Positions 1 to 64,000 of a stretch of DNA of 64,000 nucleotides are shown here, piece by piece. How positions within the stretch are numbered: the first letter of the stretch is position 1; each line of letters begins with the position of its first letter. The DNA is from an uncultured bacterium (GTDB lineage: Bacteria > Vulcanimicrobiota > Xenobia > Xenobiales > Xenobiaceae). A program made the translations under genes and the position numbers. The stretch lies in assembly GCA_934636825.1 (NCBI GenBank), contig CAKUBG010000005.1, forward strand, positions 47,491 to 111,490, in the 5' to 3' direction. The notes under the pieces were generated by a model that saw only the letters and a list, made by a program, of their open reading frames with translations, made no database searches and was not told the DNA's origin.

Positions 1-933
<933 letters not shown>

Positions 934-946
934 TTCTACTAGATTA

Positions 947-980
947 ACCCGGCCCGGAGCTTTTTCCGGGCTTTTCTTTT
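947..980 (+). terminator. rho-independent terminator after gap
   Basis: GC stem CCCGG...CCGGG with loop agcttttt, followed by CTTTTCTTTT. Confidence 0.6.
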
Positions 981-1101
981 GTTCTAAGCTTATTTAGGAG
1001 CGTCAACTGAGGCATAGTCCAGTTTGGCACTCTTCGTCCGCAGCCCCGGGATATTTTGCACAGGGGCCCCAACAGATCTCATATAAAGAGGACGTTCGCA
1101 A

Positions 1102-2280
1102 ATGAGTAAATTTAATACTATTCGTGACATCGATGTTAAAGGTAAAAAAGTTTTAGTGCGCGTCGATTTTAACGTGCCCTTAGACGGTGAAAAAGTTACC
1201 GACGACACTCGTATTCGCGCTGCTTTGCCCACCATTAAGGCTCTTTTGGAAAACGGTGCTGCTGTTATCTTAGCTTCTCACTTAGGTCGTCCCAAGGGGA
1301 AGAAAGATCCTAAGTTCTCTTTGAAGCCCGCTGCCGTTCGTTTATCCGAGCTTTTAGGCCAGGATGTTATTATGGCTCCCGATTGCATTGGCGAAGAAGT
1401 AAGCAAGATGGCCAAAGATCTTAAGCCCGGCCAAGTCATGTTGCTCGAAAACGTTCGCTTCTATGCTCAGGAAACCGACAATGACGAAGCTTTTGCCAAA
1501 GAGTTGGCTTCTTTAGCTGATGTTTACGTAAATGACGCTTTCGGCTCCGCCCACCGTGCTCACGCTTCCACTACCGGTGTGGCTCACTTCCTTCCTTCTG
1601 CTGCCGGTTTACTCATGGAAAAAGAGCTCAACGAGTTGGGCAAACTTTTGACTTCTGCTGAGTCTCCTTTCGTCGTTATTTTGGGCGGCGCTAAAGTCTC
1701 CGATAAGATCGGTGTTATGGAAAACTTAATTGGCAAGGCCGACGCTATTTTAGTCGGTGGTGGTATGGCTTATCCTTTCCTCAAAGTGCGCGGTATGGAA
1801 ATTGGTCGTTCTCTTTGCGATGGCGATTTGTCCGTTCCTAAGTCCATTTTGGACAAGGCCGAAGGCACCAAGACTAAGATCGTTCTTCCCGTCGATGTAG
1901 TAGTGGTAGACGAAATTGCTGAAAATGCTCCTCACGCCAACGTTGACGTGACCGCTATTCCCGCTGAAAAGATGGGCGTAGATATCGGCGCCAAGACTGT
2001 AGAGAACTTCAAAGAGATCATCAGCAAAGCCAAGACTATCTTCTGGAATGGCCCTGTTGGTGTATTCGAGAAGAAACCTTTCGACTTCGGTACTCGTCAA
2101 ATTGCCGAAGCTGTAGCTGCTTCCGGTGCTCGCAGTGTAGTTGGCGGCGGAGACTCTGTGGCTGCTCTCACTCAGGCTGGTTTGGCCTCCAAGATTACCC
2201 ACGTCTCCACTGGCGGCGGGGCTTCCTTGGAATTTGTTGAGGGACGTCAACTTCCCGGTGTAGTGGCTCTTTACAAGTAA
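1102..2280 (+). CDS. pgk: phosphoglycerate kinase
   Basis: 392 aa with hallmark PGK motifs (RVDFNVP, ILASHLGRP, GGGASLE...). It follows gap as in the common gap-pgk-tpi cluster. Confidence 0.97.
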   Translation: MSKFNTIRDIDVKGKKVLVRVDFNVPLDGEKVTDDTRIRAALPTIKALLENGAAVILASHLGRPKGKKDPKFSLKPAAVRLSELLGQDVIMAPDCIGEEVSKMAKDLKPGQVMLLENVRFYAQETDNDEAFAKELASLADVYVNDAFGSAHRAHASTTGVAHFLPSAAGLLMEKELNELGKLLTSAESPFVVILGGAKVSDKIGVMENLIGKADAILVGGGMAYPFLKVRGMEIGRSLCDGDLSVPKSILDKAEGTKTKIVLPVDVVVVDEIAENAPHANVDVTAIPAEKMGVDIGAKTVENFKEIISKAKTIFWNGPVGVFEKKPFDFGTRQIAEAVAASGARSVVGGGDSVAALTQAGLASKITHVSTGGGASLEFVEGRQLPGVVALYK

Positions 2281-2355
2281 AATTGCATCTTTAGTTTTTG
2301 ATAGCTTGACCGTTTGCCTCGGTCTTGCTATCATTTTTTAGATTTTGGAGGTTTT

Positions 2356-3108
2356 ATGCGCGTTCCGCTTTTAGCAGCTAACTGGAAAATGAATATGGCT
2401 CGTAAAGATGCCAACGATTTAGTTAATGAGCTTATGGCTCAGGTAAGTGATGTCAAGGATCGCGATATCGCTATTTGTCCTCCTTTTCACCTTTTAGCCG
2501 ATATTGAAAAATTAGTTGAAGGACGCGAAAACGTCTATTTAGGAGCTCAAGATCTTTATTGGAAAGATTCCGGCGCTTTTACCGGAGAAGTCTCTGCTCC
2601 TATGCTTTTAGATGTTGGCTGTCGTATGGTCATTATCGGTCACTCAGAGCGCAGAGCTATGTTTGGCGAAACTGACGAGACTTGTGCTGCTAAAGTCGCT
2701 GCCGCAGTTTCTCACAACCTTATTCCTATTCTTTGTGTAGGTGAAAGCTTAGCTCAGCGTGAAGAAGACAAGACTGCCGAAGTTGTCACCGGTCAATTGC
2801 GCGGTGCTCTTAAAGGTCTGGAAATAAAAGACGGCAGCCAGTTGGTTATTGCTTACGAGCCTATTTGGGCTATTGGCACTGGCAAAACCGATACTCCTGA
2901 AGGCGCTAATGAGATCATGATCTTGTTGCGCAAAACTTTGGCCGAAATTTTCGGACAGGAAATCGCTGATAAAGTTCGCTTACTTTACGGCGGCAGCGTA
3001 AAACCTAACAATGTGGCTGGTTTTATGGCTTGCAGCGATATCGATGGAGCTTTAGTTGGTGGAGCTAGCTTGAAAGCTGACAGCTTTGCCCAGATCGTTC
3101 GCTATTAG
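2356..3108 (+). CDS. tpiA: triosephosphate isomerase
   Basis: The protein starts MRVPLLAANWKMN and has AYEPIWAIGTG and GGSVKPNN motifs. GGAGG RBS lies 8 nt upstream of the ATG at 2356, whereas the ORF-track start at 2314 has no SD. Confidence 0.93.
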   Translation: MRVPLLAANWKMNMARKDANDLVNELMAQVSDVKDRDIAICPPFHLLADIEKLVEGRENVYLGAQDLYWKDSGAFTGEVSAPMLLDVGCRMVIIGHSERRAMFGETDETCAAKVAAAVSHNLIPILCVGESLAQREEDKTAEVVTGQLRGALKGLEIKDGSQLVIAYEPIWAIGTGKTDTPEGANEIMILLRKTLAEIFGQEIADKVRLLYGGSVKPNNVAGFMACSDIDGALVGGASLKADSFAQIVRY

Positions 3109-3254
3109 TTTTTGATTGTGGATTAGGAATTGGAATAATGTATTTAGACGTCTGTTTGAGCATTTGGTCTTTCTTGGGCCAAGCTGTGCCCGGAGGAGCC
3201 GCCGCTGCCACTGCTGCCGCCGCTCCTGATGCTGCCGCTTCTGCTCCCGCTGTG

Positions 3255-3512
3255 ATGAAGTTGAACGCTGTGCAGTATATTTTGATGTTCCTTTACTTAA
3301 TGGTTTGCCTTTGTTTAACTGGTATCGTTATGAGCCAAGAACAAAAACAAGGCGGCTTGCAAGGCATGTTAGGTGGCGGAAGTTCTGCCGTCGATCATAA
3401 ATATCAGGGCAAAAAGAGCTTTGAAGAAAACTTGAAGACTGCCGGTAATTATTTTGCGGTTGCCTTTGTTGTTCTTTCTATTCTTGTCTCTTACGTTTTG
3501 CAGCAGCACTAA
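3255..3512 (+). CDS. secG: preprotein translocase subunit SecG
   Basis: 85 aa with two TM helices separated by a Gly-rich loop (GGLQGMLGGGSS), the typical SecG architecture, located after tpiA as in many genomes. An alternative upstream start at 3138 would add an odd Ala-rich leader, so the start is uncertain. Confidence 0.75.
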   Translation: MKLNAVQYILMFLYLMVCLCLTGIVMSQEQKQGGLQGMLGGGSSAVDHKYQGKKSFEENLKTAGNYFAVAFVVLSILVSYVLQQH

Positions 3513-3586
3513 TAGACGTCTTGTTCTAAATTTTCTCTATATCGGCATTATTAGCTTGATATTTTGAAAAGCTGCATAATTGCTAT

Positions 3587-3625
3587 AGCTCCGGCTTGTT
3601 TTAGAGTCGGAGCTATTTGTCTTTT
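3587..3625 (+). terminator. rho-independent terminator after secG
   Basis: AGCTCCG...CGGAGCT stem followed by atttgtctttt. Confidence 0.55.
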
Positions 3626-3687
3626 AAATTGGAGTTGCTTCAAGAGCAACAATATTTTTATTTGTAAATTTAGAGAAAGAAATTAAA

Positions 3688-3726
3688 AAGAGACAACCCT
3701 TTTTTAAGGATTGTCTCTTCTTTTAG
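3688..3726 (-). terminator. hairpin terminator downstream of the S8 protease gene (bidirectional)
   Basis: GAGACAA...TTGTCTC stem flanked by an A-run and a T-run. Confidence 0.55.
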
Positions 3727-3763
3727 GTAGCAGCTAAAACTGCTCCTTAGAGGCTAAGACTTA

Positions 3764-5065
3764 TTATTTACCAAGCAAGAACTCGATGTTTTCTTGAGGA
3801 TCGATAACGCCTTTACCCTGCTCGAACTTGCTTACGCCTTCGAGAGCATCAGCATTCTTCATCATGATCTCTTTGACCTGATCGGGGCTGATGTTGGGTT
3901 TTACCTGGTGCATGAGCACGTCTACGCCAGCGGCGAAAGGAGTGGCCATGGAGGTACCAGACATGGTGACATAACCTTTACCCTTGTGGGAAGCAGCGGT
4001 GATGTCTACGCCAGGAGCCAAAATGTCGGGCTTCTCGAGCTTGTCGATGCGGCTGGGGCCACGGCTGGAGAAGTAAGCCAAGTCGTCGTCGGAGCGATCT
4101 ACGGTGCCCTTGTCGTCCAAAGCGCCTACGGTGATGGCGTGAGGAGCGTTACCGGGGGAACCGATGGTGCCGGAGCCGGGGCCTTCGTTACCGGCGGCTA
4201 CTACGCAGCTGATACCAGCAGCGTGAGCGGCTTCAACGGCTTGTACCACGGGGTCATCTTTGTAGCTCTGGGAAACGTAGCCGCCCAAAGACATGCTGAT
4301 GACGTCGATGTTTAATTTCTCTTTGTTTTCAACGGCCCATTGTACGCCTTTGATAACGTTGGAGAGAGAACCGGAACCGTTGCGGTCCAAAACTTTTACG
4401 CCGACAATGCTGGCTTCGGGAGCCACGCCGGTGTATTTGCCTTTGGAGGACTTACCGCTACCAGCGCAGATACCGGTGCAGTGAGTGCCGTGACCCTGAT
4501 CGTCGTAGGGTTCGGTGCGGCCGTTGACCATATCTTTGAAGCCAACGATACGACCTTCGAAGTCGGGGTGCTGAGCAATACCGGTGTCGATAACGCATAC
4601 GGTTACGCCCTTACCGGTGATACCCTGATCGTGGAGTTTGTCCACGCCTAAAGTGACGTTGGCAGTGTCCATCAAAGGACGGAAAGTGTTCTCGAGATCG
4701 TCCATCTCGTTGCGAGGAATGCCAATCTGGGCATCCATGAAGATTCTGTTGCCTTCTTCGTTGGCTTTAGCCAAGTTGGGAAGAAGGGTGCCGTCAGCGG
4801 AAGGGTTGACGGTTACAGCAAAGCCGTTTACCAAAGGAAGCTCGGCGGTTACTTGGTTCTCGGGGTTCTGAGCGAGAATAGAAGCGCGCATCTCTTCCAA
4901 TTTAGCTTTGTCGCTGTTGGTGATGATTAAGTTTACAGGGCCGTTGTTGGAGGAAGCAACAAAAGTTTCCTCGGGCTGTTTCTCAACGGGGGCCTGGGTA
5001 GGAGCGGACTTCGCACTGGTGTAAATCTGCGAAGTAGGAGCGCTCATAGTTGGACGAATTTCCAT
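3764..5065 (-). CDS. subtilisin-like serine peptidase (S8 family) with I9-like propeptide and no recognisable signal peptide
   Basis: Asp/His/Ser triad motifs VCVIDTGI, HGTHCTG and GTSMATPFAAG. The N-terminus (MEIRPTMSAPTSQ...) lacks a hydrophobic signal segment. Confidence 0.88.
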   Translation of the reverse strand: MEIRPTMSAPTSQIYTSAKSAPTQAPVEKQPEETFVASSNNGPVNLIITNSDKAKLEEMRASILAQNPENQVTAELPLVNGFAVTVNPSADGTLLPNLAKANEEGNRIFMDAQIGIPRNEMDDLENTFRPLMDTANVTLGVDKLHDQGITGKGVTVCVIDTGIAQHPDFEGRIVGFKDMVNGRTEPYDDQGHGTHCTGICAGSGKSSKGKYTGVAPEASIVGVKVLDRNGSGSLSNVIKGVQWAVENKEKLNIDVISMSLGGYVSQSYKDDPVVQAVEAAHAAGISCVVAAGNEGPGSGTIGSPGNAPHAITVGALDDKGTVDRSDDDLAYFSSRGPSRIDKLEKPDILAPGVDITAASHKGKGYVTMSGTSMATPFAAGVDVLMHQVKPNISPDQVKEIMMKNADALEGVSKFEQGKGVIDPQENIEFLLGK

Positions 5066-5396
5066 TAGTGAAACTCCTTTCAGTAGCGGGAGAACTAATG
5101 AGATTGATTCTCAGTAGTAATCTTTTACAAAACAACTTCTTAATCATATTATCATTAGATGGGGGTCAATTCTTATTTAAAATGTGAACATTATGTCAAC
5201 AAAAGTATGATTGTGCCTACAATTTGTCTTTATCTCCATCTTTTGCTTGATTAAATATGCGGAATGAATGGTTCATTGTATATTTTCTTTGATAATTAAA
5301 CTTGATACGGGAATCAGTCAAGCCCTTTTTTGAATAGACCTATCTGTGACCTTAGGGAAGGAAAGACCGCGCTTTTTGTGCAATGTTGCGCGAACT

Positions 5397-6164
5397 ATGA
5401 ACAGCGTATCGAGTACAGAATCAAATAATAATAATCAACTTCTTTCGGTAACAGAATTTGCTGCTGCTATAGGAAAAACTGAACGCCAGGTTTATCGTTA
5501 TGTAAGTCAGGGGCGCGTAGCTTCTCAAGAAGGCGTGGGCAGAGGCGGAGTGCGTATTCCCGAAAGTGAAGTCGCCAAATTTTTAGATGGAAATAATAAT
5601 AGCGCTTCCGGAGCTTGGACACGTGTGCGCGGAGCCAGACGCAGTCGGGAAGACTACTTTGAAGACAATTTGGAAAGTATGTCTTTAGGCCGAGATGAAC
5701 TGGCCAAAGAGAGTGAAAACGAGGCTAAAAATACTTCGGAAGATAAGCCTTCAGCAGCTTCTTTTGAATATATAGAAGCTTCAGAAGAGCCTGAAGAGGA
5801 AGCTCTTAAGGAAGAGGCTCAAGATGTCGAGCCGTCTCCTGAGCCCCATTTCCCTACCAGTGTGCCTTTAGAGCGCCATGAAGCGGCCGTTATGCGTTTA
5901 GGCTATATGCAAAGTCAGCTTGAGCAAGTACAGCGTCTTTTAACTGATGGGACTCAAAAAGACAAAGAAAAAGACGAAAAGCTTCAAGCTATGGTTAAGG
6001 ATCTGGACGAAGCTCAGCGTGAAATTTTGCGTTTAGGAGCCAAAATCGAAGTGGCTAACGAAAGTAAAAAAGAAGCTGAAATGAGAGCTAATCAACTGGC
6101 TGTAAGGTTAGAAGATGCCGAGCGTAGAGCTAACTTGCCCTGGTGGAAGCGTGTATTTATTTAG
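5397..6164 (+). CDS. hypothetical protein with N-terminal excisionase/MerR-type HTH, an acidic linker and a C-terminal coiled coil
   Basis: The HTH-like segment LLSVTEFAAAIGKTERQVYRYV is followed by an E/D-rich region and heptad-like KEKDEKLQAMVKDLDEAQREILRL. Start is ambiguous between GTG at 5346 and ATG at 5397, and neither has a clear SD. Confidence 0.5.
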   Translation: MNSVSSTESNNNNQLLSVTEFAAAIGKTERQVYRYVSQGRVASQEGVGRGGVRIPESEVAKFLDGNNNSASGAWTRVRGARRSREDYFEDNLESMSLGRDELAKESENEAKNTSEDKPSAASFEYIEASEEPEEEALKEEAQDVEPSPEPHFPTSVPLERHEAAVMRLGYMQSQLEQVQRLLTDGTQKDKEKDEKLQAMVKDLDEAQREILRLGAKIEVANESKKEAEMRANQLAVRLEDAERRANLPWWKRVFI

Positions 6165-6274
6165 TAATAAATTGCAAAAAAATAAAGGTTATCTGTGCAA
6201 GGGCTTAAATAACCAACCTAGGGGGAGAGATGAAGCTATTAGCTTCTATATCTTAGGGAGGTGTCGTAAATAAT

Positions 6275-6652
6275 ATGAGCAGAGAGTTCTATATTTGCCG
6301 CGAGTGCGGAGCTATTGTAGGAACTATGGAGCCTATCAAGGCTGAACTGGTTTGCAATGGCCACCCTATGGAGCGCCTTGAAGCCGGTTCTGTAGATGCT
6401 TCTAAAGAAAAACATGTTCCGGCCGTTACTGTCGAGGGCAATAGAGTGGAAGTTCAAGTTGGCAGCGTGTTGCACCCTTCTATTCCTGCCCATTACATTC
6501 CCTGGGTCTACTTGGAAACAGAAAAAGGTGGGCAGCGCAAGTCTATTAAGCCAGGCGAAGAGCCCAAAGTCGTTTTTGAATTGGTAGATGATAAGCCTGT
6601 GCGTGTTTATGCCTATTGCAACTTACACGGTTTGTGGGTAACTGATATCTAG
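6275..6652 (+). CDS. dfx: desulfoferrodoxin-type superoxide reductase (2Fe-SOR-like with incomplete N-terminal centre I)
   Basis: 125 aa. The centre II ligand pattern H(EKHVP)...H...H...C..H (YCNLHG) is intact. The N-terminal desulforedoxin-like domain keeps only 3 of 4 Cys (CRECG...VCNG). GGGAGGTG RBS upstream. Confidence 0.82.
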   Translation: MSREFYICRECGAIVGTMEPIKAELVCNGHPMERLEAGSVDASKEKHVPAVTVEGNRVEVQVGSVLHPSIPAHYIPWVYLETEKGGQRKSIKPGEEPKVVFELVDDKPVRVYAYCNLHGLWVTDI

Positions 6653-6716
6653 TTTATTGCGAACTGTCTTTGAACAGCTTTTGAAATTATTAAAGCTGTT
6701 TTTGCTTATCAATGAA

Positions 6717-6752
6717 AAAGACCATCCTTTTTTGTGGGTGGTCTTTTTTTTA
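6717..6752 (+). terminator. bidirectional rho-independent terminator between dfx and the convergent gene
   Basis: AAAGACCA...TGGTCTTT stem followed by a T8 run. Confidence 0.65.
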
Positions 6753-6776
6753 TTGATAATTTTTTTTCTACACTGA

Positions 6777-7472
6777 CTAGAGCATAGCCACTTTACTTGA
6801 AAGCTTGGCGGAAGCTCTCTCTTTATACTGGGGTAGGTATTCTTTCAAAACTTCGCTGTTAGGATACTTGGCAGCCAGTTTGTCATAAATTTGGATAGCT
6901 TGCGCGGCTTTATTTTGAGCGTCGCAAAGGCTGTACTCAATATGGGCCAAAGCTGTAGTTACTACAAAAGAGTTGGGGTATTTGGCAATAAACTCTTGCA
7001 TAGTTTGGGGGACGCGCTTGACGTCGAGAGCTTTTTCGCTCATGTAGCCGTCCAAGTCTTTGGGGTTGCGCTTTTCGTAGGCAGTCTTAAGATCAATTTC
7101 CAAGAGCACCAAATGCTGCCAGGCTTGACGATCTGAAGGATCTACTTTTGCTACTACTGCGCTGTTGCCGAAGGTCTTCTCATTCTCTATGTAAAGAGGC
7201 TGTTCCAAAACTTCGCTCTTATAGCGGGCGAAAGTCATAGCTTTTACCAAGTCGTGAGTGGCCAAATCTTCTTGAATATATTTGTCACTTTCGTCCTTAT
7301 CTACGATGACGAGGTGGCCTTGCTTTACCTTTTGAGTTAAGTCTTTAGAGAAGAGGGCTGTTACATCCCTTTTGCCAACAAACGAACTGGTGTTCGTATC
7401 GGAACCGAAGAACATGTTGACAATCCATAGCAACACTGCAAAAACTATTATGATTTTAACAAATTTTACCAT
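6777..7472 (-). CDS. membrane-anchored periplasmic TPR-like protein (YfgM-like architecture), hypothetical
   Basis: The N-terminal TM anchor (IIIVFAVLLWIVNMFF) is followed by a helical, TPR-like soluble domain. Confidence 0.45.
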   Translation of the reverse strand: MVKFVKIIIVFAVLLWIVNMFFGSDTNTSSFVGKRDVTALFSKDLTQKVKQGHLVIVDKDESDKYIQEDLATHDLVKAMTFARYKSEVLEQPLYIENEKTFGNSAVVAKVDPSDRQAWQHLVLLEIDLKTAYEKRNPKDLDGYMSEKALDVKRVPQTMQEFIAKYPNSFVVTTALAHIEYSLCDAQNKAAQAIQIYDKLAAKYPNSEVLKEYLPQYKERASAKLSSKVAML

Positions 7473-7783
7473 AGCTCTCTCTCTTAGGCAGCATCACGCC
7501 GCATCTTGCATCTACCTGAATCGCGTTTTCGAGGGGAACCATCAAGCTAAAAACTGCTATTTCAGCTTGGGGCAAAAACGCTACAACGTGATATTATACT
7601 AATTTACATATTATCCCACTAAAAATTTAATAATCTAGGGTTAATACTAAGTTTTGCAAAGGGCCAATTCTCCCTTTTTGCTTAATTAAATCTTAAAATC
7701 GGCATAAAGCAAGAGCGCTCACCTTTTTTGGGGGAAGGACGAGCGCTCTCAAATATCAGAAAAGATCCGAAGCTTTAGACAGA

Positions 7784-9379
7784 TTAATTGCCAGCTTCCA
7801 AATTAACATCTTTGCTGTAAGAGTAGATGTGACTCTTTTCAGTAAAGTCGCTATCCCAGTTCCAGTGAGTAGTAAACAAGAACTGGACAGGATAAGAAGT
7901 TTCGGAAGCTTGACCTGTAAGAGCTATCAAGCCAAAAGGATCGACAATCTTCTCTAAGAGATCAACATCAGACTTGTTGACGATCTTTTTGCTCTTAGCA
8001 TCGTAACGGCAGAAGCTAAGGGTGCCTTGCAAGTCATCAACGTTGTATTTGGTGCTAGTTCCGGTAGTCAAATAGGCAATATCTAAATAACGTTTGTCGT
8101 TCTGATCCAAAGGATTGGTAAAGGTAACGTTAACTGGGTATTGCAACTGATCGAGGATAAGGGTGTATTTGCCGTCGTTGTTTTGCAAGTTTTGCAAACT
8201 GTCGATATATTTACTGTCAAATTTGTAAATCCAGAGAGCGCCCTTGTTGTCGGCGGAGCTGGCTTTACCGTATTTGTCTAAAGCGAAACCGCTGGCAATG
8301 GTAAGGTATTGGTTGCTCTCTCCATCATTGTCAGTTACACCGGAAGTCCAGGCAAAATCATAAGGATTTTGCAAGTCAATATTTTTATCTTCAGGTTGAA
8401 TATAGTTTACGTATTTTTTAGCAGTGGCAGCCAACGGGTATTTGCTATCGCCTCTAAAAGCTGTCAAGCTGTTATTATTGGCGAAGAAGTAGATTTTGTT
8501 GTCTCCCTGACAAGTTACGGTTACCCAGGGGCCTTCATTGGCTTTTATTACAGCTGGGTAATTTAAGGTTAATCCGGCAAATACGTTACCGCAATTGGCA
8601 AGGTTACCGCTCAGATCTGCCAGTTTACCGTTATCGAAGATCTTTTCGTCAAAAGCGACAAATTTAACTGATCCTGTCTCTGCATAATCTGTATAGAACA
8701 GAGTGTTGATGGCATCGTCTCCACGATTGAAACTGCTGCTGCCAAATGAACAGGTCAGAGGACAAGTCGCTGTTAAATTGGTTCCACAATCAAATACGTT
8801 GACGGCTCTAGCTTCTTTCCAACCTTCTTTGCGAGCGCCCAGATCCATCAAATAGACGGCTTTGGTAGTGCCTAAATCGGTGACAGCTAAATAGAGATGA
8901 TCGTCAGTCTTATCATCTGCAGTGCCCATATTATCAATAATACCGGTAATATAGTAGGGGTTAGCCAAGTCACCTTTGGTATAACCGTTGCCGTTGCGAA
9001 TTTTGATAGTTACTTCTTGGGGATCGGCCTCTTTGTCGGTAGTGCTATACTTCAAAAGCCTATATTTGCACTGCTGATCGCTCATGCCGGCGCCACCGAC
9101 GGTGAAACCTTGGACAGTGTAAACGTTGTTGCTATCGTCTACATACTGATAAACAGGGTTACGAAGATCGCCTGTATTGACGACGTCGTAGGCTTTATCG
9201 TCAGGATCGTCCGGAGTAGGAGGAACCGGAGTAGAGGTTCCTGTGGGAGTGGAGCGAGTACCGGTAGGGAAGGGATCCAGCACGCCCATACCGCTGCCTG
9301 TGCCTCCGCAACCGATTACTGAGAGAGATACCGCTGATAGAACTGAAAAGATGGCAATGCCTAATCCGTGCCTCACCAT
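7784..9379 (-). CDS. hypothetical lipoprotein with a P/T-rich linker (531 aa)
   Basis: Signal peptide with lipobox (SLSVIGCGG), then a PTGTSTPVPPTPDDPDD linker and a large domain with no recognised catalytic motif. Confidence 0.5.
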   Translation of the reverse strand: MVRHGLGIAIFSVLSAVSLSVIGCGGTGSGMGVLDPFPTGTRSTPTGTSTPVPPTPDDPDDKAYDVVNTGDLRNPVYQYVDDSNNVYTVQGFTVGGAGMSDQQCKYRLLKYSTTDKEADPQEVTIKIRNGNGYTKGDLANPYYITGIIDNMGTADDKTDDHLYLAVTDLGTTKAVYLMDLGARKEGWKEARAVNVFDCGTNLTATCPLTCSFGSSSFNRGDDAINTLFYTDYAETGSVKFVAFDEKIFDNGKLADLSGNLANCGNVFAGLTLNYPAVIKANEGPWVTVTCQGDNKIYFFANNNSLTAFRGDSKYPLAATAKKYVNYIQPEDKNIDLQNPYDFAWTSGVTDNDGESNQYLTIASGFALDKYGKASSADNKGALWIYKFDSKYIDSLQNLQNNDGKYTLILDQLQYPVNVTFTNPLDQNDKRYLDIAYLTTGTSTKYNVDDLQGTLSFCRYDAKSKKIVNKSDVDLLEKIVDPFGLIALTGQASETSYPVQFLFTTHWNWDSDFTEKSHIYSYSKDVNLEAGN

Positions 9380-9611
9380 TTACCTCCTGGCAATATATAA
9401 TGCTAAAATTTTTGTATTTTAAGCCTTCTGGCAAGCTAAATTGCCAGGGAACATTCGTGCTAAAAAGGGCGGATCTTACCGCGTGTCAAGTGAAAAAGAA
9501 AAATAAATATAAGTCACGATAAAAGCTGCCCAAAACAAAACGAGCCCGGCCTGAGCTCAGATACCCAAGCGGCCGGGCTGTATTTGCTTGAAAAGCAAAA
9601 AATAGCTTCAC

Positions 9612-9660
9612 TTTAACAAATAAAGTTTCCCCAACCTTTAGGGAAAAAGGGGAAACTTTA
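9612..9660 (-). terminator. rho-independent terminator downstream of the EF-G paralog
   Basis: AAAGTTTCCCC...GGGGAAACTTT stem, followed on the minus strand by TTTATTTGTT. Confidence 0.65.
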
Positions 9661-9681
9661 TCTGCTTGATTTATCGCAAAA

Positions 9682-11754
9682 CTACTTCTCAGCAGCAGCC
9701 TTAGCTTCGGCAATTACTTGCTCGGCTACCATGGGCGGGGTCTCTTCGTAGTGGTCAAATTCCATAATGAAGGAGCCACGACCCTGGGTGATACTGCGTA
9801 AGTCGATAGCGTAGCGCTGCATTTCAGCCAAAGGAACCTGGGCTTTAATGCACTGCAAGCCGTTACCGATAGGATCCATACCACTGATACGACCGCGTTT
9901 GGAGTTGAGGTCGCCGATTACATCGCCCATATAGGAGTCGGGAACGGTAACTTCGACATTGACGATAGGCTCTAAGATGACGGGCTTAGCCTTGGGGGCG
10001 CCGTTCTTGAAAGCTTGCATACCGGCAATTTGGAAGGCCATATCGGAAGAGTCTACTTCGTGCATCTTACCGTCGTAAAGGCGAACTTTTACGTCTACTA
10101 CAGGGTTGCCGGCCAAAATACCGCTTTCCATAGCTTTACGTACGCCTTTTTCTACAGCGGGGATGTAGTTCTTGGAAACTACGCCGCCGACGATATTGTC
10201 TTCGAAGACGAAACCGCTGCCGGAAGGAAGACCGCTGATTTCAATAGCGACTTGACCAAACTGACCGCGACCACCGGCTTGCTTCTTGTGACGGTATTCT
10301 TCGGAAACCTTACCTTTAAGGGTCTCGCGATAAGGAATCTTGCGGGCGTAAAGTTCTACGTCCACACCCATTCTCTTGAGGCGCTCTACGCAAAGATCGA
10401 GTTGCACATCGCCGATACCGGTGAGAATGCTCTGGTGAGTCTCTTCTACGCGCTCGAGTTCGAGGGTAGGATCTTCTTGGAGCAAGCGCTGCAAGTTGGC
10501 GGAAAGCTTATCTTCGTCAGCTTTGGACTTGGCTCTAATAGCTCTGGAGAAGAAAGGACGAGGCAAATCTAATCCAGGAAGAGTGACTTTGCGGGAAGCG
10601 TCGCAAAGAGTGTCGCCGGTAGCGGAAGCGCCCAAACGACCTACGGCTACGATGTCACCGGCGGGAGCTTCGGAGATCTTCTCTTGGCTCTTACCACGAA
10701 TGGAGAGCAAGTTGCCGATCTTTTCGTCGATACCGCGAGCTAAGTTGTGCAAGGTGGTATCGGGACGTAAAGTACCGGCGAAGACGCGCATATAGGAAAT
10801 CTTTCCTACGTAGGGGTCGGAACTGGTTTTGAAGATGAGAGCTACGGCGGGAGCCTTAGAATCGGCAGCAATTTCTACATCATTGCCATCAGCATCTTTA
10901 GCCACAGAAACGGCGGTAGGGGCGGGAGCGTAATTGACAACGGCGTCGGCCAATAAGCTGATGCCTTTGAGAGTTACGGAAGAACCGCACAGGGCGGGAA
11001 CTACGGAACCGTTAGCAATTAAGATCTTGAGACCGGCTTTAATCTCTTCAGTAGAGAGCTCCATGGCCTCAAAGAATTTTTCGGTGAGTTCATCAGTAGC
11101 TTCGGCGGCAGCTTCTACGAGCTGTTCGCGGTGCTCTTCTACTTCGTCAGCCATGTCGGCGGGAATTTCAATTTCGGTGGCTACACCCTTAGCGTCGAAA
11201 GAGTAGGCTTTCTGATCGATCAAGTCTACTACGCCGCTGAAACTCTCGGCAGCGCCGATAGGAAGCTGGATAGGTACTACGCGAGCGCCTTTGAGCTTCT
11301 CTTTGGCTTCATCCATTAAGTGATGGAAGTTGGCATTCTCTTTGTCCATCTTGTTGACGAACATGATGCGAGCTTTAGAGCGAGCTTCGCAAGAATCCCA
11401 AATCTTTTCCATACCTACTTCGGTGCCGGAGTTGGCAGCAGCTACCAAAATAGCGCAGTCGACAACTCTGAGGGCGCCGAGGCTCTCGGACACGAAGTCG
11501 AAGAATCCTGGGGTGTCGATAATGTTTACTTTATTTTCTTTCCACTCGATAGGAACTACGGCGGAAAATACACTCATAGCGCGTTTGATTTCGTCGGGAT
11601 CGAAGTCGGCGACGGTGTTGCCGTTTTCGACTTTTCCGAGTCTGTCAATGACGCCAGAGCAATAAAGCAAAGCTTCGGCTAAAGAAGTTTTGCCGGCTCC
11701 CTGGTGGCCGAACAATCCAATATTGCGAATCTTTTCTGTGGAATAAATGTTCAC
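9682..11754 (-). CDS. elongation factor G family GTPase (divergent EF-G paralog)
   Basis: 690 aa with five-domain EF-G architecture, but a non-canonical G1 P-loop (GHQGAGKTS instead of AHIDAGKTT). DTPG and NKMD motifs are present. GTG start with GGAGGGA RBS. Confidence 0.82.
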   Translation of the reverse strand: MNIYSTEKIRNIGLFGHQGAGKTSLAEALLYCSGVIDRLGKVENGNTVADFDPDEIKRAMSVFSAVVPIEWKENKVNIIDTPGFFDFVSESLGALRVVDCAILVAAANSGTEVGMEKIWDSCEARSKARIMFVNKMDKENANFHHLMDEAKEKLKGARVVPIQLPIGAAESFSGVVDLIDQKAYSFDAKGVATEIEIPADMADEVEEHREQLVEAAAEATDELTEKFFEAMELSTEEIKAGLKILIANGSVVPALCGSSVTLKGISLLADAVVNYAPAPTAVSVAKDADGNDVEIAADSKAPAVALIFKTSSDPYVGKISYMRVFAGTLRPDTTLHNLARGIDEKIGNLLSIRGKSQEKISEAPAGDIVAVGRLGASATGDTLCDASRKVTLPGLDLPRPFFSRAIRAKSKADEDKLSANLQRLLQEDPTLELERVEETHQSILTGIGDVQLDLCVERLKRMGVDVELYARKIPYRETLKGKVSEEYRHKKQAGGRGQFGQVAIEISGLPSGSGFVFEDNIVGGVVSKNYIPAVEKGVRKAMESGILAGNPVVDVKVRLYDGKMHEVDSSDMAFQIAGMQAFKNGAPKAKPVILEPIVNVEVTVPDSYMGDVIGDLNSKRGRISGMDPIGNGLQCIKAQVPLAEMQRYAIDLRSITQGRGSFIMEFDHYEETPPMVAEQVIAEAKAAAEK

Positions 11755-11787
11755 TAGCGGTCCCTCCGTACCGGGCGGGTTAAATAA

Positions 11788-12021
11788 TTATTCTGCTGTA
11801 GCAGTGGTTTCTTCGGCAGCAGTCTCTACAGCGGCTTCTGCGGGTTTGTTTTTGGGCTGATAACCTTCACGGTACTCAATGGGGATAAATTTGCCTTCTT
11901 TAACGGCAACTTCTCTGAGCCATCTGGCGCCGCCAATGCGGACCCAATCCTGACCTTCGATAGGAGCGCAGGATTTGCGGCATTTAGCTGGGGCGTTCTT
12001 TTTCGGCTTAGCAACAGACAT
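11788..12021 (-). CDS. small hypothetical protein (77 aa, CxxxC, Lys-rich), co-transcribed upstream of the EF-G paralog
   Basis: GGAGGT RBS 13 nt upstream of the ATG, and only a 33 nt gap to the EF-G gene. No recognisable domain. Confidence 0.45.
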   Translation of the reverse strand: MSVAKPKKNAPAKCRKSCAPIEGQDWVRIGGARWLREVAVKEGKFIPIEYREGYQPKNKPAEAAVETAAEETTATAE

Positions 12022-12233
12022 TTTAAATTAATACCTCCGTATTATAGGCGCCGACACCGCAACTCCATGCCTAGAAAGTCGGTGGGCGCAGAAACTTATA
12101 ATGAAACGATATTATTACACAAATTCAGTGAATTTTCAAAATTCCGTAAGCTTTTCTTTTAGCTCAGCTTTTATCCTTCCTAAAAGCGTAGTAATTTTAT
12201 GTCAAATCAAAGCAAAGCAAGGTACGGTTTTAA

Positions 12234-12629
12234 TTATTCGGCAGTATAGGCGATAGCTTCAATTTCCACTTTTACTCCCTTAGGCAAAGCGGCAGCCTGA
12301 ATAGCTGAGCGAGCTGGAGCGTTCTCTGTAAAAAAGCGGGCGTAGACTTGATTAAAATCGGCAAAATCGGCCATGTCGCTCAAAAAGCAAGTCGTTTTGA
12401 GGACGCAGTTTAGATTACTACCGGCTTTTTCCAAAACTTTTTGCAAATTTTTGAGAACTTGTTCTGTTTGTTCAACTGTTGTGTTACCTACAATGGCTCC
12501 ACTTTCCGGATGCAAAGGAATTTGACCTGAGCAAAAGATCAGGGAGCCCAAACGTACAGCTTGAGAATAAGGGCCAATAGCTTTGGGCGCTTGCTCGGTG
12601 GCAATAACTTCATGTTTGCTTGTGCTCAT
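12234..12629 (-). CDS. ridA: RidA/YjgF-family reactive-intermediate deaminase
   Basis: 131 aa, with APKAIGPYSQA...GQIPL and a C-terminal ...IEAIA pattern typical of the YjgF/chorismate-mutase-like fold. Confidence 0.88.
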   Translation of the reverse strand: MSTSKHEVIATEQAPKAIGPYSQAVRLGSLIFCSGQIPLHPESGAIVGNTTVEQTEQVLKNLQKVLEKAGSNLNCVLKTTCFLSDMADFADFNQVYARFFTENAPARSAIQAAALPKGVKVEIEAIAYTAE

Positions 12630-12836
12630 AATCTTTCTCCTTAAAATAAATAAGCTAATTTGTCGTCAATTTCCATGACTGGCAAGGGATACCTTTTGTG
12701 ACGTCTTGAGCCATGGGGAGTATGTCAAACTGTGCTTAAGCGTCTAGCCGCCGACAGAGTAGAAGCAATTCTCGGGGGAAGCCAGAGCTGAATTGTAGAA
12801 ATCGGCGGCCATTTTAATATGCTGTGAGCGCTTGTC

Positions 12837-14714
12837 ATGAAATGTCTGCCTGTTGAAGAATCAAATTGGCGTTGTTTAAAATCTGCTTGTCAAATTGCTG
12901 CTGTTGCCTTTATGGCAAGTTTTATTCTTTATCTTGTAACTTTGGCTCCGGCTATTCCGCCCGGCTTTGATAGTGCAGAATTGATTGGCGCTTGTGCTGC
13001 TGGCGGCATTGCCCATCCTCCCGGCTATCCGCTTTATACTATGCTGGGTTGGTTGCTTTGCTCGTTGGGGTTGGCCGCCCCGGCTCTAACGATGAATGTC
13101 TTTTCGGCTTTGTGCTCAGCTGCTGCTTGTGCTTGTTTAGCTTTCGGCTTATTTTTGACGCTTAATTCCGCTTGGGGAGCTTTGGTTGGCGCTTTCTGTT
13201 TCGCTTTTGCTTTGAGCCCTTGGCGCATGGCAGTTGGAGCTGAAGTCTTTGCTTTGCACTTATTCTTTCTCAGCTTATTGGCGGCTTTGGCGGTAGTTTA
13301 TAAAAAAATGTCTGCTTGGCGCCCTTATATGCTGTGGATTTTGAGTTTCATTCTGGGGCTTTCTTTTTGCCATCACCATACAACGGCGCTTTTTCTTCCG
13401 GGACTGGCTATATTTCTATATCTGAGCAACCAAAGCTATGATTCGTCTTCTGAAAGCAAAGCCTCAAAGCCGAAAGCCAAGCAAGGTGCCATGTTTAGCC
13501 GCTGCGCTGTTATAAGCGTTGCTTGCTTGTGCTTCGTATTGGGATTGCTCCCTTATCTTTGGCTTATAGGTAGGGCACGCTTTTTAACTGCCCAGGCCGA
13601 GCCCTTTGTGGCCTTTAATTGGGGCAATCCCTCAAGTTGGACAAATTTTTGCTGGGTTGTGACGCGCAGCGGCTACGGCAGTTTGCAACTGAGCACCAAA
13701 GGTGACGGCGCTTCCGGGGCGGCTTCACTGGCTTATTGGCTATGGTCATTGGTTTTTAAGCAATTCAAGCTTTTTGCCGCAGCACTGGGGCTGTGGGGAA
13801 TAGCCGTGGCTTGGAAGAAGCAACGGGAATTTTTTTGGCTTTTTGGTTGTCTTTTAGCTTTGGCAGGGCCTATCTGGGCTTTATATGCAGCCCAACCGGA
13901 TAGCGAAGGCTATCAAGAAATGATGGAGCGCTTTTTCTGCTCTTCATATTTGGCCTTTGGAGCCTTTATCGGCTGTGGGGCTGCAAGTTTAACCAATTTG
14001 GCGACACTTAAACAAGAAGCAAAAATAAAGAAGTGCTTGATTTACATTGCTTTGGTGGCTGCTTTGCTTTGGCCTCTGTCGTCTAATTGGAATGGAGCTT
14101 CCGAGCATGGGCAATATTTAGTTAATGATACTCTGCTCTATATGGCTACTTCTATACCTGATAAAGCTGTGGTGGTTGCTCAAAATGATGCTGTTTGTGG
14201 CGGTTTAATTTATGCCAAAGCTGTATTAAAGCGCGATTTTGTATTTATTCCGGTGGGAGTTTGCCATTCGCCCTGGTTTGTAGATTCGTTGCCATTTGCT
14301 TATGCTCAAACTTTAAAAACGCAAGGGCTGGCGGCTATGTTGGATCTGGCTTGGCGTGAAGGACGTGCCGTTTATTTTGACGACGAGCAAACAGCCGGAC
14401 AGTGCGGATTGGAATATGTGCCTTCGCATTATATTGTGCGCCAAGGATTGTTGTTTCGCTATGTAGGCAACGAAGAAAAAATATATGCTTCGGAAACAAA
14501 CCTTCGGCAATATCGCCTCCGGGCGCAGCGTGAGTTGGAAGAAGCGGTTAAGCAATATCATGCCGATTCTTACACAAAAAAGGCACGTCCATTTTGGCAT
14601 AAATTTATGCTCAACAAATGGGAACGTGCCCGCGAAGCTTTGGATGAAAACGCCGAATTAAGCAAAATCGAACAATTTTGCCTACATGCTGAAGAGGCAG
14701 CTAATGAGAATTAG
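12837..14714 (+). CDS. polytopic membrane protein, DUF2723/TMEM260-like putative GT-C glycosyl(mannosyl)transferase, with a C-terminal soluble helical domain
   Basis: About 11 predicted TM helices. The first extracytoplasmic loop carries FDSAELIGACAAGGIAHPPGYPLY (acidic D-x-x-E followed by HPPGYP), which I recognise as the DUF2723/TMEM260 signature. C-terminal ~200 aa are soluble. Confidence 0.55.
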   Translation: MKCLPVEESNWRCLKSACQIAAVAFMASFILYLVTLAPAIPPGFDSAELIGACAAGGIAHPPGYPLYTMLGWLLCSLGLAAPALTMNVFSALCSAAACACLAFGLFLTLNSAWGALVGAFCFAFALSPWRMAVGAEVFALHLFFLSLLAALAVVYKKMSAWRPYMLWILSFILGLSFCHHHTTALFLPGLAIFLYLSNQSYDSSSESKASKPKAKQGAMFSRCAVISVACLCFVLGLLPYLWLIGRARFLTAQAEPFVAFNWGNPSSWTNFCWVVTRSGYGSLQLSTKGDGASGAASLAYWLWSLVFKQFKLFAAALGLWGIAVAWKKQREFFWLFGCLLALAGPIWALYAAQPDSEGYQEMMERFFCSSYLAFGAFIGCGAASLTNLATLKQEAKIKKCLIYIALVAALLWPLSSNWNGASEHGQYLVNDTLLYMATSIPDKAVVVAQNDAVCGGLIYAKAVLKRDFVFIPVGVCHSPWFVDSLPFAYAQTLKTQGLAAMLDLAWREGRAVYFDDEQTAGQCGLEYVPSHYIVRQGLLFRYVGNEEKIYASETNLRQYRLRAQRELEEAVKQYHADSYTKKARPFWHKFMLNKWERAREALDENAELSKIEQFCLHAEEAANEN

Positions 14715-15537
14715 TTAGGCGACGGCGAGCTTGCTCTAAAGATTCGGCGTCATCGATATTATAAGCCGTTTCCGCATAAGGGCTGACCACACCGCAACAA
14801 GGCAACTTCAACAATCTGGCGGCGGCTTCTTCGGCCATAGGAATAGTCAATTTACCTATGAGCAAATAAAACAATGTTTTTAAGCCTAAAATTCTGGCCA
14901 GTTTGAAAGGGTTTTTACGTCCGGCAGTTACTGCTGCCATAGCTTGTTTTATGGCTTCGGCAATATCGGCTCTTAGACAAGTTAAGCCGCCGCCACAGAA
15001 AGTGCCTTCTACCATTTTTACCCAAGTATGGCGTACTTCAGGATATTTTGCTTGAGAAACGGCTTTGTCCAAAAAACCATACCACAAAACATTATGTGGC
15101 TTAGTACTGCATCTATCCAGAAAATCGTCAACGGCTTCTGTAGTTAAAAAAGGTAGATCGCCGGCAACCAACAGTACGGGATCGTGGCTTGAAGGCAAAG
15201 CTTGGAGTCCTGAAAACAAAGATTGTATCAGACTGGAACCAGCCGGAGCCACCTCGTCGACACCTTCCCACTCTGGCCCCAAATCTTCTTTTTTTACTGG
15301 GCTTACTAGGATAATGCGGCGGATACGCTGTGATTGGCGCAAAGCTGCCAAAGTGTAGGCGCTCATGGGTTTATTCCCCAGCATAATATGGCCTTTGCCG
15401 GGTACTTCCGGCTCTGAAGCGGGCAGATCTTTTAGTCGGCCACCTGCCAAAAGAACCGCATCGATAGGTATATCAAATTTGTCTTCGGGGTTTGCTAAAT
15501 TCTTGGGCATTGTTGAATCACTCATTCTTGCACACAT
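14701..15537 (-). CDS. MobA-like nucleotidyltransferase (NTP_transferase_3 family)
   Basis: DAVLLAGGRL...G is the N-terminal GT-A nucleotide-binding signature. Its ATG lies 1 nt after the ispE stop (translational coupling), and its 3' end overlaps the convergent 12837 gene by 14 nt. Confidence 0.6.
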   Translation of the reverse strand: MCARMSDSTMPKNLANPEDKFDIPIDAVLLAGGRLKDLPASEPEVPGKGHIMLGNKPMSAYTLAALRQSQRIRRIILVSPVKKEDLGPEWEGVDEVAPAGSSLIQSLFSGLQALPSSHDPVLLVAGDLPFLTTEAVDDFLDRCSTKPHNVLWYGFLDKAVSQAKYPEVRHTWVKMVEGTFCGGGLTCLRADIAEAIKQAMAAVTAGRKNPFKLARILGLKTLFYLLIGKLTIPMAEEAAARLLKLPCCGVVSPYAETAYNIDDAESLEQARRRLTNSH

Positions 15538-15538
15538 C

Positions 15539-16474
15539 CTAAGCGAAGCGGGTTAAATAGACTCGCCCCAATTTTTCTAAGCTATGTAGCAATTCTGGCT
15601 GAGCTTGGACTTGCTGGTAAATTTTGGGGTTGAGCATAGCAAATATCGTAGAGCCGCTACCGCAAAGTTGGGCTGCTTGGCATCCCCAGGCGAGCAAAGC
15701 TTCTCTTATGGAGGTCAGTTCAGGTTGCATACTTTGAGCGGCTGGGTAGAGATCATTTTTCAATTCGTTGAGAAATAGAACTTGCCATAGGCTGGCATCT
15801 TGGGCATGAGGTGCAGGTTGATTCTCTAAAAGCTTGACTAAATTGGCGGAACATCCCTTAGCCGGGTGGCGTTTTCCTTCAGGCAATTGATCCCAGGCTT
15901 TGTAAACTTCCGGTGTGCTTAGTCCAAAAGGCGGAATGAGCAAAAGAACTCCCCAATCTTTAAAGAGCTCGGGAGTCGGCAACTTGCTCAGTTGCTCGCC
16001 CTTACCTAAACCGCGGGCTGTATTTTCCACCAAACCAAAGGCTACATCTGCTCCCAATTTAGCTGCTTCCGATAATAATACTTCATGGGATAGTTTCAAA
16101 TCATAGAGTTCATTTAAGCCCTTTAAAGCGGCTGCGCAATCGGCACTGCCGCCTCCAAGGCCGCCGCCGGCCGGTATATTTTTATGTAATTCAAAGTGAC
16201 AGGGCAATTCTTGTCCAGTAAGTTTTTGCAAAGCATTATGGGCTTTTAGTACCAAATTGTTTTGATCGGCACTTACTTCAAAACCGCAACCTATTTCGTC
16301 AACTATTTCTAAATCAGTCTTTGGGGCTTTACTTAATAAAAGTTTATCGGCTAACTCTAAACTTTGAAAAATTGTATCTAACTGATGATAGCCATTAGGC
16401 AAAGTATCCAACAATTCTAAAGTCAAATTTATTTTGGCTAGGGCCTGATAACTTAAAACATTTTGATTTTCCAT
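15539..16474 (-). CDS. ispE: 4-diphosphocytidyl-2-C-methyl-D-erythritol kinase
   Basis: GHMP-kinase motif NIPAGGGLGGGSADCAAAL, with the N-terminal KINLTLE typical of IspE. Confidence 0.9.
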   Translation of the reverse strand: MENQNVLSYQALAKINLTLELLDTLPNGYHQLDTIFQSLELADKLLLSKAPKTDLEIVDEIGCGFEVSADQNNLVLKAHNALQKLTGQELPCHFELHKNIPAGGGLGGGSADCAAALKGLNELYDLKLSHEVLLSEAAKLGADVAFGLVENTARGLGKGEQLSKLPTPELFKDWGVLLLIPPFGLSTPEVYKAWDQLPEGKRHPAKGCSANLVKLLENQPAPHAQDASLWQVLFLNELKNDLYPAAQSMQPELTSIREALLAWGCQAAQLCGSGSTIFAMLNPKIYQQVQAQPELLHSLEKLGRVYLTRFA

Positions 16475-16551
16475 GAGAATATACCTTATTTTGCATTTAT
16501 AAGTTGATTTTTATCGCGTTTAACAAACAGCTTTGCTCAATGCGACACAAA

Positions 16552-16597
16552 CAAAAAAAATCCCCCACTTGCCGAGCGTGCCCGAATAGTGGGGGAA
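16552..16597 (-). terminator. rho-independent terminator downstream of the 16621-18663 gene
   Basis: TCCCCCACT...AGTGGGGGA stem with a T8 run on the minus strand. Confidence 0.65.
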
Positions 16598-16620
16598 TGA
16601 TGTCGAGGATTAGAATAATT

Positions 16621-18663
16621 TTACTCTTCCGAAGTTTCGTCTTTAGCCTCTTTGGTTTTTTCTGTTGGAACTTTGAGAGCCAACTTATAGGCTAAGGGAG
16701 ACTTGAAAGTGGACAGTTGAGCTTTAGCCAACTCTTCAAGTTGAGCAAACTTGTCTTTGTAAATCCAGGTAAAGTTTATCTGGGTACGGCTGTAGAACCA
16801 TACTTCCGAGCCTTTAACTACTGTTTTACAAGTGTAGGAACCTACATCATTGCTTAAAGTCATATCCTGAGGTTGAGCTACCACCTTGCTATCTTGAGGA
16901 AGAATTACATGGTAGCGTATTTCATCGATAAAAGGAGCATCAAAACGAACAGGATAGAGGCGAGAAGCGCTATTGAGGCCGGCTTGCAAAGACTGACCTT
17001 GGGTTATGGGCAAAGGAGTCTCAAAACGATCCCTTTCGCGACTGTAGCGAGCGTAGTTGGCAAATTGTACGGAAGTACCTACGGTTACCGGCGCCTGGTT
17101 GTCCATTTCGGCGGGGAAGAAGTTGGCATAGGGAATTGTTTGGAAGCAGAAGTTGCTGTTAAACTTACCTATAATCCAATTTACCATTTCTTTGCGCTGG
17201 GCATCAGTTAAAGCTTGAGCTTGTCCTTCAGCGGTAAGCAAAATGTTAGCACGGGGGCCGTTGTAGGTAATGTCGGCATTGAGCTGACCTATGCCACTGG
17301 CTTCGATACGTCCCTCCATATTGTAAGAACAAATATTGTCTTCCGGAGAACCTATAGGAGCGCTTATCAAGCGGCCGGGCTTAGAGCTATGAGGCGAAGG
17401 AAGCTCGAGCATAGCTGAGCCTTGCCAACCTAAGTTGGGCGCATTAAGAGCAGAGCCTGGCAAAGAGGGATCGATCCACCAAGTTTTGCCGCCGGGATCG
17501 GAAACTTTGAGCAAAAATTGGCTAAAATAGGTAGGTATGGGAGGTAATTCAGCCATGGTCTGCAGATCGGAACTGGCAGCCATATATACGTTAACTCTCA
17601 AACCGGCCCTTTTTAAAAGGGCTCCGGTCAGATAAGCTGCGTCTTGATAGGTGAGCAACTTGGAAGCAGTGGCTTGCTTGAAATCGACAGAACGCCAGAT
17701 ATTTTGATCTTTATCTAAGACAGAAAACTTGGACATATAACCGAGTACGTCTTGTATGCGCTGTTCGGCAGGTTTACCTACCGAAGTGATGCGGCTGCAA
17801 AGCATACTCAAAGAGGCGTCGCTGTCGGAAGTATTTTTATCCCAAACTTCGGCAGCCCATTTGCTGAGATCTTTCCAATTGGCAAAACTAGAAGCAGCTA
17901 CATATTTGTAGTAGTTGAAAGACGAGGGCATACTGACATTGCTAGTAATAGCGTCAAAAGCTTCCTTCGTTTCCCAGAAGTAGGTACGCTTTCCTTTGCT
18001 CTCGGTTATTTTGGGAGAACTCAGGTAGGACACATTGGAAAAAGTGTAGGCTTTTTCTTGTGAAGGTACGCTCACTTTGTAAGTAGAGTGCAAAATGGGC
18101 AAATCATTTTGCAAGTAAGAACAAGCCCACCATTGCTTATCTTTTCTGGGCGCATATTTAGTCTTGACGGAATATTCAATTACTGATCCCACTTCAACGT
18201 TAGGAAATTCCGCTATGTAAATTTGACGATCTTGGTAAATAGGAGCACCATTGATGGCAGCTATAGTTTTGAAATTGGCTGCTGGCACTTCGGTGACTTG
18301 TCCATTAGGACTAATCGTGCGGGCGTATTCAAATTCTATAGTTTCAAAAGAAGCGTCAAAATTTCTAGGGTAAAGACGGAAAAGTTTTACGCCTTCTTCA
18401 TTAAGAAGCTTAATAGCGTTATGCTCTGTCGCTTCAGCGGAATAATCTTCGTTGAGCTGATAAGTAAGGTCATCTTCCAGAATAAGGGCGCAAGCATTCG
18501 GATATTCTTTCAATCCTGGGGAATTAAAGAAACGACTGTCCGGTTTGGAAGGCGAATCGGCAGCTTGCACACTCAAAGGAAGTGTTGCCAATATAAATGC
18601 GGCTGCATACAAAAAGTGTTTGAACTTTTTGCTAAGAATCTGCGGCCTAAAATTAAACTTCAT
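16621..18663 (-). CDS. secreted protein with transglutaminase-like core whose catalytic Cys appears substituted (DUF3857/TGase-like), hypothetical
   Basis: Signal peptide MKFNFRPQ...LPLSVQA/AD. The segment TYQDAAYLTGALLKRAGLRVNVYMAAS resembles the transglutaminase-core G-x-C-x-x-F...ARxV motif with Cys replaced. ATG at 18663 has a GAGGA RBS, and the track start at 18681 is a non-ATG codon. Confidence 0.45.
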   Translation of the reverse strand: MKFNFRPQILSKKFKHFLYAAAFILATLPLSVQAADSPSKPDSRFFNSPGLKEYPNACALILEDDLTYQLNEDYSAEATEHNAIKLLNEEGVKLFRLYPRNFDASFETIEFEYARTISPNGQVTEVPAANFKTIAAINGAPIYQDRQIYIAEFPNVEVGSVIEYSVKTKYAPRKDKQWWACSYLQNDLPILHSTYKVSVPSQEKAYTFSNVSYLSSPKITESKGKRTYFWETKEAFDAITSNVSMPSSFNYYKYVAASSFANWKDLSKWAAEVWDKNTSDSDASLSMLCSRITSVGKPAEQRIQDVLGYMSKFSVLDKDQNIWRSVDFKQATASKLLTYQDAAYLTGALLKRAGLRVNVYMAASSDLQTMAELPPIPTYFSQFLLKVSDPGGKTWWIDPSLPGSALNAPNLGWQGSAMLELPSPHSSKPGRLISAPIGSPEDNICSYNMEGRIEASGIGQLNADITYNGPRANILLTAEGQAQALTDAQRKEMVNWIIGKFNSNFCFQTIPYANFFPAEMDNQAPVTVGTSVQFANYARYSRERDRFETPLPITQGQSLQAGLNSASRLYPVRFDAPFIDEIRYHVILPQDSKVVAQPQDMTLSNDVGSYTCKTVVKGSEVWFYSRTQINFTWIYKDKFAQLEELAKAQLSTFKSPLAYKLALKVPTEKTKEAKDETSEE

Positions 18664-18764
18664 AAACAAAATCCTCGACAAACTAAAACAGACACACTGC
18701 CGGTATTTAATCCTAACAGGCGCCTATTGTTTCGTGTATCTTCTCTTTTTCAAGAAAAAATTTG

Positions 18765-19061
18765 TTATTTGCCCTTTTTCTTATCGCCTTTAGTCTCGTC
18801 CGATTTATCGAGTGAAGTGTGACCGCTCTTCTGACTGGGCTTAGGAAGAGAAATTACTTCTTCCTCTAAGCCGGCCGCTCTGGCTACGTCATCGTCAGTC
18901 GCTCCTTGTAAATTTGCCAAAACTGTTAATAAGATGGCAGCTTTTTCCAAATTTTCTTCTATGGCGTGCAGACGAATAAGAATGATGACGGGAACGGTTA
19001 CACCGATAATTACCAGCGCAATGGCGCATAGCAGCAATGCGGTGCTAATAGTTGTAGACAT
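18765..19061 (-). CDS. small single-pass membrane protein with a Lys-rich C-terminal tail, hypothetical
   Basis: 98 aa with one TM (LLLCAIALVIIGVTVPVIILI). GGGAGG RBS 9 nt upstream. Confidence 0.5.
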   Translation of the reverse strand: MSTTISTALLLCAIALVIIGVTVPVIILIRLHAIEENLEKAAILLTVLANLQGATDDDVARAAGLEEEVISLPKPSQKSGHTSLDKSDETKGDKKKGK

Positions 19062-19245
19062 GCTTTTATCCTCCCTGTTGAATGTGGCCGCCGACTAAGC
19101 GAGTAAAATTATGTCAAACATAAAAACAATATGTTGATTTGACATACGCTATGTTGTGAAGCGCAAAAAGCTGAGCTTACTTGCACCCTTTGCCACGTAA
19201 ACTGTGAACGAATATTTTCTTCCATTACGTGAACTTACCTTCACC

Positions 19246-21336
19246 CTATTTTTGAGCTTTCGTTTTAAAGTGGCGCGTGTCATATATTTTTAATAGGTAT
19301 AATTTTGGGGTAACTTCTCCGGGAATTAGGTCTTTTTCGTAAGAATATTCCTCTATAATCTTTACCGGCGGTCCAAAAATAACTTCTAGCCTTTGACAAA
19401 TATCTTTAAAGACAGCTTGTCCCTGATCCGGGGCTACTGTATAAGCTCCACTGCGGGGGCGGTGACTACACAGCCGCTCACTTACAGCAATTAAATTGTA
19501 ACCTTCATGTTGTATAGCTTCCAAATCGTTGCGACTAAAATGACGGGGTATGTATTGACTGCCCAAGTCACTTATAAAGCCCAGAAAGCTTTGGTCTACC
19601 AAAGCTTGTTTGTCAAAGAGCCAAACGTCTTTACCGCTATTGTAAAGATGGCGCGAAAACAAACCTCTGTTGCGATCTATAACTAAGCGCAAATCCACCA
19701 AAGTAAGATCTGGGTCATAGTAAAAATTATGGTTATAATCGCTGGTCGCTTGCCAAGGTCGTCGCCCTAGAGGAACAAAGATCGCGCTTTCTGATAAATG
19801 TTGTTGTGACTGGGCGTAATTGCTTATGGCTGGAGCGAGCTTGGTAGAGGGCCAAGGCAATTGCTTGCGTTGTATGGCTTCGCCAAAAGGCAAAATAATA
19901 GCGGCAACCGTTATTATAGCTAACAATTGAGGAGAAAATTTTTTGTTATCTCGCAGTGCTTCCAGGCTCATGGCTACACAAATCGCTGCGGCAATGGCAA
20001 ATAATAATATAGTTTGGCATGGCCAGAACAACTTGTTTAGGAGCGGCATATGGTCGCAAAAAAATTTGTAAGGCAAGGGAATAGGGTGGCCTTGCCAGCA
20101 AACCAATTGGGCTTTGTGCTTGAGAAACGGCCCTAAGGGCAGCCAATAAAAGGCTGCGGCGGCCCAACACCAAAACTTCAGCCGACTCTTGTTTTTAAGC
20201 TCGGCTTGCGTGCAAAGCAACAAAAAAGCCAGCACGACCATTAGGCTGATATTGGCTGAAAATGTCGCTTCTGTGGGAACGCTTTGCGGAGGATTGATAG
20301 GAGTGCTTAAGCCTTTGGTCGGCTGAACGAAAGCGTAAAAAGCTTCACACGAATAGGCAATGCTCTGTCTGTAAAGCGTTGACACGTCGGGAACGCGCCC
20401 AGGATCGGGACGAACCAATCCGGGAATATTGTCGTGAGAAAATAGACGCGTCAAGTAAGGATGAGCAGCTGGCAAAATTATTACACTGAAGCTTAAAACA
20501 AACAGAAGCAAGCTGCTCCAAGTTTCAATATTAAATTTCAGCTTAAATGAAGGAAGCTTTTTCTCCCTTCCCCAACAAAGGGCCGCCGCTGTGGCATGAT
20601 AGAGCGCAAAGAACAACACAAAAATTACGGCAAAATGGCCATAAAACCAATAATTGCAGGCTGTCAGAGCTAGGAGGGTTCCGCAACGGGCCCATTTCCC
20701 CGGATCATTTTGTCCCCAAGCTAAAAGAAAACTGCCAATAAAAAAGACTGGCCAAAAAGTTTGCGCTTCGATAATGCGTCCTGTGCTTAACAAGAACCAT
20801 TGCCAAGGGTTAAAGGCAAAAAGGAGCCCTCCTAAAAAAGCTGAGCTGGGACGACAGCCCATTTTGCCGCAGAGCCAACGCGCAGCCAGAGCATCGGCCA
20901 CTACGATAAGGATACACTTTACGTTGTAATAGAGGGGAAAGCCAAACAATTTGGCTAGAGGCCAAGTCCAGACAAAATCCAGACCGTTAGCTACACTGCT
21001 GCGTTCTCCAAAACTGACTAAATGATTATATAGTTCCGGAAGTCTGGCTAGAGATCCGGTTAGGCCGTAATTAGTGATAAAAAAGTGGAAAGTTTGATAA
21101 TAATATTGCTCCCAGGAATGATAGATCCAGAGCGTTTGTGCTGTATTTTCGTGACCCAAATAGCCTATAACAGCTTGTTTAGCTTGCCAAATAAATGAAC
21201 CGGCGCACAAGATAGACAGCAAAACATAAAAAATCGCCGAGAAGCGAAAGTCGCAAAATGAATCCGCGTGGGCAAAAAAATCTTTTACGGCAAATGTGCT
21301 GTGGGCTGAAGTTTGGCTTTTATTTTCGTCTGGCAT
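19246..21336 (-). CDS. large polytopic membrane protein (696 aa), GT-C-like architecture, paralogous to the 22567 gene
   Basis: At least 12 TM helices. It has a W-rich first loop (TLWIYHSWEQYYYQ) and a ~200 aa C-terminal soluble domain. Family not identified. Confidence 0.5.
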   Translation of the reverse strand: MPDENKSQTSAHSTFAVKDFFAHADSFCDFRFSAIFYVLLSILCAGSFIWQAKQAVIGYLGHENTAQTLWIYHSWEQYYYQTFHFFITNYGLTGSLARLPELYNHLVSFGERSSVANGLDFVWTWPLAKLFGFPLYYNVKCILIVVADALAARWLCGKMGCRPSSAFLGGLLFAFNPWQWFLLSTGRIIEAQTFWPVFFIGSFLLAWGQNDPGKWARCGTLLALTACNYWFYGHFAVIFVLFFALYHATAAALCWGREKKLPSFKLKFNIETWSSLLLFVLSFSVIILPAAHPYLTRLFSHDNIPGLVRPDPGRVPDVSTLYRQSIAYSCEAFYAFVQPTKGLSTPINPPQSVPTEATFSANISLMVVLAFLLLCTQAELKNKSRLKFWCWAAAAFYWLPLGPFLKHKAQLVCWQGHPIPLPYKFFCDHMPLLNKLFWPCQTILLFAIAAAICVAMSLEALRDNKKFSPQLLAIITVAAIILPFGEAIQRKQLPWPSTKLAPAISNYAQSQQHLSESAIFVPLGRRPWQATSDYNHNFYYDPDLTLVDLRLVIDRNRGLFSRHLYNSGKDVWLFDKQALVDQSFLGFISDLGSQYIPRHFSRNDLEAIQHEGYNLIAVSERLCSHRPRSGAYTVAPDQGQAVFKDICQRLEVIFGPPVKIIEEYSYEKDLIPGEVTPKLYLLKIYDTRHFKTKAQK

Positions 21337-21371
21337 GATTTCACAATTGGCAAAGTGTTGGCAAAATAAGG

Positions 21372-22451
21372 CTATCTAACTTCAGGAGGTGGCGGCCCTT
21401 CTCGTTCAATGGGAGGAATGGCGGGGTTTAATTCCTTACGCAGAGCAGCCTCTGATTCCGATAAAGCAAGAGATTCTTTTATTAGGTGCAAAGTTTTAGG
21501 GTAGAGTAAATCCTGTACAAACCGTTTATCTAGTGCTTTTATTTCTGGCTCTCGAAGCAAAACTTCCCATTGCTTTTCTGGGATTAACTTGACGGCTTCG
21601 TCATGTAAAATGCTTAAACGCAATGACGATATTCTGAGTCTTTCCAGTATAATTAAGCATTCTTGAGCTTGTTGAGACTGAAGTTTTGGGTGGGCAATTT
21701 GGCAAAGGTTCTGCAGAGAAATAAGTATTCTCAGAGGATGAAGTTCCAATTGAGAGGCTTTTTTTAGCAACCGGTGACGCTCTGGCGAAAGTGCAAAACC
21801 TGGGGCGGAGGACAGTGGCAAAGGCGCTGTATTTAAGGGAGGTAAACTGAGATTGCGATATAGTCTCAATGTTTTCTCTTCAGCGGCTATATCTTTTCGA
21901 TCGCCTCGGAGCACTTCTGCAAGTGAATCCAGATCTTGCAAGCGACCATAAGCGGCCCAGTGGGCATTTTTCTTCAAAACAGAAATTGCTTTAGTATAAG
22001 TTCTTATATCCGAACCTTCGGAGCCTCCACAAGAGTAAGGAGTCAATGAATCATCTAGACTGAGAAAAACTCGCAGTTGTTCGGTAGAGAGGCGCTCATA
22101 TAACTGAGAATATAGGTTTAGACTATTATCGACTTCTTGTTCGGCCAAGTTTTCCAATAAAGCAAAATGTTGACTGTCGGCGACCGATAGCGGCCAGAGA
22201 CCTTTTTTTTGTAATAGCTTTTGACAGCGCTTAAGTCCGAGCCAGTCTAGGCAAACTTGGCTATTTTCTACATTTCTTAGCGGATTAAAACCGCTACCTT
22301 TGGTAAAAACATAGCCTTCGCGACGCATTTCATATCCGTCTACACTTTCGCGACAGCTGCAAGTGAGTAAAGCCAACTCCACTACAAGTACAAAAGTTAA
22401 ACTGACAATAGCTATAAAAACGTATTTTTTTGAAGTTTGGCTCGCCGTCAT
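21372..22451 (-). CDS. N-terminally anchored hypothetical protein (359 aa)
   Basis: Single N-terminal TM (FIAIVSLTFVLVVELALL) followed by a Leu-rich helical domain. No known motif. Confidence 0.45.
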   Translation of the reverse strand: MTASQTSKKYVFIAIVSLTFVLVVELALLTCSCRESVDGYEMRREGYVFTKGSGFNPLRNVENSQVCLDWLGLKRCQKLLQKKGLWPLSVADSQHFALLENLAEQEVDNSLNLYSQLYERLSTEQLRVFLSLDDSLTPYSCGGSEGSDIRTYTKAISVLKKNAHWAAYGRLQDLDSLAEVLRGDRKDIAAEEKTLRLYRNLSLPPLNTAPLPLSSAPGFALSPERHRLLKKASQLELHPLRILISLQNLCQIAHPKLQSQQAQECLIILERLRISSLRLSILHDEAVKLIPEKQWEVLLREPEIKALDKRFVQDLLYPKTLHLIKESLALSESEAALRKELNPAIPPIEREGPPPPEVR

Positions 22452-22566
22452 ATGAGTGCAAAGCCCTTCGTATAGGGGAAAAGGAAAACCTGCTTTAGAA
22501 ATAGCAGCCTTCTTTATGGTGGTTTAATACTGATTTGAAGCCTATTTTTTGAGCGCAGGTTAATTC

Positions 22567-24546
22567 ATGAATATTATGCAAAGCGAGTCGCCGACTAATG
22601 ATAATAAGCATATGGAGCAAATCGAAAGCCTAACCGGAAAAGCGGTTGGCCATTTCCCCGTACAAATTGAATTTATTTTCGTCGGCCTTTTTTTGGCTTT
22701 GCTTACAATTGCCGCTCTTTGGCCTGCACCAATCCATTTAGAGGAAAATTTAATAGGCGATTATCAAGGTGATTTTTGGAAGCATTTATGGGGCCACTGG
22801 TGGGTACGTGATAGTCTGGCTAAGGGACAAATACCTTTATTCTGCGATTTACTCAATGCTCCACGAGGCGGTTATTTGTTTATTGCCGATCCTTGCAATG
22901 CTATTTTCAGTTATGTCTTTTCCAACTTTGTCGGTTTAGCTGGAGCCTACAATTTAACGATAATTTTTAATTTATGGCTCGGTTTGCTGGCAGCTTGGTT
23001 ACTGGCTCGTTATTTTGTCAAGGACGGAGCTTGCGCTTTGGTGGCAGCTGTTATTTACGGTCTTTCCGCTTATGTGCTTAGTTATCCGGTCTCTTCCGGA
23101 GTAACCGAAACGTTAAATACCGCTTGGGCGCCGTTGTATATTCTTTTTTTACATCGCCTTTTGAAAAATGGTCGAATAGGAGATTTGCTTGGCGCTGCCT
23201 TATTTTTTGCGCTTACCACTTTTTCGTGTTGGTATTATGGCGAATTTATGGCGGTGTATACCAGCTTGGCTTTGGGGTGGTCTTTATTTGAGCTTTTGCG
23301 CACCTTTTGGAAAGGGCGGACTTTCTCTATATCCTCTTTAGTACGTTCGTCTAGAATGAGAAAATCTTGGCGATGTTGTTTACTTGCAAGCTGGAACGAG
23401 TGCGCATGGATATGGAAAAAGCAAATTATAAAAACTGCGGCGGCAATTGTTATAGGGGCGATTATTATTTCTCCTTTTGCTTGGCTTTTCAAGATGACCG
23501 TTTCTAATTCGGCTAATATTGTTATGCCGCGCAAAGCTCCCAAACGTTCCATATTTAACTTCAAAGATTATTTGGGCCAAGCTCCAGAAAAGAGCGTAAA
23601 TCAACATGGCGTACGTGGTTTTCACAATTATACAAATTTGTTGGGCTTAATTTTGCCGGGCAAGGGTAATGCCACAGTTACGTCTACGGTAGACAGGTTA
23701 GTCAGAGTCCATTATTTGGGATGGATAGCTTTACTGTTGGCTTTTGCAGCTTGGCGTCGCCAAACTTGGCGACGAGAATTTTTGTATTGGATAATTGTAT
23801 TCGGATTTTTTATCGCCCTTTCTTTAGGGCCGCGAGTTGTTTTTTCTGATTTTTCTGAGGCAGGCTTTGTCAATCCGTTTTACCTTTTGATGTTTCTCGG
23901 CTTTCCATTCTTTTATAATTTGGCCATTCCGTTTCGCTTTTTGATGTTGGCTCTTATAGGCTTGTCGATAGTGGCTGCTTACGGAAGTAAAGCACTTTGG
24001 GCTGAAGAAGCGCCTGCTCGCAAGTGGTTTTTTTGTTTATTGGCTTCGCTAATGATCTTTGTAGAAACTATTTTCGTATCTCCTTTACCTTGGCCGTTGC
24101 CGATGAGTCCGGCTCAAACTCCGGCTTATTATCAAATGCTAGCTGAGGATCCGCGCTCTTATGCCATAATAGACTATCCTTTCGAGAGGCCCGGAACTAT
24201 TTTGGTACCTGGCGAATATTTCTATTACCAAACTGTACATCGCAAGCGCATACCTTATCGAACCAGTGGAGTTTTGAGCCCGGAGGTAGTGCATAATGCT
24301 TTCATGGAAGAAGTCTTGTTAGCTCAGAGAGGCATTAAACCTTCTTCACAAAGTGAAAGACGATTGCGTGAAGGAGCCAAAGCTCTGTTTGATATGGGGT
24401 TTTATGCTTTTATTTTGCATGAAAATTTGCTGGCCGAATTTTCTGCTCAAGATATAGAAAGTCGTTTGACGCCGATTTTGGGAAAGCCGATGCGCTTCGG
24501 CGACGGTTTGATTGTCTATAATTTGGATTCGCTAAATGATAAATAA
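22567..24546 (+). CDS. large polytopic membrane protein (659 aa), GT-C-like architecture, paralogous to the 19246 gene
   Basis: Similar topology to the 19246 protein and the same style of first-loop motif (GDFWKHLWGHWWVRD). It is transcribed divergently from the 22451 gene. Confidence 0.5.
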   Translation: MNIMQSESPTNDNKHMEQIESLTGKAVGHFPVQIEFIFVGLFLALLTIAALWPAPIHLEENLIGDYQGDFWKHLWGHWWVRDSLAKGQIPLFCDLLNAPRGGYLFIADPCNAIFSYVFSNFVGLAGAYNLTIIFNLWLGLLAAWLLARYFVKDGACALVAAVIYGLSAYVLSYPVSSGVTETLNTAWAPLYILFLHRLLKNGRIGDLLGAALFFALTTFSCWYYGEFMAVYTSLALGWSLFELLRTFWKGRTFSISSLVRSSRMRKSWRCCLLASWNECAWIWKKQIIKTAAAIVIGAIIISPFAWLFKMTVSNSANIVMPRKAPKRSIFNFKDYLGQAPEKSVNQHGVRGFHNYTNLLGLILPGKGNATVTSTVDRLVRVHYLGWIALLLAFAAWRRQTWRREFLYWIIVFGFFIALSLGPRVVFSDFSEAGFVNPFYLLMFLGFPFFYNLAIPFRFLMLALIGLSIVAAYGSKALWAEEAPARKWFFCLLASLMIFVETIFVSPLPWPLPMSPAQTPAYYQMLAEDPRSYAIIDYPFERPGTILVPGEYFYYQTVHRKRIPYRTSGVLSPEVVHNAFMEEVLLAQRGIKPSSQSERRLREGAKALFDMGFYAFILHENLLAEFSAQDIESRLTPILGKPMRFGDGLIVYNLDSLNDK

Positions 24547-25642
24547 GCTAATCGTAAAATATCGAGAATCTGCTAGCCCTTTGCTATTACGCGAATTAAG
24601 GCTTGTTTTAGCTCAAAGCAAGCTTTGCTTTTGGGAAGCTATTTTACCTATCTTTTGGTCGCTTTATCTTGTTTGGAGTTTTTGCTTGGCTTGGGAAGGC
24701 AGCTACCAGCCTGTAATCTCTTGCTCACATATGCTATGTTGGTTGACTGCTGCTTTTATCTTAGGTCAATATCTCGGATTAGCTCCGCGTTTAGCTGCTT
24801 CAATTTGCTCAGATCGCCGCTTGGGCATATACAAAATGCTTAGCGTTACCCCAAGAGGTTGTTGCCGAAGTTTGTCCTTAAAATTGTTGGCTTTTTCAGC
24901 TCCATATCTAATTGAATGGTGCTTATTATCTTTAAGCGGTGCCATTTTCTGTATGTTTACCCCTGAACTTAACGCGGAAATTGTGCTAGCCTCTTCTATA
25001 TACAGTTTGTTGTCTTTGCTAGTAGCCACCTTTGGGGGCACTTGGTGGGGTATCTCTTTTCAAAATACTTCAGATAAGTGTACCGCTTCGTTGCGCAAAT
25101 TGTTAATTACGGCAGCTGTGGGAGCTTTTTGTTTGCACAATTTTTGGCATTTTAGTCAAATGGAAACAGTCTTAGTATTATGTAGCTTGTTAATCATCCT
25201 TTGGAGTGGATCGATACGCATATTTTGGAGTGACTTTTCTATAACTTTAGCTTTATTATTGATAGGATTGTCCTTTGTACCTTCTATAGGTCACTCAGAC
25301 TGGCCGTTGGAAGATTGTTTTAATCCAGTTCGTGTAAGTTTGGCTGGCATGTATGCTCTCGATAGAGAGGCTTTGCATAGTGATAATTTGGCTTCGGATG
25401 GTGCCTATTCTATTTTGCGCGAACATTTAGTCGGCAGCCAAGAATCTCCATATTTGAGTCAGTTGCTCCATCTCTATAACGAAGCTTCTCAAGTGAGTCA
25501 AGAACAAATTTATGCTCAAGTGCGCAGTGAAGCTGAAATCTATTTATTAAGAAGTTGTGGGGCCAATCTTGTTGCATCTGTTGTTTGCGCTCTCGGCGCT
25601 TGTTTGATGCTGCTGCGCTTACGCTCAAGCTTTGAAGTATAA
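24536..25642 (+). CDS. polytopic membrane protein (368 aa), hypothetical
   Basis: 8-10 predicted TM helices. Its start overlaps the preceding gene by 11 nt, suggesting an operon. Confidence 0.45.
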   Translation: MINKLIVKYRESASPLLLRELRLVLAQSKLCFWEAILPIFWSLYLVWSFCLAWEGSYQPVISCSHMLCWLTAAFILGQYLGLAPRLAASICSDRRLGIYKMLSVTPRGCCRSLSLKLLAFSAPYLIEWCLLSLSGAIFCMFTPELNAEIVLASSIYSLLSLLVATFGGTWWGISFQNTSDKCTASLRKLLITAAVGAFCLHNFWHFSQMETVLVLCSLLIILWSGSIRIFWSDFSITLALLLIGLSFVPSIGHSDWPLEDCFNPVRVSLAGMYALDREALHSDNLASDGAYSILREHLVGSQESPYLSQLLHLYNEASQVSQEQIYAQVRSEAEIYLLRSCGANLVASVVCALGACLMLLRLRSSFEV

Positions 25643-25828
25643 AAATGTTTACTGGTCTTTTAGTTTGTTTATTTTCTTGAATTTGTGTATATTTATAGGC
25701 GGTCGCGGCGCCGACCCGATAGAGGACTGAATTGCCGCTGAACAGGCTATGGCAAAGAATCCTTTTGAAAATTGCGCCGAGCTAGGCAAGGCTTGTTGTT
25801 GAAGCTTTGCCGTAATATGGAGTTATTT

Positions 25829-27658
25829 ATGGCCAGACAAGTTTATGCGGGTATGGATGCCCAGGAAAAGGAAAACGATCCCCTTTATAAGAGACGTCAC
25901 TCTTTGTCCCATATTTTGGCAGAGGCAGTGCAGCGTCTTTACCCCGACACTAAGTTAGGTTTCGGCCCGCCCGTAGATAATGGCTTCTACTATGATTTCC
26001 AATTTTCAACGCCAATTGATGCGGACAAGCTTCCGGAAATTGAAGCTGAAATGCGTCGCATTATCGCCGAGAAACAGACTTTCACCCATTACGATCTCCC
26101 TCTCGAAGAGGCCGTAAAGCGTTTAGAAGAAAAAGGTGAAGTTCTCAAGGCCGAATATGTACGCGACCTTGCCAGCGAGGGCAAAGATATTCACTTCTAT
26201 GAAAACGGTGAATTTACCGATCTCTGTGCCGGCCCTCACGTTGGCAATACTTCCGAAATTCCCAGCGATTGTTTCGCTCTCGACTCGGTAGCCGGAGCTT
26301 ATTGGCGTGGCGATCAATCTCGTGAAATGCTGACCCGTATCTACGGTTTAGCTTTTAATAACAAGAAAGAGCTCAAAGAGTTCTTACGTTTGCGTGAAGA
26401 AGCTCGCAAATACGATCACCGTAAGCTCAGCAAAGAATTAGAATTCTATACCATGAATGAAATGGTTGGCTTGGGTTTGCCTCTTTGGTTGCCTAACGGT
26501 ACCGTTTTGCGTGAAGAGTTAGAAAAATTTGCTAAAGAAACTGAGCAGCGTGGTGGCTACTTGCGCGTAGCTACTCCTTGCATCACCAATGAGCAACTTT
26601 TCTATACCTCCGGCCATCTTCCTTACTATAAGGACAGCATGTTCCCGCCTATGCAAATAGACGAGGGTCAGAATTACTATCTCAAGCCCATGAACTGCCC
26701 CTTCCACCATATGATCTTCAGCAGCCGTCCTCGCTCTTATCGCGAGTTACCTTTGCGTTTGGCCGAATATGGACAGTGCTATCGCTATGAAGCTTCTGGT
26801 ACGTTAGCTGGTTTGCTGCGTGTGCGCGGTATGTGCATGAATGATGCTCACATTTACTGCAGCCCTGAGCAATTAGCTGCCGAGTTCAGAGCCGTTTTGG
26901 ACATGCACCGCTTCTATTATGACAAGTTCCGCATTGAGGGATACTGGATGCGCTTGTCTATGCACGATCCTAAAAACACCAAGAAGTACGTAGACAATCC
27001 TGAAGCTTGGGCTCAGTCTGAAGATGCCATTCGTCAAGTGGTCAAGGATATGGGCGTGCAATACGAAGAAGTTCCCGGTGAAGCCGCTTTCTACGGCCCC
27101 AAAGTAGACTTCCAAATTCGCAACGTAGTTGGACGCGAAGAGACCGCTTCTACCAACCAGCTCGACTTCGCTGTACCTTCTCGCTTTAACTTGGTCTATA
27201 CAGGCAAGGATGGCGAATATCACACTCCTTATTGCATTCACCGTGCTCCTTTGGGCACTCACGAACGCTTCTTGGCTTTCTTGATGGAACACTTCAAAGG
27301 TGCTTTCCCCACCTGGATGTCTCCTACTCAAGTTATGGTCGTGCCGGTTTCCGTCGAAAAGTTTGGCGATTACGCCGAAAAGATTGCTGCTTCTTTGCGT
27401 AACGATCTTTACAGAGCTCAAGCCAACTTGGACGGTGACAGCTTCAACAAGAAGATTCGTGCTGCCGTCACTTCCAAAATTCCTAACATTTTGGTCGTCG
27501 GTGCTTCCGAAATGGAAAACGAGACGGTCACTTGGCGCCGTTATTGCGTAAAAGAGCAGCGCACTTTGAAGTTCGCTCAATTCCGCAATATTTTAGGCAA
27601 GATGTGCCACGAACGCATTATGGATAACTTCGCCGACGTGGTTTTGCCCGAAGAATAA
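25829..27658 (+). CDS. thrS: threonine--tRNA ligase lacking the N-terminal TGS domain
   Basis: The N2 editing domain HxxxH (HSLSHILAEAV) lies about 22 aa from the start, and class II catalytic and anticodon-binding domains are present. GGAG RBS precedes the ATG at 25829, with an alternative ATG at 25817. Confidence 0.9.
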   Translation: MARQVYAGMDAQEKENDPLYKRRHSLSHILAEAVQRLYPDTKLGFGPPVDNGFYYDFQFSTPIDADKLPEIEAEMRRIIAEKQTFTHYDLPLEEAVKRLEEKGEVLKAEYVRDLASEGKDIHFYENGEFTDLCAGPHVGNTSEIPSDCFALDSVAGAYWRGDQSREMLTRIYGLAFNNKKELKEFLRLREEARKYDHRKLSKELEFYTMNEMVGLGLPLWLPNGTVLREELEKFAKETEQRGGYLRVATPCITNEQLFYTSGHLPYYKDSMFPPMQIDEGQNYYLKPMNCPFHHMIFSSRPRSYRELPLRLAEYGQCYRYEASGTLAGLLRVRGMCMNDAHIYCSPEQLAAEFRAVLDMHRFYYDKFRIEGYWMRLSMHDPKNTKKYVDNPEAWAQSEDAIRQVVKDMGVQYEEVPGEAAFYGPKVDFQIRNVVGREETASTNQLDFAVPSRFNLVYTGKDGEYHTPYCIHRAPLGTHERFLAFLMEHFKGAFPTWMSPTQVMVVPVSVEKFGDYAEKIAASLRNDLYRAQANLDGDSFNKKIRAAVTSKIPNILVVGASEMENETVTWRRYCVKEQRTLKFAQFRNILGKMCHERIMDNFADVVLPEE

Positions 27659-27773
27659 GCTCTATATCTAGTTGAGTTGTAATGACGCTGCTTTTTTGCA
27701 TAGGTAGTATTTTTAGTTACTGACCTTGCAGCGGTTGTCAGTTAGCCAACTGAAAAAAGCTCAACTGGCATAA

Positions 27774-27814
27774 CAAAAAAAGAAGCTTTCCGTAAGGGAA
27801 GCTTCTTTTTTTGT
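27774..27814 (+). terminator. bidirectional terminator between thrS and the CPBP protease gene
   Basis: GAAGCTTTCC...GGGAAGCTTC stem with a T7 run, and an A-run on the other side. Confidence 0.65.
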
Positions 27815-27860
27815 TATAGAATGAAGGCTCATATAAAAGTGCAAAAATATGGCTCTAAGA

Positions 27861-29303
27861 TCAGCGTCCTATAATTAGAACATAAATGGCTACTTGGCAA
27901 TTCCAAAGAGCGTGAGCTATAACAGACGGCCACAAACTGCCTGTATAGTGACGAACTGCACAAAAGACCATACCTAAGCCGGCCAAAACTAAAATACCTT
28001 GAGGATCGCCATGCACAGAAGAAAACATTAGCGAGCTTATAAGCGCTGCACCGATTACAGTAGCTGTCTTGCCAAGTCCGGAAAAGAGTAAGCCGCGATA
28101 AATAATTTCTTCATAGAGCGGGCCGCTGATTACCAAGAAGAATAACAACCAAAAAATTGGCTCCGGAGCTTCCACAAGGAAGGTGAGCAATATATTGTTT
28201 GACTGTACGGAAGATTGAATAAAAAGCGAAGTTAGCAAAGCCATAAGGGCGGCTGTAAGGCAAGACAAAGCAAAAGCGGCGCAGCCATAGGCTAGATATG
28301 AAGCTTTAAATTCGTGTAAGTGTAAAGCTCGGAATAGCAAAACCACTGATCTTTTTATTCCTGACCAATGGTTAAGAATGGACGTTTCAGCTTCGTCAGG
28401 CTCACATACATATTTGATTGTGAAGGCCAAAATCGCAATAGAAACCACATAGACGAGCATTTGGGAGAAGAACAAAATGACAGGAATATACTGTCTACTT
28501 GGGCCTGTAAAATGGAGCAGCAGAGCAGTTAGTAAAGCACTTAAACAGGCTCCCAACCAGTTTAGAGCTACAAATAAGTATAAGGTGGGAATTGGTTTCC
28601 AAAGAAAATGATCTTCAGATTGTTTCTTTTCCTCATAGCGTTCACTGTTTTGAGAAGAAAACGCCTTGATAGCAAATGCTGCTAATAGAATAAAAGATAA
28701 AGTAACTAAAGCTCCCCAAAGACCTAATATTACCAAGAAACGATCTGCCTGTTGTTGCAAAGAGAGGATACATTCTTGCAATAGTCCGTTTTGTTTCAGT
28801 TGTGCAGTGCCTTTTTGCATAACTTGCATAATGAAACTATAAGCTAAAGGATCGCTGTAAAAATTATCGGTTTCCTTTAGTTCTATATTCAGTAGATTAA
28901 AAGCACTTTGTGTTTCTTCCGGAGTAGGTATTTGTCCATCACTTATTTTTAAGAGGACGTCGGTAACGGAGCTGGCTTCTTCGGCACGAATTTTCTTCAA
29001 AAGAGCTCCAGCTTTGTTAGGTTGGTGGCAAAGGTAATACAAGGAAGCTGCGTTGTGAAGATTAGGACTGGAAGCTTTGTCAAAGTCTATTCCATCCAAT
29101 ATCGCGGCTACTTGACCTTCCATCATGGGCAAATGCCATTTCTGGCTTACACGCATAGCTCTGCAAGCAAGTCTTATTTCTAAATTAGTATGAAAATATT
29201 GTTGCCAAGAAGTGTTGTCGGCATCTCTAAAAAAAGCCGGAATGACCAAAGGCAGCCATAAGGTTAGGGCTACCAGCACTAGTAAAATTCTCTTACCGCT
29301 CAT
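27861..29303 (-). CDS. CPBP-family (CAAX protease/Abi) intramembrane metalloprotease with a large N-terminal extracytoplasmic region
   Basis: Signal/TM at the N-terminus. C-terminal motifs EEIIYRG (motif 1), FSSVHG (motif 2) and HALWN (motif 3). Confidence 0.78.
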   Translation of the reverse strand: MSGKRILLVLVALTLWLPLVIPAFFRDADNTSWQQYFHTNLEIRLACRAMRVSQKWHLPMMEGQVAAILDGIDFDKASSPNLHNAASLYYLCHQPNKAGALLKKIRAEEASSVTDVLLKISDGQIPTPEETQSAFNLLNIELKETDNFYSDPLAYSFIMQVMQKGTAQLKQNGLLQECILSLQQQADRFLVILGLWGALVTLSFILLAAFAIKAFSSQNSERYEEKKQSEDHFLWKPIPTLYLFVALNWLGACLSALLTALLLHFTGPSRQYIPVILFFSQMLVYVVSIAILAFTIKYVCEPDEAETSILNHWSGIKRSVVLLFRALHLHEFKASYLAYGCAAFALSCLTAALMALLTSLFIQSSVQSNNILLTFLVEAPEPIFWLLFFLVISGPLYEEIIYRGLLFSGLGKTATVIGAALISSLMFSSVHGDPQGILVLAGLGMVFCAVRHYTGSLWPSVIAHALWNCQVAIYVLIIGR

Positions 29304-29451
29304 TTGTTGTTATATTTCCAGCGCAATTTGGCATATCCTTGAGTGAAAATTTTCGGGCAGCCCAACTATGCTTGGCGGGCAAACTCTTGGCGGTAATCAA
29401 CCAAATGATTGTTGAGGGGGAATCTGCCTTTTTTTGTGAAAGCTCTCCAGC

Positions 29452-31287
29452 GTGTCTATTTCCAGCAATAAAAATAAAAGTCCGCGCAGTATTTTGATCG
29501 TCGGCGCTTCCAATCTGGAGCAAGAAGCTTTTGCCAACAGTTTGGTAAGGCTTGGTTGTGATGTAAAATTGGCTTCCAGTTTTGAAGAAGCTAAAGAATA
29601 TTTGCTTTCCGGCGAAAATATACAATTTGCGGCTGTCAATACCGACTTCCCCCAGCAAAACGAAATTAGCCGTTTGCTTTTACAACATTCTTTCGATGTA
29701 GAATTATTTTTCTTATTCGATAGTTTGGCTCTAGAGCACGGCTTTACCAAACAAGTTGATGAGAAAATTGCCTCTCCTAGGGTGAGAGCGGCCTATCTTT
29801 GCTATACTTCGTTCGCTTCAGCAAAATATTCTTGTCGACTTATGCGTGCTTGTGGTACGTGGTGGGAAGTTAAAGGGCGTGAAGCTCCCGTACATGAGCG
29901 CTATCGCAAATTGCTCAATCGTGTGCGTCAGGGCGTAGTCGATACCGATAGTAAAGATATTGTGCGTTGGGCCAACAATGCGTTTAAAGGCATGGTCGGC
30001 ATGGGTAACATTGAAGGGCGTTACGTCAGCGAGTTAGTTGATGTGCGTGATATTCCTTGTTTAGATGCTGTTCAAGTGCAATTGCGTAACGGTATTATTT
30101 CTCCCTATGTAGTGCGTTTGCGCTCCAGCGGTCAAGTAGTTGAGGTTGATGCCACGCCTCGCTTCGATAAAGAAGGCAACTATATGGGAAGTGTGGCCTT
30201 AATTCGCCAGGCCCACAATATGCCTGTAGAAGAATTTGTGGCCAGCCGCAACTTAGTCAGCTTGTATAGCTTGGCCTTGCGTTTAAGCCGTGCTTTCGAT
30301 GTTTCTAAAGTTATCAATATTATTACCGAAACTGTGCGCGAGATGTGCGGCTATCGTTGCTGCGGAATTAAGCTTAAAGGTTTTGGCGAAGTTGTCGATC
30401 ATGACGTAGACGGAATAGTTTCTCCTTCAATCAAGCGGACAGTCGATTCTTTTTGCTCTCGCCTTTTGCCTCACCAATCGATTAGAGTTATCAAAGATTT
30501 AGAGCGTGATCCAGATCCTGCGGCCGCTTCGTTGCGCGAAGCAAGTCTTAGTGGCGTTGTTTGTGTGGCTCTGACCGTTGGGGTCGAACATATTGGCTGC
30601 ATTTGGGCTTTAGCCGATAAAGAAAATGCTCTTTCCAGAGAAAACAACTCTTTCCTTATTTCTGTTGGTATTCAGGCTGGTTTAGCTTTGCAAAATGCCA
30701 TCAACGTAAAGCGCCGTTTGGAAGAAGAAGCCAATCGCCGCCGTTTCTATCGTGATGCTTTAAATTCACTTACTTCCGGCAAATTGGTCTTTTGCGAGCG
30801 TGACGAGCTAGATAGTCATTGGGCTAAATGTGGCCGTGAAGTGGCAGTTCTGGCTTTAAAAGAAAAGGCAGATGTTCCTCAATCCCGCCGTATTTCCGAA
30901 AAAGTGATGGAGGAGCAGGGCTTTGGCCAAGATAGGCTCTTCGATATGGTCACTTGTGTATCTGAAGCAGCTACCAATGTAGTTAAATATGGCCCTCCCG
31001 GCAGTATGAGCATAAGAGTAGAGGATGATGGCATCCATGTTCGTTTAGATGATGTCGGCCATGGCATTGCTTTCGACAATTTGCCTAAGGCTGTACTTTT
31101 GCCCGGTTTCTCTATGGGAGAGACTCCCTCTTTGGGATTGGGCTACTCGGTTATGTTGGAAATGTGTGATTGTGTCTATTTATGCACAGGTGACGATGGT
31201 ACTTCTCTGATTTTGGAAATGAAAAAGACAAAAGCCGATCCTTTGGATGCTTTTGTGGGGTTCAGCGGCTTAGATATAAATATTTAG
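29452..31287 (+). CDS. multidomain sensor: degenerate receiver-like N-terminus, PAS, GAF and a C-terminal RsbW/SpoIIAB-type GHKL serine-protein-kinase domain
   Basis: The N-terminus ILIVGASN...AAVNTDFP is receiver-like. A PAS-like mid region is followed by a GAF-like segment (GCIWALADKENALS). The C-terminus has ATNVVKYG...DDGIHVRLDDVGHGI...GLGYSVM, the N/G1/G2 boxes of HATPase_c_2 anti-sigma kinases. Confidence 0.65.
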   Translation: MSISSNKNKSPRSILIVGASNLEQEAFANSLVRLGCDVKLASSFEEAKEYLLSGENIQFAAVNTDFPQQNEISRLLLQHSFDVELFFLFDSLALEHGFTKQVDEKIASPRVRAAYLCYTSFASAKYSCRLMRACGTWWEVKGREAPVHERYRKLLNRVRQGVVDTDSKDIVRWANNAFKGMVGMGNIEGRYVSELVDVRDIPCLDAVQVQLRNGIISPYVVRLRSSGQVVEVDATPRFDKEGNYMGSVALIRQAHNMPVEEFVASRNLVSLYSLALRLSRAFDVSKVINIITETVREMCGYRCCGIKLKGFGEVVDHDVDGIVSPSIKRTVDSFCSRLLPHQSIRVIKDLERDPDPAAASLREASLSGVVCVALTVGVEHIGCIWALADKENALSRENNSFLISVGIQAGLALQNAINVKRRLEEEANRRRFYRDALNSLTSGKLVFCERDELDSHWAKCGREVAVLALKEKADVPQSRRISEKVMEEQGFGQDRLFDMVTCVSEAATNVVKYGPPGSMSIRVEDDGIHVRLDDVGHGIAFDNLPKAVLLPGFSMGETPSLGLGYSVMLEMCDCVYLCTGDDGTSLILEMKKTKADPLDAFVGFSGLDINI

Positions 31288-31333
31288 CCACAGGCCGTTT
31301 GTTAAATAAGCTTAGTTTGGAGCGTGAAATTTT

Positions 31334-33934
31334 TTGCCAATAGTACCGCCTTTAAATACCGAAGCCTATCTTACTTATGAAGAATTGACCGCCTACTTAA
31401 ACAGCATTGCGGAAGCTGTTCCTCAGTTGGTGCGTATTTTCTCTTTGGGAAATACTATGGGCGGCCGCTCCCTGTGGGCGGCAGAAGTTACCAATACCAA
31501 TAACGGAGCCGCCTCTAGTAAGCCGGCTATTTGGATCGATGGCAACATCCATGGCAGTCAATTATCTGCTTCTACAGCTTGTTTGGCTATATTGCAGCGC
31601 CTTTCTGCTGAGTACGGACGCAGTCCCTCCATTACCGAACTGTTGGACAATAATACTTTTTATATCGTGCCCCGTCTGGCTCCCGATGGCGCTGAGTTGT
31701 GTCTGACTTCCGGTTTATCTACTTCTGCCGGTCGTCGTTTGGGATTTTTGGATGGATTACGTGAAGGTCTGGTTCCGGGTGATATTAATGGCGACGGTCG
31801 CATTTTGCAAATGCGTGTCGAAGATCCTTATGGTCAGTGGAAAGTCAGCAAAAGAGACGATCGCTTGCTTATTCCTCGTCAGCCCGGTGACGTTGGCGAT
31901 ACTTACTATCGTCTTTATCGCGAAGGTTTACTCGATAGAGAAGACGGAACTCCGATCCATTTGCGCTTAGTTAACTCTAAGCGCGAGTTGAGCCATGATT
32001 TTACTCAAGAGTGCGGCCCTATCGATCATCACTATGGTGGCAATGGCTTTGTGGGGCCTTTTTCACAAATAGAATCCCGTCTTATCAGTGCTTTTTTGCA
32101 CAGCTTAAACAATTTATGCTTGGCAATATCTTTCCGTAGCGGCTCTGGCACCATTCAAGTGACGTCAGCTCCAGAAGTGCATAGGCGTGATCAGGCCTTA
32201 ATGAAGATTTTAGCTTCAAAAGCTTCTGAACTTAGCAATATTCCCATAGAGGAAGTGAGCGAATGTAGTGACTTCGCCGACTGGGTTTATAAAGAACTTG
32301 GTGTACCTTGTTTGCGTGTTGACGGTTGGAATTTGCTGCGCGAAGCCGGTATAGAGAACCCGGCTGATAAGTCACAGGAACATGCACTGTTGGCTGTATT
32401 GCGTTGGCTTGATTACAATAATCACGGCCAAGGTTTTGCTAAGTGGGAAAAATGTGAACATCCGCAATTGGGTGAAGTTGAAGTCGGCGGCTGGGATACC
32501 TCTGTGAGTTGGAGCAATCCTCCGGTAGGCGAAATGCTGTCTACTATTTGCGAGAGCGAAGTAAATTTGGCTCTTTGCTTGGCTACAGTTGTGCCCAAGA
32601 TCGGTTTGGGTGAATGTCGCGACGAAATTGTAGGCTGGGCTGAGCCTGAAGATGGTGAGGCCGAAGAGCTGCTGCCTTTGCGTATTATTTCTGTGGAAAT
32701 ACGTAATGAAGGTTATTTGCCTACTTGGCTTACCGAAGAATTGCGCTCTAAAGACGAACCTTTAATTTCCGAAATATCCATCCCCGAGAGTGCCGAACTG
32801 CTGATTGGGCAGCATTTAAGTGAGCACGAGCAGCTCTCCGGCACAGTGTCTTTGCATTTGCGTCAAAGCTTAAATGTGCCATTTTTCAGTGGCACTTCCG
32901 AAACCGGTCGTTGTGTAGAAAATTGGCTGGTGCGCGGCAGCGGTGAGGTTGTCGTCTCTGCGGCTCATCCTCGCGGCGGCGTAGTCCAATTTATAAGTGA
33001 TGGTGGGCAAAATGCTTTGCGTCAGCGTTTCAAAGTAAGTAAGCCTAGTGCCATTATTCCCAGCACTTCGCCGGTTCCTTACGTTGTAGCTGTTACTTCT
33101 GCCGCTTTGGCCGCTGCTATTCCGCAAATGACAGGCTTAAGTGCCGCTGCCGAAACGTCTGAAGCGCCGACCTCTACTAAGGCGCCGTCTCTGCCCAGAG
33201 CTGCTTTCAAAGTGCCGTCTTCCACGAAGACAAGTGTTGGGCGCAGCTCTCTGGAGCCTACTCCCGCATCCCAAATAGCTGCAGACGAACCTACTGCGCC
33301 GCCTCGTCCTGTTGTGCGTCCGGTCAAACTGACTGAAGCTACTTCCACAACTGCCAATGAGCCTAAAGTGGAAAATACTCCTCCTGCTCAGCCCTCTGTG
33401 CGTGGAGGCTACCGTCCTATGGCTTTAGGCGGCGCCAAGCGTCCTTCGGCGGTAGAAAAGGCCAATCCACCTGCGCCTGCTCCCCAGGTCGGCGCTTCCG
33501 ATTTTGCTCGTCCTACTGCGACATCTTCTTCTGGAGGCTTACGTAAGGCCACTACTGAGCCTGCCCCTGTTCGCCATGCCGGTTCAGAAGATTCTCCTTT
33601 GCGCAAGGAGCATGCACGCCCCAGAGTACAACCTTCAGGTCGAGTTTTTGGCCAGCCACCTGCCAAAAACGGCATGGCCGCTGCTGTGCGTCAATCTGAA
33701 TCGACTGCTCGCCAGAGCCAGTCTCGCAGCGCCAGAAGCTTAGAAGAAGCAGCCGCAGCTGCCGAACGTCGTGGAGAAGTAAAGCCACATCCATTGCTTC
33801 CAAGTAAGCCTGCTCGTCCGGCTGCGCAACCTCCTGAAGCTGCCGAAAAGCAGATCTCTAGGGAAGATTTTACCGAAGATCCTTTGGCGCCGACAGCACC
33901 GTTGCTTTTGCGACGCAGCCGGGGCGATGAATAG
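31334..33934 (+). CDS. M14 carboxypeptidase-like domain protein with altered zinc-ligand motif and a ~330 aa P/A/S/T-rich disordered C-terminal tail
   Basis: The N-terminal 130 aa match the M14 fold signature (PAIWIDGNIHGSQ..., YIVPRLAPDG), but the HxxE zinc motif reads HGSQ. The C-terminal third is a low-complexity P/A/S/T/R-rich sequence of higher GC. TTG start with GGAG RBS, so the start is uncertain. Confidence 0.6.
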   Translation: MPIVPPLNTEAYLTYEELTAYLNSIAEAVPQLVRIFSLGNTMGGRSLWAAEVTNTNNGAASSKPAIWIDGNIHGSQLSASTACLAILQRLSAEYGRSPSITELLDNNTFYIVPRLAPDGAELCLTSGLSTSAGRRLGFLDGLREGLVPGDINGDGRILQMRVEDPYGQWKVSKRDDRLLIPRQPGDVGDTYYRLYREGLLDREDGTPIHLRLVNSKRELSHDFTQECGPIDHHYGGNGFVGPFSQIESRLISAFLHSLNNLCLAISFRSGSGTIQVTSAPEVHRRDQALMKILASKASELSNIPIEEVSECSDFADWVYKELGVPCLRVDGWNLLREAGIENPADKSQEHALLAVLRWLDYNNHGQGFAKWEKCEHPQLGEVEVGGWDTSVSWSNPPVGEMLSTICESEVNLALCLATVVPKIGLGECRDEIVGWAEPEDGEAEELLPLRIISVEIRNEGYLPTWLTEELRSKDEPLISEISIPESAELLIGQHLSEHEQLSGTVSLHLRQSLNVPFFSGTSETGRCVENWLVRGSGEVVVSAAHPRGGVVQFISDGGQNALRQRFKVSKPSAIIPSTSPVPYVVAVTSAALAAAIPQMTGLSAAAETSEAPTSTKAPSLPRAAFKVPSSTKTSVGRSSLEPTPASQIAADEPTAPPRPVVRPVKLTEATSTTANEPKVENTPPAQPSVRGGYRPMALGGAKRPSAVEKANPPAPAPQVGASDFARPTATSSSGGLRKATTEPAPVRHAGSEDSPLRKEHARPRVQPSGRVFGQPPAKNGMAAAVRQSESTARQSQSRSARSLEEAAAAAERRGEVKPHPLLPSKPARPAAQPPEAAEKQISREDFTEDPLAPTAPLLLRRSRGDE

Positions 33935-33935
33935 C

Positions 33936-33982
33936 AAAAAAAATAAGAACGGATTCAAAAAGAAACCGTTCTTATTTTTTTG
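33936..33982 (+). terminator. bidirectional rho-independent terminator
   Basis: ATAAGAACGG...CCGTTCTTAT stem flanked by A8 and T7 runs. Confidence 0.7.
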
Positions 33983-34012
33983 CTGCAGATTGATAAAATC
34001 GCCTTATTAGTA

Positions 34013-35047
34013 TTAGTTATAGAGGGCCGGATCGATATATTTTAACACGTGGTAAGTAATAGCCGACATAGTGGCGGCGGCGGGGAGAGTGAAGACCCAG
34101 GCTACCAAAATATTGTTGGCAATACTCCAGCGTACGGCATTTACGCGTTTAACAGCGCCTACACCCATGATACTGGCAGTAATTACGTGAGTGGTAGAAA
34201 TGGGCATGCCTAAAGCTGCAGTTGTTAAAAGGATGGTGGAAGAGGTTAAGTCGGCGGCAAATCCGTTAACAGGTTGCAAGCGAACGACTTTGGCACCTAA
34301 AGTTTTTATGATGCGCCAGCCGCCGCCGGAAGTTCCTAAGGCAATCACGGTAGCACAAGCTACTTTGGTGAACCAGCGTACTTCCAGATCGGGCTGCCAG
34401 TGGTTGGCAATTAAACCGGTGCTAGTAGCGGTCCAGAGGGCTAAAGTTATAATACCCATAACTTTTTGGGCGTCATTAGAACCATGGGAGAAAGCCATAA
34501 GACTGGAAGAGAGCCATTGAGCATACTTAAACTTGTGGCCGATGGAAGGATGCTGGTGACGCAAAATCCAGTACAGCGCGAGCATAATGCAATAACCGAG
34601 CACTAAACCAACAAGGGGGGAAACCAAGCCAGGAATGACTACGTGATCCATAACTCCCCACCACTTAACGCCGTCGGTACCAACGCGGGCTAAAGCTACG
34701 CCGACTAAGCCGCCTACCAAGGCGTGGGAAGAAGAGGAAGGCAAGCCCCAAACCCAGGTGAGTAGATTCCAGATAATGGCGCCTATTAGTGCCGATAGAA
34801 TTAGTGATTGACTATTCATGGCATCGCCTTCTACAATGCCGCTGGTAATAGTCTTGGCTACTCCGGTGAAAAGGAGGGCGCCGCAGAAGTTGCAGCAAGC
34901 TGCCATCAAAACAGCTGTTCTCGGTGATAGTGCTCTGGTAGAAACTACCGTAGCGATAGCGTTGGCTGCGTCGTGGAAACCGTTTACGTAATCGAATGCT
35001 AGTGCAATTATTACGACTGCAGCTAAAATCCAAATGGTTTCATGCAT
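34013..35047 (-). CDS. pit: inorganic phosphate transporter, PiT family
   Basis: The GFHDAANAIAT signature appears near the N-terminus and in the repeated half (GSNDAQK). About 10 TM helices. Confidence 0.92.
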   Translation of the reverse strand: MHETIWILAAVVIIALAFDYVNGFHDAANAIATVVSTRALSPRTAVLMAACCNFCGALLFTGVAKTITSGIVEGDAMNSQSLILSALIGAIIWNLLTWVWGLPSSSSHALVGGLVGVALARVGTDGVKWWGVMDHVVIPGLVSPLVGLVLGYCIMLALYWILRHQHPSIGHKFKYAQWLSSSLMAFSHGSNDAQKVMGIITLALWTATSTGLIANHWQPDLEVRWFTKVACATVIALGTSGGGWRIIKTLGAKVVRLQPVNGFAADLTSSTILLTTAALGMPISTTHVITASIMGVGAVKRVNAVRWSIANNILVAWVFTLPAAATMSAITYHVLKYIDPALYN

Positions 35048-35342
35048 TTCTTTCTTTTCTACTTTCCTATACTACGTTTCTGTATGTAAATGTGCATTTT
35101 CGAATTGAATTCATACTCTAGTTCTAAGCGATCTAATAAAAAAAGCCGTCTCTCTTTCAGCAAAGGAGCGGCCGCAGCATATTTTCGTAAATAAAATCAA
35201 CATTCCTGAACGATGGCCAGGAATGACCCGCACTTTCAGTAGCAAAACAATACAATTGTTGGAGCGTACTCAATAACATAAGGCGCGGGGAAGTTCTGTA
35301 AGGCTATTTTTTTCCCTTCTTGCTCAAAAAGAATATTTAAAA

Positions 35343-35385
35343 GGCGAGACAGATTGCTCATTTGCGATCTGTCTCGCCTTTTTCT
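35343..35385 (+). terminator. strong stand-alone terminator hairpin inside a 645 bp gene-free region (possible sRNA 3' end)
   Basis: 12 bp perfect stem GGCGAGACAGAT...ATCTGTCTCGCC followed by TTTTTCTG. No annotated CDS ends nearby on either strand. Confidence 0.45.
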
Positions 35386-35610
35386 GCAGATAAAAATGAA
35401 ACGACCCCCTTGAGTGTGAGTCATAAGGGGGACGCAAGGGATTAGGAGGAACTTTGCTTGATGCCAAAGACGGGATGACTTCGACATTTCCAGCGTTAAG
35501 ATTTCTTCAACGCTCTTAACACTTGTGATTATAAAGGCAAACATACAATAAGTCAACAATAATTTTTCAAATCATAAATTGCTAATTTACAATACTACTA
35601 CGCGTATAAT

Positions 35611-35646
35611 ACACAAAAAATGTATAAAAATATACAATTTTTGTGT
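35611..35646. promoter_or_regulatory. near-perfect 16 bp inverted repeat (candidate operator) next to a TATAAT box, upstream of the MerR-like gene
   Basis: ACACAAAAAATGTATA-AAAA-TATACAATTTTTGTGT, with 15 of 16 positions complementary. TATAAT sits at 35605-35610, immediately 5' of it. Confidence 0.45.
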
Positions 35647-35690
35647 AAAATTTACAAGGTAAAACGGATATTCAAAAGAAAACAATAATT

Positions 35691-36215
35691 GTGATAAAGC
35701 GAATTTCAGATGTAAAACAAATGGAGTTTTTGTTCAGAGCTCCTATATATCTGAGTCAGGGTGAAGCTGCCGAATTTATGCAAGTTTCTGTGAGAAATTT
35801 GCAATATTGGGAAAGCGCCGGATTGTTGCATCGAGAATCACGCCAAAGTGGGCGCGGAGCGCGTTATACCCGTTGGGATTTAATAGAAATAAACTTTATT
35901 CGGAATTTAATTTGTGAATGCGGCTTTACGGTCAATTCGCTTAAGGTCAAATTGGCTTTATTGGAAAGTCCGTATTATTACGATCCGGACGATACTATTT
36001 GGGACAACTACATGCATTGTTGGTGCAGTCGTTCTGATATAGCATGTCAAGAATTAAATAAAGTGAAGCATGCTTTCGCACCTTATGTGCGTCAAATTTT
36101 TGCAAACATGACTGAAAAAGGCGAGCCGGAGGCGGCCAAAGAAACTGTCAATATTTTACGATCTTTAGTCAGAGGACATCGCCCTAAGAAACTACGCTGC
36201 ACCGATAAGACTTAA
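35691..36215 (+). CDS. MerR-family transcriptional regulator (HTH N-terminus), hypothetical effector domain
   Basis: MQVSVRNLQYWESAGLL...ARYTRWDLIEINFIRNL matches the MerR HTH and wing pattern. GTG start at 35691 or ATG at 35721; neither has a clear SD. Confidence 0.55.
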   Translation: MIKRISDVKQMEFLFRAPIYLSQGEAAEFMQVSVRNLQYWESAGLLHRESRQSGRGARYTRWDLIEINFIRNLICECGFTVNSLKVKLALLESPYYYDPDDTIWDNYMHCWCSRSDIACQELNKVKHAFAPYVRQIFANMTEKGEPEAAKETVNILRSLVRGHRPKKLRCTDKT

Positions 36216-36512
36216 TGTTCGGAATAAGTAAAAGGCGACGGCCTTCTCAGCCTTATATGTAGGCTGTTTTTGGTTCCGAATGTTAACATGCTTAAAAAGC
36301 TAAGAATACGATAAAATCGGAATTCTGCAATTTTTCGGAAGCTATTATTAACACGTTTTTTACTTGATTGTTACAATGTATCAATAAGCTATAAATAAAA
36401 TTCAAGAGTGGGGGGCTGTACAAAAATCAGCCTGTTGGCTGCCAATATGTTACAGCCCGAACAGAACTTTTCTGCTTTGAAATTTCCACTCTTGGAAGCG
36501 AGGAGGTAGCTT

Positions 36513-37928
36513 ATGCAAATGCTGAACAGCGTATCGTCGGCTTTGTCCAATGTCGGAAAAAGCATTGCGCAATCCTCCAGTTTCGGTTCTGCGTCGTCAT
36601 TGGGAAAAGGAGCCAACGGAGCTAATACGAGCTTTACTGCCCGAGGCACTGCCACTTCTCAGTTCCAGCCCGGACAAAACCTGTTCGGTCAAGTAGTCGG
36701 ACGCGAACAGAATGGAAATTTTACTTTGCGTTTTGGCAATACAACTTTACAAGCTAGCGCCAAGTTGCCTTTCAATGTAGGACAGCAACTTAACGTGACG
36801 GTTTCCGGGCAGCAGCGTGGTATGCTCACCCTCGATATGGCAAGCACGCCGTTTTCTTCACTGAATAGCGAGACCGTTACCCAAACTTTGGTGCAACTCA
36901 ACTTGCCTATGTCCGAAGGCAACTTCATGTTAGCCAGTTCTCTAGTGGAACATGGCGCCCCGCTGGATAAAGCCACTTTTCAAAGTATGCAAAAGGCTTT
37001 AGCTCAATTGCCACCTACTTCCGATCCGGCTGTTTTCAGCTCCAGAGTTGGAGCAACTCTGTTTTTGCAAAATAGTCAATTGCCAGTTACTGGTCGCAAT
37101 ATTCTGCTTTTGAGCACTTTTCTATCGCAAAATCCTCAGGTTACTCAGCAGCTTTTCAATATCCAAAGTGAAGTCAAACGCTTGATAAATAATCCTGGCA
37201 ATATGTCTTCCAAAGCTTTGGAAATTTTGAATCAGGTGCCTGGGTTATTGGGAGAAATGGTTTTGGAGCCTGGCGGGAATTTGAAAGGTACTGGCAAGTC
37301 CAGTGGCAAGGCTGCTTTGCTCTTCGATATGGCCAAACAAGCTGGTATCGAAACCAATTTGGGCTTAGTAGGTGGAGGAAGCTCCGATTGGGAACTTTTG
37401 GCTCTGTTGCGTGAATTGCGCAAATTGACCGATGCTCAAGACGCTTCTCTGAGTGCGCTTTTCAAAAATTGTCAAAATTGTGAAGACAATTTGCAAGCCC
37501 AACGCCTGATTAACCAAGGGAAGCCCGATTCTTCTTTCGGCTTTTACTATATGCAAATTCCTTTGCGCCACGAGTTTAGCGAATCGGCTGAAGTTTGGAT
37601 TCGCTACCGTTGGAAAGAAGAAGATGGCAGTCGTGTGGTTGATATCGATGACTCTCATTTAGAATTTGTTGTCAGAACTGATTCTTTGGGAGAACTGTTC
37701 TTTAGCTTGGATATAGGTGCCGGATATGTAGAATTGACGGCTAAATCGGATGACGAATCCGTTGTCGGTTGTCTTGAAGCTTATCTGCCTGTTTTACAAG
37801 AACGTATTGAAGAGCTGGGTTGGAAGGTTGGCTTTTTTGAAGCCGTACTCAATGACAGTGTCGGGGGCCATGAGTTTGTGGGCTGTCAAGAACTTTCTTC
37901 ATTGGAGGGCGTCAATGTGCAAGCCTGA
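36513..37928 (+). CDS. hypothetical protein at the head of the flagellar rod gene block (possible FliK/hook-length-control-like), 471 aa
   Basis: Q/S/N/G-rich polar sequence. The segment GQNLFGQVVGREQNGNFTLRFGNTTLQASAKLPFNVGQQLNVTV is loosely reminiscent of Flg_hook-type beta-rich domains. AGGAGG RBS upstream. Confidence 0.35.
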   Translation: MQMLNSVSSALSNVGKSIAQSSSFGSASSLGKGANGANTSFTARGTATSQFQPGQNLFGQVVGREQNGNFTLRFGNTTLQASAKLPFNVGQQLNVTVSGQQRGMLTLDMASTPFSSLNSETVTQTLVQLNLPMSEGNFMLASSLVEHGAPLDKATFQSMQKALAQLPPTSDPAVFSSRVGATLFLQNSQLPVTGRNILLLSTFLSQNPQVTQQLFNIQSEVKRLINNPGNMSSKALEILNQVPGLLGEMVLEPGGNLKGTGKSSGKAALLFDMAKQAGIETNLGLVGGGSSDWELLALLRELRKLTDAQDASLSALFKNCQNCEDNLQAQRLINQGKPDSSFGFYYMQIPLRHEFSESAEVWIRYRWKEEDGSRVVDIDDSHLEFVVRTDSLGELFFSLDIGAGYVELTAKSDDESVVGCLEAYLPVLQERIEELGWKVGFFEAVLNDSVGGHEFVGCQELSSLEGVNVQA

Positions 37929-38217
37929 AGTTGCTAAAGTCGCTGTCAGTGTGGCTGTTTCTCCTGAAGATGGGACGACCAAAGTCGTGAGTTCGGCTGT
38001 AGGTCAAAAAGCTATCGAAATGGTCGAACAGGCTGAAAAAGAAGGTCTGAACGTTACGCAAGATCCCCAACGTGTGGGAGAATTGCTCAAAGAACAGGGG
38101 AACAAAGCAGCTATAAGCCCTCAGCTTTACGAACTTATGGCTACGGTTCTAGACTTTACTCAAGAATTGAGTGATTTAAAAGCAGGGCGCTTCGCTCAGG
38201 AGCCCGATCAAGAGTGA
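37915..38217 (+). CDS. small hypothetical protein (100 aa) between the 36513 gene and flgF
   Basis: ATG at 37915 has a GGAGGG RBS 6 nt upstream and overlaps the previous stop by 14 nt. The longer track ORF from 37750 overlaps the upstream gene and is unlikely. Confidence 0.4.
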   Translation: MCKPEVAKVAVSVAVSPEDGTTKVVSSAVGQKAIEMVEQAEKEGLNVTQDPQRVGELLKEQGNKAAISPQLYELMATVLDFTQELSDLKAGRFAQEPDQE

Positions 38218-38324
38218 GTTCTGTTAGCCGGAGGCCTTGGTAAAAAGAGGGGCTGAAGGATTTCTATAGAAACGAAAATTTGGGTTCGTATAAGGACGCG
38301 GACCACATAGTCGGAGGTGTTCTA

Positions 38325-39098
38325 ATGCTTGAAGGGATGAGAATGGCTGCTCAGGGTATGATGACCCAGGCCGCTAAACAAGATGTCATCACTAATAACT
38401 TGGCCAATGTAGGTACCGCTGGTTTCCGCAAGGAAAGTGCCCAGATTACCTCTTTTAACGAGATTCTCAATCGTGAAGTCGGTGGCATGGACGGTATGAC
38501 CCAGTCTTCTTACGAGATCTCCACCGCTCCCGGTATGGAAGTTTCCGGTAAACTTTACACCAGCTCGGTGACTCACAACGCTCAGGGTTCATTGAAGGAG
38601 ACCGGCAACCCCTTTGATATGGCCTTGGATGATAATGGACGCGGTTTCTTCACTATCCAGACCAAAGACGGAGTACGCTTTACCAGAGCCGGTAATTTCC
38701 ATCTCTCTACCAATGGCGAATTAGTCACTGCCGATGGTTCTCAGGTGATGGGTCATCGTGGCCCCATCAAATTACAGGGCAGCAATTTCACTGTATCTAA
38801 CGACGGTGTAATCTCCAGCGACGGTCGTCCCATCGACAAGATCTTGGTAGCCGTTTTTGACAATACCGACCAATTGAAGCGCACTGGCGACAACCAGTTC
38901 ACCGCCACAACCAAAGTTAGCGCTACTAACGATTTCCAGCTCAAACAGGGATATGTTGAGCAAGCTAACGTCAACGCTTTAACCGAAATGGTCGACTTGA
39001 TGATGGTGACACGTAACTACGAAGCCAACCAGAAGGTTCTTCAGGCCAACGACAAAATGTTGGAAAAGACTGTCAATAACGTCGGAACCGTTCGCTAA
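38325..39098 (+). CDS. flgF: flagellar basal-body rod protein FlgF/FlgG family (proximal rod, likely FlgF)
   Basis: The N-terminal NNLANVGTAGFRK and the C-terminal rod-protein helix (...ANVN...E..D.I...R.YEAN.K) are present. ATG at 38325 follows a GGAGGTG RBS. Confidence 0.78.
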   Translation: MLEGMRMAAQGMMTQAAKQDVITNNLANVGTAGFRKESAQITSFNEILNREVGGMDGMTQSSYEISTAPGMEVSGKLYTSSVTHNAQGSLKETGNPFDMALDDNGRGFFTIQTKDGVRFTRAGNFHLSTNGELVTADGSQVMGHRGPIKLQGSNFTVSNDGVISSDGRPIDKILVAVFDNTDQLKRTGDNQFTATTKVSATNDFQLKQGYVEQANVNALTEMVDLMMVTRNYEANQKVLQANDKMLEKTVNNVGTVR

Positions 39099-39224
39099 TT
39101 CGATTAAACTGACAGTTTGAAAAAATACAGCTTGTCCGCCCAAATAAAAACGGCGGGCAGCTGGATTATAGTAAGAGCTTCTGCTAAGCTCGTACAACAA
39201 GTCTAATTTGGAGGAACAAATATT

Positions 39225-39995
39225 ATGATGCGTTCGCTTTATACTGCTGCTTCCGGTATGATGGCCCAGCAGATGAATATGGATAATATTTCCAACAACC
39301 TGGCTAACGTACAGTCCACCGGTTTCAAGAAAACCCGCGTAGATTTCCAGGACTTGCTCTATGCTACTATGCAAGATCCCGGCACTGAAGCTACTGCTGG
39401 TACCCAGATCGGTATGGGTGTTCGCGCTTCTTCTACCGAGCGTATGTTCTCTCAAGGCTCCTTGCAGAAAACCGGCAACCCTTACGATGTAGCTATCCAG
39501 GGTGATGGCTTCTTCAAAGTCAGCATGCCCGACGGTACTTCCGCTTACACTCGTGATGGCGCTTTCAAATACGATGGCGACAAAGGCGAGATCGTAACCA
39601 GCGCTGGTCAGTCACTCGGCATTGCCGTTCCTAAAGATGTAACCAATATCGAAGTTCGCCCCAACGGTGAAGTTTTCGGTGTGCGTATCGATGGCGACGG
39701 TCAGCCCGAAAAGATCGCTCAGGTAAAACTCACCCGCTTCCTTAATCCTGCTGGCTTACAGGCTATCGGTGGCAACCTCTATGTTGAGACTCCCGTCGCT
39801 GGCGCCAAAACTGAGAGTATCCCCGGTGAAGATGGTTTAGGCGTTTTGGCTCAGGGTCACCTCGAGAAATCCAATATCAACGTAGTTGAGGAAATGATTT
39901 CTATCGTTCAGGCTCAGCGCGCTTTTGAAATGAACCAGAAGGGCGTCCAAGCTGCTGACGAAATGATGAGAATGACCAACCAGCTTCAGAGCTAG
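39225..39995 (+). CDS. flgG: flagellar basal-body rod protein FlgG
   Basis: MMRSLYTAASGMMAQQ...NNLANV.STGFK...LEKSNINVVEEMISIVQAQRAFEMNQK is near-canonical FlgG. Confidence 0.92.
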   Translation: MMRSLYTAASGMMAQQMNMDNISNNLANVQSTGFKKTRVDFQDLLYATMQDPGTEATAGTQIGMGVRASSTERMFSQGSLQKTGNPYDVAIQGDGFFKVSMPDGTSAYTRDGAFKYDGDKGEIVTSAGQSLGIAVPKDVTNIEVRPNGEVFGVRIDGDGQPEKIAQVKLTRFLNPAGLQAIGGNLYVETPVAGAKTESIPGEDGLGVLAQGHLEKSNINVVEEMISIVQAQRAFEMNQKGVQAADEMMRMTNQLQS

Positions 39996-40065
39996 TTTCG
40001 ATTGATATTTTGACCTCTGCGTCTGAATATAATCGGGCGCTTGGGGTATCTATTTGGAGGCTATT

Positions 40066-40374
40066 ATGCAGATTGAAGGCTTTACCCCTGAACCTTTAGC
40101 CCAGGCTGCCACTTCTTCTGCCCCTTCCAAGGCACAAGATGAAGCTAAGCTTCGTGAAGCTTGTCAGCAAATGGAAAGCGTTTTCCTCAACCAGATGCTT
40201 GCTCAGATGCGCAAATGCAGCGGTGCTGGCGAAGAAGGCGGACTTTTCGGAGGCAAGGATCAAGAAATGTTCCAAGGAATGCTCGATCAAGAGAGAGCTA
40301 AGGCTTGGTCGCAGAATGGCGGCGTAGGTCTGGCTAGCATCCTTTTCGAGCAAATGAAGGGACAACAAATGTAG
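40066..40374 (+). CDS. rod-binding protein (FlgJ N-terminal domain only / CheL-like), with no muramidase domain
   Basis: 102 aa. REACQQMESVFLNQMLAQMRK...GGVGLASILFEQM matches the Rod-binding domain. GGAGG RBS 5 nt before the ATG at 40066. Confidence 0.7.
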   Translation: MQIEGFTPEPLAQAATSSAPSKAQDEAKLREACQQMESVFLNQMLAQMRKCSGAGEEGGLFGGKDQEMFQGMLDQERAKAWSQNGGVGLASILFEQMKGQQM

Positions 40375-40428
40375 CCAAAGTACGGCTTTTGCCGCTGTTA
40401 GCGTCGGAGCTTCGTATCTATTTTAAGC

Positions 40429-40480
40429 AAAATGGGCTGCGCTAAGTTGTTTGACAACTCGGCACAGCCCATTTAATTTT
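40429..40480 (+). terminator. rho-independent terminator after the rod-gene block
   Basis: AATGGGCTG...CAGCCCATT stem followed by TAATTTT. Confidence 0.5.
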
Positions 40481-40618
40481 ATACTAAGTTTACTTAAAAA
40501 GTTGAAAGGAAGAAAAGGCCTTTTGGGAAATAAAACTCCCGTCGTCAGTTGATTATTGACGCTATGTTAAAGGCGCTTTTTATCTTTTTGCTAATCCATA
40601 TTTGAACGGAATCCTCGC

Positions 40619-41419
40619 TTGACAGACAAGAAAGTGGACATAGGGCTTCTGTGGCAGCAGTACAAAAATACTGGAGATCCAGAGCTGCAAGAGCGGTTGG
40701 TTGAATATTATCTGCCGCTTGTGAGAGGATTGGCCGCTAAAGTTTTTACCAAAATCAATTGCTCGGCCGAGATGGATGATCTTGTCAGCGACGGTTTGTT
40801 TGGGTTGCTAAGAGCCATTGAAGGTTTTGAACTCAGCCGCGGATTCAAGTTCGAAACCTATGCCGTTCCCGTAGTGCGCGGCGCCATATATAACGGTTTA
40901 CGTCGCATGGACTGGTTGCCAGAGCGCACCAGATGCAAAGCCAGAGCTTTGCAAAAAGCTATCGATAAAATTGCTTCTATGAGCGGTCGCCAGCCTACTG
41001 AAGAAGAGTTGGCTCAAGAACTAAAAATATCGGCTGGAGAAGTTTTTGATTTAATTTCTTGTTTGGGCTGTGTGTATCTTTTGTCGTTAGATCAGCCCTT
41101 AAACGCGTCTGATACTACCGAAGGTACTATTATGGATGTGGTACCTGCCGATCCTGGTTTTTCCGATCCTTCTCGCGAATTGGAATTTTCTGAAGAACGA
41201 AATTGCCTTTGTGCTGCCATAAACAAATTGGATGAACGTGAGCAATTTTTGATCAAAATGCATTATTTTAATGGCGTTACTTTTGAAAAAATTTCCCGTG
41301 CTCTGGGAGTTTCCAAGCAACGTATTTCACAAATGCATTCTCGGGCCGTTAAGCGTTTGCGTGATTCGCTTAAAGAAGAAGATATTTCCAGTGAAGCTAT
41401 GGCCGGCTTTTTTGTTTAG
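40619..41419 (+). CDS. fliA: flagellar sigma factor FliA/sigma-28 (sigma-70 family, group 3)
   Basis: Region 2 (YYLPLVRGLAAKV...DLVSDGLFGLLRAIEGFE...FETYAVPVVRGAI) and the region 4 HTH (ISRALGVSKQRISQMHSRAVKRLR) are both present. Non-ATG start: TTG at 40619 or a nearby GTG. Confidence 0.88.
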   Translation: MTDKKVDIGLLWQQYKNTGDPELQERLVEYYLPLVRGLAAKVFTKINCSAEMDDLVSDGLFGLLRAIEGFELSRGFKFETYAVPVVRGAIYNGLRRMDWLPERTRCKARALQKAIDKIASMSGRQPTEEELAQELKISAGEVFDLISCLGCVYLLSLDQPLNASDTTEGTIMDVVPADPGFSDPSRELEFSEERNCLCAAINKLDEREQFLIKMHYFNGVTFEKISRALGVSKQRISQMHSRAVKRLRDSLKEEDISSEAMAGFFV

Positions 41420-41552
41420 TTTAGTTCTGTACCGTGTTTGTAGAGGGAAAAGGCTTAGGGCGTTGAACGTTTTAAGCCATTTTTTGTGTCCGCTCGGCTT
41501 ATTTTTTTTGTCGCGCCGGCGGTTAGATGAACTTTTTTTAGGAGCGTAGGTT

Positions 41553-42887
41553 ATGGCCTCCAGTAGACGTAAATCTACCGATAACGTACAGCGCAAGGCT
41601 GTGCGTCAGGTGGATGCTGAAGTGCGCGAAATATCTCTACAGGAGAAGCGCAGAAATATTTTTATCCAAATCGGAGTTTGGTTTCTGGTTATCGCCTTTT
41701 GTATGACTTCCGGCATTATGTGCTTCGCTATTGGAGGTCCTGAAGATCAAGATGGCCAAGGACAAACTCAGGGTGCCGTTGATGAAATTCAAAGTGAAAT
41801 CGATCGCTACACCAAAGAAGTTGGCACCGATGCCAGCAACGTAGAAGCTTTGGCTAACTTGGGCTATTACTGGATGCAGAAGGGCGATACCCTTTCCACT
41901 GCCGAATCCCTCAAACAAGAAGCCAAAACCAAAGCCGCTATCGACAAAGATTTAGCCAGTAAAGGACAAACTCCGGCCGCCGATAAGGACGCCAAAAAGG
42001 AAATGTCCAGAGAAGAAGCTTACGCCAATGCGCGCACTTATCTCACTCAGGCTTTAGGCATCGACCAGAATTATTTGCTCGCCAAAAAGACTTTGGCTGA
42101 TTTGGAAATTCGTGAAAACCACGAAGATGCTGCCATCAAGTTATACCAAGACATTATTAAGTTCTGCGAGCAGCCTCTCAAACTCAACCCTGGCGACGAT
42201 GAGACTACTATTAAAACCAGTCGCAATGTACAAAAGGTTGAGGCTGAAGTTCAGTTAGCTCGTTTGTATGGTAGCAAAGCACAATACAAAGAAGCTATGC
42301 CTCTCCTGGATGATGCTGTCAAGATCGACCCAGGCAATATTGGCGCCTATCATGTCAAAGCGATAATCTCCTTTGAGAATAAAGATAACGCTGAAGGCGT
42401 AAAAGCTATGAACAACGCTATTCTTATTGCCAAGAATATGGGCGAAATGGATCAGGCTATCCAACTTTGTCTTGAGTTGGCTCAAATTCAGCTTAGCAAA
42501 AACAATGATAAGGCTGCAGCTAAAAAAGCTTACGAAGAAGCTCGCGATATGATCCCCGCTAATATGGGTGGACAAGCTGCGCAAATGCGCTCTGCCATGC
42601 AAGCTATGATCGATGAGCTCGATGGCAAGAAGCCTGCTGCCCCTGCCAAGGCTTCTTCCGCCAAGGCTGCTGCTTCCGCTACTGAAGCTACTCCTACTGA
42701 AGCTCCCGCTGCTGAGGCTACTCCTGCTGAAGCTCCCGCTGCTGAGGCTACTCCTGCTGAAGCTCCCGCTGTTGAAGCTACTCCTGCAGAAGCTCCCGCT
42801 GCCGAAGCTGCTCCTGCCGAGGCTCCCGCTACTGAAGCTGTTCCCATTGAAGCTCCCGCTTCCGAAGCTTCTGCAACCAATAATTAG
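41553..42887 (+). CDS. membrane-anchored TPR-like protein with a C-terminal (EATPAEAPAA)n low-complexity tail
   Basis: N-terminal TM (IGVWFLVIAFCMTSGIMCFAIGG), TPR-like helical repeats, and a C-terminus encoded by 6.5 tandem 30 bp repeats. AGGAG RBS upstream. Confidence 0.55.
   Translation: MASSRRKSTDNVQRKAVRQVDAEVREISLQEKRRNIFIQIGVWFLVIAFCMTSGIMCFAIGGPEDQDGQGQTQGAVDEIQSEIDRYTKEVGTDASNVEALANLGYYWMQKGDTLSTAESLKQEAKTKAAIDKDLASKGQTPAADKDAKKEMSREEAYANARTYLTQALGIDQNYLLAKKTLADLEIRENHEDAAIKLYQDIIKFCEQPLKLNPGDDETTIKTSRNVQKVEAEVQLARLYGSKAQYKEAMPLLDDAVKIDPGNIGAYHVKAIISFENKDNAEGVKAMNNAILIAKNMGEMDQAIQLCLELAQIQLSKNNDKAAAKKAYEEARDMIPANMGGQAAQMRSAMQAMIDELDGKKPAAPAKASSAKAAASATEATPTEAPAAEATPAEAPAAEATPAEAPAVEATPAEAPAAEAAPAEAPATEAVPIEAPASEASATNN
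42684..42878 (+). repeat. in-frame tandem repeat, 30 bp x 6.5 (15 bp sub-period), encoding E-A-T-P-A-E-A-P-A-A
   Basis: Direct reading of the sequence: gaagctactcctgctgaagctcccgctgct units with point variants. Confidence 0.85.
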
Positions 42888-42999
42888 TCAAATTTGACTT
42901 ATAATAAGAGCCTTCGGCTACGGCTTTAATTAGCTCTAGACGGAGGCTCTTTCACCTTTTAGAACATATTTGCGAGAAAGGAACTCAGAACTAAAGCAT

Positions 43000-44535
43000 A
43001 TGGCTAAAAATATTACTACCCGAGCTAAAGATTATTCTCAATGGTACCTTGATGTTATTAAAGCTGCCGAATTAGCTGACTATTCTCCGGTGCGTGGTTG
43101 CATGGTGATTCGTCCTTATGGCTATGCCATGTGGGAAGCTATTCAGCGTGATATGGATCGCCGTTTTAAAGCTACCGGCCACGTCAATGCTTATTTCCCT
43201 CTTTTAATTCCGGTGAGCTTTTTGGAAAAAGAAGCCCAGCATGTTGAGGGCTTTGCCATGGAATGTGCTGTTGTCACCCATTCTTCTTTGAAAAAAGGTG
43301 AAGACGGTCGTTTAGCAGCCAGCTCTACTTTGCCTGAACCTTTTGTGGTGCGTCCTACTTCTGAAACTATTATCGGCCATATGTACTCTCAATGGATTCA
43401 GAGCTATCGCGATTTGCCTGTATTAATTAACCAATGGGCCAATGTTATGCGTTGGGAGATGCGCACTCGTCTTTTCTTGCGCACTTCTGAGTTCTTATGG
43501 CAAGAGGGCCACACAGCTCATGAAACTGCCGAAGAAGCTGAAGAAGAAACCAAGAAAATGCTTAATGTTTATGCCAAGTTCGCTCATGATTTCTTGGCTA
43601 TGCCTGTGGTTCAGGGACGCAAAACTGAAAGCGAAAAATTCCCTGGTGCTGTAAGAACTTATGCTATTGAAGCTCTTATGCAAGATGGCAAAGCTTTACA
43701 AGCCGGTACTTCACATTTCTTAGGTCAGAATTTTGCCAAAGCCTTCGATATTAAATACTTAGACAGAGAAAATCAGTTGCGCCATTGCTGGACTACTTCT
43801 TGGGGTGTCTCTACTCGTTTAATCGGCGGTTTGATTATGACCCACTCCGATGACGAAGGTTTGGTTTTGCCTCCTAAGGTCGCTTCTACTGTTGGCGCTG
43901 TAGTGCCTATCTATCGTTCTGATGACGAAAAAGAACAAGTTATTGCCTATTGCAAACGTTTGGTCGGTGAAATTTGTGGCCAAGAGCGTTTGGAAGCTGC
44001 TTTGGAACGTGACAAGAACAGAGAGATCGTCTCCATCTTTATCGATGACTCGGCAACACAAAAGATTGTGCTCGATTTGCGTGAAGGACGCGCTGTCGAG
44101 AAGCACTTTTATTGGGAGCAGCGCGGCGTACCTTTCCGCTTTGAAGTTGGTCCTCGCGATGTGGCTGGCGAAGCCTTTGTACTCAAAGTACGTCATGACA
44201 ACAGCAAACAATTTTGCAAGATTGCTGAAGTCAGCCATCCTTGGTTCATGGCCAAAATGGACGAAGTACAAGAAGCTATGTACCAGAAAGCCCTCAAATA
44301 TCGTGAAGAGCGCACTGTCGACGTCAATACTTACGATGAATTAAAGGAAGCTCTTATTAAGGGCGGTTTTGTACGCTGCTGGTTCAAAGAGAATCTCGAA
44401 GCTGAAGCCAAGATCAAAGAAGAGACAAAAGCTGCCGTTCGCTGTGTTCCTTTCGAACAAACTGGTGAAACTGGTAAATGCATTTACAGTGGTGAAGAGA
44501 CTAACGAGAAAGTGCTTTTTGCTTTAGCCTACTAG
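43000..44535 (+). CDS. proS: proline--tRNA ligase, archaeal/eukaryotic-type class II (no bacterial INS editing domain)
   Basis: The protein is about 511 aa and begins MAKNITTRAKDYSQWYLDV...RPYGYAMWE, the ProRS 'arch' type. C-terminal zinc-binding domain ends ...CIYSGEETNEKVLFALAY. Confidence 0.92.
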   Translation: MAKNITTRAKDYSQWYLDVIKAAELADYSPVRGCMVIRPYGYAMWEAIQRDMDRRFKATGHVNAYFPLLIPVSFLEKEAQHVEGFAMECAVVTHSSLKKGEDGRLAASSTLPEPFVVRPTSETIIGHMYSQWIQSYRDLPVLINQWANVMRWEMRTRLFLRTSEFLWQEGHTAHETAEEAEEETKKMLNVYAKFAHDFLAMPVVQGRKTESEKFPGAVRTYAIEALMQDGKALQAGTSHFLGQNFAKAFDIKYLDRENQLRHCWTTSWGVSTRLIGGLIMTHSDDEGLVLPPKVASTVGAVVPIYRSDDEKEQVIAYCKRLVGEICGQERLEAALERDKNREIVSIFIDDSATQKIVLDLREGRAVEKHFYWEQRGVPFRFEVGPRDVAGEAFVLKVRHDNSKQFCKIAEVSHPWFMAKMDEVQEAMYQKALKYREERTVDVNTYDELKEALIKGGFVRCWFKENLEAEAKIKEETKAAVRCVPFEQTGETGKCIYSGEETNEKVLFALAY

Positions 44536-44577
44536 GCGTTAGCGTCTAACCTATTGTATCTATAGTTAATGAAAAGA

Positions 44578-44636
44578 GGCGTTGGCCGTATTTCAAGCTG
44601 CTTAGCTTGAAAGTTGTACGGTGGACGCCTTTTTTG
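44578..44636 (+). terminator. rho-independent terminator after proS
   Basis: GGCGTTGGCCGTA...TACGGTGGACGCC stem followed by TTTTTTGTT. Confidence 0.65.
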
Positions 44637-44918
44637 TTGAGGCAGGAGGATTCTTGATTTCGCTAGAATTTACCCAGAAGCGTTGTGAGGCCCCTTGCTT
44701 CGGTTATAGGCATATGAGGCGCGGTCAGCGGATGGGTGGGGCGTCATCCATGGCAAAGAGAGCCGGTTGAGTCTCGTTTTGGGCGAGCGAAGTTTGTTCA
44801 CTTTCCTGAATCCCCCAGTTTTTTCGTATGGGGAATACGTCCAAAAGCCGTTGCCTTTAGGTGATGGGCTGTTCACAGTTTTTTGTAGATTAAAGGGACG
44901 GATAGCGAGATTTCGTTT

Positions 44919-46361
44919 ATGTTGAAAATTATCAAAAAGCAATTGCCTGTAGAACTTAATGAAGAAATGGCCTCCAACCTGAGGCAGAGCTTGCAGGCTC
45001 GTTACAATTCTTTGCTTCACAGAGTACGTTTGGAATATCTGAATCGCTTAGGTTTAGAGCCGAACTCGTGCGATTTTATGGAAGCTTTGAAGGATGCTCC
45101 TCTCATGCTGGGAGAGCTTTACTTGCCCGAAGCCGGTACGATTTTCTACATTAAAGCCAAGCGCGGTGAGGCTTTGATTCAGGCCGGAGTTATCACTAAT
45201 GACGAAACTCGCGACGTTGACGAATTTTTCAACGAAGTACGTGATATTTTAGCCGGTATTTGCGACAACTTGCCTTCTTGGCAACTCAGCACCGACTTGC
45301 TTCCTTTGGAAATTGAAGATGCTGAAGTCGATCCCAATCCTGCTACCGAAGAGCAATTAGCTGCAGCCAAGATGCTTATGGATCGCGAATCCCGTCAGCT
45401 TTTGGAGCAGATCAAAGATGCTGGCTCGATCTTTTTAAACAAAATCGAGTGTCCCGATCGCGACCTCTTGGAGAGACGTATCCATAACTTCAAAGATTTA
45501 GGTCTTTTGAATATGGATTACGCTGTACTTTGTCATCGCACCGGTCAGCAAATATTGCGTGTAGCAGATAAGGCCACCATTGATGAGAGTTCCCAGAAAG
45601 CCTTTAAGTGCTTTATTTGTGGCAGCCCTCTTTCTGATGAAATTATTGAAGAAGTATTGGCTTGCACTGACAGCGGTGTAAATATGCTTAGCGATCGCAC
45701 TTGGTTGCTCATTTTGGTGCGTGGCATCCTGGCCGAATTGGGTATTCCCGGTAGCGCCATGAAGATTTATCGCAGCCAGAATTTGCCTGTCCAAATCTTC
45801 CTCTCTATTAACGGTTTGCGCTATCTCTTGGTTCTGTGCACCGATCCCATGACCTTGGATCAGGCTTATCTAGTAGGCGCCCACTTGGCTGCTTACAAGC
45901 TGGACAGCGCAATTATTATTTCTACCGAAAAAATTACTACTCTTATGCGCTCTCATTTGGAGCAAACCAATCCTCAGGCCAAGTTTGAGTTCTTGGACAG
46001 AATGGAAGAGCTTAGCGCTCGTTTGCAGCGCATAATTATCGATCAGCAGCGCGATTTCCTCAGTAAGCAGCTTGAGGATATGGTTTCCCTTACCAAAGTT
46101 GATATTTCTCCTTTGGTTTTGCAGCGCATGCTCCCTATTCCCGAAAATTTAAAGGACGTAGTTGTCAAAGAAGAACCCGCTGTAACTTCGGCTCCTGCTG
46201 AGATTCACATTAGTGAATCCAAGGATGTCGAGAAAACAGAAGTTGCCAACCAGGCTCCCGCTGCACCGGAAGTAGCAGTTGAGGCCGTTGCCGAGCCCGT
46301 TTCTGAGAATGTAGTTTTGGAGATACCTTCTAAGGGCGGCAAGAAAGGCAAAAAGCATTAG
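44919..46361 (+). CDS. hypothetical protein (480 aa), no recognised domain
   Basis: Long ORF with coding-like composition. It has a possible C/H...CxxC half-site (LCHRTG...CFICGS) and an acidic low-complexity C-terminus ending in KGGKKGKKH. Confidence 0.5.
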   Translation: MLKIIKKQLPVELNEEMASNLRQSLQARYNSLLHRVRLEYLNRLGLEPNSCDFMEALKDAPLMLGELYLPEAGTIFYIKAKRGEALIQAGVITNDETRDVDEFFNEVRDILAGICDNLPSWQLSTDLLPLEIEDAEVDPNPATEEQLAAAKMLMDRESRQLLEQIKDAGSIFLNKIECPDRDLLERRIHNFKDLGLLNMDYAVLCHRTGQQILRVADKATIDESSQKAFKCFICGSPLSDEIIEEVLACTDSGVNMLSDRTWLLILVRGILAELGIPGSAMKIYRSQNLPVQIFLSINGLRYLLVLCTDPMTLDQAYLVGAHLAAYKLDSAIIISTEKITTLMRSHLEQTNPQAKFEFLDRMEELSARLQRIIIDQQRDFLSKQLEDMVSLTKVDISPLVLQRMLPIPENLKDVVVKEEPAVTSAPAEIHISESKDVEKTEVANQAPAAPEVAVEAVAEPVSENVVLEIPSKGGKKGKKH

Positions 46362-46509
46362 GCTGTCTAGGCATTGTCGATATGGGGGGAAAATTGCAGG
46401 GGCTCTTCCGTTACTTTTATGAGTATCGGTGGGCTCTTGTGCTTTTTTATGGTTCTGTTGGGAAGTTCGTTCTTTAGCAAATTGATTATTTTTTTTAGAG
46501 GTGAACTTT

Positions 46510-49500
46510 ATGAAAGCAGTGATTATGGCCGGTGGTGAAGGTACTCGCTTGCGTCCTTTGACAGTAAGCAGACCTAAGCCTATGGTTCCTGTATGTAACC
46601 GCCCGGTTATGGAATATACCTTAGACTTGCTCAAGCGCTACGGAATCGATACGGTTGTAGTTACTTTGCACTATAAAGCTGAAGATATTATTTCTTACTT
46701 CGGCGATGGAACTGACTTCGGCCTTAAAATTGTTTACTCTATCGAGAGTTCCCCTATGGGCACTGCTGGTAGTGTCAAGCAAATTCAAGATACTGTTGGA
46801 GACGATACTTTTTTAGTAATTAGCGGTGATGGCTTAACCGATATAGACTTAGGACGAGCTGTCGCTTTTCATAAAGAAAAGAGATCTACAGCTACCCTGG
46901 TATTAATGCGAGTTAATAACCCCTTAGAGTACGGAGTAGTTATCACTAACGAAAATAATGCTATCGAACGCTTTTTAGAAAAGCCTTCCTGGGGTGAAGT
47001 ATTCTCTGATCAAGTCAATACCGGCATCTATATATTGGAGCCTGAAATTTTTAACTTGATGGAGAAGGGGCGCAGCTACGATTTCTCTCGTGATATATTC
47101 CCCAAACTTTTAGAGCAGAAAAAAGGCTTATACGGCTATGTGGCCGGAGGCTACTGGTGTGATATTGGTGATATTGACCACTATGCTAGCGCCCACCGTG
47201 ATATGTTTGACGGAAAAGTGCTTCAGGAAATGGTCGGTACCCAGCGTACTCCCGGTGTGTGGATTGGCGAAGGTACCAAAATAGATCCTACGGCTGTTTT
47301 AGAAGCACCTTTGATGATTGGTCGCAACTGTCGTATTGGTGCCCATACCTACATTTCTTCTTATACTTGTATTGGTGACAATTGCATTATCGAAGAAGAT
47401 GTCAATTTGCAGCGCGATATTATTTTTAATAATGTCTTTATTGGCAGCAAGAGCAATTGCGTGGGAGCGATTATCTGTCGTCAGTGCACTATAAAATCAG
47501 GGGTTACTTTAAATGACAGTTCCGTTATCGGTGAAAATGTCTTTATCGGTCGCGGAGCTACGGTGCGCAACCAAATTTCAATTTGGCCGGATAAGAATAT
47601 CCCTGATGGTTCCACTATTTCTGAAAACTTAGTTTGGGGTAAGAAAAACTCTGAAACTCTCTTCGGTCGCGATAGTATTACCGGTTTGGGCAATTTGGAA
47701 ATCACTCCCGAATTTGCTATGAAATTGGGGGCTGCTTTCGGTACGTCTTTGCCTAAGGGCTCTACAGTGACCGTTTCTCGCGATTCACGTCCCGTTAGCC
47801 GTTTGATCAACCGTGCTATTATTAGTGGTCTAAGCTCTGTAGGTGTCAATATCCTCGATTTGCGCCTTTTGCCTGCTGCTGTCAGCCGCTATATTGTCAG
47901 TGTCACCAAAGCTGTTGGTGGTATCCATACTCGCGTATATCGCGATGAGTCACGCTTAGTAGAAATTGAATTCTTCGATGAATCAGGTATCAATATTGAC
48001 AAAATCCGCCAGCGCAAAGTAGAAAACTCCTTTGTGCGCCAAGACTTCCGTCGTACCGATGTCGATGAAGTTGGTATTATCAGCTATTTGGATACTAGTA
48101 TTGATAAATATATTGAAGGATTTATCAGCCACTTAGATACCAAGAGTATAAAAGAGGCCAATTTTAAAGTCGTTATTGACTACTCTTATGGTACGGCTTG
48201 CCAAGTTTTGCCTTTCATTCTCAACCGTTTGGGTGTAGAAACCGTATCTATCAATGCCTATGTAGACTATGACAAAGCTAGAGAAGCGCAAGAAAAGAAA
48301 GATGAAGCTTTGCGCCAGCTTTCCAATATTGTTAAGCCTATTGGAGCCAACTTGGGCATTATCATGGATGCCGACGCCGAGCGTATCTACTTAGTAGATG
48401 AAGAGGGCACAGCTATAAAAGGTACTAACTTGCTGGCTTTGGTAGCTCTTATGGTTTTCAGACGTAATAAAGATGCTTTGGTCGCTGTGCCTATCAGTGT
48501 GCCTGGCATTATGGAAAAATTGGCCCAACAGCAGCATGGCAAAATTATCCGCACCAAAACGGATTATCGCTCTATTATGCACAGTGCAGTAGTCAGTGAA
48601 GGGCGTATTGCCTTGGCCGGTACCTCTTCCGGAGCTTTTGTTTTTCCCAAATTCTCTCCCGGTTTTGATGCTATGTTCCTTTTGGCTCAAATGCTGGAAA
48701 TGATGGCTTTCGATAAGCGTAAGCTTTCCGAAATAGCTAAGGCTATTCCGCCTCACTATTCACTTTCCGGCAGTGTTGAATGCAATTGGTCGGAAAAAGC
48801 TAAGGTTATGCGCCTTTTAGTAGAGCGTTATCGTGACGAAAAGTTGGAACTTTTAGACGGTGTGCGTATCGATTTTGATGATGATTCCTCTATTTTGATG
48901 GTGCCTCATCCTTCTTTGGCTCGCATTAACGTTTGGACTGACGCTTCTTCTAAAGAAAGAGCTAAAGCTCTTATGGAGCGGGCTCGCTTTGTTATTCCTC
49001 AATTGGCTAGCGCCGATGAAAATGCTGTGAAAATGGAGCGGCAAGAGGACGATCAGCACAAAATGATTAGTCCTACTACTAATATTTCGGAGGAAAGAGC
49101 TTTCCATTTTTGGATACCCGGACGCTACTTAGGAGTGCAAGTGCGCAGCTTGCGCAGTTTCGTTGATGTTTTACATTATATAGAAACTGCTTCTTTGGAA
49201 TATCACATGGAACGCAACGATTTTGCTAATTGGCTCAGAACTGAACTGGGGCGTTATTTAGTCGCTTTGGATTTGGAGCAAATAAGCAAAGCTCGCTATA
49301 AAGGAGAAGAATTACGCCGCCATATTTTGGAGTGTTTCGGAGAAGCTACTTCTTCAAGTTCTGCGACTGAGCAAGCAGAAGGCGACGAATTGGAAGAAGC
49401 CCATTTAAAAATAGATGATGCTCCGGCAGTAAAAACTATAGGAGGCATTAAGTTCGCCCCGCACTATCAGAGCGATGACAATGAAGTTGCCGACTCTACA

Positions 49501-49644
49501 AAAGGTGCAGAATCTAAAGAAGAAGTCTCAACACAAAATAATTCGGCTGTAATAGTGCATGAAGCTTCTGCTATAGAATTGAGTTCCAAGCAAGATGGAG
49601 CCTTAGAAGAAGATTCTGTATCTGGTGCTAAGGCCGAACAATAA
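46510..49644 (+). CDS. fusion protein: sugar-1-phosphate (mannose-1-P-type) nucleotidyltransferase, left-handed beta-helix, phosphohexomutase (PGM/PMM) domains and a ~220 aa acidic C-terminal extension
   Basis: N-terminal MKAVIMAGGEGTRLRPLT (NTP_transferase) followed by hexapeptide repeats. The PGM/PMM metal loop reads GIIMDADAERIYLVDEEG, but the canonical phospho-Ser loop GGIMITASHNP is replaced by GGIHTRVYRDE. GAGGTG RBS upstream. Confidence 0.78.
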   Translation: MKAVIMAGGEGTRLRPLTVSRPKPMVPVCNRPVMEYTLDLLKRYGIDTVVVTLHYKAEDIISYFGDGTDFGLKIVYSIESSPMGTAGSVKQIQDTVGDDTFLVISGDGLTDIDLGRAVAFHKEKRSTATLVLMRVNNPLEYGVVITNENNAIERFLEKPSWGEVFSDQVNTGIYILEPEIFNLMEKGRSYDFSRDIFPKLLEQKKGLYGYVAGGYWCDIGDIDHYASAHRDMFDGKVLQEMVGTQRTPGVWIGEGTKIDPTAVLEAPLMIGRNCRIGAHTYISSYTCIGDNCIIEEDVNLQRDIIFNNVFIGSKSNCVGAIICRQCTIKSGVTLNDSSVIGENVFIGRGATVRNQISIWPDKNIPDGSTISENLVWGKKNSETLFGRDSITGLGNLEITPEFAMKLGAAFGTSLPKGSTVTVSRDSRPVSRLINRAIISGLSSVGVNILDLRLLPAAVSRYIVSVTKAVGGIHTRVYRDESRLVEIEFFDESGINIDKIRQRKVENSFVRQDFRRTDVDEVGIISYLDTSIDKYIEGFISHLDTKSIKEANFKVVIDYSYGTACQVLPFILNRLGVETVSINAYVDYDKAREAQEKKDEALRQLSNIVKPIGANLGIIMDADAERIYLVDEEGTAIKGTNLLALVALMVFRRNKDALVAVPISVPGIMEKLAQQQHGKIIRTKTDYRSIMHSAVVSEGRIALAGTSSGAFVFPKFSPGFDAMFLLAQMLEMMAFDKRKLSEIAKAIPPHYSLSGSVECNWSEKAKVMRLLVERYRDEKLELLDGVRIDFDDDSSILMVPHPSLARINVWTDASSKERAKALMERARFVIPQLASADENAVKMERQEDDQHKMISPTTNISEERAFHFWIPGRYLGVQVRSLRSFVDVLHYIETASLEYHMERNDFANWLRTELGRYLVALDLEQISKARYKGEELRRHILECFGEATSSSSATEQAEGDELEEAHLKIDDAPAVKTIGGIKFAPHYQSDDNEVADSTKGAESKEEVSTQNNSAVIVHEASAIELSSKQDGALEEDSVSGAKAEQ

Positions 49645-49666
49645 CTATATTTAGTCTTTTGTTTAA

Positions 49667-49715
49667 GTTCCCATTTTTGGAGATGGCCGTCTCAAAAAAA
49701 ATGGGAACTTTTTTT
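49667..49715 (+). terminator. rho-independent terminator
   Basis: GTTCCCATTTTT...AAAAAATGGGAAC stem with a T7 run. Confidence 0.7.
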
Positions 49716-49788
49716 AGGGGGAAATTTTTAGCACTAAAAGAAGCGCCTAATAGTTTAGTTTTTTTTGTGAAAATAAGGATTATTGCTT

Positions 49789-50583
49789 ATGTCCTTTTGG
49801 GATGATTTGAGAATTGAAGCCAAAGAACGCATTACTACTGGAGATATAAGCGTAGGGCTGTTTAATACTATTACCAGCTTTGGAGTTGTGCCTTTAACCG
49901 TGGTACAACCTACTTTCTATATGGGGCGCTGCTATATACTTTGCTTCGATTATATGGATTATGTGGAGAAGCTTTTAAGTTGCCAATCTAAACCAGAAAA
50001 TGTTTTTCAACTATTGCTCTATATAAAAGAGACGGCTACAACTTTAGGTCGTTGTGTCCATCATGCTGGAGGCCCTATTGAGGAAATCTTGTCTGCCATT
50101 GACGATATTTTTGACGATAGAGTGCGCAAATTAGAAGAAAATATAGCTTCTTCTCTTATAGAAGAGGCTGAAGAAGAAGCTGAAGACGAATTAGAGAACG
50201 AAGATATTCAGGAAGGCTACGATGAACTCAAAAAAGAACGTGAGCTCATGGCAGCTTGTTTGCAAGAAAAATTGGAAGCTGTAGATATTTCTTATACTGT
50301 CGCTGTAGAACTTGCCAATCGTTTGGCGGCTTTATATGATTGCTGCACTCGCTATATACGAGATTTGCAAGATTTAAATTCACCCGAAGTATTGGGCGAA
50401 GTTGTCATTTTTATGCGTACTTTTATTGATGTGCAGCATATTCTTGATACGCAAATGCGTCAATTACTTTTAGAAGATGTCTTTTTGGAAAGAAGCCCTC
50501 TGTATCCGACAGGCGTAATGCCTTGGATTAGCCATTCCATAGGAGAACTGGTACACCAAATTAACGGTTCGGATCACGATTGA
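49789..50583 (+). CDS. hypothetical protein (264 aa) with a central acidic stretch
   Basis: ORF with an AAGGA RBS. No recognised motif. EEAEEEAEDELENED linker. Confidence 0.45.
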   Translation: MSFWDDLRIEAKERITTGDISVGLFNTITSFGVVPLTVVQPTFYMGRCYILCFDYMDYVEKLLSCQSKPENVFQLLLYIKETATTLGRCVHHAGGPIEEILSAIDDIFDDRVRKLEENIASSLIEEAEEEAEDELENEDIQEGYDELKKERELMAACLQEKLEAVDISYTVAVELANRLAALYDCCTRYIRDLQDLNSPEVLGEVVIFMRTFIDVQHILDTQMRQLLLEDVFLERSPLYPTGVMPWISHSIGELVHQINGSDHD

Positions 50584-50614
50584 GGTTATTGCAAAGCCGA
50601 AAGGGCATTTCTTT

Positions 50615-51394
50615 ATGAATGATCATATAGTTGCTTTACTCACTGATTTCGGCCAACGTGACTCTTATGTTGCTATCATGAAGGGAGTCATTTTAGGGAT
50701 CGACAGTCAGGCCAAGTTTGTTGATATTAGCCATGAAATAAAGCTTGGAGATGTACAAGCCGCTGCTTATGTGCTTTCTACTTGCATAGAGTGGTTCCCC
50801 GAAGGCACTGTGTTTTTGGCAGTAGTCGATCCCGGGGTGGGTAGTTCCAGAAAAGCTGTGGCCATTCGCACGGAAAAGCATTTTTTTATCGGTCCGGACA
50901 ACGGTATATTTACTTTAGCTTTACGCCGTGAAAAGCTGGTGTCGGCCATAGAGATCGATTGTACTGCCATTCCAACTAAAGCAATCAGCAATACTTTCCA
51001 TGGACGCGATATTTTCGCTCCCGCTGCTGCCTACTTGTCGCAAGGGCGTTGCTTCGAGGCTCTGGGAAGTAAAATATCTAGTCTGGTTCAACTCGATATA
51101 AAACCCAATCGTTTGCAAGGCAAGCTTCTGTATGGCTCTATTTTGTATATTGACAATTTCGGCAATATCATAACTTCCATACATGAAGAAGAAAGCAACG
51201 GTTTGGCAACTACCTTGTATGCGGGAAAGCGTGCCTTTCGCTTAGGTTCAACTTACTCAGATATAGCTCTAGGCCAGCCTATAGCTTATTGGGGCTCTTC
51301 CGGTTATTGCGAAGCTGCCTTGTATGGTGGCTCTGCATCTGAGCTTTTGCAGGCTAAAGTTGGCGATGAAGTTGTGCTCCAACTTAAAGCTTGA
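50615..51394 (+). CDS. S-adenosyl-L-methionine hydroxide adenosyltransferase family protein (DUF62; SalL/FlA fluorinase/chlorinase-related)
   Basis: Family-typical motifs: N-terminal ALLTDFGQRDSYVAIMKGVI...DISHEI and C-terminal ...DNFGNIIT. Confidence 0.82.
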   Translation: MNDHIVALLTDFGQRDSYVAIMKGVILGIDSQAKFVDISHEIKLGDVQAAAYVLSTCIEWFPEGTVFLAVVDPGVGSSRKAVAIRTEKHFFIGPDNGIFTLALRREKLVSAIEIDCTAIPTKAISNTFHGRDIFAPAAAYLSQGRCFEALGSKISSLVQLDIKPNRLQGKLLYGSILYIDNFGNIITSIHEEESNGLATTLYAGKRAFRLGSTYSDIALGQPIAYWGSSGYCEAALYGGSASELLQAKVGDEVVLQLKA

Positions 51395-51405
51395 ATAACT
51401 AAAGG

Positions 51406-51612
51406 CTAAAATATCTGATATTGATTATGTACTTGTACGTTAGTAAAACGTTCTAAGTAATTTATGATGCCGATTAAAGTTATAATGGCAAAAACTATCC
51501 AAAAGAAAGGGCTGGTAAATATTTTGGCCCACATATTGTGTGAAGATGTTTCAGGAGCCTTCACTGCAGGTACGTCTGTTGCGGGAAGGATATTTTTTTG
51601 CTCTTCGGCCAT
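51406..51612 (-). CDS. small single-TM protein (68 aa), hypothetical
   Basis: AGAGGT RBS 7 nt upstream. One hydrophobic helix (FFWIVFAIITLIGIINYL). It is antisense-oriented between two plus-strand genes. Confidence 0.35.
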   Translation of the reverse strand: MAEEQKNILPATDVPAVKAPETSSHNMWAKIFTSPFFWIVFAIITLIGIINYLERFTNVQVHNQYQIF

Positions 51613-51738
51613 AGCTTTTACCTCTTATAAAAATTCGGCTCGCCTTCGTTCTCATGTAAAGTTATGCCTTTAGGAAAAATACCCAAAATCCCACAAATTT
51701 GGGATTTTGGCTCTATTATTTGGGGATGAATTAAAAAA

Positions 51739-53214
51739 ATGGATTATATAACACGTCAACAAGAAGCGCCTCTATACGAGGCGTTATGTGCTTATATTGA
51801 AGAAAACAACGTACCTTTCCATATGCCTGGTCACAGTCAAGGTCGGGCTGCAGATACAAAATTAGAAAATTTAATGGGCGCTCAGGCTTTAGCTGCCGAC
51901 ATTACGCAAGTTTTAGATATGGACGATATACATCGTCCTTACAACTATACGAAGCGAGCCCAAGAATTGGCAGCCGAATGTTTCGGTGCCGAAAAAACTT
52001 GGTTTTTGGTAAATGGATCAACTTGTGGCAATCAAGCTATGCTGTTGGCCGCACTTGAACCTGAACAAGAAGTTATTTTGCCACGTTGTGCTCATCGTTC
52101 TTTGCAAGCCGGTTTAGTTTTTTCTGGGGCTATACCTCGCTATGCTGCTTCTCCTTATGACAAAGAGACTGGGGTGAGTTTGGCAGTCGAAAAAGAAGAA
52201 ATGGAGCGCTTACAAGCTTGTTATCCTAACGTAAAAGCTTGGGCTGTTACTGGAGTGACCCCCTATGGAGCTTGCGCCGATATAAAAGCTATTAGCAATA
52301 GTGCTCACGCTCATAACTTACCTTTGTTGGTTGATGAAGCTTGGGGGCCACATTTTGGCTTCCACCCTGGTTTGCCTAAATCGGCTTTATCATTGGGTGC
52401 AGATTGTGTTGTGCAAAGCGCTCATAAGCTTTTGGCCGCTCTTTCTCAAGCTTCTTTGCTTCATTTCCGAGGAAGCAGGCTTGATCCCGAGCGAATAAAT
52501 TTAACTTTACGCATGTTGCAAAGCACTAGCCCAAGTTATTTATTGCTAGCTTCTTTAGATATTGCCAGACGCCAATTAGCTTTGCATGGTAGAGAAGATT
52601 GGCAGAAAGCGCTTGAATCTGCTGAACGTATACGCTGTTTTGTGCGTCGCACCGCAGGCTTGCGTTTAATGGAGCAAGGGGCTGCTTTTGACTATGATAG
52701 AACCAGAGTTGTTATTTCAGCTTTTGATTTAGGCATTGATGGTGTTGAACTGGAGCGTACTTTGCGTTATCGCTTCCAAATTCAGCCGGAAATGTCTGAT
52801 ATGCGCAATGTAGTTTTGGTTATTACTCCCGGTCACAGTGATCAAGACTTGGCTAAATTAGAAAAAGCTCTAAGTGAAATTGCCGCTTCTCCGCATGGTT
52901 GGGTCTCGACTGAGGGAGTGAAAGCACCTTTACAAAAGGCTGCTTCTTTAGATTTCCCCGGCTTCCCCGAGCAAGTTATAAGCCCACGTCAAGCCTACTT
53001 TAGTTCGGCAAAATTTGTCGCTTGGGAGCAAGCCATAGGAGAAGTTTGTGCCGAACTGATCACGCCTTACCCTCCTGGCATACCCTTAATTTGTCCAGGA
53101 GAGCGCATAGAACGTGAGCATTGGGAATACTTAAAAGTTTTAAATGAAGTAGGTATTCCTATTGATGGTTTAAATGACTTGAGCTTGGAAAGAGTGAAAG
53201 TTATCGTTCGCTAG
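51739..53214 (+). CDS. Orn/Lys/Arg decarboxylase family (fold-type I PLP, OKR_DC_1 major domain)
   Basis: FHMPGHSQGR near the N-terminus and the PLP-lysine motif SAHKLL, with the C-terminal domain of the SpeA (Bacillus-type)/LdcC-like family. Confidence 0.85.
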   Translation: MDYITRQQEAPLYEALCAYIEENNVPFHMPGHSQGRAADTKLENLMGAQALAADITQVLDMDDIHRPYNYTKRAQELAAECFGAEKTWFLVNGSTCGNQAMLLAALEPEQEVILPRCAHRSLQAGLVFSGAIPRYAASPYDKETGVSLAVEKEEMERLQACYPNVKAWAVTGVTPYGACADIKAISNSAHAHNLPLLVDEAWGPHFGFHPGLPKSALSLGADCVVQSAHKLLAALSQASLLHFRGSRLDPERINLTLRMLQSTSPSYLLLASLDIARRQLALHGREDWQKALESAERIRCFVRRTAGLRLMEQGAAFDYDRTRVVISAFDLGIDGVELERTLRYRFQIQPEMSDMRNVVLVITPGHSDQDLAKLEKALSEIAASPHGWVSTEGVKAPLQKAASLDFPGFPEQVISPRQAYFSSAKFVAWEQAIGEVCAELITPYPPGIPLICPGERIEREHWEYLKVLNEVGIPIDGLNDLSLERVKVIVR

Positions 53215-53300
53215 CCGGGGAGCAGTCTTCGGAAGGAGAAAGGTGGCAAAAAATAAACTACTTTCCTATTTTGGAACATATAAGGGGTTCTAAGTAAAAT

Positions 53301-55154
53301 ATGGATACTGAATCAACCGAACAATTAACTATTGCCTCTGACAATATTGAAGAATTGATGTGTGTCTTTCCTCCAGCTTGGTGTGAAGGATATGAAAGAT
53401 TGGGACGTTCGGTTGACAGTTTGATTGAATTTGTGGCCGATTTAGGACGTTTGCCTATGGCTCGTTTTCAGAATGAAATTTGTACTATCGCTGAACAGCC
53501 AGTTACTTATGGCGATTTAGGCTATATCTCTTCTTATGTATCAGAATTCGGTTCTGACAATCGAGCCGGAATTGACGCTACTTTACATCGCATTTCCGCT
53601 ATACGCAATCGTCGTGGTCGTATTGTTGGCCTTACAGCCAGAGTAGGGCGAGCTGTTTACGGAGACGCCGATATTATCAAAGACGTAGTGAAGAGTGGCC
53701 GCAGTATTTTGCTTTTGGGACAGCCTGGTGTGGGTAAAACTACTGTGCTGCGCGAAATTTCCAGAGTGTTGGCCGACGAATTGCATAAGAGAGTTGTCAT
53801 AGTCGATACTTCCAACGAAATTGCTGGTGATGGCGATGTACCTCATCCTGGAGTAGGATCGGCTCGTCGCATGCAAGTTCCCGATCCAGTCTATCAGCAT
53901 AAAATTATGATTGAAGCGGTGGAAAACCATACGCCGCAAGTAGTTGTTATCGACGAAATAGGTACTGAAGCTGAAGCTTATGCTGCTCGAACTATTGCCG
54001 AACGTGGCGTAATGTTAGTTGCTACGGCTCACGGTACTATGCTGGAAAACTTAATTCAAAATCCCACTTTATGCGACTTAGTGGGAGGTATAGAGTCGGT
54101 GACTTTGTCTGATGAAATAGCTTTTAAGCGCGGGGGTGGTCACAAAGCTATTTTGGAGCGCAAGTCACCTCCCACTTTTGATGTAGTTATTGAGCTTAGA
54201 GATCGCCACACTTTTGCTATTCATAAAAATGTAGCAGATTCAGTTGATGCTATTTTGCGTGGTGCCGAAATAGCTCCTCTGGTGAGAGTGCGTCAAACAT
54301 CTTCCAATGGTAGCCAGGGCGCCACAGAAATTGGAAGCACTTCTGGAACTAAAGGCAAAAAAAAGTCCAAGAAGAGTAAGGTAGCCGCCAAAGAGTCTGA
54401 GAATGAATCAAATGTTGCGACTGAATCAGAAGGCAATGATAGCTTACAAGTAAATAACTCTGAATCAGCGGAAAAAAATAGTTTAGGGGCTTCGCCAATT
54501 TTGGCTAAATATGGCTCTCTCTTGCCAAAACGTCGCGAAAATGAAGCCTCTAGCAAGGATATTACCGAAGATCCGACCGATTTGGACGAGCGCTTTGCCT
54601 ATTTGCGCCGTGATCGCTATCGTGATGCCGAAGGCAACGTGCTTTTAGCTCAAACTGAAGAGCCTAAGCCTCACGTGGGTATGAAAACTAAAATTAGCAT
54701 TTATCCTGTGGGTGTCAGCCGCAGTCGCTTAGAAAAGCTGATTAATTTATTGGAGCTACCTGCACAAGTTGTCACTACTTGGAAAACAGCCAATGTGGTG
54801 TTGGCTTTAGAGTCTAGCTCTAAAAATGACCCTCAACTTTTCCAAGCTATCAAGCGCGGAGGTTTAAAAGTTTGTCCTTTAGAAGAAAATACTTGGCCCA
54901 AGATAAAAAGTTTCTTGGACAGCTATTTTGAAGATTCTATTTTAAGCACAGCCGAATTGGCACAGTTGGAAGTAACTGAAGCTATCGAAGAAGTGCGAAA
55001 AACGGGGCGTCCTTATAACCTTTTGCCGCAGGATCGTGCCTTGCGTCGTTTGCAAGGGCAAATTGCCGCTAAAGCTGGCGTCAAGTCGGTTATTTACGGA
55101 GTTGAACCGGAATGTTACTTGCGTTTGCAAGGGCAGAATAATACGGCAATTTAG
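53301..55154 (+). CDS. SpoIIIAA/Ycf45-like P-loop ATPase with a C-terminal R3H-like domain
   Basis: ISAIRNRRGRIVGLTARVGRAVYG...ILLLGQPGVGKTTVLREI...VVIVDTSNEIAGDGDVPHPGVGSARRMQV follows the SpoIIIAA/Ycf45 pattern. The C-terminal LLPQDRALRRLQGQIAAKAGVKS is R3H-like. A K/S/E-rich linker lies in between. Confidence 0.68.
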   Translation: MDTESTEQLTIASDNIEELMCVFPPAWCEGYERLGRSVDSLIEFVADLGRLPMARFQNEICTIAEQPVTYGDLGYISSYVSEFGSDNRAGIDATLHRISAIRNRRGRIVGLTARVGRAVYGDADIIKDVVKSGRSILLLGQPGVGKTTVLREISRVLADELHKRVVIVDTSNEIAGDGDVPHPGVGSARRMQVPDPVYQHKIMIEAVENHTPQVVVIDEIGTEAEAYAARTIAERGVMLVATAHGTMLENLIQNPTLCDLVGGIESVTLSDEIAFKRGGGHKAILERKSPPTFDVVIELRDRHTFAIHKNVADSVDAILRGAEIAPLVRVRQTSSNGSQGATEIGSTSGTKGKKKSKKSKVAAKESENESNVATESEGNDSLQVNNSESAEKNSLGASPILAKYGSLLPKRRENEASSKDITEDPTDLDERFAYLRRDRYRDAEGNVLLAQTEEPKPHVGMKTKISIYPVGVSRSRLEKLINLLELPAQVVTTWKTANVVLALESSSKNDPQLFQAIKRGGLKVCPLEENTWPKIKSFLDSYFEDSILSTAELAQLEVTEAIEEVRKTGRPYNLLPQDRALRRLQGQIAAKAGVKSVIYGVEPECYLRLQGQNNTAI

Positions 55155-55173
55155 TGGGTCGGAGACCGTAAAA

Positions 55174-55872
55174 ATGGATAATCAAGTCAAAAAACGCGGC
55201 TTATTTATAACTTTGGAAGGGCCTGAAGGGGGAGGCAAAACTTCTCAAGCTAGGGTTTTAGCGGAACGTTTGCGTCAAAAAGGTTTAGTAGTTTCGGTTA
55301 CGCGTGAACCTGGGGGTACACCTGTCAGCGATAAAATCCGTCAGTTGTTAATCGATCCTGCCAATCGTGATATGCTGCCTATGACAGAGCTTTTGCTCTT
55401 TGAAGCTTCGCGTTTTCAGCATGTGCAACAATTAATTTTACCTAAGTTGCAGCGAGGCGAAGTGGTTATTTGCGATCGCTTTTACGATTCTTCTTTAGCC
55501 TATCAAGGAGCTAGAGATTTGCCTTTGCAAGTTGTGATAGAACTGAATAATTTAGTTGCTGCCGATTGCAAACCTGATTTGACTTTACTTTTGGATTTGG
55601 ATTATGAAACCGGTCGCTCTCGTTTAACTAGACGGTATAGCCAAAATCAAGGGAATTTCGATCGTATCGAATTAGAAAAAAAAGAATTTTTTGAGCGTTT
55701 GCGTCAAAATTACTTAGATATGGCTCAAGGTCATTTAGGAGGGGTGGTCTTCAGTGCCGAGGAGCAAAAGCGTTGGCATATTATAGACGCTTCGCAAAGT
55801 TTTGAGGAAGTTTCCAAACAAATTTGGCAGTGGACAGAACCTTGGTGGCGTGCTCGCTTTTCTGTTGACTGA
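55174..55872 (+). CDS. tmk: thymidylate kinase
   Basis: FITLEGPEGGGKTSQ P-loop, DRF/DRY motif (ICDRFYDSSLAYQG) and a LID region. The ATG at 55174 has a GGAG RBS, and the longer track ORF overlaps the upstream gene. Confidence 0.9.
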   Translation: MDNQVKKRGLFITLEGPEGGGKTSQARVLAERLRQKGLVVSVTREPGGTPVSDKIRQLLIDPANRDMLPMTELLLFEASRFQHVQQLILPKLQRGEVVICDRFYDSSLAYQGARDLPLQVVIELNNLVAADCKPDLTLLLDLDYETGRSRLTRRYSQNQGNFDRIELEKKEFFERLRQNYLDMAQGHLGGVVFSAEEQKRWHIIDASQSFEEVSKQIWQWTEPWWRARFSVD

Positions 55873-55894
55873 TTCAAAAATTGAGGAGAAAGAT

Positions 55895-56905
55895 ATGCAA
55901 ATTATAGGCAATGAAACTATTTTTAAATATCTGCGCCTTTTAGCTTTTGAAGATAAACTTTCTCCCAGTTATCTTTTTGTGGGGCCTAAAGGAGTGGGCA
56001 AATATTTGGCCGCTCGTTGGTTCGCTGCGGCTGTTCTATGCGAACATAAATCTGAACATGGGCCTTGTGGTTTTTGTACAAATTGTAAGCGTATCGAATC
56101 TGGTAACCATCCTGATGTGAGCGTTTTGACCAATGCCGATAATAAAATAACTATTGGCATAGATGAAGTGCGTGAGGCTATTGCTACAACTCAAACTTGC
56201 TCTTACGAAGGCGGATACCGCTTTTGGATTATTGATGAAGCTCAACGCTTAACTGAAGAAGCCCAAAATGCTTTGCTAAAAACTTTAGAAGAGCCGCCTG
56301 ATTCACTTATAATTATTTTGGTAGCTCAACCGGAAAGACGTCTTTTGCCCACAGTAGTTTCGCGTTGCCGCCGCTTTGAGTTTAGAGCTTTGCCATACGA
56401 GTTAGTGCAAGAAAATTTATTAGCTCGTGGTTTTGAAAAAAGCAAAGCTTTAACTGCGTCCAGAATAAGTGAGGGCTCTTTGGGGGCGGCTCTAAGTTTA
56501 GTACAGAACAGCACTTTATGGGATTGTAGAGTTGCTGTTTTGGAAATTTTGGCTTCCCTTTCTTCCCCAAATCAAAGTTTGTGGGGAGCTTTAAGCTCTG
56601 CTTCAAATTTGGAAAAGCTATGTGGTGGTTCCGCACTTAAAGAAAAGGATCATTTGCTGTGGATTTTGGCTATCGCTTCTTCTTTTTATCGTGACTTGTC
56701 ACTTATAAAAGCGTCTGTTGCAGCAAACTTATTGATAAATGAAGATTATGGAGAAATATTGCATCCTATCGCTTCAGAGCACAAATTAAACTATTTCGAA
56801 AAGAATTTAGAGGCAGTCAATTTAGCCAAATATCATGTAGAACGCAATGTCAAGACGACTTTAATTTTGCAAAATTTGTGTTTGACTTTGCAAGAACAGA
56901 AATAA
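55895..56905 (+). CDS. holB: DNA polymerase III delta-prime subunit
   Basis: YLFVGPKGVGKYLAARWFA...C..C..C...GNHPDV (Walker A plus a Zn-module) and SRC motif (TVVSRCRRFEF). GAGGAG RBS before the ATG at 55895. Confidence 0.85.
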   Translation: MQIIGNETIFKYLRLLAFEDKLSPSYLFVGPKGVGKYLAARWFAAAVLCEHKSEHGPCGFCTNCKRIESGNHPDVSVLTNADNKITIGIDEVREAIATTQTCSYEGGYRFWIIDEAQRLTEEAQNALLKTLEEPPDSLIIILVAQPERRLLPTVVSRCRRFEFRALPYELVQENLLARGFEKSKALTASRISEGSLGAALSLVQNSTLWDCRVAVLEILASLSSPNQSLWGALSSASNLEKLCGGSALKEKDHLLWILAIASSFYRDLSLIKASVAANLLINEDYGEILHPIASEHKLNYFEKNLEAVNLAKYHVERNVKTTLILQNLCLTLQEQK

Positions 56906-56944
56906 AAAGAGCTTATCTTTTTTTTCTTATTGGTCTATGTAAGA

Positions 56945-56982
56945 AAAAGCCCGCCCTTCTACGAAGGGCGGGCTTTATTGTT
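56945..56982 (+). terminator. bidirectional terminator between holB and the convergent amylase gene
   Basis: GCCCGCCCTTC...GAAGGGCGGGC stem followed by TTTATTGTT. Confidence 0.7.
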
Positions 56983-57073
56983 GAAGTTGCTTTGTACCGC
57001 AGCCGCCGACAGTCGCTTCCTTCCGAAAAAATCGGCGGCCACCAGCGGCAACTGCATATATGTTTATATTCAA

Positions 57074-58813
57074 TTACTTTTTGAATTGAATATTCCCATA
57101 GTCCTTTTCAGGAACCAGCACGCGTCCCTGCTTGTCGGCAGTGCCAATGTTGAGGCAATTGTTGTTTACGGTGAATTTATCACCGGTGAGAACATCAACC
57201 ATTACATCGCCATTGTGCAAAGGACTACCTTCGCGCAGAGGAATGTTGCGAGTCTGGTGATCGTAGGAGTTATTCAAAACTGTAATGCACTCTTGACCTT
57301 CGTGGCGACGGCAGAAAGCGTAAATCTGATCATCTTGCCACATCTCCATTTGCTGACCAAACTGGAGAGCGGGCATAGCGGCACGAGTACTGGTCAATTT
57401 CTGAAGGTGCTCGGTAATATGGGGCTTAGTGCCAAATTCCATATCACGACGATTGTCGGGGTCGCCACCGCCAACCATGGCTGTCTCGTCGCCATAGTAA
57501 ACTGAAGGAATACCACGGCAAGTCATGATCAAATCCATACCCAGCTTGAGCTTGTCTTCGCCACGGCTGTTGTTGGTATTGTTCATGAAGCGCTCGAAGT
57601 CGTGGTTGTCCAATAAAGTAACCATCTTGCCAGCATCGGGATACTTATTGTCTTCAGCAAAGCGTTTGCCAATCTCTCGGGCGCTGCCGTCTTTGCCAAT
57701 GGTATCGCGAATGGTGTAATACAAAGGCATATCGAAGCAACTATCCATACCATCGCGCAAGTAACCGGAGACGACGTTGGGATCGCCATGTAAAGCTTCA
57801 CCCAAAATCATGAAGTCGTCGCCCATCTCTTTTTTGATATCGGCGCAGAACTTCTGCCAGAACTGGTGGTCGACATGTTTGATAGCGTCTAAACGAATAC
57901 CGTCGGCGCCGGTCTCTTTGACCCACCAGAGGGTGTTGTCCAATAAATATTTGTAAACTTCGGGGTTGCTCTGATTAAGGTCGGGCAAACCGCAAACGTC
58001 GCGATTTTCCAACTGCCAAGGATCATCCCAATTTTGGATGCCGCCATTGTGGTGGAACCAGTCGTGTTTGCTAGGATCGTTTACCCAAGGATGGTTGGGA
58101 GCAACGTGGTTGAGCACGGTGTCCAAAACGACTTTCATGCCTTTTTCATGGGCTTTGGAGACCAGTTCTTTAGCATCGTCCATAGTGCCCTGGTGTTCGT
58201 CTACCTTGTAGTGGTCGGTAATCCAGTAGCCGTGGTAGCCTGTGCCTTCGTAGTCACCCATTCTTACTTTGTCGGCGTTGTCATACATAGGAGCAACCCA
58301 CAAGCAAGTGGCGCCTAAGCCTTTGATATAATCTAAGTTGTTGATGACACCGCGCAAGTCACCGCCGTGATAAGCGGTGGGGTTATTTTTATCTACATCA
58401 AAGTTGTTGCTCGGATCGCCATCGCTGAAGCGGTCGGTGAGGGGGAAGTAGATAACTTGGGGGCCCCATTTGGCTTGCCAGGAGCTCACAGAATTGGTAG
58501 TAACTGCTGAAGCACTGGCAGTCTCTTCGGTTTTGGCTGCGGTGGAGCAGAAGAGAGACTTGGGGATAAGTCCGGCCGAAGAATCGGACTTGGATTTCGT
58601 GAGAGTGTCAGCGGGAAGGGCAGGCGCACTTTCGGCTGCAACGGCCTTGGCGCTACTAACTGAAACGTTGGAAACGGGCTGGTTGAAAACTCTAAAGTTA
58701 TCAGACACGCCGGAAATCATGGTAAAGCCTCCAAAAATAATGGTAAAAATATGAACTACTTTAAGCACTCCGCTTTTAGGAACACCTAATCCCAAACACT
58801 TGCGCAGAAGCAA
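57074..58813 (-). CDS. alpha-amylase family glycoside hydrolase (GH13)
   Basis: GH13 conserved regions (LWVAPMYD...DGIRLDAIKHV...EALHGD...FLDNHD). Start is either TTG at 58813 (gives a hydrophobic N-terminus) or ATG at 58720 with a GGAGG RBS. Confidence 0.88.
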   Translation of the reverse strand: MLLRKCLGLGVPKSGVLKVVHIFTIIFGGFTMISGVSDNFRVFNQPVSNVSVSSAKAVAAESAPALPADTLTKSKSDSSAGLIPKSLFCSTAAKTEETASASAVTTNSVSSWQAKWGPQVIYFPLTDRFSDGDPSNNFDVDKNNPTAYHGGDLRGVINNLDYIKGLGATCLWVAPMYDNADKVRMGDYEGTGYHGYWITDHYKVDEHQGTMDDAKELVSKAHEKGMKVVLDTVLNHVAPNHPWVNDPSKHDWFHHNGGIQNWDDPWQLENRDVCGLPDLNQSNPEVYKYLLDNTLWWVKETGADGIRLDAIKHVDHQFWQKFCADIKKEMGDDFMILGEALHGDPNVVSGYLRDGMDSCFDMPLYYTIRDTIGKDGSAREIGKRFAEDNKYPDAGKMVTLLDNHDFERFMNNTNNSRGEDKLKLGMDLIMTCRGIPSVYYGDETAMVGGGDPDNRRDMEFGTKPHITEHLQKLTSTRAAMPALQFGQQMEMWQDDQIYAFCRRHEGQECITVLNNSYDHQTRNIPLREGSPLHNGDVMVDVLTGDKFTVNNNCLNIGTADKQGRVLVPEKDYGNIQFKK

Positions 58814-58981
58814 CCGCCCAAAAATCTAATGCTGTTTCTTTGCAAACTTGCTACTGTAAATTATAGCCGAACATAAAAAAAATATGTTACCAGGAATTTA
58901 ATTAACACCTAGAAAAAAGTTGTTTAGGCATAATTTTGTGTTTTTAGGCCTAAAGAAAAATTTTAATATAGGAGTGAAGAT

Positions 58982-60994
58982 ATGAATTTCCGTTCTAAGT
59001 GGTTCCGTATGGGAGCCATCGTTTTAGGATTGGCTTGTTTGGCTTCTTCGGCGGCTGTAGCTGAGAATAATCAAGGGCAGACTTCTCCAGCTCAAAGCGC
59101 AATATCTCGTCAAGTTAAGGGTAATTTAACTATAGAGGGTGTGCCGGAAATTCCCACTTCTTTAGTTGAACGTTTAGGCCAATATTCCAATGTGCGTTCA
59201 GCTTCTGTGGCCGACTGGGATCCACAAGGACGTGGTTTGCTCGTCTTTACCCGTTTTGCTCAAACAGCGCAAATCCACCGTGTGGCCCGCCCTCAAGCTT
59301 ATCGCGAGCAAATTACTTTCTTTGACGAACCTGTCAATGATGTTATCGTGAATCCCGACAGCAGTAAAAATGAAATGGCCATTTTAAAAGATGTCGGCGG
59401 CAATGAAAATTACCAAATTTTCTTATGGAATTTAAGTGACGGCCGTTGCAAAATGCTTACTGACGGCAAGGCTCGTTACGGCTCGGTCGTTTGGAATAAC
59501 GAAGGTACCAAAATCGCCTATCAATCAACTCAACGCGATGGATCCAATTGGGATATTTGGATTATGGATCCTAAACATCCAGAGCAAGCTAAAATGGTAT
59601 ACAGCCCTGGCGGTTACTGGAATGTAATGGACTGGTCCAAGCAAGGCGACAAGTTATTACTTTATAAATACGTATCTATTACCGATTCGTCTATGGCTGT
59701 TTTAGACTTAGCTAGCGGCAAGGTTACTCCTATTGGCAATGATGGTAAAGGCACAGTTGCTCTGGGAGAATCGGCTAAATTCGCTCCCGATGGCAAAGGG
59801 ATCTTCTTTACTACTGATAATGGCAGCGAATTTCAACGTTTGGCTTATCAAAGATTGTCTACTGGCAAAGTAAGTTACATGGCTCCTGAAATAAATGCCG
59901 ACGTTGTCAGCTTGCAACTTACCAAAGATGGTCAGTTTTTAGCTTTTGTTACCAATGAAGATGGATTCAACAGAATCTATATTATGGATTTGCGCAAAGG
60001 CAATTGTAAATATCGTCGCTTAGAAAATGTGCCCGACGGTGTAGTTTATGGTTTAAAATTTGCACAAGACCATCGCTTAGCTGTCAGTATCGGTTCAGGT
60101 AATATGCCTTGCGATACCTATGTTGTCAATTTAGATAAAAAAGACGAATGTTTGCGCTGGACTTTCAGTGAGGCCGGCGGTTTGGATACAGCTTCTTTTG
60201 CTAAACCTGAATTGTTCCGTTATCCTACTTTCGATAAAGTAAACGGAAAAAATCGTCAAATTCCGGCTTTTGTCTATATGCCTAAGCGTGCTGATAACAA
60301 ACCTTGTCCTGTGCTTATTCAGATTCACGGTGGCCCTGAGAGTCAATATCAGCCTTACTTTAGCTCTCTTATTCAATATTTGGTAAACGAAAAAGGCATA
60401 GCCGTTATTGCTCCCAATGTGCGTGGCTCACACGGATATGGCAAAACCTATGTATCTTTGGATAATGGATACAAGAGGGAAGATTCTGTTAAAGATATTG
60501 GCGCTTTAATTGAATGGATAAAGAAACAGCCTCAATTTAATGGCAAAATTGCGGTTATGGGCGGATCTTACGGTGGCTACATGACTTTAGCTTCCATGAC
60601 TCACTTTAGCAAAGATCTTAGTTGCGGTGTAGACAATGTAGGTATAAGCAATTTTGTAACTTTCTTGGAAAATACCAATCCTAACCGTCAGGATTTGCGT
60701 CGAGTTGAGTATGGTGATGAGCGTGATCCAGAGATGAGAGCTTTTATGGAAAAGATCGCTCCGGCCAACAATGCTTCTAAAATTACCAAGCCTTTATATG
60801 TAGTGCAAGGATACAACGATCCGCGTGTGCCCGTTACCGAAGCTGAACAAATGGTGCGAGAAATTCGCCAAGCTGGTGGGCAAGTTTGGTATTGCTGCGC
60901 TTCTGATGAGGGGCATGGTTTTGCCAAAAAGAACAATCGCGACTACTACTGGCAATCGGTAGTGCTCTTCTTAGAAAAATATTTGCTTAAATAA
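58982..60994 (+). CDS. secreted S9 prolyl-oligopeptidase-family serine peptidase with an N-terminal beta-propeller
   Basis: Signal peptide (MNFRSKWFRMGAIVLGLACLASSAAVA). Catalytic Ser nucleophile elbow GGSYGGYMT, plus C-terminal Asp/His (YVVQGYNDPRV...DEGHGF). Confidence 0.88.
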   Translation: MNFRSKWFRMGAIVLGLACLASSAAVAENNQGQTSPAQSAISRQVKGNLTIEGVPEIPTSLVERLGQYSNVRSASVADWDPQGRGLLVFTRFAQTAQIHRVARPQAYREQITFFDEPVNDVIVNPDSSKNEMAILKDVGGNENYQIFLWNLSDGRCKMLTDGKARYGSVVWNNEGTKIAYQSTQRDGSNWDIWIMDPKHPEQAKMVYSPGGYWNVMDWSKQGDKLLLYKYVSITDSSMAVLDLASGKVTPIGNDGKGTVALGESAKFAPDGKGIFFTTDNGSEFQRLAYQRLSTGKVSYMAPEINADVVSLQLTKDGQFLAFVTNEDGFNRIYIMDLRKGNCKYRRLENVPDGVVYGLKFAQDHRLAVSIGSGNMPCDTYVVNLDKKDECLRWTFSEAGGLDTASFAKPELFRYPTFDKVNGKNRQIPAFVYMPKRADNKPCPVLIQIHGGPESQYQPYFSSLIQYLVNEKGIAVIAPNVRGSHGYGKTYVSLDNGYKREDSVKDIGALIEWIKKQPQFNGKIAVMGGSYGGYMTLASMTHFSKDLSCGVDNVGISNFVTFLENTNPNRQDLRRVEYGDERDPEMRAFMEKIAPANNASKITKPLYVVQGYNDPRVPVTEAEQMVREIRQAGGQVWYCCASDEGHGFAKKNNRDYYWQSVVLFLEKYLLK

Positions 60995-61021
60995 CCGTTT
61001 AAGCGATTTTTAAGTTGAAAT

Positions 61022-61067
61022 AAAAAAATAACTCTGTTACCAGATTAAGGGAACAGAGTTTTTTTAG
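61022..61067 (+). terminator. bidirectional terminator
   Basis: AACTCTGTT...AACAGAGTT stem with a T7 run, A-rich on the other side. Confidence 0.65.
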
Positions 61068-61076
61068 TTCGGCATA

Positions 61077-61400
61077 TTAAGGTACGCCTGGGAAACTGTC
61101 TACAAATTGGATAGTAAAATCGGGGAAGCTGTCCACAAATTGAATCTTATAATCAGGAAAACTGTCTACAAATTGCCATTTTCCCGGGCCATCTGGGAAA
61201 CTGTCTACAGTTTTTACTTTAAGATCTGGGAAGCTGTCAACAACTTTTACTTTGTAATCAGGGAAGCTATTAACGACTTGAATTTTACCATAAATGCTGC
61301 CTACTGGTGCTGTAGTTTCCGCTTGGGCATTTTGAGCGACTGCGAAAAGAAGGATGATGGCGGCACAACAAGCCACTAACATGAAACGATAGTTTTTCAA
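61077..61400 (-). CDS. small secreted protein made of six tandem VDSFPD-x-K repeats
   Basis: Signal peptide MKNYRFMLVACCAAIILLFAVAQNAQA, then VNSFPDYKVKV/VDSFPDLKVKT/VDSFPDGPGKWQF/VDSFPDYKIQF/VDSFPDFTIQF/VDSFPGVP. The underlying 33 bp DNA repeats are visible. Confidence 0.6.
   Translation of the reverse strand: MKNYRFMLVACCAAIILLFAVAQNAQAETTAPVGSIYGKIQVVNSFPDYKVKVVDSFPDLKVKTVDSFPDGPGKWQFVDSFPDYKIQFVDSFPDFTIQFVDSFPGVP
61088..61290 (-). repeat. in-frame ~33 bp tandem repeats (x6) encoding the VDSFPD units
   Basis: Repeated gggaa(a/g)ctgtc(t/c)aca... units on the plus strand. Confidence 0.7.
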
Positions 61401-61494
61401 GCTCCACCTCCAAGTATGATTTTAAACGGTTACCAATCTTAAAATTCGCAAGTGTATCTCGATCCCTTGCGACAAAAATGTCAATTTTGCCTAG

Positions 61495-61546
61495 AAAATA
61501 AAAAAGTTGCCGCCGACATACTTCAGGTGAGATGTCGACGGCAACT
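61495..61546 (-). terminator. rho-independent terminator downstream of the EEP gene
   Basis: 15 bp stem AGTTGCCGCCGACAT...ATGTCGACGGCAACT followed on the minus strand by TTTTTTATTTT. Confidence 0.7.
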
Positions 61547-61578
61547 ACTTAGTCGATAAAATTTCGACTATTCTAAAA

Positions 61579-62475
61579 TTAGTCTCTGAGGTTGAACTCG
61601 GAAGTGATCATGAGATGGTCTGAAGCGGTGGAAGATACCCAACGAGTGTCGGTGCTGTCAGACTGAGTGTAACGGTGCACTTGGGAGCTGACCAAACGGT
61701 TGGACATGGACTTCGGGAAGATCATGTGGTCGAATTGTTCGGGAGCGAAACCGTTGTTTCTCTTGGGGTTGGCAGGCCAAGTGTTGCGCTCGGAATCGGG
61801 TTTGCCAGCTAAGCTATCTACCCACTCTTCGCGGCCGCCGCCGGGATTAAGAACGGCTTGTACGGAAGCGTCGTCGGTGTTGTCATTGAAGTCGCCGGTG
61901 AGGACGAACAGACGGCCAGGGAATTGCTTCATTTCGGTTTCGGCGATGTCACGCATGGCGCGGCCTTCGCTCAAACGCTTGGTGTCGGAGCTGACGTGGC
62001 CGGGAGCGGAAGGTCTTCTGGACTTGGAGTGAGTGGTGTATAAACTGACGTCGGCGCCGGGCTTACCATCAACATCGATATCGACGCGGAGGAAGTCGCG
62101 GCTAAATTTAGTGTCGCCGCTGCCATCGGCTAAGGGGAAGGTTACGTCTTTGTGAGAGACGACTTCGGTGAAGGGGTATTTGGAAATAACAGCTACGTTT
62201 ACGCCGCGACCGTCGTTACCGGGAACGTGAGCTACATACTTGTAGTCTTTGCTTAAGCCACGAGTTTTCATGAACTCGGTTAAAGTCTCTTTGGAAGTGC
62301 ACTCTTGTAAAGCAACTACGTCGGCGTCAGCGCGTCTAATATTTTCGGCCAAAGCGTCTAAAGAGCGCTCGCTCTTGACAGGAGTGCGACCGCCGCCGGC
62401 TTTTTGCACATCGCGCTCACCGAACATGTTCTTTACATTGTAAGTACCGATAGTTACAGACGTTTTGCCTATCAT
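61579..62475 (-). CDS. endonuclease/exonuclease/phosphatase (EEP) family protein
   Basis: IGTYNVKN...DVVALQEC near the N-terminus and C-terminal SDH (ASDHLMI) are typical of the EEP fold. Confidence 0.78.
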   Translation of the reverse strand: MIGKTSVTIGTYNVKNMFGERDVQKAGGGRTPVKSERSLDALAENIRRADADVVALQECTSKETLTEFMKTRGLSKDYKYVAHVPGNDGRGVNVAVISKYPFTEVVSHKDVTFPLADGSGDTKFSRDFLRVDIDVDGKPGADVSLYTTHSKSRRPSAPGHVSSDTKRLSEGRAMRDIAETEMKQFPGRLFVLTGDFNDNTDDASVQAVLNPGGGREEWVDSLAGKPDSERNTWPANPKRNNGFAPEQFDHMIFPKSMSNRLVSSQVHRYTQSDSTDTRWVSSTASDHLMITSEFNLRD

Positions 62476-62763
62476 ATTATTTAAAACCCCGTTGGATAAT
62501 CTTTTTCTGCAACTTCATTTCTTAAGGCGCAATTGCAACACCAAAGCAGAAATGAATTCCTCCTGTTTTGAGCGCCAAGAAGAAGTACACGGACTAAAGT
62601 TTATCTTAATCTCACACTCTGACTTCTATCTCAGACTTTGCAGGAAGGGCCGAAGAAAAGAACTCAACCAACTTAAGATATTCAAGTGGTTGAAGCTCTG
62701 TATAATCTCTTCACACCCTGTAGTTTTGTTGATTATACTTCTATTTTACCGCAAACAAAACTT

Positions 62764-63993
62764 TTATTTAGGCAAATACGTGTATTTTTTGTTAATTTTC
62801 TTGTCAAAGAGATGATTTTCTTTCAGAGATTCTTCAACCAACTTAGCCATAAAGCGATGACCTTCGGGAGTAAAATGGATTGCGTCAGCAAAGAGCCGAC
62901 CGTATTTGTAATCTGGCAAAGCCGCAAAAGCTTGAGGAGCGTCTATTAAGGGAATATTGTATTTTTGGGAAAGTTTGCGTAAAGCTTCATGATACAATGG
63001 TAAGCGCGAGTTGTTGGGAATATGGCGATTGGTGGGCTCTAAAAGAAAATAGAGAGTAAAATGATCTTGTTGAGAAAGTTTATAAAAACTTTCCATATTT
63101 TCTATAAATTCTGTTAAAGGTACTCGCTCTGTGGAATTTATGTTTTGATTGGCGAAATTATATACTGAATCTGTATTGCGAAAGCGCAAAATTAGACTGC
63201 GCAATAAAAGGCAAGAGTGGCTGCGATACATCCAAGATCGTACAAAGTATAACCATTTTTTATCAGTTAAGACTGAACGATCTGTAGAAAACCCTTCATT
63301 AGAATCGTGATAACCAAAAGCTTCAACTACAAGATCTGGCTTATAAGGAGCCAAATCTGATTTGTAGAGCATTAGACCTTGCCAAGAAGAATATCCTGAG
63401 ATGGCTCCATCAATTACTTCAATTTTTTTATAACCATGAGCTTTTAAATTGTGCTTACGCAAGTTGTTTTGCAATACTTTAGGATAGCAATGGTGAGGAG
63501 CATACTGGTAGCGAAAGGCAGAAATAGCCTGTGAATCGCCGAGAAAAGCTAAGCGAAAAGTTTGAGGAAATTTGTTGTGATTGTATTCTTGATCGAAAAT
63601 GCCGCTAATAGAATTGCGAGAGGTGCCTGCCATATTGGTTCTTAAGCCTCTAGCATTGTGGGTAATTTCCGGATTGGCTTTCCAGAAAGTTAAAGGATCG
63701 GGAATAAATAGGTGATTGGAGCTATAATATGGCAAATGGAGTAGCGCTTCAAATAAAAAAAAGAAAGTGGCTACTGCTATACTGTTGCGCATTAAGGGAG
63801 AGAGCTGAGTCCAGTGTTTGAAATACTTATTGAGTATTTGGGCAATTTTACAAAGCGCAACTAAGATAAGGGCTCCTAGCAACAGACCAGCAATTATTTG
63901 GCTGTCTAGCAGTTTGGGAATGTTGCCGATTATATATTGAGAGCGCAAGGCTGTCTCTCCGCCGCTGACTATATAAAATGAACTATCTTCCAT
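62764..63993 (-). CDS. membrane-anchored SGNH/GDSL-type hydrolase family protein
   Basis: Two or three N-terminal TM segments, then a GDS block (AFLGDSQA) and a distal DxxH-like block (DAIHFTPEGH). Confidence 0.6.
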   Translation of the reverse strand: MEDSSFYIVSGGETALRSQYIIGNIPKLLDSQIIAGLLLGALILVALCKIAQILNKYFKHWTQLSPLMRNSIAVATFFFLFEALLHLPYYSSNHLFIPDPLTFWKANPEITHNARGLRTNMAGTSRNSISGIFDQEYNHNKFPQTFRLAFLGDSQAISAFRYQYAPHHCYPKVLQNNLRKHNLKAHGYKKIEVIDGAISGYSSWQGLMLYKSDLAPYKPDLVVEAFGYHDSNEGFSTDRSVLTDKKWLYFVRSWMYRSHSCLLLRSLILRFRNTDSVYNFANQNINSTERVPLTEFIENMESFYKLSQQDHFTLYFLLEPTNRHIPNNSRLPLYHEALRKLSQKYNIPLIDAPQAFAALPDYKYGRLFADAIHFTPEGHRFMAKLVEESLKENHLFDKKINKKYTYLPK

Positions 63994-64000
63994 ATGTCGG

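Follow-up and report, generated by a model that had tools for sequence, protein, structure and literature searches.

Within the 64 kb window, as the whole stretch of DNA analysed is called here, a stretch of about 13 kb (nt 12837–25642) carries nine ORFs, with coordinates and strands exactly as an earlier, sequence-only reading had given them. At the left end, and divergent from ridA, g1 (nt 12837–14714, plus strand) codes for a 625 aa polytopic GT-C candidate of the TMEM260/DUF2723 family. It is followed on the minus strand by g2 (nt 14701–15537), which specifies a 278 aa MobA-like nucleotidyltransferase, ispE (g3, nt 15539–16474), encoding the 4-(CDP)-2-C-methyl-D-erythritol kinase of the MEP pathway, g4 (nt 16621–18681), a 686 aa secreted protein, and g5 (nt 18765–19061), a 98 aa single-pass membrane protein. 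The same strand carries g6 (nt 19246–21336), which codes for a 696 aa membrane protein of predicted GT-C fold, and g7 (nt 21372–22451), the 359 aa product of which has an N-terminal anchor and a Pro-rich tail and is probably extracytoplasmic. A divergent intergenic region of 115 bp (nt 22452–22566) separates these genes from g8 (nt 22567–24546, plus strand), encoding a 659 aa predicted GT-C-fold membrane protein with a C-terminal extracytoplasmic alpha/beta domain, and g9 (nt 24536–25642, plus strand), which specifies a 368 aa polytopic membrane protein.

The products of g6 and g8 had been described as mutual paralogues transcribed divergently. Their orientation is as described (g6 minus, g8 plus, with g7 between them), and the paralogy is real but remote: it is recovered by profile-profile comparison (hhalign probability 99.95%, E = 1.3e-38, 562 columns) and not by BLASTP, which finds no significant similarity (E = 0.047). 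Both proteins are polytopic and share the conserved N-terminal transmembrane module of the GT-C superfamily. The acidic loop motifs that had been proposed as a check are present in the first extracytoplasmic loop of each. In the g8 model, TM1 (residues 32–50) and TM2 (residues 124–151) flank D69 and D108, and E63 and D120 are found between TM1 and TM2 of the g6 model. Conservation is complete for D69, D108, E181, R457 and E500 in 65 g8-like sequences and for E63, D120 and K140 in 35 g6-like ones. The C-terminal part of g8 adds P538, Q555 and H558 as invariant residues. The invariance of the W75-W79 motif is partly built in, as this motif served as a search pattern.

Searches of Pfam and NCBIfam with g6 and g8 returned no match, and no curated GT-C family was reached at threshold; the gathering thresholds of YfhO (PF09586), PMT_2 (PF13231) and STT3 (PF02516) exceed the scores of both proteins. 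PDB sequence searches with the g6 and g8 profiles were likewise without a match. The weak Pfam matches shown by members of the family are confined to the GT-C clan (YfhO, PTPS_related, STT3, DUF2079, PMT_2 and DUF6057), the best of them, in a few relatives, being to YfhO (E = 9e-7) and PMT_2 (E = 2e-5). Overall, g6 and g8 are predicted to be GT-C glycosyltransferases of the STT3/PMT/ArnT-like class, and members of the family occur in no fewer than 215 species genomes. Within this class, g8 and perhaps g6 could be an oligosaccharyltransferase that transfers a glycan en bloc from undecaprenyl-pyrophosphate to protein, in the manner of PglB and AglB, but this is doubtful. There is no WWDYG-type motif, nor even a WWD, in g8 or g6, and the C-terminal invariants of g8 are the three residues given above. 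The STT3 model matches neither window protein and is matched weakly by 2 of 28 relatives, the top match of g6 is Pmt4, and glycan-assembly genes are absent nearby.

The nine genes had also been viewed as an island breaking into a housekeeping backbone. This does not hold, as the GC content is 0.42–0.46 inside and 0.41–0.51 outside, GC and skew match those of the flanks, Pfam scans of the window's ORFs found no mobility genes, and the arrangement is vertically conserved in the lineage, every genus-level genome having the block in the same order. The accompanying proposal was of a single lipid-linked glycan pathway, in which g2 would activate a sugar, ispE would feed the carrier, and the GT-C proteins would transfer the product, with the secreted proteins as substrates or scaffolds. 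It draws support from the collinearity of all nine genes in five genus-level genomes (L001, L007–L010), from the short gaps between the six co-directional genes, and from the occurrence of three predicted GT-C enzymes (g1, g6 and g8) within 13 kb. The fourth large membrane protein, g9, shows neither a family match nor a profile relation to the g8 family. Co-conservation had been set as the test, and it does not reach beyond the genus. More distant Xenobia have the block broken up into a 98 aa protein-DUF3857-ispE-NTP-transferase group, g6-g7/g8, a relocated g9 homologue and thrS; unrelated genes are inserted (a Ser/Thr kinase, two M16 peptidases, YceI, a GT4 and a TPR protein), and the DUF2723 gene (g1) no longer adjoins. 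A looser order (NTP-ispE-DUF3857 ... g6-g7/g8 ... thrS) is kept at class level and favours the proposal, but the thrS, histidine kinase and Rce1-like genes are as collinear as the block itself, so that the common gene order is here a sign of slow rearrangement and not of a joint function. Other observations also count against a single pathway. The ispE product is a universal enzyme of the MEP pathway, g2 keeps company with ispE and DUF3857 and not with GT-C genes, and outside Xenobia none of the other seven genes accompanies the GT-C pair. Pfam scans of 45 of 47 selected ORFs of at least 90 aa detected neither a polyprenyl-phosphate sugar synthase (GT2/GT-A) nor a GtrA- or Wzx-type flippase in the 64 kb window; these may be encoded elsewhere. 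A scan for sigma-70-like promoters and terminators gave counts at shuffled expectation and is thus silent on operon boundaries. The single pathway is therefore unlikely, and the nine-gene 'module' dissolves into ordinary, separately conserved units when related genomes are compared. The 13 kb stretch is probably a vertically inherited neighbourhood of Candidatus Bruticola (Xenobia, Vulcanimicrobiota) that comprises at least three independent units and has the g6/g8 GT-C pair as its core.

One of these units is g5-g4-ispE-g2. The view that no function can be assigned to any gene of the stretch fails for ispE, which scores 162 bits with the TIGR00154 equivalog model (cut-off 138.7), carries the N- and C-terminal GHMP kinase domains and is a housekeeping enzyme of the MEP pathway. 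The MobA-like assignment of g2 is supported by a match to NTP_transf_3 (E = 2e-12), and its coupling to ispE is evident from a start codon placed 1 nt past the ispE stop (TAG g ATG). Identification of g2 as a (divergent) IspD was rejected, the TIGR00453 score being 31.4 bits against a cut-off of 181.3. The best PDB relative is the uncharacterised TTHA0179 (2dpw, E = 3e-22), for which a literature search returned no paper that mentions it. The g4 protein carries a signal peptide, consistent with the secretion foreseen for it, a DUF3857 domain (E = 6e-29), a degenerate transglutaminase-like core and a weak DUF3858 match. Its description as a Cys-less transglutaminase-like protein is plausible, since the expected position of the catalytic Cys reads YQDAAYL and a distant orthologue retains a weak Transglut_core match; the core is undetectable in g4 itself, and a PDB sequence search with g4 gave no match. 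The g5 product has a single TM helix by hydropathy, as had been read, and the gene is conserved upstream of the DUF3857 gene across Xenobia, with tblastn matches beside DUF3857 at four loci (L003, L011, L014 and L015). In the distant Xenobia locus L087 the unit is conserved with 4-nt overlaps, including one between the g4 orthologue and ispE; g2 remains paired with ispE, and a g1 homologue is absent beside NTP/ispE. The four genes represent a class-wide unit, probably an operon separate from the GT-C pair and built around isoprenoid synthesis. A role of the secreted proteins as substrate or scaffold of a glycan system is a guess.

The DUF2723/TMEM260-like nature of g1 was read correctly. The protein matches PF11028 over residues 45–199 (75.7 bits, cut-off 24.2, E = 5e-21), and the match starts at GFDSAELIG, an Asp-containing loop motif directly after TM1. 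Profile comparison of g1 with the g8 family shows no relation, direct BLASTP against g6 and g8 is not significant, and g1 adjoins the other block genes at genus level only. It belongs to a family separate from g6 and g8 and is a candidate for an independent GT-C of the TMEM260/DUF2723 type. TMEM260 (DUF2723) is a protein O-mannosyltransferase (PMC10214176), with which g1 shares the N-terminal loop Asp as well as the above-threshold Pfam match. Human TMEM260 has a C-terminal TPR domain, whereas none is detectable in the C-terminal half of g1, even at E up to 10, and the bacterial homologues are uncharacterised proteins.

The anchored protein g7 has, as predicted, one TM segment (residues 8–34). 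At three loci (L003, L012 and L014) its place is taken by orthologues of about 280 aa, which share an invariant DWxGL motif; only five homologues were found among 1.84 billion representatives. The gene is a Xenobia-restricted orphan, always located between g6 and g8. A lipoprotein-like gene of about 300 aa at the equivalent position in other phyla was considered as its counterpart and rejected (hhalign probability < 1%), so the role of g7 may be lineage-specific or unrelated. The divergent g7/g8 arrangement is conserved at seven loci (L003, L007–L009, L011, L014 and L015), and the 115 bp between the two genes is a putative shared control region. On the other side of g8 lies g9, which codes for a membrane protein specific to the lineage and is coupled to g8, the reported overlap of the two genes being 11 nt. 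It evolves fast, with a weak homologue that is relocated and inverted in L003. No Pfam family or relation to the g8 family was detected, and the g9 profile had no PDB match. The N-terminal PLLL(R/K)EL of g9 may resemble that of an ABC-2-type permease, a candidate lead to which Pfam and PDB add nothing.

Among 78 g8-like genes from non-duplicate loci, a g6-like neighbour is in tandem for 31 and in divergent orientation for 11; 21 have none and 15 are truncated. The two types of gene are neighbours, then, at 42 of the 63 loci that are informative, in several phyla (Xenobia, Myxococcota-type and other MAGs), and many of the tandem pairs show a 4-nt stop/start overlap. With no g6-like neighbour detectable at the remaining 21, the pairing is not obligatory. 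The genes around the g6-g7/g8 triad differ in distant Xenobia, but the triad itself persists there. A second divergent pair of g6/g8 type is present in the same genomes, and in Xenobia this copy adjoins the flagellar fliF-fliI genes, raising the possibility of a link between the pair and a cell-surface machine. At 14 loci of other phyla the pair has a GT2 of about 260 aa in its vicinity, which fits with supply of a lipid-linked sugar. From these comparisons, the g6/g8 type would constitute a conserved two-paralogue GT-C module.

It is very unlikely that one or both paralogues are non-catalytic GT-C-fold proteins with a scaffold or lipid-binding role, like PIGU/GAB1 of the GPI transamidase, or carry out a non-glycosyl transfer. 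A mere local duplication, with independent functions and meaningless adjacency, agrees with the paralogy of g6 and g8, with further paralogues at other loci of the same genomes (L016/L018, L064–L067) and with the 21 unpaired g8-like genes, but it is highly improbable, as subfamilies so deeply diverged that BLASTP is blind to their kinship, yet adjacent at two-thirds of informative loci (42/63) and often joined by 4-nt overlaps, are not expected of a recent or functionally neutral duplication.

For the g6/g8 pair as a GT-C module, the following mechanism may be envisaged. The donors of GT-C enzymes are lipid-phosphate-linked, and the first luminal loop of these enzymes carries a catalytic Asp (PMC10214176); in multi-component systems a GT-C is combined with a GT-A and a flippase (PMC8035078). 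A sugar or glycan linked to polyprenyl-phosphate would be made and flipped by the products of genes elsewhere in the genome and then, at the outer face of the cytoplasmic membrane, passed on to an acceptor in the envelope. Catalysis or metal binding would be the task of the invariant acidic residues in the first outer loop, D69/D108 of g8 and E63/D120 of g6. Recognition of the acceptor could fall to the C-terminal outer domains, possibly together with g7. Because g6-like and g8-like genes are co-encoded across phyla and often translationally coupled, the two proteins most likely form a hetero-complex, comparable to Pmt1-Pmt2 or EmbA-EmbB, or act in consecutive steps on one product. We tentatively suggest that g6, g8 and g7 may form a previously undescribed heteromeric GT-C system of two ancient paralogues and an anchored outer subunit, extending from Xenobia to Myxococcota-type genomes, that would modify a protein or polymer of the envelope with a new glycan.

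Envelopes and surface proteins are decorated by GT-C enzymes, which influence antigenicity as well as resistance to phages and antibiotics. No new kind of pathway is revealed by the 13 kb stretch. If the reading of g6 and g8 as a GT-C pair is right, however, the GT-C catalogue would gain a family that lacks a curated model and usually occurs as a coupled paralogue pair, there would be a tractable case for why certain GT-C enzymes act as hetero-pairs, and a first handle on envelope glycosylation would be available for an uncultured Xenobia lineage of the animal gut (Vulcanimicrobiota/Eremiobacterota).

Among known systems, STT3, AglB and PglB share about 10–13% identity with g6/g8, which differ from them in having neither the WWDYG motif nor a match to the STT3 Pfam model. 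Bacterial transmembrane glycosylation systems consist of a GT-A of CsbB/GtrB type, a GtrA flippase and a GT-C of YfhO/GtlB/GtrC type (PMC8035078). The likeness is that an envelope acceptor, modified from outside the membrane, is the expected target of the GT-C, that some relatives of g6/g8 weakly match YfhO, and that the small GT2 mentioned above lies near the pair in other phyla. The window, on the other hand, contains neither GT-A nor flippase, its proteins do not match YfhO, and those systems employ one GT-C where two paralogues are found here. The closest parallels in the GT-C(A) class are yeast Pmt1-Pmt2 (GT39) and mycobacterial EmbA-EmbB, paralogue pairs that act as hetero-complexes. In the Pfam searches g6 and g8 show no GT39/PMT_2 match at threshold and no MIR domains, in which they differ from Pmt1-Pmt2. 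A hetero-complex of g6 and g8 would be putative, and the pair further differs from both precedents in having an associated anchored protein, g7.

All nine open reading frames that the sequence-only reading had placed between ridA and thrS (nt 12837–25642) were recovered at their claimed positions in the ORF list. The flanks are housekeeping genes, with EF-G and RidA upstream and ThrRS, an Rce1-like protease and a histidine kinase downstream, and the block does not differ from the remaining window in base composition. The nearest database proteins carry the label Candidatus Bruticola sp. (class Xenobia, phylum Vulcanimicrobiota/Eremiobacterota). Numbering the genes g1 to g9, family searches assigned g1 (nt 12837–14714) as TMEM260-like/DUF2723, g2 (nt 14701–15537) as a MobA-like NTP transferase, g3 as a bona fide ispE (TIGR00154 above cut-off) and g4 as a secreted DUF3857/DUF3858 protein; no family was matched by g5, g6, g7, g8 or g9. 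As an IspD candidate g2 scored far below the cut-off; among solved structures it is closest to TTHA0179, which is uncharacterised. A single base separates the ispE stop from the g2 start, as expected from the translational coupling proposed, and g9 (nt 24536–25642, plus strand) does overlap its neighbour, sharing 11 nt with g8. The longest ORF of thrS (nt 25772–27658, plus strand) specifies 628 aa from a TTG and its orthologues are called at 608–609 aa, so that translation probably begins some 19 codons further on. The Rce1-like CPBP intramembrane protease (nt 27861–29303, minus strand) is a fast-evolving membrane protein, with 42–77% identity among genus-level genomes compared to 96–99% for the adjoining thrS.

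Modelling and profile comparisons identify the large membrane proteins g6 (nt 19246–21336, minus strand, 696 aa) and g8 (nt 22567–24546, plus strand, 659 aa) as GT-C enzymes of predicted activity and as remote paralogues. BLASTP gave no relation between them (E 0.047), but profile-profile comparison of the homologue alignments of the two families (hhalign, A1 vs A2) bore out the suspected paralogy, with a probability of 99.95% and an E-value of 1.3e-38 over 562 columns. AlphaFold gave confident models for both g8 (pLDDT 86.8, pTM 0.88) and g6 (pLDDT 79.4, pTM 0.85). A placement in well-characterised transporter families can be set aside, since Foldseek with g8 placed oligosaccharyltransferase (OST) catalytic subunits in the top 17 ranks and transporters only at E > 0.3 and probability < 0.1. 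Individual relatives match, weakly, only Pfam families of the GT-C clan (YfhO, PTPS_related, STT3, DUF2079, PMT_2 and DUF6057). A third GT-C, g1, belongs to a different family and showed no relation to the g8 family in profile comparison. The reading of several GT-C-like membrane enzymes thus holds for g1, g6 and g8 and finds no support in g9, which gave no GT-C signal in family, PDB or profile searches.

A scan of species genomes returned 215 relatives of g8, and 80 loci were examined, pairing being scored with HMMs of both families on 78 non-duplicate g8-like genes. A g6-like gene lies immediately downstream in 31 of the 78, many such pairs overlapping by 4 nt, and divergently upstream in 11; 21 have no g6-like neighbour and another 15 are cut by contig ends. 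The paired loci are in MAGs labelled Myxococcota, Deltaproteobacteria and others. Twelve loci (L022, L026, L030, L037, L041, L043, L055, L058, L060, L061, L068, L086) are titled Enterobacterales, Klebsiella or Bifidobacterium breve and carry the cluster as in Myxococcota-type loci (lipoprotein-like, g8-like and g6-like genes); these titles are probably binning errors with wrong taxonomy. In phyla other than that of the window, recurrent neighbours of the pair are a lipoprotein-like protein of ~300 aa, divergent upstream (25 loci) and not homologous to g7, a B12-radical SAM enzyme (23 loci), an OmpA-family protein (16), a small GT2 (14) and a PEMT-like methyltransferase (9).

A second divergent pair is present in Xenobia genomes (L023, L049, L050, L062), the partner in Bruticola-like genomes being a diverged g6-like protein (hhalign probability 97%). 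In genomes of the closest relatives (L016, nt 9830–19880; L018) this second g8-like/diverged g6-like pair adjoins fliF, fliG, fliH and fliI. Within the window, flagellar rod genes occur at nt 38280–41419 together with genes for a rod-binding protein and for a sigma-70-family factor with Sigma70 regions 2–4. The Xenobia genomes with the second pair also encode a longer paralogue (~915 aa), whose neighbours are an LPG_synthase_TM protein and a B12-radical SAM enzyme. A long g8-like subfamily (~915–1000 aa, with a mid-insertion of ~300 aa) occurs at L005, L046, L057, L059, L064–L067, L074 and L078, often with an LPG_synthase_TM-family membrane protein following it, and with a B12-binding radical SAM enzyme nearby.

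The nine genes had been read as one lipid-linked glycan transfer pathway. All nine are collinear in five genus-level genomes, but the same holds for thrS, the Rce1-like gene and the histidine kinase, and at this depth collinearity is therefore little guide to function. In distant Xenobia/UBP9 genomes (g8 identity ~51%) the divergent triad of g7-g6 and g8 is retained, the g7 orthologue being ~280 aa with an invariant DWxGL motif. The triad is parted from DUF3857 by a Ser/Thr kinase and two M16 peptidases, and from thrS by YceI, GT4 and a TPR protein. There, DUF3857, ispE and the NTP transferase make up a compact unit in which the genes overlap by 4 nt each (L087, nt 18091–21736, NTP_transf_3). 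It is an odd operon, since translation of a secreted DUF3857 protein is coupled to that of a cytoplasmic kinase of the MEP pathway; beside this unit stands a hydrolase gene instead of DUF2723. On the opposite strand, 2.7 kb from g8, is a weak homologue of g9. With five true homologues of g7 (nt 21372–22451, minus strand, 359 aa) among 1.84 billion representatives and nine matches to g9, every one genus-level, both are lineage-restricted and fast-evolving. Known multi-component transmembrane glycosylation systems combine a GT2-type sugar synthase, a flippase and a GT-C (PMC8035078); the 64 kb window holds neither a GT2-type polyprenyl-phosphate sugar synthase nor a GtrA- or Wzx-type flippase. 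Because the block splits at distance, the g8 family beyond Xenobia occurs with none of the remaining seven genes, and GT2 and flippase are absent from the window, the nine-gene pathway is unsupported. The observation behind the single novel module was largely right and its interpretation only partly so: what is new is a GT-C module of two paralogues, uncharacterised and widely distributed, whose conserved surroundings include an ispE operon and, as an independent GT-C, the DUF2723 protein g1.

The mechanism proposed for the pair starts from what is shown for g6 and g8, namely fold, invariant loop acids, paralogy and conserved pairing, and its remaining steps are inferred from established knowledge of GT-C enzymes. 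A polyprenyl-phosphate-linked sugar would be made and flipped by genes outside the window, and then passed by g6/g8 to an envelope acceptor at the outer face of the cytoplasmic membrane. The two would work in one hetero-complex or one after the other, and g7 may be their accessory protein or an acceptor. A 1047 aa fusion protein (nt 46501–49644, plus strand), 21 kb away from the GT-C pair, joins a sugar-1-phosphate nucleotidyltransferase, a left-handed beta-helix, phosphoglucomutase/phosphomannomutase domains I–III and DUF5752, and could be an NDP-sugar source (e.g., GDP-mannose) for glycosylation pathways. A 531 aa protein without a Pfam match (nt 7784–9379, minus strand) has a lipoprotein-signal-like N-terminus (…VIGCGG) followed by a Ser/Thr/Pro-rich linker, TGTRSTPTGTSTPVPPTPDD. 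In streptococci, such segments are O-glycosylated by GT-C enzymes.

By structure the pair most resembles protein-glycosylating enzymes. AftD, AftA and ArnT reach almost the same scores, however, and the WWDYG motif of OST is absent from g6/g8, so these features do not single out an acceptor class. In broad alignments, the invariant residues are D69, D108, E181, R457 and E500 for g8-like proteins (65 sequences) and E63, D120 and K140 for g6-like ones (35 sequences); the W75–W79 motif served as search pattern, which partly explains its invariance. In the g8 model, D69 and D108 lie within the loop joining the first two transmembrane helices, the same loop that holds the catalytic acid of GT-C enzymes such as TMEM260 (D52) and PMT1 (D77) (PMC10214176).

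Follow-up and report, generated by a model that had tools for sequence, protein, structure and literature searches.

A complete gene for a member of the TMEM260 protein family was identified in the 64-kb window, the whole stretch of DNA that was analysed. The 625-aa product is probably an active inverting GT-C glycosyltransferase (CAZy GT117) of the cytoplasmic membrane, with a polyprenyl-phosphate donor and, most likely, Ser/Thr of proteins as acceptor. Its place in the family is well supported but holds no surprise; in Pfam and at NCBI such proteins already go by the label TMEM260-like. What is new is the clade to which it belongs: confined to gut Xenobia (Eremiobacterota), this clade lacks, judged by its alignments, the distal TPR ‘fingers’. 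The gene was recorded as follows.

12837..14714, + strand: complete TMEM260-like (PF11028 / CAZy GT117) GT-C glycosyltransferase gene, 625 aa, based on the ORF, Pfam, the human TMEM260 match, the family profile and dN/dS.

The source of the DNA was an uncultured human-gut Xenobia bacterium of the phylum Eremiobacterota/Vulcanimicrobiota. In the ORF listing of the window, the reading frame begins with ATG. Against five orthologues with 75-92% identity, dN/dS was 0.12-0.18, and both start codon and length were kept among the orthologues. By these comparisons the ORF is a real gene on which purifying selection acts. Its evolutionary rate was about twice that of the housekeeping neighbours (dN/dS comparison).

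The assignment to DUF2723/TMEM260-like proteins made in the preliminary description was borne out by the profile search suggested there, with a PF11028 match over residues 45-199 scoring 75.7 bits against a gathering cutoff of 24.2 (E=5.1e-21). Human TMEM260 (PDB 9RQL, 9rql_A) was matched by phmmer at E=4.9e-28, aligning query residues 24-460 to human residues 32-450. A profile built from 58 bacterial homologues covered residues 28-696 of the human protein (E=1.9e-148); this alignment spanned the Rossmann-like domain, and 139 residues of the 625-aa protein aligned to human 416-564. The protein is thus, on alignment evidence, a true relative of human TMEM260, with homology that extends beyond the N-terminal domain into the variable module and the Rossmann-like domain. 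Profiles for PMT (GT39), ArnT (GT83), ALG12 (GT22) and STT3/PglB/AglB (GT66) gave no significant score on it, and a PMT/PMT_2 profile match and a MIR domain were both missing. According to precomputed domain lists, the identical protein P0001 and all clade members carry PF11028 only, and PF28495 (TMEM260_2) occurs in most TPR-bearing homologues. The bacterial family is very large, with about 9,000 clusters at 50% identity. That its bacterial members are uncharacterised agreed with a literature search, which gave nothing on them beyond the human TMEM260 papers and no biochemical data, an absence of evidence and not a proof.

The structural comparison proposed earlier yielded a confident AF2 model (pLDDT 92.5, pTM 0.93) with a GT-C fold and eleven transmembrane helices. 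Nearest in structure were ALG12, Pmt4, ArnT, AglB/STT3 and PglB, at an identity of only 9-13%. From PMT/POMT (GT39), ArnT, ALG12 and STT3/PglB/AglB the protein differs in having no MIR domain and in carrying its putative base on a C-terminal Rossmann-like domain. The helix layout of the model matched the description of human TMEM260, with two short loop-1 helices, a split TM8 and R365 in TM10. The transmembrane core is followed by this feature:

14112..14492, + strand: alpha/beta domain of the Rossmann-like type on the extracytoplasmic side (approximately aa 426-552), a homologue of the Rl ‘palm’ in human TMEM260 (model and alignments).

Its modelled strands comprised residues 445-448, 469-472, 512-514, 532-536 and 539-543, with flanking helices.

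Human TMEM260 (CAZy GT117; PDB 9RQL/9RQM/9RQN) is a protein O-mannosyltransferase that acts on the IPT domains of plexins, cMET and RON. In a 2026 study (bioRxiv 10.64898/2026.03.17.711096), cryo-EM and mutagenesis identified the D...HPPGYP loop as a sugar-recognition motif that positions the donor, and D441 of the luminal Rossmann-like domain as the general base. The human D52A, H67, R264A, Y267A and D441A mutants were inactive, and D52, H67, R264, Y267, R355 and D441 were each required or nearly so (bioRxiv 10.64898/2026.03.17.711096). These six residues correspond to D45, H60, R277, Y280, R365 and D451 of the 625-aa protein, which were kept in 57-58 of 58 bacterial homologues and all retained across the clade of 36-100% identity. 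They are located in four features.

12969..13031, + strand: first extracytoplasmic loop with the sugar-recognition motif D45-S-A-E48 ... H60-P-P-G-Y-P65 (D45 = human D52, H60 = human H67).
13665..13676, + strand: donor-loading-loop residues R277 (human R264, phosphate contact; 58/58) and Y280 (human Y267, sugar contact; 57/58).
13929..13931, + strand: R365 in predicted TM helix 10 (human R355, sugar contact; 58/58; model helix 357-391).
14187..14189, + strand: D451, equivalent to human D441 by alignment mapping, the proposed general base, invariant (58/58).

The loop lies in FDSAELIGACAAGGIAHPPGYPLY, residues 44-67 of the protein (nt 12966-13037, ORF translation). H60, G63, Y64 and P65 were invariant in all 58 homologues aligned. 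The acidic D-x-x-E noted at the outset proved to be conserved as well, with D45 present in 57/57 and an acidic residue (E or D) at position 48 in 57/57. Conservation of the motif is, as far as the alignment tells, far beyond chance. The designation of HPPGYP as the putative catalytic loop held in so far as this is the essential sugar-recognition loop; the proposed general base lies elsewhere, at D451 of the Rossmann-like domain. Since the loop positions the donor and D441/D451 provides the base, the loop is essential but would not be the whole catalytic apparatus. The conservation of the human functional residues across a very large bacterial family supports the view that bacterial TMEM260-like proteins are active.

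By homology to human TMEM260, a single sugar would most likely be moved from polyprenyl phosphate to an extracytoplasmic acceptor, which is probably a protein. The eleven-helix core would bind a polyprenyl-phosphate-linked monosaccharide, presumably an undecaprenyl-phosphate hexose. R277 would grip the donor phosphate, and the sugar itself would be held on the external side of the membrane by D45, H60, Y280 and R365. From its place in the extracytoplasmic Rossmann-like domain, D451 would deprotonate the acceptor hydroxyl for attack on the anomeric carbon; this hydroxyl would most likely belong to a serine or threonine in a protein that is secreted or anchored in the membrane. Enzyme activity, a lipid-phosphate-sugar donor and the inverting mechanism are what we infer from this comparison. 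The sugar may be mannose, which is only one candidate.

The resemblance to human TMEM260 comprised a homologous GT-C core, variable module and Rossmann-like domain, the PF11028 match, six identical functional residues and the predicted helix layout. In contrast, overall identity was about 30% or less, the distal TPR (human 621-696) was missing and the human Rl-domain acceptor contacts R439, G440, P443, E466 and I523 were not conserved by alignment mapping. The human enzyme resides in the ER and uses a dolichyl carrier, whereas the bacterial protein in the cytoplasmic membrane would use a polyprenyl, presumably undecaprenyl, carrier. What takes the place of the distal TPR is a short segment:

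14493..14711, + strand: truncated C-terminal helical region, aa 553-625, a TPR remnant of three helices (model helices 553-573, 586-602 and 610-624).

Twelve residues of the 625-aa protein aligned to human 621-696, compared with 62-155 in TPR-bearing homologues, and the human acceptor-binding TPR residues N638, K641, N642, R652, N680 and H693 all fell into gaps (6/6). The TPR of human TMEM260 is necessary and sufficient for binding of the acceptor peptide (bioRxiv 10.64898/2026.03.17.711096). In the human enzyme IPT-domain peptides are recruited by distal TPR helices that the clade no longer has, so that the acceptor and its recognition must differ from the human case. The label of a TMEM260-type O-mannosyltransferase is not transferable wholesale to a protein in which the distal acceptor-binding TPR is missing. 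TPR-bearing bacterial DUF2723/TMEM260-like proteins (from Patescibacteria, Firestonebacteria, non-Xenobia Eremiobacterota and others) have the family and the invariant residues in common with the Xenobia clade. They comprise 650-760 aa with a full TPR and PF28495 listed, whereas the members of the Xenobia clade comprise 571-629 aa and are TPR-truncated. The Xenobia genes are fixed in a housekeeping syntenic block, and among the TPR-bearing ones some belong to type IV pilus clusters or have IPT/TIG proteins as neighbours.

Across the family, 7 of 61 dereplicated lineages had type IV pilin genes as immediate upstream neighbours in the same orientation. The linkage was found in 11/70 clusters, in a CPR-like TPR-bearing subgroup, with P of about 0.007-0.02 when set against local surroundings that are themselves rich in pilins. 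This layout is also that of Pseudomonas aeruginosa TfpW, a pilin D-arabinofuranosyl transferase of about 646 aa with 11 TM helices and a periplasmic TPR, encoded directly downstream of pilA. Compared by published motifs, TfpW has a DDX motif in loop 1 and YX6PFX7P, whereas the 625-aa protein has F-D-S-A-E in loop 1 and HPPGYP, and its gene is not pilin-linked. Pilin linkage was not applicable to the Xenobia clade; the window contained no pilin-like ORF. IPT/TIG-repeat proteins adjoined the homologue in three deeply diverged TPR-bearing lineages, with 5 repeats in L011, 9 Pfam-scored repeats in L056 and 1 in L010; the significance of this adjacency hinges on the assumed background rate. The L011 repeats (GPTVGGFPITI, APTAGGTVITI and similar) matched GPLGGGIRIT, the site in human PLXNB2, in register. 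As a family-wide rule this linkage was rejected, being present in 3 of about 70 lineages only and missing from relatives that share 43-46% identity with the enzymes of L011 and L056. Altogether, the TPR of most members, the upstream pilins and the IPT/TIG adjacency suggest protein acceptors, a statistically modest signal that concerns the TPR-bearing members and not the Xenobia clade.

A candidate for donor synthesis was found in L094, L095 and L015, divergent TPR-less members of the clade, in which a 316-aa GT2 adjoins the TMEM260-like gene. It matched streptococcal PgfS (E=1.4e-77) and ArnC (E=1.8e-55) over the full length and had a C-terminal hydrophobic segment. A partner of the PgfS/ArnC type is no pointer to mannose. 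In the GtrB/PgfS and GT-C systems of streptococci (PgfS-PgfM1, GtrB-PgtC2), the GT2 loads one sugar on undecaprenyl phosphate and, after flipping, the GT-C enzyme transfers it to Ser/Thr outside, PgfS and its GT-C enzyme O-glycosylating Ser/Thr-rich protein regions (PMC12041528). The PgfS-like GT2 abutting the gene in these three loci resembles this logic. However, the streptococcal GT-C enzymes belong to the YfhO family and not to PF11028 (PMC12041528), and the window of the 625-aa protein holds no GT2 partner; a tblastn search of the 64 kb for a homologue of the L094 GT2 gave E=0.38 at best. Searches of the window revealed neither a GT2 polyprenyl-phosphate-sugar synthase nor a flippase, a pilin or a protein with IPT/TIG domains, so that for this genome it supports neither a route of donor synthesis nor an acceptor.

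With donor and chemistry unchanged, a non-protein acceptor, namely an envelope glycan or lipid such as lipopolysaccharide, a secondary wall polymer or a glycolipid, is possible although rather unlikely. ArnT, AftB/Emb and YfhO/CsbB-type systems decorate cell-envelope glycans or lipids. The GT2 beside the L094 gene also resembles ArnC, and other family members had YfhO-type GT-C proteins (12), GT1/GT4, GT2, GDP-mannose dehydratase and Polysacc_synt_2 as neighbours. The missing peptide-binding distal TPR and the lack of conservation at the peptide-contacting Rl positions are consistent with such an acceptor, but D441/D451, the base carried by the Rl domain, does not vary and the sole characterised family member is a protein O-glycosyltransferase. 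Most members bear TPR repeats, typically a means of recognising peptides, and elsewhere in the family the neighbouring pilin and IPT/TIG genes speak for proteins. Moreover, no envelope-polysaccharide genes adjoined the TMEM260-like gene in any Xenobia locus examined. Ser/Thr of a protein is thus preferred as the acceptor.

Functional orthology with human TMEM260 is quite improbable; it would mean that the conserved Ser/Thr in the IPT/TIG domains of bacterial surface proteins receives mannose from polyprenyl-phosphate-mannose. The TPR segment responsible for binding the IPT A-strand is missing from the clade, and no IPT-domain substrate was in evidence for the 625-aa protein: a regex scan for the IPT sequon (G-P-x-x-G-G-x-x-x-T/S type) gave no match in any window ORF, no TIG domain was matched among the window proteins scanned, and the Xenobia loci showed neither. 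The IPT/TIG proteins beside the homologue in L011, L056 and L010, including the L011 repeats in register with the PLXNB2 site, would fit orthology, but the linkage was lost in the relatives with 43-46% identity. Likewise, all mannose- and phosphate-contacting human residues are conserved and the window encodes a fused GMPPB-like nucleotidyltransferase/phosphohexomutase, but the sole clade-linked GT2 is PgfS/ArnC-like and not Ppm1/DPM1-like. A catalytically dead relic or purely structural membrane protein, to which the lost TPR segment and a dN/dS above that of neighbouring genes might point, is most improbable given a dN/dS well below 1, a confident and compact model and the retention of all known functional residues in a clade of 36-100% identity.

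For the family as a whole, a wider scenario may be put forward, though as doubtful. Bacterial GT117 proteins would be extracytoplasmic protein O-glycosyltransferases with clients including type IV pilins and IPT/TIG-repeat surface proteins, and the metazoan TMEM260-IPT pair would be of bacterial descent. The gut Xenobia clade would have shed the TPR ‘fingers’ and been retargeted, with a PgfS-like undecaprenyl-phosphate-sugar synthase, to other envelope proteins of a human-gut symbiont.

In humans, TMEM260 is linked to a disease, SHDRA syndrome; how the enzyme works was established only in 2023-2026. No expectation was overturned by the present findings. Bacterial members could serve as small models for work on structure and mechanism, and a naturally TPR-truncated enzyme could allow catalysis to be studied apart from the recruitment of acceptors by the TPR. 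In Xenobia, a lineage of the human gut that is still uncultured, the gene points to an unstudied envelope glycosylation activity, and at the family level CPR bacteria may have pilin-modifying enzymes of a new class.

Downstream, the TMEM260-like gene faces two genes on the opposite strand.

14701..15537, − strand: MobA-like/IspD-like nucleotidyltransferase, convergent, 3′ end overlapping by 14 nt (context; ORF listing and profile matches).
15539..16474, − strand: ispE (CDP-ME kinase), in an operon with the nucleotidyltransferase (NCBIfam TIGR00154, 162 bits vs a cutoff of 138.7).

The 14-nt overlap with the convergent nucleotidyltransferase/ispE genes reported in the preliminary description was exact in the ORF coordinates (14701-14714). 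A functional link to this operon was rejected as unsupported: the overlap is not conserved, and the block is syntenic throughout Xenobia with unrelated housekeeping genes (EF-G-like GTPase, RidA). The two genes were separated by a gap of 6 nt in L006 and of 38 nt in L096, and in L094 the GT2 gene was inserted between them. The overlap is therefore incidental, whereas the convergent arrangement with the nucleotidyltransferase was kept throughout the Xenobia-type clade.

The TMEM260-like gene and its convergent neighbours were found where the preliminary description had placed them, including the first extracytoplasmic loop, FDSAELIGACAAGGIAHPPGYPLY (residues 44-67 in the ORF translation), and the 14-nt overlap:

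12837..14714, + strand, TMEM260-like gene, 625 aa
14701..15537, - strand, MobA/IspD-like nucleotidyltransferase, overlapping the 3' end of the TMEM260-like gene by 14 nt
15539..16474, - strand, ispE (TIGR00154, 162 bits), following the nucleotidyltransferase gene

The ORF 12837..14714 is a genuine gene. In human-gut MAGs, five orthologues showed 75-92% identity to the window protein and were co-linear from residue 1. Their dN/dS of 0.12-0.18 (Nei-Gojobori) indicated purifying selection, about twofold more relaxed than in the neighbouring genes (0.007 to 0.09). The representative genomes with orthologues were MAGs from the human gut, among them UBP9_UBA4705 and Hadza samples. The nearest named homologues, with 56-61% identity, belonged to MAGs of Candidatus Bruticola, class Xenobia, phylum Vulcanimicrobiota/Eremiobacterota.

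The proposed DUF2723 membership was borne out by a match to PF11028 (TMEM260-like, formerly DUF2723) over residues 45-199, with 75.7 bits against a cutoff of 24.2 (E=5e-21). Among all PDB chains, human TMEM260 (9rql_A) was the sole phmmer match (E=4.9e-28, query residues 24-460). A profile of 58 bacterial homologues matched human residues 28-696 (E=1.9e-148), spanning the GT-C core, variable module, Rossmann-like domain and TPR. TMEM260 belongs to CAZy family GT117 (PMC11292533). The window protein is a bacterial GT117/TMEM260-like GT-C glycosyltransferase and was correctly identified. The family is very large: searched exhaustively with phmmer, 1.84 billion representatives yielded 9,070 clusters at E<=1e-3, of which 2,967 reached E<=1e-10. 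Because proteins of this kind already carry the name TMEM260-like, or protein O-mannosyl-transferase family, in Pfam and NCBI, the window protein adds a member to a known family. Its one distinctive feature is the lineage-specific loss of the distal TPR.

Functional residues of human TMEM260 were taken from a 2026 study that used cryo-EM and mutagenesis (bioRxiv 10.64898/2026.03.17.711096). There, D52 and H67 belong to a sugar-recognition motif between TM1 and TM2. In the donor-loading loop, R264 contacts the phosphate and Y267 the sugar. [quoted passage not shown] D52A, R264A, Y267A, D441A and H67 variants were inactive and R355A kept about 20% activity. Human residues 28-696 were rebuilt from the profile alignment and added to the bacterial alignment; the rebuilt numbering matched 26 of 27 residues named in TMEM260 papers.

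Human TMEM260 residues, window protein equivalents and conservation in the alignment of 58 bacterial homologues
D52, D45, 57/57
H67, H60, 58/58
R264, R277, 58/58
Y267, Y280, 57/58
R355, R365, 58/58
D441, D451, 58/58

The preliminary description had pointed to a conserved acidic D-x-x-E followed by HPPGYP as the putative catalytic loop. Its acidic residues were indeed conserved, with E48 (human E55) being E or D in 57/57 sequences next to the invariant D45. As D45 and H60 correspond to D52 and H67, the loop is the donor sugar-recognition motif. Although essential, it does not include the predicted base, which follows about 400 residues later. An AlphaFold2 model built with the alignment of the 58 bacterial homologues (pLDDT 92.5, pTM 0.93) predicted a helix layout in agreement with the description of human TMEM260. 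It comprised TM1 (residues 8-34), two short loop-1 helices (46-55, 65-76), helix 8 in two pieces (294-309, 311-328), a long TM10 carrying R365 (357-391), TM11 (396-416), a five-stranded alpha/beta domain (445-543) and only three C-terminal helices (553-624).

Acceptor-peptide binding by human TMEM260 requires the TPR 'fingers', which also suffice for it on their own, and mutation of the Asn ladder cuts activity to about 10% (bioRxiv 10.64898/2026.03.17.711096). The window protein aligned with 139 residues to the human Rossmann-like domain, with 49 to residues 565-620 and with only 12 to residues 621-696. The acceptor-contacting N638, K641, N642, R652, N680 and H693 were all opposite gaps, and the peptide-contacting Rossmann-like residues R439, G440, P443, E466 and I523 were not conserved. 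All 21 closest homologues were likewise short (571-629 aa, 2-27 residues aligned to human 621-696). This segment comprised 62-155 residues in the human protein and in 36 of 37 more remote bacterial homologues. These 36 carried recognisable TPR motifs and mostly also a second family model, PF28495/TMEM260_2. Judged from these alignments, the donor side of the window enzyme is conserved and the acceptor side is not. A protein may well be the acceptor; the main rival is a non-protein envelope component.

The donor was approached through a 316-aa GT2 gene in L094 and L095, the most divergent loci of the TPR-less clade (36% identity), where 15 nt separate it from the 3' end of the family gene. A related copy occurred in a third locus, L015:

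L094:9731-10681, - strand, PgfS/ArnC-like GT2
L095:7265-8215, - strand, PgfS/ArnC-like GT2
L015:13742-14689, - strand, 90%-identical GT2 copy, about 2 kb downstream of the family gene

The L094-type protein matched the NCBIfam models PgfS (E=1.4e-77) and ArnC (E=1.8e-55) over its full length, both below the equivalog cutoffs, and bore a C-terminal hydrophobic segment. The three GT2 proteins are predicted undecaprenyl-phosphate-sugar synthases. Enzymes of the PgfS/GtrB type put one sugar on undecaprenyl phosphate for a GT-C partner, which then works outside the membrane and O-glycosylates proteins in Ser/Thr-rich regions (PMC12041528). The GT2 neighbour supports a polyprenyl-phosphate monosaccharide as probable donor in the TPR-less clade. 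ArnC plays the equivalent role for ArnT. The PgfS/ArnC-like GT2 gives no pointer to sugar identity and does not favour mannose. Within the 64-kb window, no homologue of it was found (best tblastn E=0.38). One further gene of the window concerned sugar activation:

46501-49644, + strand, 1,047-aa fusion protein joining a GMPPB-like sugar-1-phosphate nucleotidyltransferase to a phosphohexomutase and DUF5752

The nucleotidyltransferase carried a left-handed beta-helix, the phosphoglucomutase/phosphomannomutase part comprised three domains and DUF5752 was C-terminal. The fusion is an unusual single-chain path from hexose-6-phosphate to NDP-hexose and shows only the capacity for NDP-hexose production.

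In the best-supported mechanism, the window enzyme would bind a polyprenyl-phosphate monosaccharide, with R277 holding the phosphate and D45, H60, Y280 and R365 the sugar. D451 would then activate the acceptor hydroxyl, and inverting transfer of the sugar would follow on the outer side of the cytoplasmic membrane. The protein is very probably an active lipid-phosphate-sugar transferase; mannose as the transferred sugar is a rather doubtful assignment.

The gene surroundings were of housekeeping character, with gap-pgk-tpi, an EF-G-like GTPase, RidA, ispE, thrS, proS, flagellar rod genes and a sigma factor. The 64-kb window contained no pilins or IPT/TIG proteins and no cluster for glycan biosynthesis. 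The order lipoprotein, EF-G-like, small ORF, RidA, TMEM260-like, followed by the convergent NTP-transferase, IspE and DUF3857, was retained in all members of the clade, including those with 36% identity. The 14-nt overlap was not retained (L006 has a gap of 6 nt, L096 one of 38 nt, and in L094 the GT2 gene is inserted), and the overlap and the proximity to ispE were therefore considered incidental. The nucleotidyltransferase at 14701-15537 (-) showed weak IspD likeness (TIGR00453, 31 bits against a cutoff of 181), had NTP_transf_3 as best Pfam match and shares an operon with ispE, a pairing conserved across Xenobia. Its product may be either a divergent IspD or some unrelated enzyme.

The lipoprotein of this syntenic block (7784-9379, - strand, 531 aa, predicted) had a VIGC lipobox followed by the Thr/Pro-rich linker TGTRSTPTGTSTPVPPTPDDPDD, matched no Pfam or NCBIfam family and was fast-evolving (67-95% identity). 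Such linkers are typical O-glycosylation targets in other bacteria; nothing ties this one to the TMEM260-like enzyme. The EF-G-like GTPase (9682-11754, - strand, GTG start) showed 97-99.9% identity and dN/dS of 0.00-0.03 among the genomes compared, its neighbours 75-90% identity. Four consecutive large ORFs at 19246-25642 (696, 359, 659 and 368 aa) had no Pfam match; the first two were syntenic in Bruticola and other Xenobia loci.

Family-level associations with pilins and IPT/TIG proteins were a more promising lead than the window gene itself, and neither context is applicable to the Xenobia clade. In 84 non-Xenobia loci, the two nearest genes to the left and right of the family gene were scanned with Pfam. 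Recurrent neighbours were pilins with N-terminal methylation motif (12), YfhO-type GT-C proteins (12), GT2 (8), PilC/T2SSF (7), prepilin peptidase (6) and IPT/TIG proteins (3). After dereplication at 50% identity, a pilin-like ORF with a GFTLIEL-type signal was present within 4 kb in 11/70 lineages. In 7/61 it was the immediate upstream gene on the same strand, 40-284 nt away (P 0.007-0.02 against an already pilin-rich local background). The pilin-like gene with N_methyl motif was directly upstream in L026, L031, L038, L042, L043, L051 and L061; L029, L035/L037, L064 and L067 were also pilin-linked. PilC/T2SSF, prepilin peptidase and YfhO-type genes were often nearby. The pilin-linked enzymes were TPR-bearing, 22-48% mutually identical and closest to Patescibacteria/CPR sequences. 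Their gene layout resembles Pseudomonas pilA-tfpO and pilA-tfpW, suggesting by analogy a possible pilin-glycosylating role of this subgroup. By published motifs, TfpW has DDX, whereas TMEM260-like enzymes have D-S-x-E...HPPGYP.

Secreted IPT/TIG-repeat proteins adjoined the enzyme in three lineages whose enzymes were only 28-36% mutually identical:

L011:9183-10871, + strand, five repeats, directly downstream of the enzyme
L056:3-3257, + strand, nine Pfam-scored repeats, directly upstream of the enzyme
L010:10534-13056, - strand, one repeat, two genes from the enzyme

The L011 repeats (GPTVGGFPITI, SPAAGGVLITI, APTAGGTVITI, LPAAGGVHITV and GPISGGTVITI; G/A-P-x-x-G-G-x-x-I-T) were in register with GPLGGGIRIT, the TMEM260 acceptor site of human PLXNB2 (bioRxiv 10.64898/2026.03.17.711096). 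What they have in common is no more than the signature of IPT domains. The linkage was absent in L098 and L099, relatives with 43-46% identity to the L011 and L056 enzymes, and its P ranged from 1.5e-4 to 0.08 depending on the assumed background rate. It is an interesting, weak lead.

Two TMEM260-like paralogues lay close together in L012 (7001-9211 and 9627-11333), L017, L023 and L078, in direct tandem in L012 and L023. The arrangement hints at paired enzymes that differ in specificity, or at heteromers, for which Pmt1-Pmt2 is a precedent. In a single case, a GH92 family alpha-mannosidase gene (L013:9999-12284, - strand) was located two genes downstream of a TPR-bearing TMEM260-like gene.

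Follow-up and report, generated by a model that had tools for sequence, protein, structure and literature searches.

Glycosyltransferases of the GT-C class build or decorate key molecules of the cell envelope (N- and O-glycoproteins, teichoic acids, arabinogalactan and lipid A), and several of them serve as targets of drugs or determine recognition by phages and the immune system. Some are paired paralogues that form hetero-oligomers, such as Pmt1-Pmt2 of yeast (family GT39) and EmbA-EmbB of mycobacteria (family GT53). By sequence, the curated families nearest to the two proteins described below are the YfhO/GtlB type (PF09586) and DUF6311 (PF19830). In the YfhO-type systems of Gram-positive bacteria, referred to as 'multi-component transmembrane glycosylation systems', the donor is a C55-P-sugar that is made by a GT2 enzyme and flipped across the membrane (PMC8035078). 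Our literature search on DUF6311 found no paper that mentions this family, and no paper was found that describes a conserved bacterial GT-C pair of the kind reported here.

This pair, herewith called A and B, is encoded by an uncultured gut bacterium of the little-known Xenobia lineage (assembly GCA_934636825.1, contig CAKUBG010000005.1), and was analysed within a stretch of 64,000 nucleotides (the window; for the features see Table 1). On balance, we consider it probable that A and B are anciently diverged paralogues of a single glycosyltransferase family of GT-C(A) fold, using a lipid-linked donor and working as a unit.

Table 1. Features of the A-B locus and its surroundings (positions in the window)
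Feature	Position	Strand	Description
Gene A	19246..21336	-	696 aa GT-C-fold membrane protein (predicted), faster-evolving paralogue
Gene B	22567..24546	+	659 aa GT-C-fold membrane protein (predicted), slower-evolving paralogue
Gene X	21372..22451	-	359 aa, directly upstream of A, between A and B
Gene Y	24536..25642	+	368-aa polytopic membrane protein after B
Small single-TM protein	18765..19061	-	98 aa, downstream of A
Divergent intergenic region	22452..22566		115 bp, separates the start codons of X and B
A, first extracytoplasmic loop (residues 58-81)	21094..21165	-	invariant E63 and W/Y-rich helix TLWIYHSWEQYYYQ
A, C-terminal alpha/beta domain (~residues 490-696)	19249..19869	-	from AF2 secondary structure, invariant columns and hhalign to the B domain
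B, first extracytoplasmic loop (residues 64-82)	22756..22812	+	D69 and W-rich helix
B, C-terminal alpha/beta domain (~residues 504-659)	24076..24543	+	after the last TM helix
Third GT-C gene	12837-14714		TMEM260-like, nearby in the window
GHMP kinase	15539-16474		nearby, paired with the NTP-transferase
NTP-transferase	14701-15537		nearby, paired with the GHMP kinase

Organization of the locus

The initial annotation had described two long open reading frames, and both were found exactly within the outer limits that it gave. The head-to-head arrangement of A and B, as then proposed, was wrong, because gene X intervenes and is kept in this position in every related locus examined; likewise, the 115-bp region regarded as a promoter region common to A and B lies between the starts of X and B. 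Since A starts only 35 nt downstream of the X stop codon on the same strand, A is probably co-transcribed with X as the second gene of an X-A operon. The start of Y overlaps the end of B by 11 nt, and B and Y are probably co-translated. The 115-bp region, which presumably holds the promoters of both the X-A and B-Y transcription units, carries two short inverted repeats and is largely conserved in two related genomes, its first ~60 bases most of all. Within this region, no RNA element was detected by a credible Rfam match, and no unusual RNA stability was observed (fold z-scores of -0.3 and -0.4).

X has a single TM helix at the N-terminus, is mostly helical in the rest, and evolves fast. An X-type gene is located upstream of the A gene in the five lineages examined; the positional counterparts in four related loci (L001, L005, L006 and L007) are 279-369 aa in length with 20-41% identity, and have in common the motif D-W-x-G-L together with other scattered invariant residues, while the direct BLASTP of X against the L001 counterpart was not significant. 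Y was seen only in the closer Xenobia relatives. The small downstream protein has positional counterparts of 85-86 aa in two related genomes, and its membership of the A-B unit is uncertain. No Pfam or NCBIfam match was obtained for A, B, X, Y and the small downstream protein (for A and B, not even at E 1); for X and Y there was also no structure match, and the PDB sequence search with profiles of each gave nothing meaningful. As a candidate remote homologue of X, the lipoprotein-like gene located divergently upstream of B in non-Xenobia loci was rejected, its hhalign E-value (0.086) being equal to that of the reversed control.

A and B are distantly related paralogues

The initial annotation had considered A and B to be paralogues, and had proposed pairwise alignment as a check. 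By direct BLASTP, the similarity between the two proteins is not significant (best E 0.047), because their divergence is too great for pairwise comparison, whereas the profile comparison that supersedes it, using hhalign for the A family against the B family, gave a probability of 99.9% and an E-value of 6.5e-32 (score 259.6 over 532 columns). The alignment is colinear from TM1 through the soluble C-terminal domain, and the reversed-profile controls gave E-values of 0.05-0.1 and scores of about 25. The Trp/Tyr-rich motifs noticed previously sit indeed just past the first hydrophobic helix in both proteins (TLWIYHSWEQYYYQ at residues 68-81 of A, GDFWKHLWGHWWVRD at residues 68-82 of B) and align residue for residue between the two profiles: G58, W70 and W75 of A fall on G64, W75 and W79 of B, all of which are invariant within their own families. 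Judged by these alignments, the first-loop motifs are homologous, and A and B are very distantly related paralogues, visible as such at the profile level only. The non-significant BLASTP value could also be read as a likeness in hydrophobic composition between unrelated membrane proteins, but the profile score far above the reversed controls, the full-length colinearity including the soluble domain with invariant Gly and Trp superposed, and the same fold of the two models together refute this reading and leave it virtually no probability. The two central claims of the initial annotation hold, the methods needed being stronger than those it had proposed (profiles instead of pairwise comparison).

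GT-C fold and conserved residues

The AlphaFold2 (AF2) models of A and B (pTM 0.83 and 0.85) show about 13 membrane-part helices in each protein, in agreement with their description as polytopic, while only about 9-10 segments were seen by the Kyte-Doolittle scan with a strict threshold. TM1 corresponds to ~residues 30-51 of A and ~residues 32-50 of B. The C-terminal domain, previously estimated to be ~200 aa in both, has about this size in A (about 205 aa), where it is probably extracytoplasmic, but only about 155 aa in B. With respect to the GT-C_A class, the polytopic core fold matches solved GT-C enzymes in both A and B, and a conserved first-loop acid is present after TM1 in both (E63 in A, D69 in B). 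As far as the models tell, A and B have the GT-C fold, as the initial annotation had supposed.

In the A family, the first-loop motif is G58-x2-G61-x-E63-N-T-x-Q67-T68-x-W70...W75, and further invariant residues are N117, D120, N176-P177, G186-R187 and E190, together with D543, E620, R621, C623 and H625 of the C-terminal domain. The B-family motif, G64-D-x-x-G-D69-F-W71-K-H73-x-W75-G-H-W78-W79, is accompanied by conserved D108, E181 (SGVTE), R457 (IPFRF) and E500, and by D536, Q555 and H558 (YYQTxH) and H618 in the C-terminal domain. D69 was found in all 18 members of the close B family, and among 56 diverse members of the broad family 54 have D or E at this position; R457, conserved in 50 of these 56, could bind phosphate. 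E63 of A is invariant (19/19 family members), this Glu being kept in Xenobia A, in three distant A-family members and in the A-type partners of non-Xenobia tandem pairs, and its position in the alignment is no more than one residue away from that of the Asp which B, DUF6311 and YfhO-type relatives have kept; most sequences of the outgroup used below (DUF6311 and YfhO type) have a clearly aligned Asp in the first loop. This conservation marks E63 as a candidate catalytic or metal-binding acid, and, judged by the alignment, both D69 and E63 would sit in the active-site cavity.

A evolves faster than B, as indicated by the identity over the same lineages (about 39-40% for A, 51-52% for B), by longer branches of A in the neighbor-joining (NJ) tree, and by the scores across phyla (450-570 bits for B, only 140-190 bits for A). 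The second-motif acid (E181 type) is replaced by Gln in non-Xenobia A-type proteins, and the structural matches include PIG-U and GAB1. These observations would suit a model in which only B is an enzyme, while A, of GT-C fold but non-catalytic, is its partner and serves as scaffold, in acceptor binding or in regulation, like PIG-U in the GPI transamidase. Given that E63 is invariant throughout the A clade, including its non-Xenobia members, and that the same holds for D120, N176-P177, G186-R187 and further polar residues, unlike in a decayed active site, we find this model quite improbable, and prefer to regard both A and B as enzymes.

Placement within known families

A and B match neither YfhO (PF09586; no match at the gathering score, nor any at E<=1) nor DUF6311 (PF19830) nor PMT/PMT_2 (PF02366 or PF13231), and at E<=0.01 none of the 56 B-family members sampled matched DUF6311. 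The PDB sequence search at E<=10 with profiles of A, B and the broad B family gave nothing meaningful. A link by sequence to curated GT-C families is given by scattered family members, which match YfhO, PMT_2, PTPS_related, DUF2079 and DUF6057; YfhO is matched by only 3 of 18 relatives and 5 of 56 diverse B-family members (best E 6e-8), and PMT_2 weakly by 2 of 19 A-family members (2e-5). Proteins matched more distantly by the broad B profile have a PF19830 domain (E 1e-65 to 1e-20) or a PF09586 domain (E 1e-20 to 1e-11). With about 15,700 representatives at 50% identity, and with relatives in cluster look-ups all named 'hypothetical protein', the A/B family is a large one without a curated model and without a studied member. 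One relative bears the database name 'glycosyltransferase family 39 protein, partial'.

Conservation of the A-B pair

Of 60 loci with a B-type gene, which come from several phyla, 42 have an A-type gene adjoining it, 33 in tandem (B then A) and 9 divergent (Xenobia). Outside Xenobia, the usual order is B then A on one strand, with a 4-nt overlap in about half of the tandem loci. The B-type gene lacks an adjacent A-type gene in 18 of the 60 loci; in several cases the contig is truncated, but in about ten there is room for it, and thus B can apparently exist alone. In the NJ tree (100 bootstraps, with DUF6311 and YfhO-type sequences as outgroup), A and B form separate clades (100/100 and 87/100 bootstraps, respectively) with matching branching order inside both, and the A/B group stands apart from the outgroup in 69/100 bootstraps. 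The separation of the two clades points to an old duplication, predating on this tree the split of the lineages that carry the pair, which was inherited as a unit. Using profiles built from non-Xenobia pairs only (tA and tB), window A and B were each assigned to the right partner: tA gave 75 bits for A (tB, 56 bits) and tB gave 318 bits for B (tA, 48 bits), while hhalign of the pair profiles gave 476 with tA against 267 for A, and 1015 with tB against 316 for B. Viewed as a possible hetero-oligomeric pair, A and B are two paralogues conserved together, by both the number of paired loci and the clade bootstraps.

Adjacency kept across phyla since an ancient duplication suggests that A and B work together, and not as independent alternatives. 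The initial annotation had remarked that duplicated GT-C-like enzymes of one locus often differ in acceptor specificity; in this vein, A and B could be independent GT-C enzymes of different donor or acceptor specificities, their adjacency being an uncoupled leftover of duplication. Several GT-C enzymes, unlinked and each with its own target, do occur in many bacteria, for instance YfhO, YkcB and YkoS in B. subtilis (PMC8035078); the TMEM260-like third GT-C gene is located nearby, and the loci with room but B alone also agree with independence. A mere remnant of so old a duplication would, however, be expected to disperse, whereas the two genes remain adjacent in most loci of several phyla, often with overlapping stop and start codons, and branch in matching order. 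Different acceptor specificities, taken alone, seem to fit less well with this long-kept adjacency, and we regard independence as rather unlikely relative to a working A-B unit.

Glycan-related genes occur near relatives of the pair in other loci. A GT2 gene is a conserved neighbour in 24 of 33 tandem loci, the L004 relative is surrounded by GT2, polysaccharide deacetylase, carbamoyltransferase and PMT_2 genes, and a GT4 gene lies near the pair in L001. In the window, neither a GT2 (lipid-sugar synthase) nor a GtrA/Wzx-type flippase was found among the ORFs scanned (those outside 57074-58813, 61579-62475 and 62764-63993); by tblastn, the tandem-locus GT2 gave no match to the window, and none of the other conserved neighbours of non-Xenobia pairs occurs there. 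The GHMP kinase and NTP-transferase were considered as a sugar-activation module for the GT-C enzymes and rejected, since the kinase was identified as IspE, an enzyme of the MEP isoprenoid pathway (TIGR00154; 162 bits, with the cutoff at 138.7).

Proposed function and comparison with known systems

From fold and residue conservation, on which the assignment of activity rests, we infer that A and B are functionally coupled glycosyltransferases with a lipid-linked donor and an extracytoplasmic active site. The donor of each would be a polyprenyl-phosphate-linked sugar on the outer side of the cytoplasmic membrane. With the first-loop acid just ahead of the Trp-rich helix (D69 in B, E63 in A) serving as catalytic base or metal ligand, the sugar would be transferred to an envelope acceptor (polymer, lipid or protein) engaged by the C-terminal extracytoplasmic domain. 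The GT2 neighbour conserved in other loci and the possible phosphate binding by R457 are indirect evidence for such a donor. Because A-type and B-type genes stayed adjacent since a duplication older than the lineage split, the two may act together, as successive enzymes on a single acceptor or as subunits of a hetero-oligomer. In a wider and more tentative reading, possible though in our view short of probable, A and B form the core of an undescribed, widespread envelope glycosylation machine, which would be a two-step relay or a GT-C enzyme of obligate heteromeric type. In this reading the pair, from a family of >15,000 clusters, has been kept since the time before Vulcanimicrobiota (Xenobia) and Myxococcota-type lineages diverged, with lineage-specific accessories adapting it to different envelopes; these would be X and Y in Xenobia, while in other lineages they would be GT2, a B12-radical-SAM enzyme, an OmpA-like protein and a lipoprotein.

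Through the window, access is gained to a GT-C family of very large size, which is annotated 'hypothetical' and has no sequence-detectable relative in Pfam, NCBIfam or PDB. Its typical occurrence as a conserved two-paralogue unit provides a testable hypothesis of heteromer or relay, relevant to envelope glycosylation in Myxococcota-like bacteria and in uncultured gut-associated Xenobia, and argues for curated models of both subfamilies.

The YfhO and DUF6311 proteins resemble A and B in TM1, the first-loop Asp followed by an aromatic helix, the polytopic GT-C core and the extracytoplasmic C-terminal domain, and by analogy the donor of A and B would be a C55-P-sugar, made by GT2 and flipped. 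Unlike in YfhO systems, no csbB/gtrB-like GT2 or GtcA-like flippase was found next to A and B here, and the obligate-looking pairing of A with B is not a described feature of YfhO. Pmt1-Pmt2 and EmbA-EmbB, which a hypothetical A/B hetero-oligomer would resemble, have no sequence-level relationship to A and B, which are devoid of MIR domains, as found in PMTs, and of large carbohydrate-binding domains, as found in Emb proteins. In overall structure, A and B are best matched by STT3, AglB and PglB (GT66), sharing about 13 TM helices and a C-terminal extracytoplasmic alpha/beta domain, at 7-13% identity that represents superfamily-level similarity only. No WWD of the WWDxG motif (the mark of STT3, PglB and AglB) is present in either C-terminal domain, and there is no STT3 Pfam match. 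One or both of A and B might be oligosaccharyltransferase-like, transferring a preassembled glycan from a polyprenyl-diphosphate carrier to proteins instead of single sugars from polyprenyl-monophosphate; we hold this to be very improbable. Taken together with these systems, the A-B pair is an extension of the well-known GT-C superfamily, and not a new kind of system.

Gene organization around A and B

The segment 19246-24546 was found to carry three ORFs rather than two, and a fourth overlaps its right-hand edge: the genes for A and B, the two very distantly related membrane proteins under study, and the adjoining genes X and Y (for coordinates see the table). The initial annotation had described A and B as a head-to-head pair of polytopic membrane proteins around a shared 115-bp promoter region. 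The genes, the polytopic nature and the motifs were right, both Trp/Tyr-rich stretches being present as written directly behind the first hydrophobic helix of each protein; the head-to-head geometry was wrong, because X intervenes and the 115-bp gap (22452-22566) separates the start codons of X and B. The stop codon of X lies 35 nt from the start of A. The genes are therefore arranged as two divergently oriented units, X-A and B-Y.

Much of the intergenic region between these units, above all its first ~60 bases, is conserved in two genomes with B proteins only 83-86% identical. Its two short inverted repeats are possible operator sites; the region gave no Rfam match and its RNA stability was not unusual. 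X has one N-terminal TM helix, is helical with a proline-rich C-terminus, and is placed directly upstream of A; an X-type gene (279-369 aa, 20-41% identity, common D-W-x-G-L motif) was present upstream of the A-type gene in 5/5 Xenobia and related lineages checked. Y is a polytopic membrane protein seen only in closer Xenobia relatives (24-34% identity). Neither X nor Y gave a family match or a structure match; X may serve as an accessory factor or as a substrate, and Y is conceivably a flippase or a partner of B.

Coordinates of A, B, their adjoining genes and repeats, and other genes of the window
Feature	Position	Strand	Remarks
TMEM260-like third GT-C gene	12837-14714	+	PF11028, E 5e-21
MobA-like NTP-transferase	14701-15537	-	faintly IspD-like, 31 bits vs cutoff 181
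GHMP kinase = IspE	15539-16474	-	TIGR00154, above its cutoff
Exported protein	16621-18681	-	686 aa; DUF3857 (E 6e-29), weak DUF3858 match
A	19246-21336	-	696 aa ORF
X	21372-22451	-	359 aa ORF
Inverted repeat CCCTTCGTATAGGGG	22463-22477		within divergent intergenic region
Inverted repeat CTGCTTTAGAAATAGCAG	22490-22507		within divergent intergenic region
B	22567-24546	+	659 aa ORF
Y	24536-25642	+	368 aa ORF; 11-nt overlap with end of B
Sugar-1-phosphate nucleotidyltransferase/phosphomutase fusion	46501-49644	+	1047 aa

Homology of A and B

By direct pairwise alignment, which the initial annotation had chosen as the test of its paralogy claim, the claim would not survive: BLASTP between A and B was not significant (best E 0.047, 18/57 identities). 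The sets of homologues were separate (26 for A, 37 for B). Comparison by hhalign of A1, an alignment of 19 A-type proteins, with A2, an alignment of 18 B-type proteins, gave a probability of 99.9%, E 6.5e-32 and a score of 259.6 over 532 aligned columns, running from TM1 through the end of the C-terminal domain. When either profile was reversed the score fell to ~25 (E 0.05-0.1), and block-shuffled profiles recovered local pieces alone; the signal is therefore not one of hydrophobic composition, and chance similarity of A and B is excluded. In the first loop, the alignment superposed G58, W70 and W75 of A on G64, W75 and W79 of B, each invariant in its own family, and set E63/N64 of A at D69 of B. 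A and B therefore do have a W-rich first-loop motif in common, as had been proposed, and it is homologous.

Predicted fold and conserved residues

AlphaFold2 models made with our own alignments reached pLDDT 76.6 and pTM 0.83 for A, and pLDDT 81.7 and pTM 0.85 for B. In each, the membrane part comprises ~13 helices, the first loop is helical, the long middle loop is partly disordered, and the C-terminal domain is alpha/beta (~205 aa in A, ~155 aa in B). The structural matches of B were STT3B (score 20.4), AglB (18.6), AftD (18.2), Pmt4 (18.1), PglB (16.8) and ArnT (15.8), and Foldseek was concordant with them. These predictions support, at fold level, the reading of A and B as GT-C proteins, the membrane-embedded fold of sugar-transferring enzymes, and together with the profile alignment they uphold the proposal of a paralogous GT-C-like pair. 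En-bloc transfer as by oligosaccharyltransferases is a rival reading, and these enzymes did score slightly better than the other GT-Cs, as expected of a common architecture; the WWDxG motif of STT3/PglB is present in the C-terminal domain of neither A nor B, and no sequence-level link to STT3/PglB was found.

The first-loop acid of PglB, ArnT and the PMTs is the established catalytic or metal-binding acid of GT-C enzymes. In B the corresponding D69 never varies within the close family and is D or E in 54 of 56 diverse members, among which H73 (49/56), W75 (54/56), D108 (47/56), E181 of the SGVTE motif (53/56), R457 of IPFRF (50/56) and E500 (D/E in 55/56) are likewise conserved, as are Q555 (53/56) and H558 of YYQTxH (56/56) in the C-terminal domain. 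In A, E63, Q67, T68, W70, W75, N117, D120, N176, P177, G186, R187, K406, D543, E620, R621, C623 and H625 are kept in all 19 sequences. Most DUF6311 and YfhO-type outgroup sequences carry an Asp clearly aligned with the first-loop acid. This conservation has the pattern expected of a GT-C catalytic or metal-binding acid. A catalytic B with a non-catalytic A is another rival reading; both paralogues have retained the acid, so neither resembles an inactivated copy.

Family placement

A and B gave no match to Pfam-A or NCBIfam even at E 1, and none was found in a PDB sequence search with the profiles of A, of B and of the broad B alignment. Among their homologues, there are weak bridges to curated GT-C models: YfhO was touched by 3 of the 18 and 5 of the 56 B-type proteins, PTPS_related, DUF2079 or PMT_2 by a few, and PMT_2 and DUF6057 by 2 of the 19 A-type proteins. 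The more distant matches of the broad B profile carry DUF6311 (PF19830) or YfhO (PF09586). Exhaustive HMM search with the B profile returned 15,694 cluster representatives at E<=1e-3 (7,697 at <=1e-10 and 1,877 at <=1e-30), mostly full-length (560-650 aa), and every retrievable source name was 'hypothetical protein'. From the missing Pfam and NCBIfam matches, the DUF6311/YfhO bridges and this search, it follows that A and B are members of a large GT-C family beside DUF6311/YfhO and outside the curated models.

Conservation and age of the gene pair

Scanning one genome per species with the B-family motifs yielded 64 loci, from Xenobia/UBP9, Myxococcota, 'Deltaproteobacteria', other Pseudomonadota-labelled bins, Chloroflexota, Armatimonadota, Bacillota and Omnitrophota, and all their ORFs were scored with the A and B profiles. 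A clear B-type gene was present in 60 loci: it is followed by an A-type gene on the same strand in 33 (about half with a 4-nt start/stop overlap), forms a divergent pair in 9 (Xenobia), and is without an adjacent A-type gene in 18, several of which are truncated contigs; in one of the 18 (L020) an A-type gene lies 3.4 kb upstream. Test profiles built only from the non-Xenobia partners placed both window proteins with the correct partner: by hmmsearch, B scored 318 bits with the B-type versus 48 bits with the A-type profile, and A 75 bits with the A-type versus 56 bits with the B-type profile; by hhalign, the A-type profile scored 476 to A1 versus 267 to A2, and the B-type profile 1015 to A2 versus 316 to A1. 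A neighbour-joining tree (54 sequences, 543 columns) gave an A clade (bootstrap 100/100) and a B clade (87/100) with identical branching order, leaving the DUF6311 and YfhO-type sequences outside both; the evolutionary rate is higher for A than for B throughout. From the clades and profile assignments it follows that the duplication is older than the spread of the pair and that A and B were inherited together.

In some genomes a single locus holds three or four members of this GT-C family. One locus (L048, 5917-14255) has three B-like genes, and another (L004, 3387-19286) combines an A-type gene with one long ORF that likewise scores to the B profile and with two additional paralogues, all beside a GT2, a polysaccharide deacetylase, GDSL lipases, a carbamoyltransferase and a PMT_2 protein.

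Neighbourhood in Xenobia and in the window

The closest named relatives of A and B are 'Candidatus Bruticola sp.' proteins (62-74% identity), Bruticola being a genus of Vulcanimicrobiota, class Xenobia; other close relatives come from metagenome bins of primate or human gut and rumen. The records of three loci with B 49-96% identical to window B (L012, L016, L019) bear the label 'Riflebacteria' or 'Burkholderiales', while B relatives comparably close or farther (72-74%) are named Ca. Bruticola and B relatives just as distant (51%) occur in UBP9 bins; the 'Riflebacteria' and 'Burkholderiales' labels probably reflect errors of binning or taxonomy. The order Y, B, then divergently X, A, a small TM protein, the DUF3857 protein, IspE and the NTP-transferase is syntenic in Xenobia genomes down to ~40-50% identity, Y and the exact neighbours varying. 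Across Xenobia genomes IspE and the NTP-transferase keep synteny with the GT-C genes, and so does the DUF3857 protein, conceivably an acceptor or envelope partner, in all Xenobia loci examined. The GHMP kinase was rejected as a sugar kinase, being IspE; the NTP-transferase may be something other than IspD, because its score lies far below the IspD cutoff.

Elsewhere the window has the gene content of an ordinary chromosome (gap-pgk-tpi, fusA, thrS, proS, flagellar rod genes etc.), and neither a GT2 nor a flippase was present among the ORFs scanned. The TMEM260-like gene, syntenic in a Ca. Bruticola genome (L007), belongs to the family of a eukaryotic protein O-mannosyltransferase. The fusion protein joins sugar-1-phosphate nucleotidyltransferase, hexapeptide-repeat, phosphohexomutase (PGM/PMM I-III) and DUF5752 domains, an unusual all-in-one sugar-nucleotide synthesis protein that could supply a glycosylation donor. 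Both share the window with A and B, and a functional link to them is putative.

Neighbourhood outside Xenobia and proposed function

In the 33 non-Xenobia tandem loci (e.g. L021:491-11586), the recurrent neighbours are a lipoprotein-like 297-aa gene divergent from B (30 loci), a small GT2 (24), a 452-aa protein without assigned function (24), an OmpA-family protein with thrombospondin type 3 (TSP3) repeats (22), a B12-binding radical SAM enzyme (20) and, occasionally, gmd. No counterpart of any of these exists within the window, and no relation of X to the lipoprotein-like gene was detectable. The neighbourhood resembles an as yet uncharacterised gene cluster for the envelope of diderm bacteria. 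GT-C enzymes usually rely on a cytoplasmic GT2 for the loading of polyprenyl phosphate and on a flippase for its movement, and themselves transfer the sugar outside (PMC8035078); the conserved GT2 neighbour fits this scheme.

A and B are thus homologous membrane proteins of the GT-C(A) fold whose first-loop acids are conserved and which are encoded by a conserved gene pair. We propose that both would be active glycosyltransferases that draw on polyprenyl-phosphate sugars at the membrane's outer face, with D69 of B and E63 of A as putative catalytic or metal-binding acids, R457 of B as a candidate binder of the donor phosphate, and a C-terminal domain (Q555 and H558 in B) that may help acceptor binding. 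A and B would further act jointly, either by forming a heteromer like Pmt1-Pmt2 or EmbA-EmbB or by catalyzing consecutive steps; a third rival reading, raised in the initial annotation, is that of independent enzymes with different specificities. The analysis brings to light a large family that lacks curated models, and a conserved module of two paralogues of which no earlier mention was found in the literature searchable here; the finding extends a known superfamily and does not amount to a new type of system.
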